Shown here one piece after another: positions 1-35,430 of a stretch of DNA of 35,430 bases. Numbering within the stretch: position 1 is the stretch's first letter; every line of letters starts with the position of its first letter. This DNA comes from Rhizaria sp. SCN 62-66 (Eukaryota). Location of the stretch: contig MEDY01000334.1 of assembly GCA_001724265.1 (NCBI GenBank), positions 1-35,430 on the forward strand, given 5' to 3'. The position numbers and the translations under genes are program-made. The notes below the pieces were generated by a model. It was given only the letters and a program-made list of their open reading frames with translations. It was not told where the DNA came from and ran no database searches.

Positions 1-801
1 TCTGTGTTCACAGGAAAACGAAGTGTGTATACACGAGAAACGCCACCTTTAAATCGCGACCGGCAAAAGCTGTCGACTGGAATTTTATGCAGAATGTCGG
101 TTGTGACACGTCACCTGCTCCGCGGCATTGCTTACAAATCTAACGCGATGACAGAGGCCTAAATTTGCAAATTTATAGCTAAACAAACATAAACCTCTGT
201 TGTACATAACGATCTGACCACACAAAGTCCTGCACAGCCCCACGGCCTCCGACACCAAACTCTAACATGACAGGATTGCGTGCTTGCTTGTAATTGCTTG
301 TTGCTCGCCATCAAGTTTTGCACTAAAATATGTGCGCACTTTGACGGTTTTAAGAAAAATGATTAAGAGCGCAGAAAGAAGTATCTAGCAGTCGCAATGT
401 GCAAACTAGATATTTAGACTGGCGCGGTCCGCCTTGGTCGTTAGGCGCTCAAACCAGGATATCGCGGCTAAAAAGAAGACCTTTTGTGCAGGTAAAACAT
501 TTAATGTAGAAAGTAGTTGTACGCACATGATATCTCGAATTTATACAAAATGAGCATTAATAGACCTCTGAAGAGCGTGCTTTGATGGAGCTCAGCTTCG
601 GAGTAAATGCTTTTTATGAATTTTCACGAACCTGGAAGCACCAACCCGAAAACAAGCCGCCAGCGTTATACGAAAAATGTTCTTTTGAGCCCCGGTGGTT
701 GGTGTCATAAAATTTGAGCAGTAGTTAATGCTCTATCATTGTGTGATTTATTCAATGGTTGTTCTCACTTATCTTGCTTTGTTTTCTTTGGCTCCCTACA
801 G

Positions 802-3800
802 ATGCGAACAACGTCGCAGGCTCTGACGAGAGGCTTCGCCGTTTTGGTCGCTCTTTTGCTGGCGTGTGCCGGCACCGTACGTCTTACACAAATGTGATAC
901 TTTTGTTTCGAATTTCTGCGCTATTTATTTTCCCTTGATCTTGCCAGACCTCTTCTTCACGATCTCTTTCCCTTCGATCTGACCCTCCTTTTGCGCTGCT
1001 CCTCTTCCGACCTTGGCGACACGCCCAATTGGTGTCCATCTTCCCATTCACTTTATGGCTCCCTAGGCTCTTGGACATCTTGTCGTCTCTCCGACAGAGG
1101 TTTATGCGTCTGAGCTTGTTTCATACTCTTTCATCTTCACCTCTAACGTTACTGTTGGTGACGTCTACAAGCTGACCGCCGAGGACATCAATACTCAGCT
1201 CCTCTTCGTCGACCCTTCCCCGATCGAGGAGTCGTGCACTGCGAGTGGCGCCACGGTGTTCAAGAACCTCATTGGCCAATATGTGTCCTTCACCGTGACC
1301 AAGGCTGCGCCCAAGCTGACTTTCACCTGCTCCAACATTATCCTGCCTGCGACTTCGAATGGCAATATCGCGTTCAAGCTGACCAACACTGCCACCAACT
1401 CTGTTGTTGACTCTGTCCTTGTGGAGTTGAACCCCCCCGTCTCTTACCCGTTTAATATGATTACGTTTAGCACGCCGTACATCTCCGAGTCCATGAACAT
1501 GGATATGGTTATTGAGACCAGTGATGTCGTTGTTCACGCTGGCCAGTCGCTGGAGTTTGCCTTCAATTCAGTCGGTATCACCCACGACCCCGCGACGGCT
1601 CAGTGCACTTTCATCATCACCCCCTCGAATTCGCCGAACGACCTCAACAACGAGCTCTCGTCTTCTACCGTGGTTACTCCGACCACCGTTTTCACCGAGT
1701 CCCCCATCACCGGTCTCTCGATGAAGCTCACTGTGCCCGATGACATGACCATGCTCGGCCTCAACAAGATCATTCTTCGCTGTGTCGGCCTCCGCTCTCC
1801 TGCGTACACCCTCTCCGAGCACGATACGGCATCGCTTCGCGTCAATGCTCAGCTGGCGTACACCCGTATTTTTGTCCCTGCTTTCCAGGGCACGCGCCCT
1901 TCGGTGTCGGTGACTTACAAGGAGGAGGAATGGCAACACACTATCTTTAATGTCGTCCACACCGGTGTCGAGTATACCGGTCTGGAGCTTGACTCTGGTG
2001 TGTTCCCGTCTCACATTTCCGGATGTAATTTCGACAACCAGAATGGTGATACTGTGATTGAATGCCACAAGATTAGGTCTGAGCTCATGCACCGTGCCTT
2101 TATTGCTGCATCCACTGCCACCATTACCATCAAAGCAACTAGCGCTGCTAGCTCTACCCCTGAGCTTTTTAACGTTGTTCTCTACTTTCCTAAGCTTGAC
2201 TACCGTGCAGCGCAAGGCTCGCGTGTGACGGCGGACCGTAATGCGCGCACGCTGACCTTTGTTATGCCTTTTAAGTTGCTCACTTCATTTTATGTCCAAG
2301 ATACTTTCGCAGGTCTCATTAACGGTGGCTCTCAGTGCTCGATTGGCCACACCAACGTCCACGTCCATGTGCAAGTTGGCCCAGACCCAAACAAGCACAC
2401 CTTTAACATTCCCACGCACCTGCAGTTTGGTGCTGAGGATCAAACCACGGTCATCTGCCGTGACATCGTCTTCCCCATCTTTGCCGCCGCCCCGTCCAAG
2501 TCGGGTTTGTTGTCGTTTAACGACAAAGATTACTACTCGGTTCCTTTCTCTGGCTACCCTGCTGCGCCCCTCTCCGGCTCGCTCTCCCTCCGCGCGCCGT
2601 ACCCCGGCGTCCAGTCGGCGCTTGAGATCAAGCTTGAGGGTGCGTTCCCCGTCCACGCCCCGTTCAGTTCGATCACGGCCTTCGTGTCAGTGCCTGAGAC
2701 TGCGAGCAAGTTCCTCGCTGCCGGTGTCTCTGCGACTGGTGTCATGTGCAAGTACACTGCGCGCGATGGTTCTGAGGACACCAAGTCGTGCGGTGACCTC
2801 AATTACAACAGCGCTGCAGGCCAGGTCACTTTTGATCTGCTTGACATGCCCCCTCGCGTCGCCAAGGTTGAGGTCCTTGTGCCCTCCGTCACCACGGGTC
2901 CTTTCGTCTCGTACCTCGAGGCCATGCCCGCTGGCACGATCACCTTCAGCAATGATCTCCCTTCAGGCTCCGTCACTCTGCCCAAGCTCGTCGTCCCCAA
3001 GGAGATCCACGACTTCCGCTTCATCCGCGTTGGTCCTCTTGACTCCGACGACAAGCTTCGTCCTCTCACCTTCACGGCCCCGACAGAGTCTGCTGGAACT
3101 CAGAGTGGGTTCGAGCACGAGATGACGTTCTACACCCCCATTGGCCTGCCCGAGGGTGTCAAGATCGAGTTCTTCGATAATAGCACCCTCACTGGCGAGT
3201 ACATCATTGCCACTGGCGCTATCTGCGGTACTGACTCAGCGCCCGAAGACTGCGCTGTTCACGCTTCGAGTATTCTTACAGGCGATGCGCGCAAGCTTGT
3301 AATTACGCTCCCTAATATTATCTCTCTCGCTGCCAACTCCACCACCGATGTCAACATGCTCCTGCTGACGCCGCGTCGCGTCTCTCTCTTTGGCAACTCG
3401 TACCGTTTCCGCGTGTTTGATGAGAAGTACGTTTATGGCTCTGGTTTCTACAACCCTGGCCCTGTGTCCCAGTCCAACACTGGTCTTTATGTTGATATCC
3501 CGACCGGCACCACGACTGCCCAGACGATTGACTTTAACATCATCGTGCAGCTGGGCACTCCCTTCCCGGTCGCCAAGTCACAGGACATTCTCATCACGCT
3601 GACCCCGCGTCGCAAGCCGTACTTTGAGTTTGTCTCCCGTGATGTCACGTGCGCCTGGGATGGCTCTAACGCCGACTCTGTGCCGCTGACCTGGGCCGAT
3701 GACAACCGCAGCTTCACTGTGCGCTACAGCAACGAACACGTGAACCATACTACGACTCAGCGTGAGCACCTGGTTGCGCTTCTGAAGTGCACACAGGCGC

Positions 3801-5947
3801 GTTTCTACTCCATGTCCTATGCGGACAGTCCAGACTACAGTTACACTGGTCTTAACGCCACCGTTGCCTACTCGAACGGCTCTGTGATTAACTTTGGCCC
3901 TGTTCCTGTGACCCGTAATGTCATTTCGGCCACGCTTCCTAATCCCCGCATTACGCTCACCAACGCCGGCACGAACAACATCGGCGGATTTTCCTTCTCT
4001 GCTGGGAAGTGGGGTGATGCGACTGTGCTGCCGGCCAACTCAAAGGTCATTCTTTTGGTGACGATGTTCAATATTGATTCAACGTCGTGCACGTTTAACG
4101 GCGCTGCGATTGAGTCGGCTAACTTTGATTATTCATCTAGTGGCAGCTCTTTCTCTTTTACGAACGGTGCACGCCCTCTTGACATCTCACAGGGTTTCAC
4201 TCTTTTCTGCTCTAAGGTCCACTTTGACGAGCACACCAACACCAATATTGTACTCAGCATCAACCTCCCTGACGTTGACAACGCTGTCTACGCTGAAGTC
4301 GCCAAAGCGGTGGCTTCTCTTCCTTCCTACACCAACAATGATGTGCGCATCACTGTCGGCGCGTCGACCACTGCCACCGATGTCATGACTTGGACGTTTG
4401 AGAAGTTCACTCAGGTCTGGTTTGCTAATGGCACTAAGGCTACCATCAATCTTCTGCGTGACTCTGCCACGAAACTCTTCAACTACCGCCGCAAGGAGGG
4501 TCTTTTGTTAGCTAACTGCTACACCAATGAAGCTGGTACTGGCATCGTCGTCGCCACCTATGCTCCTCCCGCGCCTGGCGACAAAGATGTTCTTACGTTC
4601 ACCGTTAGCAACAAGTTCATCGCCACCGACAACGTGTTCGATGTGTCTCAGCCCTTCACCGTCTACTGCCAGGGCGTCATCACGCCCGAGGACCGCCACT
4701 TCCAAGAGTTCGCCAGCGGCTCTCTCAACGTTGAGTCAGAGAATTCATTCACGTTCTCGTTCTCCGACGATTCTTAGCCTCCTGGCACTCCGTTGACAAT
4801 GCCCAGTGTTGACGGTGACTCCAATGTCGAGTCCTACATGTCCCTGGCGGCCGTCAACGTCAACACGGATCTCGGCAGTCGCGTGCGCTCCATCATCCCC
4901 GCCAACATCACTGTGGGCTCTGATTTCGGTCTCCTCACCACCACGGTGTCCCCTGTGCCGCTGCGCATTCCTGCTGGCTCGTTCTTCCGCGTCGCACTCC
5001 CCATCTCCTGGGCTCTGGCCAACAAGCTCACGTGCTCTGCGTCCACGCTCTCCGCCTCGGCGTCGCGCGCGGAGATCGCCGTCAAGGTCGTTCAGTCCCC
5101 CTACGGTGACATCGCGTCCTTCGAGAAGGCCCGCTCTTGGGGTGCGGTTGAGGCGAACACTGACACCCGCTGGTTCGAGATCGTCTTCAACTCGGAAATC
5201 GCGCCCACGAATGACTCGCTGTACATCTTCTGCAATGGTGTCCGTGTCTCGGCCACGATCTCGGCCGGCGACGCGGCGTCGCTGGAGCGCTTCTCGTCGC
5301 TCCGTGTGTACGACAACAAGCACCGCCCTCTGATGCAGTCTGGCTGGGCTGTGTTTGCTCCTCTGACGAACGAGGCTTCCCCCATCACCAAGGTCACCCA
5401 GACTTTCGTCGTTTCCCGCGACACTGCCTTCACGGCCGATGAGATGGCCGAGGTCGAGGCTGCCATCGCCAAGGCGCTGCGCACCAAGGCCGCCCTCGTG
5501 CACATCATCCGTCAGACTGTCACTCTGTCCACCGACGCCGCGCGCACTCCTGAGCTTCAGGTCACGTACGCCGTCGACGCCGCGTCGGACGAGGCCATCA
5601 ACGACGTGCACCGCTCTGTCGAGCAGAGCTCCGCTGCCGTGTCCGCCGCCGTCGCCAGCAAGGCTGACACCCCTGTGCTGCGCGTTGCGGGCCTCGCGAT
5701 GAGCTCGTTCGCCGCCACGTGCTTCAACAGCGTCCAGGACGAGGGTGAGACTGGTACCGACTGCGGTGGTGTCTCGTGCCCCGCTTGTGCCGTCGGCTCG
5801 CCTTGCACTCTCAGCTCCGACTGCAGCAGCAACAACTGCGTTGTCGGCGTCTGCTCCAATCCCAACGCCGCTGCTGCGCCCGCCTCGGTCGCCGTCGCTG
5901 CGCTTTTCGCGGCCGTCGTCGCCGCCCTCGTCATGGTCGTTGCGTAA
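802..5947 (+). CDS. Large secreted or cell-surface protein with signal peptide, repeated beta-rich modules, a Cys-rich motif and a C-terminal GPI-type/hydrophobic anchor; contains one in-frame TAG at 4775-4777
   Basis: Exon 1 (802-876) reads MRTTSQALTRGFAVLVALLLACAGT. A phase-0 intron (877-1066, GTACGT...CCCTAG) leads to exon 2 at 1067 (ALG-HLVVSPTEVYASEL...), which is in frame with the 1256..4777 ORF. The 4793..5947 ORF is in the same frame and separated only by the TAG. The product is 1261 aa up to the TAG, or 1651 aa if the TAG is decoded. It ends NPNAAAAPASVAVAALFAAVVAALVMVVA-TAA and has many N-x-S/T sites. Confidence 0.75.
877..1066 (+). other. Spliceosomal intron (190 nt, phase 0)
   Basis: GTACGT donor, pyrimidine-rich body and CCCTAG acceptor. 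Removing it joins a signal peptide to the long ORF in frame. Confidence 0.8.
4775..4777 (+). other. Single in-frame TAG within an otherwise continuous reading frame
   Basis: The sequence reads GAC GAT TCT TAG CCT CCT GGC ACT CCG TTG ACA ATG, and ORFs 1256..4777 and 4793..5947 share the same frame. Confidence 0.9.
5717..5854 (+). other. Eight-Cys disulfide module (TCxNxxxDxxETxxDCGG type) just before the membrane anchor
   Basis: Translation TCFNSVQDEGETGTDCGGVSCPACAVGSPCTLSSDCSSNNCVVGVC. Confidence 0.7.
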
Positions 5948-7306
5948 GTAAGTAGTCAGTAAGTCACTTAGTTAAAACAAGTGAGCACAAGGTTAAAACA
6001 ACGATTGGGATCGTAAGTCAGTCATCATCAATGACTGTCTTGCATTTCTGGCGTCTGTTTTTTTTTTCTTGGCTTATACGTTGTTTTTTCGTTCTTGCTT
6101 TCTTATCTTGCTTGTGTTAACCACGAAGAGATGTTAAGTCACTTTTCTCTTCTTGAAGATCACACAACAGTTACTCTACTTTAAACGCAGTTGTAGTTGG
6201 TCCGCAGCAGTGTCTTAACATTCTTAGGAGCTTCGCTGTGATTCGACGTCTTCTTCTCACTCCTTTTGTGGACAATATGTATTTTTGTTGTTGTGTCTGT
6301 TGTTGAGTCTCATCATTGTATTCATTTGTTGGCAATCAAAGGCTCCTGCTCTTGCACAATTGCTGCTAATGCGTTGTTGATGTCTTTGTTGTGATGTTTC
6401 GCGCTCTGCTTTGTCACTTTCGCCGCACGACAGTGCGCGCAAGTGCCTCGGCCGCGCCTCACGCAACTCAGTTCATACCATACGACAACGTAGCAGCCGG
6501 TGTCAGTTTACCCTGCCAATGCGCACATTTAGTGCTTTGGTGAGCATGGGTTGAGACTCAACATCGCATCATAGCACACAAAGATCACAACAAACCAACA
6601 ATGAGGTTTTCTTAAGTTGAAGGTTAAGCAAGACGATAACGTTGTCGTTTTGTCATTGACGCAAGCCACCCTGCATAGCATAGCTTGAGTCCATCGCCTC
6701 CTGTTCTCGCTTTCTCCTACATACCTTACACCCGCACATTTGCCCACGCACAGTCAACGTAGCTGTGTGTGTGTGTCGCACTGTGTAGTGCAATGGACTG
6801 TGGTGTGAGCGGTCCAGGGGCGGTGTACTGTCGCCGCGTGCCCGCTTCGCTCGCTACAGACTCTCGGTCACTTTGTCACGGTGCCGTTTGTCGTGGACTG
6901 CGTCGGCGCGCGGCTGCATACTATATTCCCTTTCTCTATCGCTCTCAATTTTTTTTTCTCTTAGTCTCTTTCCCCTCCCCTCTTGGACCGCAACCGCTCT
7001 TCTCTCGCATCCCCGCGCTTGTGTCTCTTGGTGTGATAGTGCTTTCGAACTCTGGCGCTCTGCACCAGTGACTCGAGCCCTGCGGCTCAAATGTTTTTAT
7101 AACACCAAACCTAATGCATTTCATCCATGTCTCCGCGATGCTTGTATGTGCTAACACTGCGCAATCGCAGCACACAGTCATAGCTTTGTTGTTTTTTACT
7201 GCTGCTGCCATGCCCGTTATCGCGAGCTCGGCAGCAATCTTGGCAATAGCAACAACGGCTGTTAAAACGACGAACGATGACAATGACGTTCGCGTCCCTT
7301 GTCAGT

Positions 7307-7392
7307 GTACGCATTTCTCTTTGCATCTCTCTCTTAATATCTGTCCTCTCTTGTTTTGTTTCGTCCGTGATTGTGGTGTATATGCGGCGTAG
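7307..7392 (+). other. Intron-like segment with no convincing coding frame around it
   Basis: GTACGC donor, strongly pyrimidine-rich body and GCGTAG acceptor. The spliced frames are short. Confidence 0.35.
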
Positions 7393-8234
7393 CTTGACTT
7401 CGAAGGAAGTCTCGTCAATGCCGCCACCACAAGCAACGCGTGAACAATGACAACAGCAACGACCATCAATGTGCATGATAGAGAGAGGTATTGAGAGCAA
7501 TTGCTTGCGTGTATCACTCAACCGTTATCGAAAAGTGTATGTGCTTGTTCTTGTGTAAGCTCGTACGAGTGTTCGGAAATGTGTTGTTTGTTTGGGTTTG
7601 AAAGCCTCAGTCTAAGCTGTGGCAACGTAATACATATAACATTTAATCATACATGTAACGTTAACTGATACATATATGTTCGAACAACAGTTCGATACAA
7701 GTGATCCAATCTTGAGAAGTTGGGAAGTGTATTGTTGCTTGGTCATAGTAGCGCTGTACTCATATCATTCACACACGAAATGGGTTGATAGCGCAAGAAA
7801 AGATATCAAGCACTCACGGTTCGCGGCACAGTCTGCTCAGTCCATAACAGCACGTTATAGAACAGAACTTAAAACACAGACTCCAACAGGCGACGTGTAG
7901 TTGTTTAGAATAAAACGAAGAACAATGATGGACTATATAGCTGAAGTCAAGACGGAAGAACAAACAAAGAACCAAAAATATCGCATGCATGTGTTTTTAG
8001 GAAAAAATACGTACGTATCAACGAGTAGAGAAGACACCACAGTTACGGAAAATGACAGACAAAATGGGGAAAGACAAAAGGCATGCTGAAAGGTTAGATG
8101 GTTGTTATTGCAAAACAAAGAGTTAAAAAAAGATGTTGTGCAGATGTGAATCGTTGCATTATCGCTTGGTTCTCACATAATACATTCGATTAAAGCACTA
8201 CAAAAGAGCAAGTGTTTGAAGTGGAATGCACTGC

Positions 8235-8687
8235 TTAGGCTTGAGCATGCACCGGGGACGCCGGACAAGACGACACTGGCGAGTCATTCGGAGTGTCAGG
8301 GGGCACCTCAGCAAGAGTGGGCACAAACTGCAGCATCGAGGCCTGCATGCGAGCGCAGAAGAGCAGGGCTTGGTCGTCCTCAGGCACGGCGGCCGCAATT
8401 GCGGATGCGGGGGCGCCGCCGACCTACACGCGAGACAAGGGCGAGACAAATACAAACGAGAAAAGATATGAGTTGAAAAGTTTGAAACAATATGCCATAT
8501 AGTATAACAAGAGCTGATAGACAATAGAGCGTACCATGATGCGATTGGGCGCTTCGGTGTCGGTTGAGTTGAGGATTCTGTTCTGGTTGGCAGCAGCAGC
8601 GCTCATCTGGGCGACCGCGCAGGCGCGCAGGAGCGTATCATCGGATGCGCTGATGTGGTCGACATCGTCGAACGTAAGGCAAAACAT
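8235..8687 (-). CDS. Hypothetical protein, two exons (at least 113 aa); may be the 3' end of a longer gene
   Basis: Exon 8687-8535 (MFCLTFDDVDHISASDDTLLRACAVAQM...NRIM), then a phase-0 intron 8534-8424 (GTACGC...GTGTAG), then exon 8423-8235 (VGGAPASAIAAAVPEDDQALLFCARMQ...HAQA-TAA). The exons are GC-richer than their flanks. Confidence 0.5.
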
Positions 8688-9208
8688 CGCACAGTAGCTT
8701 TACAGTTCGCCAAAAGTTGCTCAAGACAGTGTTTGCGCTTGTAAGAGAAGAGTGAGGTAACCGCTTTGTGGCCACTTCAAAGAGCGATTCGTGAAGGGTG
8801 GATAGCACAAGGAGGACAATGAATTTTAGGTGAGCAATTTGAAATTCAAAATACATATTAAAATAAATATCCATAATGAGCAATAACAGAACAAATTGTC
8901 GACCGTGTGCAGAGGAATGCCTCATCCAATCGTTGCTCAATCACCCATTCAAGGAGGCATCTGAGGACGCGCACGCTGTCATCCACAAACCAGAGGAAGC
9001 TCTGTGAGCAGGGATAAACGAGTGTCAACCAACTTGGATCGAATAAAAATAAGTTGTGTATCAAATTAATATACTTTTTTTCACCACAACCACGAATATT
9101 TCATCAAAGACTAACGCGCAAGCGCTCGTCCCGACTCAGACACCGTTAATCGCCTTAACAACAAAAGCAGGCCAAGACAGACACTGTGTAAACAAAACGT
9201 ACGCTTGG

Positions 9209-10282
9209 TTACAGAGTGACAACGTCGCCGCGATTGTGGTCAACAAGACGCGGGTCCACACCGAGACGGCGCTGCAGAATGCGCGCAAACCGAGAAGGTC
9301 GGCGTCCGGAGCTACCACCAACACTAACATCAACACTAAGATTATCACGACCACCGACACGACTCTTACTCACTACATTACTACTCATATCTAGATCAAT
9401 ATCAATATAACTGTCGTTACCGCCACTCGCACTGACACCAAGGCCAACAGCGCCGCCAACACCCGCACCACTGACGCGAGCGGCAACGTCGTTGTTGTCG
9501 CTGTCGATGTTGTAGTTGGGATTCCGCTCGATACGGTGCTCTTGCGTCAACAACCACAGTGCCTCACGCTCACGCTCACGCTCACGCTGCTCACGGTCAC
9601 TCCTGCGCTCACGCAGGAAGGTAGGCCGCACGTAAGTGCTCTGAAGGTAAGCCGCGTGCCCGTGGCGCAGCTCGATCGCCAGCGCACGCCTCACCGCCCG
9701 CACCACCTCAACGGCAGCTGTGCTAGCATCCGTCCGTCGCCGTGGTGTTTCGACGCGGCGGCCACGGCCGCTTGGATCCGCAGCGGAGTCCGGAGAGTGC
9801 GGGCCGAGGGGGATGACCGCGGCCGCGGCGGCCCGCGCGGCGGCGCGCAGCACGCGCGCCGTCTGCGGTGTGACTGCACCGGCCGCGAGCGAAAGCGCGT
9901 GCGGGTCGTGCGTAACTGCGTACCAGAGCGGGCGCGCGACGGCCAACGAGTCGCCCCAGTTGTCGTCGTCGCCGTCGATCGCAGCGTCGCCAGTCACCAA
10001 ACCGCCACTGCCACCACCATCGCTGCCGTTGCTGATGCGGTTGCCGTTGCCGTTGCCGCTGCGGTAGGTGGAGGCGCGCAGGAGCGGGCTGAGGTCGTTG
10101 CCCGCCTGACCACGGCCGTTGTGCTTGGGGTCGAACCGCGGCGGTCGCGACTGTGAGAGCGAGTTTGACTGTGAGTTGTCAGAGTGAGATTTAAAGTCAG
10201 AGCCAGTGGCCTGGCCCTTGTTTTGTTGTTGCTGTTGCTGTTTTTGTTGTTTGTGCTCGTAACGACGCCGCCTCCGGTCGCC
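9209..10282 (-). CDS. 357-codon open frame directly continuing the HYOU1 frame past its TGA (candidate readthrough extension or alternative last exon)
   Basis: After GAG CTC TGA the frame reads GDRRRRRYEHKQQKQQQQQQNKGQ...GGSGGLVTGDAAIDGDDDNW...GDVVTL-TAA with no stop. It includes the 9209..10000 ORF. Codon usage and Ala/Gly/Gln low-complexity style match neighbouring genes. The first in-frame ATG is at 9388. Confidence 0.6.
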   Translation of the reverse strand, partial: GDRRRRRYEHKQQKQQQQQQNKGQATGSDFKSHSDNSQSNSLSQSRPPRFDPKHNGRGQAGNDLSPLLRASTYRSGNGNGNRISNGSDGGGSGGLVTGDAAIDGDDDNWGDSLAVARPLWYAVTHDPHALSLAAGAVTPQTARVLRAAARAAAAAVIPLGPHSPDSAADPSGRGRRVETPRRRTDASTAAVEVVRAVRRALAIELRHGHAAYLQSTYVRPTFLRERRSDREQREREREREALWLLTQEHRIERNPNYNIDSDNNDVAARVSGAGVGGAVGLGVSASGGNDSYIDIDLDMSSNVVSKSRVGGRDNLSVDVSVGGSSGRRPSRFARILQRRLGVDPRLVDHNRGDVVTL

Positions 10283-13060
10283 TCAGAGCTCGTCCTTGTT
10301 CTTGCTCTCGGCCTCAGCCTTGGTGGCCTCAGCCTCAGCAGCCTCGCCCTCCTTGGCCTCACCGGCGGCGGCGGCAGCGTCCTCAGGGGTGGCCTCGCCG
10401 TCGACAGGCGCGGTCTTAGCCTCGCCCTCCGCGCCCTCAGCGGCCTCGCCCTCCGCGGGCTCCGCGCCCTCGGCGTCGGTGGCATTGGCGTTGGTGGCGT
10501 TGGCGTCCTTGGCAGCCTTGGGCTCGGCGGGCTTCTTCTTCTTGTCGACGCGGGCCACGGCCGCGGTGACGGCCTTAGCACGGACGTGGATCTCGCTCAC
10601 CATCACCACGGGCGCCTCGTGCGGCTTGGCGGCGTCCTGCGCGACGGTGATCTCCTTGACCCAGGCCTCGAGCTCCTCGGCCAACGTGACCACGCCAGAC
10701 ACGTCGTCGGCGGGCAGCCACTGCTTGTGCAGCCCCCAGGACTGGGCCTTGACGCTCGCGGCGTCGGCCACGGCCAGTGCGGCGGCCACGGCGGCGGGGC
10801 GGTGCGCGGCCTCGTGCTTGCGCGTGCGGGCGTCGGTCACCACGGCCTTGAGCGTCGCAAGCTGCTTGTTGAGGTCCTCCACCGTCGCCGTCTCGCTGGC
10901 CTCGGAATCGAGCCACGCCTCGGTGGCGCGGGACGCCGCGAGCATGGCGTCGCGCTGCTCGGGGGTCGTCACAGCCACCATGTCGGCGTCGTCGGCCTCG
11001 TTGCGCACGCCGTACATGAGCGACTCGAGGTCGTTGCGCGCGGCGGCGAGCGCGCGGCGGGCGGCGTCGCGCGCGGTCAGCGAATCCAGGAACGCGCGCG
11101 CCGCCGTCTTAGTCTCGGCGTGCAACGGCACGAACACGGCCGAGTCGGCCGCAGGGAACAGCGGCGTGACCGTGAGCGGCACGCGGTGCGTCTTCTTCTG
11201 CTGGATGTACTCGACCTCGGCGCCCTCGGCGGCGGCGTCCTCCTTCTCGTCCTTCTTGTCGGCCTCAGCCTCGGCGGCGGCGGCGGCGTCGTCCTTCTTG
11301 TCATCGGCGGCCTCGGCGTCAGAGTCGGCGGCATCACCGTCCTTCTTGTCCTTCTTGGCGTCCTTCTTGGCCTTCTTGGCCTCCTTGGGCTTAGGCACCG
11401 AGACCATCTCCTCCAGCGTGGCCTCGGCGACGGCGAGCGACACAACGCCGGAGTCGGAGAGCACGAACGAGAGCGAGACGCGGGGCTTCTGCGTCTTGAC
11501 CAGCTCGGCGTAGGCCGGGTTGGCGGCCATGGCGGCGACGCCCGTGACCGAGTAGGCGCCCGCCTCGGGGGTGGAGCCTGCGGGCAGGAGCGCGGCGTCG
11601 GTGGCCAGCGCGATGTGCAGGTCCTCCGAGTGCGACAGCGCAATGGTCTTCTTCTTGCCCAGCAGGTTGTTGCGGCCGAAGATGGCCACGGTCTTCTTGA
11701 ACTCGGACACGGCCGAGTCAGCGGCGAGGTCCGTAATCGAGACGTTGACGGGGAAGGGCGAAACATCAGCGACGCCGAACGGACGAACCTGGAAGAGGCC
11801 GGAGACGTTGGCGGCGCGGAACACTGCGCCCATGGCCATGGCCTCGTCGCCGTTGATGTTCTGGTCGAGCTTGTCCTTCTTGACGACGGACTTGATGGCG
11901 GCCTGCACAGCGGGCACGCGGACGGAGCCGCCGATGATGACGACGGCGTCGAGCTGCGCGTCCGTCACGCCCGCCTCGGCCATGGCGGCCGCGATGGGGC
12001 CCGGCACGCGCGCGAGCAGCGGCGCCGCGAGCTCGACGAACTGCGTACGCGTGAAGGTCGTGAAGAGGTCCATGTCCTTGAACACAGACTCGATTTTGAC
12101 GGGGATGTCGTTGTTCGCGGAGAGCACAGTCTTGACGGTGTTGGCCTGCTTGAGCAGCTTGGCCATAGCGCGCGGGTTCTCGGCCACGCCCTTGACCTTG
12201 TCGCCGTTCTTGGCGACAAACTGGCGCAGCAGCTCGTCGCGGATCATGCGGTCAAACGCGGCGCCGCCCAGCGTCGCGTCCCACGCGGAAGCCTTGACCA
12301 GCGCCTGGCCGACGTACTTGGCGGAGCGGCCCGAGCCCTGCTTGCGGCCAGAGTACTCGACCACGGTCGCCTCCATGCCCGCCGAGCCCATGTCGACGAA
12401 GAGGGCTGTGTGGGTCGTGTTGTCGTAGATGCGGTCGACGCCGTAGGTGATGGCCGAGGCGGTGTTGTCATTGATGAGGGCCATGACGTTGACGCCCGCG
12501 AGGTCGGCGGCGTCGAGCACGGCCTGGCGCTCCTTGTGCGCGAACCAAGCCGGGATGGTGATGACGGCGTCCTTCATGTCGATGCCAGAGTCGTCCTTGG
12601 CAATCTTGCGGATGTGCTGCAGCGACATCGCGACCAGCTCCTCGGGGGACAGCACGGTGTCAGACTTGGGCATCTTGATGCCCACGGACGCGCCGCGGCC
12701 GGGGATAGAGACGAAGTTGTAGCCGAACATGCTCTGCAGCTCGGCGACCTGGGGCGAGTCGATCGTCTTGCCCAGCAGGCGGTGAGACCACAGGTACGTG
12801 TCCAGTGGCTTGCGGATGGCGAAACCGACGGCGTTGTTGCCGAAATGACGCTCACCGTCGTCAAAGGCCACGGCGAGGGGAACCTTGCGCTTGGCCTGCT
12901 CATCGACGACGATGTGGAAAGGGTTCTTAGGACGGACCGAGGCGACCTTGATGAACTCGGCACTCAGGTCAATGCCGAGCACGGAAGCCGCGGCCGGGGT
13001 GGCGAGAAACGCCACCAGGGCAGAGAAAAGGGCCAGGATGACAACCGGTTTGAGTGCCAT
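10283..13060 (-). CDS. HYOU1: ER-lumenal Hsp70-family chaperone and nucleotide exchange factor GRP170 (HYOU1/Lhs1), 925 aa
   Basis: The ATG at 13060 gives the signal peptide MALKPVVILALFSALVAFLATPAAA. Motifs include VLGIDLSAEFIKVA, DAVITIPAWF, LINDNTASAITYG, FVDMGS, WDATLGG, IIGGSVRVPAVQ, INGDEAMAMGA and ARNDLES, plus an acidic loop and a C-terminal KDEL. The ORF track's extra 85 N-terminal codons are probably UTR or intron. Confidence 0.95.
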   Translation of the reverse strand: MALKPVVILALFSALVAFLATPAAASVLGIDLSAEFIKVASVRPKNPFHIVVDEQAKRKVPLAVAFDDGERHFGNNAVGFAIRKPLDTYLWSHRLLGKTIDSPQVAELQSMFGYNFVSIPGRGASVGIKMPKSDTVLSPEELVAMSLQHIRKIAKDDSGIDMKDAVITIPAWFAHKERQAVLDAADLAGVNVMALINDNTASAITYGVDRIYDNTTHTALFVDMGSAGMEATVVEYSGRKQGSGRSAKYVGQALVKASAWDATLGGAAFDRMIRDELLRQFVAKNGDKVKGVAENPRAMAKLLKQANTVKTVLSANNDIPVKIESVFKDMDLFTTFTRTQFVELAAPLLARVPGPIAAAMAEAGVTDAQLDAVVIIGGSVRVPAVQAAIKSVVKKDKLDQNINGDEAMAMGAVFRAANVSGLFQVRPFGVADVSPFPVNVSITDLAADSAVSEFKKTVAIFGRNNLLGKKKTIALSHSEDLHIALATDAALLPAGSTPEAGAYSVTGVAAMAANPAYAELVKTQKPRVSLSFVLSDSGVVSLAVAEATLEEMVSVPKPKEAKKAKKDAKKDKKDGDAADSDAEAADDKKDDAAAAAEAEADKKDEKEDAAAEGAEVEYIQQKKTHRVPLTVTPLFPAADSAVFVPLHAETKTAARAFLDSLTARDAARRALAAARNDLESLMYGVRNEADDADMVAVTTPEQRDAMLAASRATEAWLDSEASETATVEDLNKQLATLKAVVTDARTRKHEAAHRPAAVAAALAVADAASVKAQSWGLHKQWLPADDVSGVVTLAEELEAWVKEITVAQDAAKPHEAPVVMVSEIHVRAKAVTAAVARVDKKKKPAEPKAAKDANATNANATDAEGAEPAEGEAAEGAEGEAKTAPVDGEATPEDAAAAAGEAKEGEAAEAEATKAEAESKNKDEL

Positions 13061-13948
13061 CAGGGAACTACACAAGTTAAAGTGCGCGGTAAAGCAAAGA
13101 AACGGTGCGGATGTGAGGACTACACGAACAGGGAGGTGGAAATAAAGTGGAGCACTTGGACGGAAGATATGGCACGAAACTAGCAAACCGTGGGAAGAAA
13201 AAATGGTGATTGTAGAATTAACCTGCAAAGGAACTTCGGAGACGCTATTCAGAAACCGCTCACGAACTCCCCGCACCCACTCGAGATTGATGACGTCAGG
13301 TTCTCGATTCGACACCTTCCAGAGCCTTGGCCACCAGTGACCGTGGGCAGACGAGTTAGGCCGCCCACGGTCACCCTACCTGCAAAGCAGAGCCCAGCCG
13401 TTTCAAAATGAGATCAAGGAAATCTCCTTAGTTTCACGCGTGAAGAGTCCGCCTAGCTCAGTGATTTATGCATATTCATAATAGAAAGTATGTCAAAGAC
13501 ATTTTCTATAATTTTGGTGCGCTGATGTCGTGATTATTCGCGCGATCTAGCCACCAAATCGCAACCTCGACTTGCCACTCTCGCGCCTCCCCGCCTCCCC
13601 TTCGTTTCGCATGCTTGCTGCCTCCCCATGCCACTTTCTTTGCATGCTACATCGTTCTCTCGTTTTGCGACACCGCCTGCCATCCACATCGCTGTTCTGT
13701 GTCGCCTTAAATCACGCTCCTCTGCGCGAAAACACTCCTTCACACAACAACGCCGACACAGCCTCACAACGCTCCTGCAACCACCCCCGCTTCCCCTTCA
13801 CTTGCACTCTCTCACACCCTCGTGCACGCGCCAAAACAACTGAACCTACCATACACTTTTCCTTTTACTTGGGCACACTCATTGTCGCTCGTGCACATTT
13901 CAAAACTGAACCAAAACAACCTGGATCGCTCCCTTGCAGACCCGTCTT
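13061..13948. promoter_or_regulatory. Divergent (head-to-head) promoter region between HYOU1 and the small zinc-finger gene
   Basis: Gene orientation. It contains TGACGTCA at 13291-13298 and the 12-bp palindrome TTCACGCGTGAA at 13433-13444. Pyrimidine tract plus AG acceptors lie shortly before both ATGs. Confidence 0.5.
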
Positions 13949-14746
13949 ATGTCCAAGGTTGTCTTCAACTGCCGTGTTTGCGGTTTCCGTCTCGCTCGCG
14001 AGCAGTCTGCGCTGCAAAACTCCTGCCCTAAGTGCTTTCAAAACTCGCCTTATGTTGCGCCCTCCGACAAGGCTGCCGCAAGCGCTAAGGCTGCTGCGGT
14101 ACGTAATCTCTCTCAACACAACGTTCCGCTTTAATGACAATGCTTTTCGCCTCTCAGATCCGGCTCGGAAGACTTGAGATACACTCAATAATATGCCTCG
14201 CTTGTCTCGCATCCTCATCTTTCAATTTAATCATTCTCTCACTCTTGTCTTGCTATTGTGTCTTGTTTTATCTTGTTTTTATCTTATACGTCCGTATCAA
14301 GGTTGCTCCCTCTTCCGCGATGGAGTCCACCTCCGGCTCCTGCTCCAAGGGTGGCCCCCACACCTGGAAGTTTGGCCGCTGCTCCAAGTGCAGCGTCAGC
14401 GAGGGCAAGCTCGTTGCCGTACGTCTTCTCTCCTCAGTTATCACGTATCTCTCGATTTGAAGTCACTATGTCAGTTGAGTGCAACTTGCATTGCCTCAGT
14501 CATCATTGCCTCAGTCATGAAACGCGATCAATCACTCAATGCACGCTTTTTCTTACATTACCACTTGAAATGATCCAAACTCACACTTTTAACTCTGTTC
14601 TTCGTCATATCATGATATACTTTCACACGCCTCAGGGCTCCGGCACCTTCTCCAACCCCGGCGGCGCGGGCGGCTGCAGCGACGGCGGCAAGCATATGTA
14701 CATGTTCGCCAAGTGCAAGAAGTGCGGCGCCTCCGAGAACAAGTAA
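13949..14746 (+). CDS. Small 125-aa protein with one C4 zinc ribbon and two C-x5-H-x6-C-x2-C repeats
   Basis: Exons 13949-14098, 14302-14418 and 14636-14746, with both introns GTACGT...AG in phase 0. The product is [12 protein letters not shown]...SCPKCF...[17 protein letters not shown]...[26 protein letters not shown]. Confidence 0.85.
14489..14518. repeat. Perfect 2 x 15-bp tandem duplication in an intron
   Basis: CATTGCCTCAGTCAT occurs twice in tandem. Confidence 0.9.
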
Positions 14747-15849
14747 GCGTGCAACTGCTTAACCGCGTTGCCCTCTTTCACTCTCTGTTTGTTTCTCTCT
14801 GACTCGCCTGCTGGACTCGTAGTACCACTACTGTGACACTTGCGATCTTGTGTCGCTCTCGTGTCACTTCAACTTCTGAGTCCTTCCTTAAAACTGTTTT
14901 TAGTACTGTAATAACAAGAATACAAAGAATCCCCTTTAGAATCACTTTAAACTTCCAGCTGAACTAGTCAAGTGTAACATTAGCTTTGAGCTAAAACACC
15001 CTGCCACAGACTTAATAATAAAGCTATAAATACAACGCAAGATTGTATTAAAAATTATCTAGATGAATACAAGAGAATATCGTGAAGATGAAATGAAACA
15101 AAAAGAACGACTAAAGTATCTTTTGTAACAGGCAGGCCCCAGGCAGAATGTTGAAAACACTCAACACACGGAACGCTTCAATAGAAGCACGGAGTAAACA
15201 GAAACAACGTTAATAACCATCGCACAAGTAACGTAAACTCGCACTGTGATGAGTGGTGGCGGCTATATCATGCCTACTAATGCTAATATAAAGAGAGGTG
15301 ACAAAAACACAAACCAATGTTCACAAAAACAAAACACAGGAAAGCGAAGAACAAAAAATGACAACGACACAGATAGTGTTTGTTTGCTCCCGCAAGACCC
15401 CAACTCAGATCGTATATTGCTCTAAGTTGTAAGTCTGACAATGATGCTTAAATATCTCATACCAGAGCACAACAACGAACAGAATCGAGCAACACAACAA
15501 ATGACTTTCGCGGTGACTGACCGTGACTGTTCGATGAGACATGCTAAAGTACTGTCTTTACCAGTGACGTTGTCTTACAAACGTGTAGTGCTCCTCTGTG
15601 TCAGCACTCGACCATGACACGCGCGTTCGGACATAAGTATAGATGAATACTTCGACAACAATGGTGGCAAAGACGAAGACGAACAGGGAGTAGCTACTAC
15701 AGACAGTACGCAAAAGGTACTTACTAATTTCAAACCGACATCAACCAACGCATGACACTGTCCTCTAAACAAGACCTCGACACCGCTACTGGTACAATAG
15801 CCCCTAGTCTCGGCTGCCTGTAGCCCCTTCGACTGAGTGCGATGGCTTC

Positions 15850-17574
15850 TTAGACGGCCTTGGTGATCTTCTGGATGCCGAAAGAGCAGAGCGAGCCCAT
15901 GAGGATGCCCGACACGAGCGACATGGACATGACGCCGCCGGCGGCGCCGCGCTCGTGCGCGGCCACGCGCGAGGGCGCGAACATCATGACGAGGGAGGAC
16001 ACGTAGCCGTTGCTGAGGGAGAAGACGGCGCCGAAGGCGAGGACCCACCAGGATGAGGCGTCGAAGATAGTCGAATGCACCGAGAGGAAGAAAAGAGGGT
16101 ACAACAGGAAGCGGAGGTAGACGCCCAGCCAAACCGTATCGACGGAGAAGAGAACGACGTAGGCGGGCAGCGAGCGGCCGAGGAGGTCGAAGCCGTTGAA
16201 GAGGCACACCATGATGAGCGCGAACCAACCCTACAGTGACACAAAAAGGCAAGAACGCAGAAGAGAAACATCAAAGTTAGAAATGACAGCATGAATAAAA
16301 TGGTTGGGAAAAATACAATGAAAAATAGATACAATACATGTAACTAAACGAAAATGGTGTCATGTCAAGTCAGTTCATATTTGCGTTGTTGCAACGTACC
16401 TGCGACATGTCGAAGGAAGTGGTGGGCGAGGTCATGAGGCCGGGGAAGACGAGGAAAGTCATCAGGAACACGCAGATGATGTGGCAAGGGAAGAAGCCGA
16501 GCTTCTTGAGCACAGACTTCATCTCCACGGGCTCCTGCGCGCCGGCGCCGGCGTCGCTGTCGCTGCCGCTCTCGAGGTGGGCCAAGTTGCCGCCCGCGGC
16601 GAAGGTGCCCTCGGCGGCGACGGCCGAAGTGGAGTGGACCAGGTGCGCGCTCGGGGCGGCCGAGTCGAGCAGCGCGCCGTGCAGCAGCGCGTCGTCGCTG
16701 ATGGCGAGCTCGTCCTTGCCGGCCGCGGCGAGGTGGAAGCGCGCGAAGGGCGTCGCGCGCTTCCACAGAAAGACGAAGATGCAGAACGTGGTGAAGAGCG
16801 CCGAGAGCGAGAAGTACACGATCGCGCCGTTGCGGTAGCCGGCCGAGTCGTCAGGAAACGAGGCCTTGGTGATGACGCGCGCGAGCGAGACGGCGACGCC
16901 GGACCAGCCCTGGCCGGCCATGACGGCCTGCATGAACTGGGGCGGGAAGATGGCGGCGAGCGAGAAGATCGTCGACTGCACCACGGCGGACCAGAAGCCG
17001 ATGAGGAGCATGAAGATGACGGCGAGAATAAAAGAAACGGAGTCGTTGGAGACGAGGATGGGGCAGAGTGGGAGGAGAACGACGAGGATGGTGTTGCAGA
17101 TGAATGGCAGGACCAAGGTCTGGATCAGCGTGAGCTTGCCCCCGAGACGAATCATCGCCATCTGCACGAACGGGGTGCAGAGGGACGACGCGAGGGGCGC
17201 CCAGAAGATAAGATCCTTGCCGGGCCACGTCTCCTCGTAGTAGTCCGCCGCGGTCATCATGGTGTTGTAAGGGAAAAGCGTGCCGGCGCCGAGAATGATC
17301 ATGGCGAGGTAGATGAGCCCGCTCTTGTCCTCGGGAGGCTCGGAAGCGTTCAAGGCAGCACCACCAGCATGCTAAAGCACGCGTAGACGGTAGAACATAG
17401 TGAAATCAGTGGGGTTCAGAAGAGGCAAAAAGAAAGTTGTGAGAATAAAAATCGCACAGGCGGCGGGAAAGTAAGGTGCGAGGGTGGAAGCGCAAGAGGG
17501 CGCGGAGGACGAACCTGAGCCTTGTTGACAGACATATTCTCGTCAAGCAGTAACGCGGTTTTGTTGCTACTCAT
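15850..17574 (-). CDS. Equilibrative nucleoside transporter (ENT/SLC29 family), about 470 aa
   Basis: Exons 17574-17515, 17371-16400 and 16230-15850, with introns GTTCGT...TTTAG and GTACGT...TGTAG, both phase 0. ENT motifs: LGAGTLFPYN, QAVMAGQGWSG, TFLVFPG, FNGFDLLGR and FSLSNGY. It has multiple hydrophobic helices and a central loop. Confidence 0.93.
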
Positions 17575-18574
17575 TTTTAACAATGTGTACCACAACCGTA
17601 TTGCGTTCACGACAAACGACGCTCGCCATCAGCTCATCACGGAAGTGTTGCGCCCGGCCCGCACCCTACCTTTCGCTGCCGCGCAGTCGCATCGACGTCG
17701 CCACCATTCCAGAAAAAATCATCTGCCACGCGGACTGAAAAGTAATGCAGCACGCCTGGATAAACTTATCTGGGGTATATTCTTCCGGGGACTGGTGCTT
17801 TTTTTGACGCCTGTGTATTTCTTCATGAATAGTTCCTCTTGTTGGTGACATCTATACCGTATTTTAAGGAAGGGTGACATCACTCATTTCGTGCCAACGA
17901 ACTCTCTCCTCGCAATTTGTCATGCATAGAACTTCCTTTTATAAAAATAAACAGTTTTCCGTAAACTCAAAAGCGTTTCACATAATGACACAAGGTTTGA
18001 TGTGTAAACACTCTTGTTAGGTGTGTCAAAAGCATCGCGAAAATGTTAGACCACACGCGAGTTGGAACGGTTAGCTTCGAAGACTTGGAGTTGAGGACGA
18101 CGAGTTTGGAAAATCGTGCAGTACGCCGTAATTGCACCTTGGACGCAACATTGGTGGTGGTATTAGCTGTAAGACTTGCGTGCCAGTTAATAATTTGTAT
18201 TGTAATTTTTGCTGCACAAATATATCGCGCGCAATTCCGCCTGATTTGCGACGTCAGGTCGACATACGACTCGTCCCTTATTCCCCCTGCTATCTCTCTG
18301 CTTTACCTCCGACGTCGCCCCTTTCCTCGTGCAGCCCGTTTTTTTTCCAGCTTTCCTGTCCCCGTTTTTCCCCTTGACCCCGCGTGGTCTGCACCTGCTG
18401 AAACCCCCTTGCTTGCATCTCCCGCGACGAGACTCAGCCCTCGTGGATCTGCCCCCGTTTGCTCCCGTTTCTCCGCCTGCGTTCTCCCCGCTCTGAAAAC
18501 GCTTTTGGCCCTCCCCAGCTTCTCTCTTTGCCCCCGACTGGCCTGTTTTGCGCCCGTAGCACGCCCCCAGCGTC
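17575..18574. promoter_or_regulatory. Divergent promoter region between the ENT gene and the PH-TLDc gene
   Basis: Gene orientation. It has a palindromic TATA-like TTTTATAAAA at 17937-17946 and five TGACA/TGTCA sites between 17846 and 18028. Confidence 0.45.
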
Positions 18575-21500
18575 ATGTTAAACTCCATCACGTCCCTCTT
18601 GGGACTAAGCGACTCGAACAAGTCCCGAAACAACAACAACAATAGAGACAACAACAACAGCGCCAACAATAACACCAACACCAGCCGCAACGCCGGCTAC
18701 ACCTCGTCCTCGGAGCACCACGCCGGCGGCGGTAACGGCAGTGCGCTGTACTACCACCAACAGCACAGCCTCACGATGCCGCCCGTGACGACGCGCAACC
18801 GCGGCGCGTCGGTGCCGTCCCGCGGACCCAGCCCAGGCCCGCCCGCAACCGGCTCAGGCGCGACGTTCGGCGCTGGGTACGGCAACAACCCTTACACGCC
18901 CCATAACTACAACAACGCCAACACTGGCGCTGGCGCTGGCACTGGTGCTGCGAGCAGCAATATCCCGATGGGCGGCCAGCGCGGCAGCCCCGCCGTCTCG
19001 GCGCTGCCATCGGGCTCGACCTCGTTCCTCCCCAACAGCCCCCCCGCGGCGGGCGGCGGCAGCTACAACTCGGCCGCGCACAAGGCCGATACGGCGCACA
19101 ACCTGCGCGTCGCGCTGGCGGGGTCCTACCCCCTGCAGCCGCAGCGTGCCCAGCACACGGGCTTCCTCCACACGCCCGCCGCGCAGCTCAGCCCCAACGC
19201 CAACGACGACTACGACGAGTTCGCCGACGACCGCGACCCCACCGCGCGCTACCGCAGCGCCGCCTACGGCAACAACGGCGCCGGCGCCAGTGCCGGCGGC
19301 GTGAGCATGGGGGGCCGTCAGGACGGCGGCGGCGCCAGCGCCGGCGCGGGGCTGAGCTCGCTCATGCATCCAATCACGGCCGTCAAGAACAGGATCTTCA
19401 GCAGCAGCGTCACCACCAACGCCATCGCGCCCGCCGGCGGCGCCGCGGCGAGTGTCACGTTCCCCGGCGACGACGACATGCACTTCTACGCCGACGACCG
19501 CGAGTTGGCGTGTACGTACACCGGGCTCTCGGAGCAGGACACAGTCTCGCGGCTGCTGCAGGCCGGCGTTGCCGTGGCCGACTCGATCACGCTTGCGCGC
19601 ATCGCCAACGCGCTGCGCCGCCGCCCGCAGGCGCTGCTCGCCGTCGCCAACGAGTTCGGCGTCCGCGCGGCCTCCGTCGAGGACATCTACAGTAGCAACA
19701 GCGCTGCCAGCGCGCAGGCGCAGGAGAAGCCCGTGAGCCGGCGCTCAACCCCGGCGCTGCTGCCCCCCTCGGCCTCCCCCGCGCTCCCCGACGGCGGCAG
19801 CGCCAGCGCCACCGCCGCGCCCGACGCTGCTGCGGCCGCGGCAGTCGAGAGCGCTGACAAAGAGGCCAGCCCCGCCGCCGCCGCCGCTCCGGTCACTGCG
19901 GCACCGGTGTCCGTGGCGGCTGCGACGGCGTCCCGGTTTACGACGGCGACGGCGGGCATGCCGCCGACCAAGATCGCGACGGCTGCGCTGCTCGAGATGG
20001 CCCGCGCGCGCGCGCCGACCGTGTTCGCGCCCTGCTCCGTGCCGCTGCCGCTCGCGCTCTACGGCGCCGCCGCGGGCGTTGGCTGCGGCAGCAGCGACGC
20101 CGCGGCGGCGATTGCGGCCGAGATCGCGTCCGCGACTGACGCCGCCACGGCTGCCGTTGCCAACGCTACTGCTGCCGCGGATGACAGCAAGGCCGACAAC
20201 GCCAACGATGGCGAGTCCAACTCGCTCACCTCGCCCGCCGTCGGCTTCTTCTACCCCGGCTTGACTTTCGTCCCTGCGGACCCCGACCCGGCCTCGGCCT
20301 CGGCCGCGGCTCTGCTGGCCGGCAGCGCGGCTACGGTCGCTGCCTCGGCCGCGGCCGCCTCGGCCTCGGCCGCCGTGCTCGCAGTGCGGGCCACGGGCGC
20401 CGCCGGGCTGCTGCAGCGCGCCGCGGCGACGGCCGTGACCGCGCCGGCAACTGCGGCGGCCGCGGCGGCGTCGCCCAGGGGCGCGCTGTCGGCGGCCGCG
20501 GCGGCCGACTTCGCGCTCATGGCCGTCGCCACGGCCGACGCCGACGCGGACCTGTCGGCCTACGTCACGACCGTGAGCGCCGCCAAGAGCCCAGCCACCG
20601 CCGCCGCCGCCGCGGGCGCTGGCGCTGCGAACGGGGTCGCGCCCGCGGGGCTGGTGTTCTACACGAACCGACCGTTCGAGAGCGCGGCGCGCGCGTGGAC
20701 CCGCTGCGACCGCTGCAGGGACCTGGACGACGACAATGATGACGACGACGACGGCAGTGAGGCGGACGGCGGCGCCGACGACGCCAAGTGCGCGTGCGCA
20801 CCGCTGCCGTCGGCGCTCTCGCCCATGGTCACCGTGACCACGAGCACGGGCACCACGACCACCGTCAGCGCCAATGGAACCGGGACTGGGAGCGCAAAGG
20901 GTAAGCACGTCGCCGGCCCACGCAACGCCGCCGCCGCCGCCGCCGCCGCCTCCGCTGCCGCGGCCGCGGCCGCCGCGGCCCGTGACGGCAATGGCACCGG
21001 CTACGGTAACGCCAGCGGCAACGGCGTGCGTCGCAACAACGCGTGCTCAATGTCATCGACCGCGGCGCTGGTGACGCCGGTGCAGCCCGTGACGGTGTCG
21101 CCCGCAGCGGCCGCCGCAGCCGTGTCGGCGGCCGCGACGGCGGTGCTGAGCGCGGCGGGCGCACACGCGGGCAGTGCGGTGCTGCACCTGCGCGGCGGCT
21201 TCCCCTACCTGCCGTCGCATTACCCGCTTTTCACCGAGATGGCGCACTCGGCGCACCTTGTGCACGGCGGCAACGCGGCGCGCATGCGCGTCGACGTGCT
21301 GCGCACGCTGCAACGCGGCAGCAAGCTGATCCGCATCGGCTTCGCGTGCTCCGCGCTCTCGCTCATGCGCGTGTCGAGGGACCTCAAGTACCTCTACTGG
21401 CCCTGCCCACGCGCCACGCGCCCGCCCGCGGGGCCGCTGCCCAAGGCTTCCCCCGCGGCCGCGGCCGCCGCGCTGGCGGCCGCGCTTGCCGAGGCCGGGC

Positions 21501-23365
21501 CCGGCAAGCAGGCGCTGGTGGAGCTGGCGGACCTGTCGAGCGCGCGCACGCACCGCGTCTACACGGGCTTCTTCCGCCCCGCCGACGAAGACCCTTCCGC
21601 GGAGGACCAGCAGTACGTCGGCTACCGGCGCATCCCGCTCGAGGCCATCACGGCCGTGCTGCCCGGCGCGCAGTCGTCGCGCTTCCTCCAGGCCAACTAC
21701 CTCGCTTCGGCCGCCGCCGCCGCCGCCGCGGCCTCGGAGTCGGTCAACGACCCGCTGGCCGACTGCGACGACGAGGACGCCGTCAACTCGCGCGCGCGCT
21801 CCATCGCGGCCGCTCGCCTTAGCGGCAGCGGCGGCGTGCTGGGGCTCGGCGGCTCTGACCCGCGTCTGACGCCCTTCACCTTCAGCATCCACTACGCGTT
21901 CCCCGAGCCCCAGCCCGTGCCCGACTACGGCGGCCGCACCAAGGAGCAAGCCGCTGCCGCCGCGGCGGCGCGCGCGGCCGAGGCCGCCGTGGAGGCCACG
22001 GTCGCGGCCGCCGAAGAAGAGGCCGAGGAGGAGGACGCGATCCGCCCCTACGGCCACGCGTTCGGCTACACCGGCGAGCGCATCCGCAAGGCCGTCGTGT
22101 ACGCCACCAACAACAAGGACTCCGCCGAGAGCGCCGCCGCGGACGCGGGCGAGAGCTCGAACGAGACGCCCAGTGCGTCGCAGGAGTCCGACGCTGCTGG
22201 CTCTGCCTCTGCCTCCGCTTCCGCTGCCGCCGAGAGCGCCGTCAAGCCGGACGACGCGGCCAGCGCCAGCCCCGCATCCGACGCCGCCAGTGCGAGTAGC
22301 CCTGCCGACGGTTCCCCCGCCGGCGCGGAACGCCCAATGCCGCGCGTGCGCATGGTGCACAAGTCCCTCGACCTGGCCGCGGTCGACGGCAACGAGTTCG
22401 TCATCTGGCTCGTGGGGCTCTCGCTCATCCGCGCCAAGCTGGCCGCCGCGCCGCCCGACGTCGTCGCCGCCGTGGGCTCGCTGCCCGCCTGGGTCACCGT
22501 CGAGCGCAAGTACCCCTCGATCCTGACTCTGATCGACGCCGAGACGAAGCAGCCGGCGGAGAAGACGCTCGATGCGCTCGACGTCGTCGCGTCCTCGACG
22601 CAGGATGAGGGCCCGCGCGTTGTCCCGCCGTCGCCGCTGCGCCCCGTGGCCGCGCCGCGCGTCGCCCGCGGCTCCCCGGCCTCGGCCATCCTGCCCATGG
22701 CCACGATCGAGGCCATCATCGCGCAGGGGCCCAAACGGTCCGCGCCGTGCCGCTGGCGCCGCGTCTTCTCGCTTGTCGCCGACGGCGCCAGCTCCGACGC
22801 CGTCTTCACCAAGCTCGCCGACGCGCCCTACTCGCTCTTCGTCGTCAAAGACAGCCGCTCACGCGTCTTCGGTGGCTACGCCGCCGCGCCGTGGCCCGCG
22901 CGCAAGGACCTGGGCTACTTCGGCTCCAACGACGCTTTCGTATGGCGCGTCGTGCCCGACTCGCGCCCGCGCTCCGCCTCCGCCAACCGCGCCGCCGCGG
23001 GCGCCTCCAGCACCCCGGGCGCGGGCTCCGGCGGCGCGTTCGCGTCCGCACTGACCGCGCTGGCCGAGGGCTCGCTCGAGGTGTACCAGTGGCAGACACA
23101 GGTGTCGCACCACACGCTGTCCGACGGCCGCGGCTTCGGCTGGGGCGGCGGCGGTGGCGTCGCGCTGTACGTCAATAACGACCTCGCCGAAGGACGCACG
23201 GACTGGAGCGGCACGTACCAGAACCCCCCGCTCAACGCGTCGCCGTCCAACGGCGCGGGCGCGGACGACACTGCGGTCGTGGCCAAGAAGAATGGGGACG
23301 GCACTGAGGGTGGCAGGCCGTTCAGGATCTTTGACGTCGAGGTCTGGGCCGGGTCCCCGTGGTGA
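18575..23365 (+). CDS. 1596-aa Ala-rich protein with an interrupted PLC-type PH domain and a C-terminal TLDc domain
   Basis: Single long ORF. PH blocks: LQRGSKLIRI, RVSRDLKYLYW, IPLEAITAVLPG, FTFSIHY and KSLDLAA...WLVGL. TLDc blocks: WRRVFSLVADGAS, LFVVKDSRSRVFGGY, YFGSNDAFVW, GFGWGGGGGVALYVNNDLAEG, GTYQNPPL and FRIFDVEVW. Confidence 0.88.
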   Translation: MLNSITSLLGLSDSNKSRNNNNNRDNNNSANNNTNTSRNAGYTSSSEHHAGGGNGSALYYHQQHSLTMPPVTTRNRGASVPSRGPSPGPPATGSGATFGAGYGNNPYTPHNYNNANTGAGAGTGAASSNIPMGGQRGSPAVSALPSGSTSFLPNSPPAAGGGSYNSAAHKADTAHNLRVALAGSYPLQPQRAQHTGFLHTPAAQLSPNANDDYDEFADDRDPTARYRSAAYGNNGAGASAGGVSMGGRQDGGGASAGAGLSSLMHPITAVKNRIFSSSVTTNAIAPAGGAAASVTFPGDDDMHFYADDRELACTYTGLSEQDTVSRLLQAGVAVADSITLARIANALRRRPQALLAVANEFGVRAASVEDIYSSNSAASAQAQEKPVSRRSTPALLPPSASPALPDGGSASATAAPDAAAAAAVESADKEASPAAAAAPVTAAPVSVAAATASRFTTATAGMPPTKIATAALLEMARARAPTVFAPCSVPLPLALYGAAAGVGCGSSDAAAAIAAEIASATDAATAAVANATAAADDSKADNANDGESNSLTSPAVGFFYPGLTFVPADPDPASASAAALLAGSAATVAASAAAASASAAVLAVRATGAAGLLQRAAATAVTAPATAAAAAASPRGALSAAAAADFALMAVATADADADLSAYVTTVSAAKSPATAAAAAGAGAANGVAPAGLVFYTNRPFESAARAWTRCDRCRDLDDDNDDDDDGSEADGGADDAKCACAPLPSALSPMVTVTTSTGTTTTVSANGTGTGSAKGKHVAGPRNAAAAAAAASAAAAAAAAARDGNGTGYGNASGNGVRRNNACSMSSTAALVTPVQPVTVSPAAAAAAVSAAATAVLSAAGAHAGSAVLHLRGGFPYLPSHYPLFTEMAHSAHLVHGGNAARMRVDVLRTLQRGSKLIRIGFACSALSLMRVSRDLKYLYWPCPRATRPPAGPLPKASPAAAAAALAAALAEAGPGKQALVELADLSSARTHRVYTGFFRPADEDPSAEDQQYVGYRRIPLEAITAVLPGAQSSRFLQANYLASAAAAAAAASESVNDPLADCDDEDAVNSRARSIAAARLSGSGGVLGLGGSDPRLTPFTFSIHYAFPEPQPVPDYGGRTKEQAAAAAAARAAEAAVEATVAAAEEEAEEEDAIRPYGHAFGYTGERIRKAVVYATNNKDSAESAAADAGESSNETPSASQESDAAGSASASASAAAESAVKPDDAASASPASDAASASSPADGSPAGAERPMPRVRMVHKSLDLAAVDGNEFVIWLVGLSLIRAKLAAAPPDVVAAVGSLPAWVTVERKYPSILTLIDAETKQPAEKTLDALDVVASSTQDEGPRVVPPSPLRPVAAPRVARGSPASAILPMATIEAIIAQGPKRSAPCRWRRVFSLVADGASSDAVFTKLADAPYSLFVVKDSRSRVFGGYAAAPWPARKDLGYFGSNDAFVWRVVPDSRPRSASANRAAAGASSTPGAGSGGAFASALTALAEGSLEVYQWQTQVSHHTLSDGRGFGWGGGGGVALYVNNDLAEGRTDWSGTYQNPPLNASPSNGAGADDTAVVAKKNGDGTEGGRPFRIFDVEVWAGSPW

Positions 23366-23623
23366 GCGAGCGAGTCGGCACTGAACGAGTAAGTGCACCT
23401 TACCATGTTAATCTTTTTTTTGTGTGTTTTGTTTTAGTTTCTACTCATTATTTTTTGCAAAGATGGTCAAGAAAAGAACAATAATAAGTCTTTGTTTATT
23501 GATTTCTGTTGTTTGTTATTGATGAATATACAATGGTAGGAATAATATATCGCGGACTCTGTCGCTCAAAACAAACAGAACCCAATAACCTAATGTAGTA
23601 GCTTAGTAATGGCCTTTCTTAAA

Positions 23624-23643
23624 AACGTGAATCAACGTGAATC
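23624..23643. repeat. 2 x 10-bp tandem duplication in the convergent 3' spacer
   Basis: AACGTGAATC occurs twice in tandem. Confidence 0.85.
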
Positions 23644-23801
23644 ATCAAACTTTCTCCCATGCTGTCAGCTATTATCGCAAATATAAAGATACATGTACTA
23701 CATACACAAACAAGAAACGTCGCCGTAAACTGTCACAACGCAAAAAAGTACTAATCTTGCGTTGTTGTTAACGTGAGTTCGCTCGGTGACAGTTGTATCT
23801 T

Positions 23802-26800
23802 TTACCACGCGAGTGCGCGTGCAACCCTCTCGGCGCGCGCTCCCTCGCTCCAACCAGCAATCTGCGCCACCGCAGCGTCCCTCCCAGCGCCAGCGCCGAC
23901 GCTGCCAGCAGTCACGCCGCTTTCGGCCGCGCTGTCGCTGTTAACGTCCGCGCTAGCCGCGAGGGCCCAGGCAGGCGGCAGTAGGCCGGGGCTGTTGGCC
24001 GCCGCCGCAGCAGCAGCAGCCGCAGCAGCAGCCGCAGCAGCAGCCGCCGCGCCCGCGCGCCCCGACTGCGGCCGCGTGACGCCGCCGGCCCTGCCGCCCT
24101 CGCCGGCGCCGACGCCGGCACTGGGAGGCGCGATGGCAGGGTACGACGCAGGCGCGAGCGCGGGCGCAGCGCTGGCTTGGCCCACTGAATGGCCGTGGCC
24201 ATGCGAGTACATCGCGGGCGCGGCAGGCAGCACGGCGGCGGTGGCCGCGGGCAGAGACACGCGCACGGGCGCAACGGAGCCCTGCACAGCGGCCAGCGTC
24301 GCTAACGAGTGCGCTGCCAACGGCGACGACGCCGGGAGGCCCCAGGCCACCGCGCCGCCGCTGCTGTTGTTGACGGAGCCGAGCTTCGAAGCAGTGCGCA
24401 GCTGCACTGCGGCACTGTTGCTGTTGTTCAGTGCAGCGGTGGCGGCAGGCGTGGGCACAGGCGCCACGAGCGCGGCCTGCCAGCCCCAGGCCAGTCCGGA
24501 CACGCCTTCGGCGCCCACGGCGGCGCCCACGGGCCACGCGCGCAGACCGCCTCCGACGGCAGCGCCGCTCGCGTCGGGCAGAACGAAATCGGCCACGGTG
24601 GCGGCGCGCGCAGAGGCCGCGATGGCGGCGAGCGCGGCGGGCGACGGCGCGGCGGCTGCAGCGGCGGCAGCGGCGGCAGCTGCAGCGGCAGCGGCGGCGG
24701 AGGACGAGGAGGACGTGCGCTGTGCGCCTGCCGCGGGTGTGGGGGGCGGCGCGGGCGCAGCGGCAGCAACAGCTGCAGCGGCGGCGGCCGAGGCTGCGGC
24801 AGCGACGGCGGCCGGTAACGGCGCAACCGCGCCCGCAGCAGCCGCAGCGGCCGCCACGGCAGCGGTCTCCGGAGTCGCGGAAACACCGAAGGCCCCCACC
24901 GCTGCCGCGGGCACGTACGCCGTCACCAGCGCCGGCTGCTGCTGCACGTTTGCACTCGCAACAGCGGGCTTGTTGCTGCCGACAGCGCTTCCGTAGCTGG
25001 GCGTATACGCGGGGATGAGGTACGTGAGCGACGGCACGAGCGCGGACGAGGCCCAGGGAAATGTGACCGTGGGCGCGATCGCGGCGGCACCGACACCGGC
25101 AGCAGCATCGGACTGGAAGAGCCCGGCCGCGGCCGCCAGAGAAGGCGCCGGCACGCGCACAGTGCTCGCGGCCACCACAGCAGCCTCCTCGGCGCTGAGC
25201 GTGACTGCGCCCGTCGCGCCGCCAGCGTACGCGTTCGAGCTCTTGCCGCGAGAGCGTGCGAGCGCGGCAAGAGCCGCAGCGTCAGCGTCAGGATCACTAG
25301 ACTCGATGATGAGCGCGTAATCCTCAACATCAGTGCTCGTGCGAAGGAAGCAACGCAGGTCACCACTGCCCACATCAGCGCCGACAAGCTCAGCCAGGGA
25401 CTCGCCGCTCACAGCGGACTGGGCTGAAGCCGAGCCGCGCGCGGTGGAAGTGAGGCCGCGCCGGGCCGTCGCGTTGGCAGTGGCGCGCAACGCCACCGAA
25501 GTGGTTTTGGAGCTGGCGCTGGAGCGGCCAGAGGACGAGGCGGCGGCGGAGAGCGCGGGCGCAAAGGCAGCGCGGAGCAGGGGCGCGAGCGCCGGCGCGC
25601 ACCACAGCCTGTCGCGCACGGGGACGGCCCAGCCCGAGAGCCAGCGATGCGGCGGCTGCGGCACGGGCGAGGCGCCCGCGAGCACCGCGGCCAGGTTCAG
25701 CGACAGAGGCAGCGCATGCGACACGACAGTCAAGCCCGCGGGCGCCGCGCTCGCGATCGCACTGGTCGTGGCGGACAGGGAGGTGGCGGAGCCGGCGGCC
25801 GTGGAGCCGCGCTTGCCGCTGGGGCCAGCAGAGACAGAAGCAGCAGCGCCGGCGGCGGAGCCAGCAGCACCAGCGGTTACACTGCCACGTCCGCGGCCAG
25901 TGCCGGCAGCAGCAGCCGTCGCGGCCGCAGCAGCCGCAGCCGCAGCGGCCGCGCTGACCGCCACCGCCGCCGCAGCCTCCGCCGCGGCCGCGGCCTCGGT
26001 GACGACGGGCGGCGGCGGCGCGTAGGCCGCGAGCGCGAGCGCCTCGGGGTCGTGCCAGAGCAGCAGCGCCTGCAGCGAGTCCGCGCTGCGCTCGCCGCCC
26101 GCGGCTGAGTAGTGCCAGTGCGCCCACGCGGCGCCGGCGGGCGCGGCGCGCAGCGCGGGCGGGGCCGGGTCGGGCAGCACAGCCGCGGGCGGCGAGAGCA
26201 CCACCGTCTTGCCCGCTGCCGCGCTGGGCAGCGACACGGCCGGTTCGGGGCGCGCGCTCGCGGCGGCGACAACGGCGGAGCGTGGGAGCGCGGGCGCGGC
26301 GAGCCACGCAAAGCCATCGGTCTCCGCGAAAGCGAAGGCCGGGGACGCCTCGGTGACCGGCGAGGCCCAGGCGAAGGGTTGCGGCGGCAGCGTGGTGCCC
26401 GCGGCGAGGGACGAGGCCAGCACGGCGGCGGTGGCGCAGCGGGCCGCGGCGGGGAGCGACTGGCCGAGCGCGAGCAGCGACGCCGTGGCCAGCGACGGCA
26501 GCGGCGCGGGCGCGAAGAGCGCGAGCGGAAGCGCGACGTCGCCGTAGACGGCACTGCTGCTCGCGCTGGAGTTGCTCAGCGAAGAGGCGGAGGCGGAGGC
26601 GGCCAGCGCGCGGTGGCGCGGCGCGCTCGCGGTGCTGGCGAGCGCGGCGGGCGCAAGCGGCGACGACAGCTGCAACGGCGACGAGAGCTGCGTCGGTGAA
26701 GACTGCGGGGGCTGCGGCACCGGGGTGCGGACGACCTTGCCGCCCAAGGTCACCACTGTCATCATCTTGACTGGCGCCGCAGCCCCGCTGCCACTGTTGC

Positions 26801-29800
26801 CCGAGGCGGCCTCGGTCGCTGCGGCGGCAGTTGGGGAGAGCAAATACGCTGGCACTGCATATTTGGCGCCCGCAATCACGCTCGCACTCGCGCCCGCGGC
26901 GCCCGTAAGCGGCTGCGCCAGAGACTGCGACTGCGGCAGCGGCAGCGGCGGGCGGTCGCCGGGCGGCGCAGGGGCCAGCGGCAGCGCCAGCAGCAGCTGC
27001 GGCGGCGCGTACGCGGCCGCGAAGCCCCGCAGCGCCGATTGGCTCGGCGCGGGCCCCGCCGACACGCGCAGCGGCGCCAGCACCGACGGGTCCTCCGGCG
27101 CGGGCAGCAGCGGCTGCTCGCGCGCGACGCCCGCCGCGACACCGGCGACGGGAGCTGCGGCCGCGGCAGTGATGGAGTTGCTGCTGGGGTTGAAGGGCGC
27201 GGGGGTGAGCCAGAGCGCGTTCGCGGGGAAAAAGCATGCAGCCGAGGCCGCGGCCGCGGTGACGCCGCCCGTGGTCGTGGCCGCGGCGGGGGGCGCGGCG
27301 GGGGCCAGCGGCGCGGCCAGCGCGTAGTGCGCCGGGGCGGACACGGGGATCAGCGCCCACGCACACAGGCCGGCCTCCGCAGCACTCGCGCCCGCGGCAG
27401 CAGAGGGGCTCGCCGTGGAGCTGAAGCTGTTGGGAGACAGGACGGATGCGAACGAGGGCGGGCGCGACTCGTCGCGCGCGCACGCAAACAGCACAGATGC
27501 GAAGATATCAGGCTCAGCTCCAGCACGGGACTTCGCAGCAGCGTTGCTGTGTGCGCTCGGACCGGATGGCGCAGCGGCTGAGCCGAGCGCGCGCGCGTCG
27601 AGCGCGGCCCGCAGCGCCTGCGCGCGGACCATGACGCGCGCGCGCACGACCGCGGCGGCGGCGGCCGCGACGAGCGAAGTCACGGCACGGCGGCGCGACG
27701 TCCAGCCCGCCGCCGCGGTCGCCGCGGTGACCGAGAAGGACGGCGCCGGGTGCGACCGCGCCTCCACCAGCGACGCCCACAGCGGCGCCTGCGCGGAGGC
27801 AGCGCCAGAGCCGAAGCCAGAGCTCTCGGCCGCAGGCGCATCAATGCTGTCAGCATTCGCTGCCGCGGAGGCGTTGCTCGGGGGAGCGACGTAGAGGCCG
27901 GGCGCGGAGGAGTAGCCCACAACGCCCGCCGCAACGCCGCCGGCGTTGAGTTCGCCGGCGTAGGTCGACGAGTGCTGCTGCAGCGCGTTGCCCGCGATGG
28001 CAGCCGCGACGGCCGTGGCGAGCGCGCCCGCGTCGGCCTCGGACAGCGGCACGGCGCCGAGCCGGAGCCGGCCCCCAGTGGAGGCCACGCGCCGCTCGTG
28101 CGCACGGTACGCCACCGACATCGACACCACGGCCGCGCCCGCGCTGTCGCTGGAGCCCGCGCCCGCGGTCGCCCCGGCGCGGGAGGTGGAGCCCGCGGCC
28201 GTCATCGTAGTCGTTGTGGAGCCGAGGGCGGTGGTCGCGCTGGGGATCGCCGCAAGCGCGAGGTTGGGCGGAGCCAGCGAGAGATACGGGCCGTCAGACC
28301 AGTCGAGCGGGTGCGCGGCGGTCAGCGCGACGTCGGCCTGTTGTTGCTGCTCTTGCTGCTGCTCTTGCTGTTGGTGCTGCTGCTTGTTGAGCTTGGCAGT
28401 CCGCGACTGAGAGTGCGGCTGCGACTGAGCGTAGTGCTCCAAGGGGGGCAACAGCGGATCGCTGAGCCCAGCTCGCTGCTGCTGCTGACTGTTGTAACCG
28501 CCGTGGCCATACTGGCCGTGAGCGCCACCGGCACCTGCGCCGGCTCCGACAGCCTTATTGACCGCCGCCGCCATAACGCGGCCGCTGGGGCTGCGCAGGA
28601 CGCCGCTCGTTGGCGCGCTCACGCCGACAGTAGCGCCGCCAATCTTGCCATACTTGCCGCTGTCGAAGTCGCCGTCGAGCGCGGCGCTGCTGTCGACCGT
28701 AGTGGTGGGCACGGAGCCCATGTTGCGCAGCACCGCCTGCGGGTGCGGCCTGGCTTTCGTCGCAGCGAGGGGGCCCCTGGTGCCCGCTTTGCCGCTCTTC
28801 TCCTGGATGAACCCGCTGGCCGTGATGTTCATCACGTACGCCGGCGTGTTCAGCTGCGAGATGTCGACGGCGACGGCCCAGCTCTCCGTCACGGCCTGCA
28901 CGGGCGCGTAGCTCACGGTCACCTCGGCGACACCGCCGGCCGGGATCACGCCCTGCAGCGGCGACAGCGACCACTGCGGTGCGCGGCGCTCGGGCTGCAG
29001 CGCGAAGCAGAACTGCAGCGGCGACGGGTTGGTGATGCGCAGGCGGCGGCTGATACGCGCGCCGACGGGGCAGCGGCCCAGGTCCAAGTGCTTCGGCAGC
29101 GGAGTCGCCGTGGGCAGCGTCGGGTACGCGTACAGGGGGATGATCAGGTTGCCGGACGCGGCGGAGACGGCGGACAGCGTCGCGGCCGTCGCGGCGGCCG
29201 ACGCCGAGAACGCGCGCAGCGACGCATCGTACGCCGGAGTCGGGCCCTCGTTGCCGCAGCTCTCATTAGCACAGGCCGCACCGGCGCCGTCGGCAGCGAC
29301 GCCGTCGCCGTAAATGCCTGCGACGCCGGCGCTAGCGTTGTTCGTCGCCAGCAGTACGTTGTGCGGCACCGCGCCGGCGCCGGCGCCGCCGCCGGCGAGC
29401 GCGCCGGCCGAGGACGCGGGGGCCGCGGTCTCGCAGTGGATGCGGATGACGTCGGCGTGATGCTGTAGCGAGGGCGAGAAGAAGCGGACCGTGATGACCT
29501 GCGCCTGGCCGGGCGCAATCAGCCCTTTCTTTTCGTACTCGATGGAGAACTCGGCCGTGATGGGCGCAAAGACGTGCATGCGCGCGGGCTTGCCCGAGAC
29601 GTTGATGACCTTGACGCGCCGCTTGGTGATCTTGTCGGCGGTGATGTTCGTAAAGTGCACGGCCGCGGGCTCAGCGCGCCACGCGCCCGTCGCGCCGAGC
29701 GCCGAAAAGGGCTTGAGCCCGGTCATGAGCGTCGTCGAGGGTGCGGGGGCCTCTCTGTGCACGAGCGGCACGGCGTGCAGCAGCGACGCCGACGCCAGGA

Positions 29801-30365
29801 TGGCCTGCTCGCGCTCGCGCGCGCGCTCGGCGGTGGCCGCGGCCGACGAGGCGGCTGAGGCGGCGAGCGGGTAGAGCGAGGTGTCGAGCCCGTGGTCTGC
29901 GGCCGACGCCCCCAGCGCCTCGAGCTCGAGCGCGTCGAATGGCGTCATGTCGGGGTCGGCGTCGTCGTTGCCGTAGCGCGAGAGGATCAGGTCCATCGCG
30001 GCGGGGCTGAGGTCGACCAGCAGAGATGGGTCCAGCGTGGACGGGTCCAACATGTCGCTCGCTGGCATCGAGTCGTCGTCGTCAGCGCCGTCCGCGGCCT
30101 GGATGCTGTTGAACACCGCAGAGGAGGAAGATGCAGACGAGGACGAGGACGCGGCGAGAGGGTTCGCGTGGTGCACTGACGGAGGCGCGCGCGGGCCGTG
30201 AGTCAGGGCAACAAATACTTTGTTGTTGTGGATGTCATCAAAGTCGCGGCCGCGCGCAGGCACGCCCTGGGACAGAGACCACGACGGCTGTTGTTGTGAT
30301 GAAGACGGCTCTGACGACGCTACAGACATCGTCACGCCGGGGGCGCGGGGAGGCATGCCGGACAT
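23802..30365 (-). CDS. CFAP221: Cilia/flagella central-pair protein CFAP221 (PCDP1)-like, 2187 aa, heavily expanded with Ala-rich sequence
   Basis: ATG at 30365. Tandem ASH/Ig-like domains AEPAAVHF...INVSGKPARMHVFAP...GLIAPG...DVIRIHC...LIIPLYAYP...GVIPAGG...DISQLNTPAY match my recollection of the CFAP221 N-terminal region. WTSRRRAVTSLVAAAAAAVVRARV resembles its basic calmodulin-binding helix. Confidence 0.82.
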   Translation of the reverse strand: MSGMPPRAPGVTMSVASSEPSSSQQQPSWSLSQGVPARGRDFDDIHNNKVFVALTHGPRAPPSVHHANPLAASSSSSASSSSAVFNSIQAADGADDDDSMPASDMLDPSTLDPSLLVDLSPAAMDLILSRYGNDDADPDMTPFDALELEALGASAADHGLDTSLYPLAASAASSAAATAERAREREQAILASASLLHAVPLVHREAPAPSTTLMTGLKPFSALGATGAWRAEPAAVHFTNITADKITKRRVKVINVSGKPARMHVFAPITAEFSIEYEKKGLIAPGQAQVITVRFFSPSLQHHADVIRIHCETAAPASSAGALAGGGAGAGAVPHNVLLATNNASAGVAGIYGDGVAADGAGAACANESCGNEGPTPAYDASLRAFSASAAATAATLSAVSAASGNLIIPLYAYPTLPTATPLPKHLDLGRCPVGARISRRLRITNPSPLQFCFALQPERRAPQWSLSPLQGVIPAGGVAEVTVSYAPVQAVTESWAVAVDISQLNTPAYVMNITASGFIQEKSGKAGTRGPLAATKARPHPQAVLRNMGSVPTTTVDSSAALDGDFDSGKYGKIGGATVGVSAPTSGVLRSPSGRVMAAAVNKAVGAGAGAGGAHGQYGHGGYNSQQQQRAGLSDPLLPPLEHYAQSQPHSQSRTAKLNKQQHQQQEQQQEQQQQADVALTAAHPLDWSDGPYLSLAPPNLALAAIPSATTALGSTTTTMTAAGSTSRAGATAGAGSSDSAGAAVVSMSVAYRAHERRVASTGGRLRLGAVPLSEADAGALATAVAAAIAGNALQQHSSTYAGELNAGGVAAGVVGYSSAPGLYVAPPSNASAAANADSIDAPAAESSGFGSGAASAQAPLWASLVEARSHPAPSFSVTAATAAAGWTSRRRAVTSLVAAAAAAVVRARVMVRAQALRAALDARALGSAAAPSGPSAHSNAAAKSRAGAEPDIFASVLFACARDESRPPSFASVLSPNSFSSTASPSAAAGASAAEAGLCAWALIPVSAPAHYALAAPLAPAAPPAAATTTGGVTAAAASAACFFPANALWLTPAPFNPSSNSITAAAAAPVAGVAAGVAREQPLLPAPEDPSVLAPLRVSAGPAPSQSALRGFAAAYAPPQLLLALPLAPAPPGDRPPLPLPQSQSLAQPLTGAAGASASVIAGAKYAVPAYLLSPTAAAATEAASGNSGSGAAAPVKMMTVVTLGGKVVRTPVPQPPQSSPTQLSSPLQLSSPLAPAALASTASAPRHRALAASASASSLSNSSASSSAVYGDVALPLALFAPAPLPSLATASLLALGQSLPAAARCATAAVLASSLAAGTTLPPQPFAWASPVTEASPAFAFAETDGFAWLAAPALPRSAVVAAASARPEPAVSLPSAAAGKTVVLSPPAAVLPDPAPPALRAAPAGAAWAHWHYSAAGGERSADSLQALLLWHDPEALALAAYAPPPPVVTEAAAAAEAAAAVAVSAAAAAAAAAAATAAAAGTGRGRGSVTAGAAGSAAGAAASVSAGPSGKRGSTAAGSATSLSATTSAIASAAPAGLTVVSHALPLSLNLAAVLAGASPVPQPPHRWLSGWAVPVRDRLWCAPALAPLLRAAFAPALSAAASSSGRSSASSKTTSVALRATANATARRGLTSTARGSASAQSAVSGESLAELVGADVGSGDLRCFLRTSTDVEDYALIIESSDPDADAAALAALARSRGKSSNAYAGGATGAVTLSAEEAAVVAASTVRVPAPSLAAAAGLFQSDAAAGVGAAAIAPTVTFPWASSALVPSLTYLIPAYTPSYGSAVGSNKPAVASANVQQQPALVTAYVPAAAVGAFGVSATPETAAVAAAAAAAGAVAPLPAAVAAAASAAAAAAVAAAAPAPPPTPAAGAQRTSSSSSAAAAAAAAAAAAAAAAAPSPAALAAIAASARAATVADFVLPDASGAAVGGGLRAWPVGAAVGAEGVSGLAWGWQAALVAPVPTPAATAALNNSNSAAVQLRTASKLGSVNNSSGGAVAWGLPASSPLAAHSLATLAAVQGSVAPVRVSLPAATAAVLPAAPAMYSHGHGHSVGQASAAPALAPASYPAIAPPSAGVGAGEGGRAGGVTRPQSGRAGAAAAAAAAAAAAAAAAAANSPGLLPPAWALAASADVNSDSAAESGVTAGSVGAGAGRDAAVAQIAGWSEGARAERVARALAW

Positions 30366-30957
30366 CAATTACCACCGCGGAACAGCAATTAATGCTGAGA
30401 CTTCAGGGCAAGGAGGGCCCGGGCAAACAACGCAGCGCTGAAAGGTCACACAGTGGGCGGGAAGCGAGATTGAGTAGAAACGGCGAAGGCAAGAGAACTG
30501 ATGCCGGCAGGTTATGGGAAAGAGCGGTAAACAACGTCGGTTAGAGCAATAAAAGAATGTGGTAAAATAAATTTATCAAATGCGGCAGCAGTTTCAATAA
30601 CTGTCAAGAAGTACATTCACAAGAGGTACAATAGAGATCTCAAATGTGACCGTTTTTTTCTTCATTGTTCCGCCCGATCGGTTCGCAAAAAGTGTCGTGA
30701 GGGAATGACCCCATCATCACTATAAACATGACCAGAACAGCGTGTATATCTCCGTCGCGTGCGTTATACGTGCTATATTGTATGATAGTATTGGTTAATG
30801 ACACTTTTTCGTAATAACTAACCAGGTGAACGCTTCTGCACCTCACTTTGCTTCTTTCAAACCCCAGGTTGACGGACCAAGAAACTGCTCCTTTGTCACC
30901 TGTCTCTTCGTCCCGTCCGCGGCTCTTCGCAGAATTCTTTCTGTCTCTGTGCGCACG

Positions 30958-32617
30958 ATGTTGACAGGAACTTCTCGCACATCCTCGCGCACCGGGTATC
31001 ACTCTAGCGGCCAGTCTTCTGCCGCTGGTCCCAACGGCGGCTACGCTAATAACGCCACGAACGCTCCAAATGCGCCGCCTTCCCGCGCCGGCACCGCCCG
31101 CGGCCGTTCCCGCTCGGGCTCGCGCCCCGCGACCTCTCACGGCTCGGCCTCTGGCGGCGGCATTGCCCGGTCGAGCACGTCGCGCTCCCCGCGCCGCCCG
31201 CTGCACCGGCAGCACTGGGACGACTCCGAGGACAACCAGACGAACCGCAACATCGCGGCGCACCGGTGGCACCGCGAGTACTTCATCAACCAGGGCGAGG
31301 TCATCAAGGACTGGACGCCGCGCGATCCCGTTAAGCGGACCGAGTTCCTGCACCGGTTTGCGCACTACCGCGGCACGCGCGATCCCAGCTTCAGCCACGC
31401 TGCGGCCGAGGACGGCTGGAACCAGCGCGCCGGCGTTGAAGCGGCCATGTACAACCACCAGATCCACGCGTACCGGCGCTACCCGGCCGGCAGCATCGAC
31501 ACAGACTCGCGAACCACGCGTGTCGCCGGCATTTCGGCGTCGGTGGCCGAGAAAGACTCTCCGTTTCTCAACAACAGGCCCGATTTGCAGGCAGCGCAGG
31601 CCAGGTACGTGTGCAGCTTATTCGATCTACATCGCATTCACATGTGATTTTTAGATATTATTATGTAGATTAGTATAAGTTTTACTATCACATGCTTATC
31701 CGTTGGATTTATATTGGTATACTCATGTTTGCTTATTATATTCTTGTATTTGTGTGCTTTCATAGGGTTCTCGCGACGTACCGCCACCCCTACACTCCCG
31801 CGCACTCGCGCGATCGTGGGCAGCCCTGGTCCGTGCAGACCGCGGCGCGGATTGCCACATCCCGTGCGCACGCGACGGCGCCGCTCGCAGTCGTTGCGGA
31901 CCCCGTCTCTGCGCGTCAGGTACGTGTCGCCATTACTCGTCGGCGAAAGTGTCACTTTCCTTATATCAATGCTATCCTGGCACATATTTCTTCTTTGAGA
32001 AATTGTTTATATATTGTGTTATGTCACATCAGTTACATTAAATTCATCTTTTTATCTCTAAACTCGCATCATTGATGTAAACAACCTCTGTTTGCCTTTT
32101 GTATCACGTCGTTGTTTGCTGATCTCAGAACCTGCGCCCGATTAACGGCCCCGGCGCCCCGTTCCCGACTCCGCCGCGGTGGGGCGCCGACGCGGCGGCC
32201 GTGGAGCGCGGCCCGGCGCCCAGCGATCCCGTGGCTGCGGGCGTGAGTGCGCGCGAGTCTGTGCTGCTGCAGTACCACCCGCGCGTGCAGCTGGGGCAGC
32301 CGCAGGCGTACGTGGAGCGCAACCCGTGGGTGAGCGCGCACAGGGCCGCCGCGCCTCTCTACCAGCACCAGCAACAACAGCAACAGCAGCAGCAGCAGCA
32401 AGGGGGGTATGACCAGGGGTACGAGGACGGGTACCAGCAGCAGCAGCAGCAGCAATACCAGGGATACAACCAGCAAGGCCAGGGCCACTACTTCCAGGGG
32501 CAGGGACAGGGACAAAGCTACGGCCAGAGTCAGGACTACGATCAGCAGCCCCAGCGCATGCGCACTCAGCGCTCGCAACAGCAACAGCAGCAACAGGGGA
32601 TGTCGATGCCGGCTTGA
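30958..32617 (+). CDS. Hypothetical 429-aa protein with a basic, low-structure N-terminal region and a Q/G/Y-rich C-terminal tail
   Basis: Exons 30958-31604, 31766-31919 and 32129-32617. Introns are GTACGT...CATAG (phase 2) and GTACGT...CTCAG (phase 0), and the frames join without stops. A possible 5'-UTR intron lies at 30826-30931. Confidence 0.8.
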
Positions 32618-32856
32618 GCGTGCACCAATAGACTGCTCGCTTGCGAGCTCACGAATTTCCAGTCCTTGCTGCGAAGTTGAAGGTGACTTGAAGATGTGCA
32701 CGATTGCATCTGAGCGACAGCAATAGTTCGATTGGCCAGAAGTGCATTAATAATACGCTTCTGTGATTACCCACGTTGGAACGTGTTTTGACCAATAAAA
32801 ATCCATCGGAAAAGTTGACATAGCAAATCTCTACACTTACTTTTGTTGCTACGAAC

Positions 32857-32860
<4 letters not shown>

Positions 32861-32888
<28 letters not shown>
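32861..32888. repeat. T28 homopolymer
   Basis: 28 consecutive T. Confidence 0.95.
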
Positions 32889-34106
32889 CTATCGGCGCGT
32901 TTTCTTTTCGTTCTCAATGATTAAGAGACCGATCGGCGGGGAAATCTTTTATAGACGAATACCAGATTACCTCAGTGAACAGTGTCAGACTCGTCGTAAC
33001 AAAGAGTGACTGTGCTCAGCCTCAAAGTCTGGCCGCTTTGGTGGCCGCGGAAAATCGAGATGACGGCCACGCATGCAAAGCAAAAATCACTCGTTTGAAG
33101 CCTATTTCATCGCAGCTTTGCGCGCGGCAATTAACCCAGGATATACAACAGCACCGACAACCATGATTTAATATCATGGTCCACGGGGACCCTCGCAATA
33201 CCGCCTCGTTATCCTTTTTAGAACGCAGCGCAACTCGCCCCCCCATTCACGAAGGTTCGTCCTCATCTTTCTCTGCCTTTGCGAGTCATACTCGGACTCT
33301 GGGACTTTAATTTGCCCAGATTCGGATGTCATGGCGAGCATTTTTGCTTGTTTGTGCTGTTGGAAATGATGAATTAATAATTTGCGTCAGATACTGGGGA
33401 CGGAGTGGAACACGCCTGTTCCGCAACATACTCCCTTTCTACTGGAGACGAAGTCTATTATGCGACTTATCCAACACTAAAATCAAATATCTTTGTACGC
33501 ACTAGCTATCTCTTAACGCCATATACTCATCTAGTTCCTTTTGTTCGACACTGTTCTTTTTTTTGCGCTACAGCACTAGAAATGGACCCACATGGGTGCT
33601 CCTAGACGGTGCTTCCGTTCAGTTTTGCGTGATTTGAAAGGCTTGATAGTCTCTCGTTTGCTTTGTAAAGCGTCGAAATGGTTGCTTTCTTCAACTTCGA
33701 TAGATGTAGTGTGTCTGATAGTCTTGCTTGATCGCTCAAATGCCTCTTTGGTGCGAGTGCGCTATCATAACTGGGATCTGATGTGATTGTTGTTTGGTTT
33801 ATTACAACCACAACTGTCACTTTTGTGACAAAGAATACATAGTATCTCACCAGCACTCTTTTTTATCTCTCTTTTCGTGACTTGATTTGCCTAAAAATGT
33901 CTTATTATGCGTTAAAAGTTTTCTTTTGTTTCATGTCGGTCGGCTGCGATTCGATCAATCATGGCAAAGCGAGATCAATGAAGCAGTCCGCTAGGTGAAT
34001 TCTAATCGTGCCGTTGCAGAGAGACTTCGAAACCGACGCTCATTTCTAACATGTTGCTCTTATTTTTAATAATATACCCTCCAGACCTTGTTGGTGCAGC
34101 GAGTTG

Positions 34107-35050
34107 ATGGCGTCCTACTCCTATCAGCCTGCACACACCATGGACAACGCTCCTGACCAGGAAGATTCTGTCTCGCAGTCACACCGCGACCGCTACTTTC
34201 CCCGCACACCTGCTCCTGGTCCCTCTAATGAGGACTTGTCCCGTCCCGATGACATCTACCAGTACGTCGTCAAAACCGGTTCAAAGCAAAGCAAGAGAAG
34301 AACATGGAACCCCTCCCTCGTTGTTGCTTCACTTTGTTCTCTCTTCTGTTGTTGCTGCGCTCTTTATCAACTGTCCTCATGCCTCTCGTCTTCAATCTGA
34401 GCTTTCCTGTAATCGCCACACTTTTTCACCTTGTTTTCTTTCTTAATATCAACTACATTATATGCCTATTTGTTGCTTCTGCTATTGATCTTCATGTGCC
34501 TGACAGTCAGCGCTTCCCGTTTTCCATCGTGTGGGCTCCTCTGCCTGTGATCACGTGGATCCTCCCTTTTATCGGCCACCTGGGCGTCACCGACTCGCAC
34601 GGCCGTGTCCACGACTTCCAGTCCGCCTACAGCGTCGTCACCGACTCGTTCATGACCGGCGACGTGCTCAAAACATACCGGTTCTCGCCCGCCCAGCTCC
34701 GCGGCGCCCTACCCAGCAACGGCAACAACGTTGGCGGGAGCGCGAGTGCGGGCAGCAGCAACAGTAACGCCGCGCTGACGGTCGGCCAGGCGTGGGACCG
34801 CGCGGTGCACTCGTCCGACCGCAAGTACGAGCAGACGATCCACAACATCTGCTGCAACAACTGCCACCACCACACCGCCGACGCGCTCACCGCCTTCGGC
34901 TTCCCCCATACCATGCTGGGCGCCTGGGCGCTCATCACGTTCCGAGGCCGCTACACGTCGTGGGGCGCGCTGCTGTGCACGTACATCCCGCTTCTGATCA
35001 TCATCGCCATCGCGCTCGCGCTCGGCCTCGGGCTTGGGCTCAAGCGCTGA
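34107..35050 (+). CDS. TMEM222: TMEM222 / RTE1-like (DUF778) membrane protein, about 232 aa
   Basis: Exons 34107-34261 and 34507-35050, with a phase-2 intron GTACGT...GACAG. Motifs: RFPFSIVWAPLPVITWILPFIGHLG, VHDF, WDRAV and HNICCNNCHHH, followed by a C-terminal hydrophobic helix. Confidence 0.92.
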
Positions 35051-35430
35051 CCACCGCTGACGCTGACCGCTAAGTCTAAGATGAGTCAACTCCAATGCTG
35101 GTAAGTGAGCAACATCGAAATGGGTCGTGAGACACTCGATAGACAGTGCTAGCTATCAGTTGTGAGTCCACACTCCTGCTCCTAACGCGTTAACCGATTT
35201 AAACGGTCCCTCGGCTTGTTTCGCGCTCATGTGTGGATACTGTTGTGTCGCGCTCTATTACAGGCCAGCAGCGTGGGGCCCAACAACAGCAGAGTTACAA
35301 ATAATAAACAAGGCCAACGTTTAAAACCCTAAATGCTACATTTTTTTCTAATCTGACGTAATATTGTACTAGTAATACAAGATACGTGCCTCATCTTTCT
35401 CTAGTTCTCAAGAACAACAACAAACATGTG

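Follow-up and report, generated by a model that had tools for sequence, protein, structure and literature searches.

In an uncultured wastewater protist (Rhizaria sp. SCN 62-66), the reading frame of the GRP170/HYOU1 gene stays open far beyond the TGA that follows its KDEL signal. We asked whether the DNA behind this stop is a protein-coding tail of the gene and, if so, by which route the tail is reached, using the whole 35,430-nt stretch of DNA under analysis (hereafter, the window) and related loci.

The GRP170/HYOU1 gene and the open frame behind its stop

The GRP170/HYOU1 coding sequence (10286..13060, minus strand) encodes a 925-aa member of the HSP70 superfamily (Pfam HSP70, E=1.7e-84, residues 27-622), with an N-terminal hydrophobic leader (19-residue hydropathy maximum at residue 6) and an acidic low-complexity C-terminal region preceding the terminal KNKDEL. 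The product has 510 homologues, the named ones being 'hypoxia up-regulated 1', and its five closest relatives end in KDEL, KDEL, KSEL, REEL, and KDEL. In HSP70 domain, length, leader, acidic C-terminal region, and KDEL, it resembles GRP170/HYOU1/Lhs1, a large HSP70-like protein that serves BiP as nucleotide-exchange factor. None of the 120 homologues listed exceeds 1055 aa, i.e., none has an annotated tail of ~300 aa; gene callers would in any event not continue past a stop. The TGA (10283..10285, minus strand) stands immediately behind KDEL and is followed by G. It was confirmed in an independent assembly (L001, 100% identity), and a contig from a DNA run spanning 10083-10311 matches the window with 0 differences, TGA included.

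Behind this stop, the HYOU1 frame runs on without interruption for 357 codons (1071 nt, 10282-9212), as far as an in-frame TAA (9209..9211, minus strand), as an earlier sequence-only reading of the window had stated. That reading was also right about in-frame polyQ, GNGNGN, and (ER)n tracts, and about the sole in-frame Met, which lies 59 codons before the end. Accordingly, no in-frame ATG occurs over the first 298 codons; in any frame, the first ~260 nt behind the TGA are free of ATG, and the earliest one begins an ORF of 8 codons. All 357 codons were open in 2 of 20,000 dinucleotide-preserving shuffles, with a median first stop at codon 30, and the remaining five frames of the stretch carry 4-25 stops each. 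The 39 ORFs of at least 300 codons found across the window and 12 loci are followed by a median open stretch of 16 codons. Other TGA-ending genes had been said to meet a second stop soon, and the one other confident case, TLD, does so, with a TAA after 8 codons. The absence of an AT-rich 3' UTR was likewise borne out: the flank of the KDEL-TGA is not T/GT-rich within the 200 nt examined, whereas the flanks of g2, TLD, CFAP65, ENT, and the tail's own TAA become T/GT-rich within about 12-110 nt. Behind the tail's TAA, the stretch at 9150..9200 (minus strand; TTTTGTTT, CTTTTGTTGTT), found by eye, resembles those lying 45-110 nt past the stops of other genes in the window. Such stretches may be 3'-end signals.

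The tail also shows codon-position periodicity (chi2 93.7, p=5e-18; three flanking controls, p=0.04-0.07). The HYOU1 frame scores best of the six under a codon model, and the stops per frame number 0/7/25. Coding-like character in the HYOU1 frame belongs to the tail body (313 codons, 9212..10150, minus strand; chi2=99.8, p=3e-19), in most bins of which the frequency of A at the third codon position (A3) is 0-0.07. The tail head (44 codons, 10151..10282, minus strand; GDRRRRRYEHK, polyQ, S/N-rich) is stop-free and differs in composition, with CAA/AAA codons and an A3 of about 0.30, which is not host-like; under the periodic model of the body it scores -11.7 bits, similar to downstream controls. 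The head thus looks non-coding, which counts against readthrough of the stop. The codon usage of the tail, earlier described as host-like, agrees with that description in A3 (0.08) and departs from it in the head and in GC3 (0.66; HYOU1 has 0.92, four further genes have 0.82-0.91, and g1, also low, has 0.67).

An open tail behind HYOU1 in a relative

About 250,000 windows had been scanned, so that an event of 1-in-10,000 rarity in any one of them lacks significance when taken alone; the weight is carried by a second locus, L002. This is the single relative at useful closeness whose downstream DNA was compared; its HYOU1 orthologue is 47% identical, and although protein homologues P0002 (69%) and P0004 (56%) are nearer, the tail region was compared in L002. 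Frame conservation in a relative had been set beforehand as a test, and the L002 frame proved to be open as well: behind its own KDEL-TGA, the orthologue has 287 in-frame codons without a stop and then TGA-TAG. None of 20,000 shuffles matched this open stretch, at 51% GC. (L003 is identical to L002 over 1901 columns.) Among six independent HYOU1 C-termini with flanks (window, L002, L004, L005, L006, and L013), the two closest, those of the window and L002, have a TGA and a long tail; the other four have a TAA, behind which the frame closes again after 15, 0, 3, and 20 codons, respectively. We found no synteny between the window and L002 beyond HYOU1 and the tail, indicating that the tail travels with HYOU1.

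Periodicity is present in the L002 tail (chi2 41, p=3e-7; three controls, p=0.2-0.9), where again the HYOU1 frame scores best of six and the stops per frame are 0/7/29. As in the window, the beginning is weak: at -1.8 bits, the first 34 codons after the TGA do not outscore controls, and the signal peaks from the ATG at codon 35 onward (+8.7 bits).

Both tails are basic and rich in Arg, with predicted disorder: the pI is 10.5 in the window and 10.0 in L002, each has 13% Arg and no TM segment, and predicted order is low (AlphaFold2 on the window tail body, mean pLDDT 45, pTM 0.18; Atlas model, 0.42). Neither has a relative among 5.8 billion proteins in a word index, and for the window tail an exhaustive search of 1.84 billion representative proteins yielded none, nor was a Pfam family found. 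No similarity between the two tails was detectable (best E=2.0), so that their homology is not established.

These features bear on the possibility that the tail is untranslated, being either an extended 3' UTR or a relic of coding DNA in decay that is open by chance and composition (GC-rich, T-poor, with triplet microsatellites). With very many gene ends scanned, a 1e-4 event is expected somewhere, and the GC-rich window commonly has antisense and off-frame ORFs that are hundreds of codons long. In addition, the tail contains 3n-periodic microsatellites (CAA/CAG, GGCAAC, CGTGAG, and GTN runs), its amino-acid composition is close to that calculated from base frequencies for random DNA of the same composition, and it is without homologues and poorly recognized by a language model. 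However, the L002 tail is open at a GC content where shadow ORFs are rare, the periodicity is pronounced in both tails while controls are flat, and the microsatellites account for little of the 1071-nt length. We therefore judge an untranslated tail distinctly unlikely. The explanation we favor, tentatively, is that the 1.07 kb behind KDEL-TGA is a protein-coding tail of the GRP170/HYOU1 gene, not an ordinary 3' UTR.

Routes into the tail

How, then, would the tail be reached? One route needs no link to the stop at all: the tail may be a separate coding unit with its own start, such as an orphan gene that evolves fast or a second ORF downstream on the HYOU1 mRNA, that is in frame by coincidence. 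In the L002 tail, the periodic signal peaks from the ATG at codon 35, which is flanked by A at position -3 and G at position +4. Within both tails, gene callers placed stand-alone proteins (P0121, 262 aa; P0122, 253 aa), and the non-coding look of the window's first 44 codons fits such a unit. The long run without an in-frame ATG in the window tail argues against it, as do the out-of-frame ATGs at 8424 and 8436 that come before ATG35 in L002. Moreover, 102-130 nt are too short for a 3' end and a promoter, whereas other head-to-tail gene spacers in L002 measure 1.3-1.9 kb; the T/GT-rich 3'-flank element is missing after the window TGA and present after the tail's TAA; and no further synteny is common to the two loci. 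A spacer is stop-free by chance with a frequency of 0.08 in L002 (34 codons) and 0.18-0.23 in the window (44 codons), as estimated from shuffles. By arithmetic from these shuffles, the joint chance of in-frame tails and stop-free spacers in both loci is ~0.002, a figure that takes in a 1/3 frame coincidence per locus for splicing or a separate gene. We consider a separate unit rather unlikely.

The sequence-only reading had offered splicing as an alternative, from a phase-0 donor at 10600 to 10169 or 10151, with removal of KDEL. More generally, the donor would be one of two weak phase-0 sites among the last 105 HYOU1 codons (10600 or 10585). In the resulting chaperone, about 313-319 tail residues would replace KDEL and the last ~100 residues. 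The proposed sites exist: a phase-0 ATG/GTGAGC at 10600 (10595..10600, minus strand, by sequence scan) and CAG acceptors ending at 10169 and 10151, each after CTGAC. The acceptors, phase-0 CTCACAG heptamers at 10175-10169 and 10157-10151 (minus strand), look plausible; the donor is unlike the introns of the window. A second weak donor candidate, CAC/GTCCGT (10585-10580, minus strand), also came from the scan; both donors are in phase 0 and preserve the frame with either acceptor. Splicing does occur in this organism, as seen from the ENT intron 16399-16231, across which Pfam profile positions 4-167 and then 185-307 are continuous. The coding-like signal of the tail starts near 10150, just past both acceptor sites, and CTCACAG also ends a neighboring candidate intron of 201 nt (9002..9202, minus strand; GTACGT at 9202-9197, 6 nt past the tail's TAA, and CTCACAG at 9008-9002). 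Across the window, CTCACAG is found 5 times versus 4.6 expected, and three of the five lie on the minus strand within 9002-10175.

Against splicing, all five clear introns of the window begin with GTACGT, are AT-rich, and measure 161-245 nt, whereas the proposed intron is 417-435 nt long and GC-rich and encodes residues conserved in relatives. Neither candidate donor matches GTACGT, which in its exact form is absent from the last 300 HYOU1 codons, and L002, read by eye, has no GT(A/G)AG-type donor at the homologous codons. No donor-acceptor joint was found among low-depth RNA contigs, whose cover is very thin. Finally, splicing leaves the in-frame tail in both loci and the stop-free skipped spacer unexplained, at the joint chance given above. 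We regard the splice as unlikely.

Past the candidate intron 9202-9002, the tail frame is open for 47 more codons (9001-8861; ORF 8858..9100). As this candidate lies right behind the tail's TAA, the gene may be built in a more complex way.

A further reading is regular decoding of TGA, whether as selenocysteine or through reassignment to a sense codon in the lineage. The definitive ends behind TGA are always TAA or TAG (TLD; a 692-aa gene of L002, with TAA 18 codons after its TGA; and the L002 tail), as such decoding would have it. Yet the five closest homologues terminate at the same position with KDEL-type signals. TGA as a sense codon was rejected by codon counts: six window genes (6496 codons) contain 0 TGA versus 59 TGG, and four L002 ORFs with a GC3 of about 0.5 (3207 codons) contain 0 versus 35. 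No SECIS or other Rfam family was detected in the whole window at the gathering score or around both tails at E up to 5, and no tRNA genes were found in the window or L002. Regular decoding of TGA is thus largely refuted and highly improbable.

Of the readings, only direct reading through the stop explains the in-frame tail and the stop-free spacers of 34-44 codons in both loci. Readthrough of the TGA, giving a minor KDEL-masked isoform, is the reading we prefer, tentatively and at somewhat less than an even chance. Its proposal was supported by the L002 replicate and by periodicity in the HYOU1 frame, and was weakened by the stop contexts, the lack of conserved structure, and the non-coding look of the head. 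The tail's low GC3 and near-random amino-acid composition, the absence of relatives or of similarity between the two tails, and the candidate intron behind the tail's TAA also speak against it. TGA-G (window) and TGA-A (L002) are, to our knowledge, not among the known leaky contexts. In the window, folding of a 126-nt stretch around the TGA predicts a hairpin with the TGA in its 5' arm (10255..10289, minus strand; MFE -33.8 kcal/mol, z=-2.69; 2 of 200 shuffles fold equally well). The hairpin is not conserved (z=0.09 for the L002 counterpart), which counts against readthrough; folding of both loci revealed no common RNA structure 3' of the stop, nor did we find sequence conservation there between them.

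By this mechanism, most ribosomes would terminate at the TGA, and their product would be the normal chaperone, kept in the ER by its terminal KDEL. A minority would decode TGA via a near-cognate tRNA, as programmed or tolerated readthrough, and continue for the length of the open frame. The resulting protein, about 1283 aa long, would have a C-terminal tail that is basic, rich in Arg, and for the most part disordered.

Known systems and the fate of a long isoform

In Drosophila kelch (ORF1-UGA-ORF2), stop-codon redefinition is reported to yield a C-terminally extended protein (10.1101/2020.06.22.165522), and Drosophila readthrough extensions are described as disordered and poorly conserved between orthologues (PMC4999894). 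HYOU1 resembles kelch and insect readthrough genes in its single UGA and long in-frame second ORF, and its tails resemble insect extensions in being low in predicted order and not conserved in sequence. Unlike kelch, HYOU1 shows no shared structure after the stop, belongs to a protist, and encodes an ER-lumenal chaperone with a KDEL to be masked. For kelch, the account cited gives readthrough by immunoblot and reporters, with a 3' stem-loop implicated, whereas the HYOU1 case is a prediction from sequence.

Readthrough also generates targeting isoforms of fungal glycolytic enzymes; peroxisomal readthrough extensions are short, add PTS1, and stand behind a leaky UGA-CUA. In mammalian LDHB and MDH1, readthrough is likewise reported to alter the C-terminal sorting signal and hence localization, to peroxisomes (PMC4359377). 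Compared with these, the HYOU1 extension is long, lies in a TGA-G or TGA-A context, carries no recognized signal, and would bury KDEL.

Another way to exchange a C-terminus is IRE1-type unconventional splicing, which in HAC1/XBP1 acts on an ER-stress mRNA with an alternative C-terminal ORF behind the first stop. In contrast to HAC1/XBP1, HYOU1 encodes a chaperone, not a bZIP protein, and shows no paired stem-loops with the conserved loop motif, the lone hairpin being unshared by L002. We regard this type of splicing as only a lead.

KDEL functions only at the very C-terminus, and the long isoform would therefore escape KDEL-receptor retrieval. We infer this fate, as we infer translation of the tail and readthrough as its route. 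If readthrough is true, the protist would make a HYOU1 isoform with a buried ER-retention signal.

The GRP170/HYOU1 gene and its surroundings

The gene at 13060..10286 on the minus strand encodes a large HSP70 of the GRP170/HYOU1 type (Pfam HSP70, E=1.7e-84, residues 27-622). We found 510 homologues, of which the named ones are called "hypoxia up-regulated 1"; the best of these matched with 29-34% identity across 80-99% of the query. The protein has the nucleotide-binding and substrate-binding region typical of HSP70s, including the long insertions of GRP170, in keeping with the GRP170/HYOU1 family. Its N-terminus is a hydrophobic leader, MALKPVVILALFSALVAFLATPAAAS, a putative signal peptide according to hydropathy (top window at residue 6), and its C-terminus is a KDEL-type retrieval signal. 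The five closest relatives finish at the same position, in KDEL, KDEL, KSEL, REEL and KDEL. KDEL retrieval is the textbook means of holding soluble chaperones in the ER. The palindrome TGACGTCA lies at 13291-13298, some 235 nt upstream of the HYOU1 start codon; we take it to be a CRE/bZIP-type site, and it might be a candidate stress-response element.

The window comes from a metagenome of a bioreactor or of wastewater and is a eukaryotic contig; its GC content is 0.64-0.77 in coding regions and 0.44-0.50 in spacers. It also encodes a TLDc-domain protein of 1596 aa (18575-23365, plus strand), an RTE1-like protein (34304-35050, plus strand, E=4.5e-37) and a CFAP65/HYDIN-type flagellar protein of 2187 aa (23802-30365, minus strand), and the last of these indicates that the organism is likely flagellated. 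An antisense "shadow" ORF of 1002 codons covers HYOU1 (10175-13183, plus strand), and similar ones cover two GC-rich genes at 18.5-30.4 kb. Since such shadows are common, ORF length by itself says little in GC-rich parts of this genome.

A long open frame behind the KDEL-TGA

The sequence-only reading had described a hidden in-frame extension behind the HYOU1 stop, and its description was borne out. TGA (10285-10283) directly follows KDEL, and the same frame on the minus strand then stays open for 357 codons (10282-9212), up to TAA at 9211-9209; polyQ, GN and ER tracts are present in this tail, and its sole in-frame Met lies 59 codons before the end. Only 2 of 20000 dinucleotide shuffles of the tail stayed open (median first stop at codon 30), and the other five frames of the stretch contain 4-25 stops. 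The T/GT-rich flank that follows the stops of other genes in the window was found after the TAA of the tail and not after the TGA. Because the scan was large, a single long open frame proves little alone.

We then considered the same region in other homologues. A scan of metagenome contigs for alignment to HYOU1 yielded at least 28 loci, one of which (L001) has the same sequence as the window and two of which (L002 and L003) do not differ from each other over 1901 aligned columns. The HYOU1 orthologue in L002 shares 47% identity with the window protein and likewise ends in KDEL-TGA; behind this TGA the frame (51% GC) is open for 287 codons and ends in TGA-TAG, a length that none of 20000 shuffles matched. 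Conservation of the frame, proposed earlier as a check, thus holds for the window and L002, the only near relative with flanking sequence among the matches listed, and TGA with a long open frame is absent from all four distant homologues whose C-termini could be located (L004, L005, L006 and L013). These stop at TAA and have 15, 0, 3 and 20 codons, respectively, before another in-frame stop. Among 39 ORFs of at least 300 codons from the window and 12 loci, the open stretch behind the stop had a median of 16 codons; long stretches were found behind HYOU1 in the window, behind HYOU1 in L002, at an ORF pair (g1/g2) at 1457-5947, in a shadow ORF antisense to a GC-rich gene, and at an in-frame intron in another metagenome locus (L018). 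The window and L002 share no synteny besides HYOU1. The contig encoding P0002, a closer relative at 69% identity, was not among the metagenome matches listed, and scans of genome contigs and viral contigs gave no match; further relatives are P0004 (56%) and P0005-P0008 (40-43%). A long, coding-like tail in frame behind KDEL-TGA is a real feature, and it is conserved as an arrangement.

Both tails show codon-position periodicity in the HYOU1 frame, with chi2=93.7 (p=5e-18) in the window against p=0.04-0.07 for three flanking controls, and chi2=41 (p=3e-7) in L002 against p=0.2-0.9 for three flanking controls. Under a codon model trained on neighbouring genes, the tail frame was the best of six. 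The window tail scored -0.04 bits per codon, compared with +0.64 for HYOU1 and -0.8 to -1.5 for intergenic controls, and the L002 tail scored about level with the end of HYOU1. The codon usage of the window tail had been called host-like, which is true of A3 (0.08) but not of GC3, which is 0.66 in the tail and 0.92 in HYOU1; a GC3 of 0.67 is found in g1, the first part of the ORF pair at 1457-5947. The first 44 codons of the window tail consist of an Arg run, a CAA-rich polyQ and a Ser/Asn-rich stretch, with an A3 of about 0.30, and score as non-coding controls do under the tail's own periodic model. Similarly, the 34 codons ahead of an in-frame ATG in L002 give no gain under the periodic model. 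Most of the evidence favours coding tails, except at the start of each. A gene on the opposite strand was rejected, as the plus-strand frame over the tail has four stops and no Met, and no plus-strand GTACGT occurs in 9209-10282; the codon-model score of this frame is slightly lower overall, but higher in 9240-9480.

As proteins, the tails are basic (pI 10.5 in the window and 10.0 in L002), contain 13% Arg each and have no hydrophobic segment. Structure prediction suggests little order in either, with a mean pLDDT of 45 and a pTM of 0.18 for the window tail as modelled by AlphaFold2 from its single sequence, and a pLDDT of 0.42 for the Atlas model of the L002 tail. Word-index, Pfam and Atlas searches detected no relatives of either tail, nor did an exhaustive phmmer search with the window tail, and the two tails neither align with nor resemble each other. 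The amino-acid composition of the window tail is close to that calculated from base composition alone. That the tail is an untranslated relic or a chance opening is improbable in our judgement.

Possible routes to translation of the tail

We tentatively favour, at somewhat less than an even chance, readthrough of the TGA, which would yield a minor isoform of GRP170 that carries the tail and has its KDEL buried and so masked. At both loci the tail lies in the genomic frame and the spacer ahead of it is stop-free, and readthrough is the sole mechanism of four that explains both facts. The chance of a stop-free spacer is 0.18-0.23 in the window and 0.08 in L002; combined with a frame coincidence of 1/3 per locus, the joint chance is about 0.002 under models other than readthrough. 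As expected of readthrough genes, the in-frame open stretches of 357 and 287 codons are far beyond chance. TGA is generally the leakiest stop, and UGA-C and UGA-CUAG are leaky contexts. The stops here read TGA-GGC in the window and TGA-AGT in L002; the TGA-G context was earlier placed outside the classic leaky type, and this applies equally to the TGA-A of L002, although the list of known leaky contexts was drawn up in other organisms and need not apply to this one. No conserved stimulatory 3' structure was detected at the two stops, the hairpin over the window stop having z=-2.69 and its L002 counterpart z=0.09. These two points count against readthrough, as does the non-coding look of the spacers.

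The tail might instead be an independent downstream ORF, that is, a separate gene. The in-frame ATG at codon 35 of the L002 tail has a good context and fits such a gene loosely, but in the window tail the first in-frame ATG comes only after 298 codons, and the first 260 nt or so lack an ATG in every frame. Moreover, spacers of 102-130 nt would be far below the other head-to-tail spacers, and we regard a separate gene as unlikely. Recoding by rule, with TGA read as selenocysteine or as a reassigned sense codon, is extremely improbable. The long ORFs contain no TGA in 6496 codons (window) and none in 3207 (L002), against 59 and 35 TGG codons, respectively. For selenocysteine, no Rfam match reached the gathering score in the window, and no SECIS element was found at E≤5 in window 8000-10700 or L002 8000-10500. 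Around the tails there were no other Rfam families, and near them no tRNA genes.

Splicing that skips the stop would also yield a tail isoform, and since introns occur in this organism it could in principle operate. The equilibrative nucleoside transporter (ENT) gene (15853-17302, minus strand) is split by a 169-nt intron (16399-16231, CAG|GTACGT...TGTAG|G), confirmed by the Pfam family Nucleoside_tran, whose positions 4-167 fall in exon 1 and 185-307 in exon 2. At HYOU1, the proposed donor (GTGAGC, 10600) and both CAG acceptors are located where the sequence-only reading had put them. The acceptors fit better than the donors; both read CTCACAG, a motif also found at 9002-9008, at the end of a candidate intron. 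The proposed donors, however, are unlike GTACGT, with which all five clear introns begin (14419, 16399 on the minus strand, 31605, 31920 and 34262). These introns are AT-rich and 161-245 nt long, and GTACGT occurs 26 times in the window against 11.2 expected, a count reached in none of 100 shuffles. For a protist with few introns, such strictness at the 5' splice site is unusual. The last 300 codons of HYOU1 contain no GTACGT, the only candidates being GTGAGC and a GTCCGT 15 nt further, and stop-skipping splicing appears rather unlikely.

The candidate intron (9002-9202, minus strand) is AT-rich, starts with GTACGT 6 nt past the TAA of the tail and ends in CTCACAG. As its 201 nt are a multiple of three, the tail frame would go on for 47 open codons (8861-9001, minus strand), which begin SFLWFVDDSVRVLRCLLEW and match Ipi1_N weakly (E=0.17). 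Small ORFs past this candidate gave Pfam matches at noise level only (E=0.05-0.17). The candidate intron could lie in the 3' UTR, belong to another gene, or be due to chance.

Part of the stretch is contained in 16 of 18 listed public sequencing runs. We compared four of them, a poly(A) metatranscriptome (X5) and X4, X6 and X7, all as low-depth Logan contigs. X5 contains exact pieces inside the tail (9204-9423 and 9517-9798) and pieces of the HYOU1 coding sequence, as well as pieces of flanking DNA (6213-6403 and 13642-13876). Since DNA can occur in RNA libraries, the tail pieces indicate presence in a poly(A) library only. Among the low-depth contigs of the four runs, no RNA contig crossed the TGA, and the joints 10600/10169, 10600/10151 and 9203/9001 did not appear in these thin data; all listed joints had 20-38 letters on the shorter side, in low-complexity repeats. 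X5 cover is absent at 8670-9203 and 13209-13475 and continuous between them, and one X5 contig ends at 9204, adjoining the GTACGT at 9202; we counted neither as evidence. Another X5 contig differs from window 10569-10986, within the HYOU1 coding sequence, at 26 of 418 bases, so a strain or species about 94% identical co-occurs with the window organism. Further variant pieces were found in X4.

A second in-frame stop and what readthrough would mean

A 1106-aa ORF (1236 codons from stop to stop) occupies 1457-4777 on the plus strand and ends in TAG at 4775-4777. Past this TAG the frame runs for 389 codons to TAA at 5945-5947, where it ends in Cys-rich sequence and a hydrophobic C-terminus. The sequence stays coding-like right across the TAG, and there is no GTACGT near it. 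The two parts have no significant mutual similarity and belong to no Pfam family. Readthrough could account for this arrangement, as could a pseudogene or nonsense allele, or a pair of genes separated by 21 nt.

Taking both loci together, stop readthrough might be a regular switch of C-terminal sorting signals of secretory-pathway proteins in this lineage, a speculative proposal that we think unlikely to hold. GRP170 would gain a basic, disordered tail of about 300 residues that buries KDEL and would leave the ER, a trait kept since the split between the window and L002 lineages (47% identity), and a large surface protein (1457-4777) would gain a Cys-rich, hydrophobic C-terminal anchor (4778-5944) only via the in-frame TAG.

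Among known systems, insect ORF1-UGA-ORF2 genes such as kelch come closest (10.1101/2020.06.22.165522). Excerpts on Drosophila readthrough genes in general describe their extensions as disordered and poorly conserved (PMC4999894). What would set the present case apart is that the ER-retrieval signal of a core chaperone would be buried. According to the excerpted text of an Arabidopsis survey, ER-retention signals were sought in readthrough extensions and none was found (PMC9293766), and the titles and opening lines of abstracts of the papers found by full-text search contained no description of readthrough behind a KDEL signal.

Because the organism occurs in public runs, the case is directly testable. 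If readthrough does take place in this organism, translation would act as a switch that conceals the KDEL of a core chaperone, and there would be a new route to secreted or post-ER GRP170; long-extension readthrough, best known from insects, would then reach a protist lineage known solely from metagenomes.
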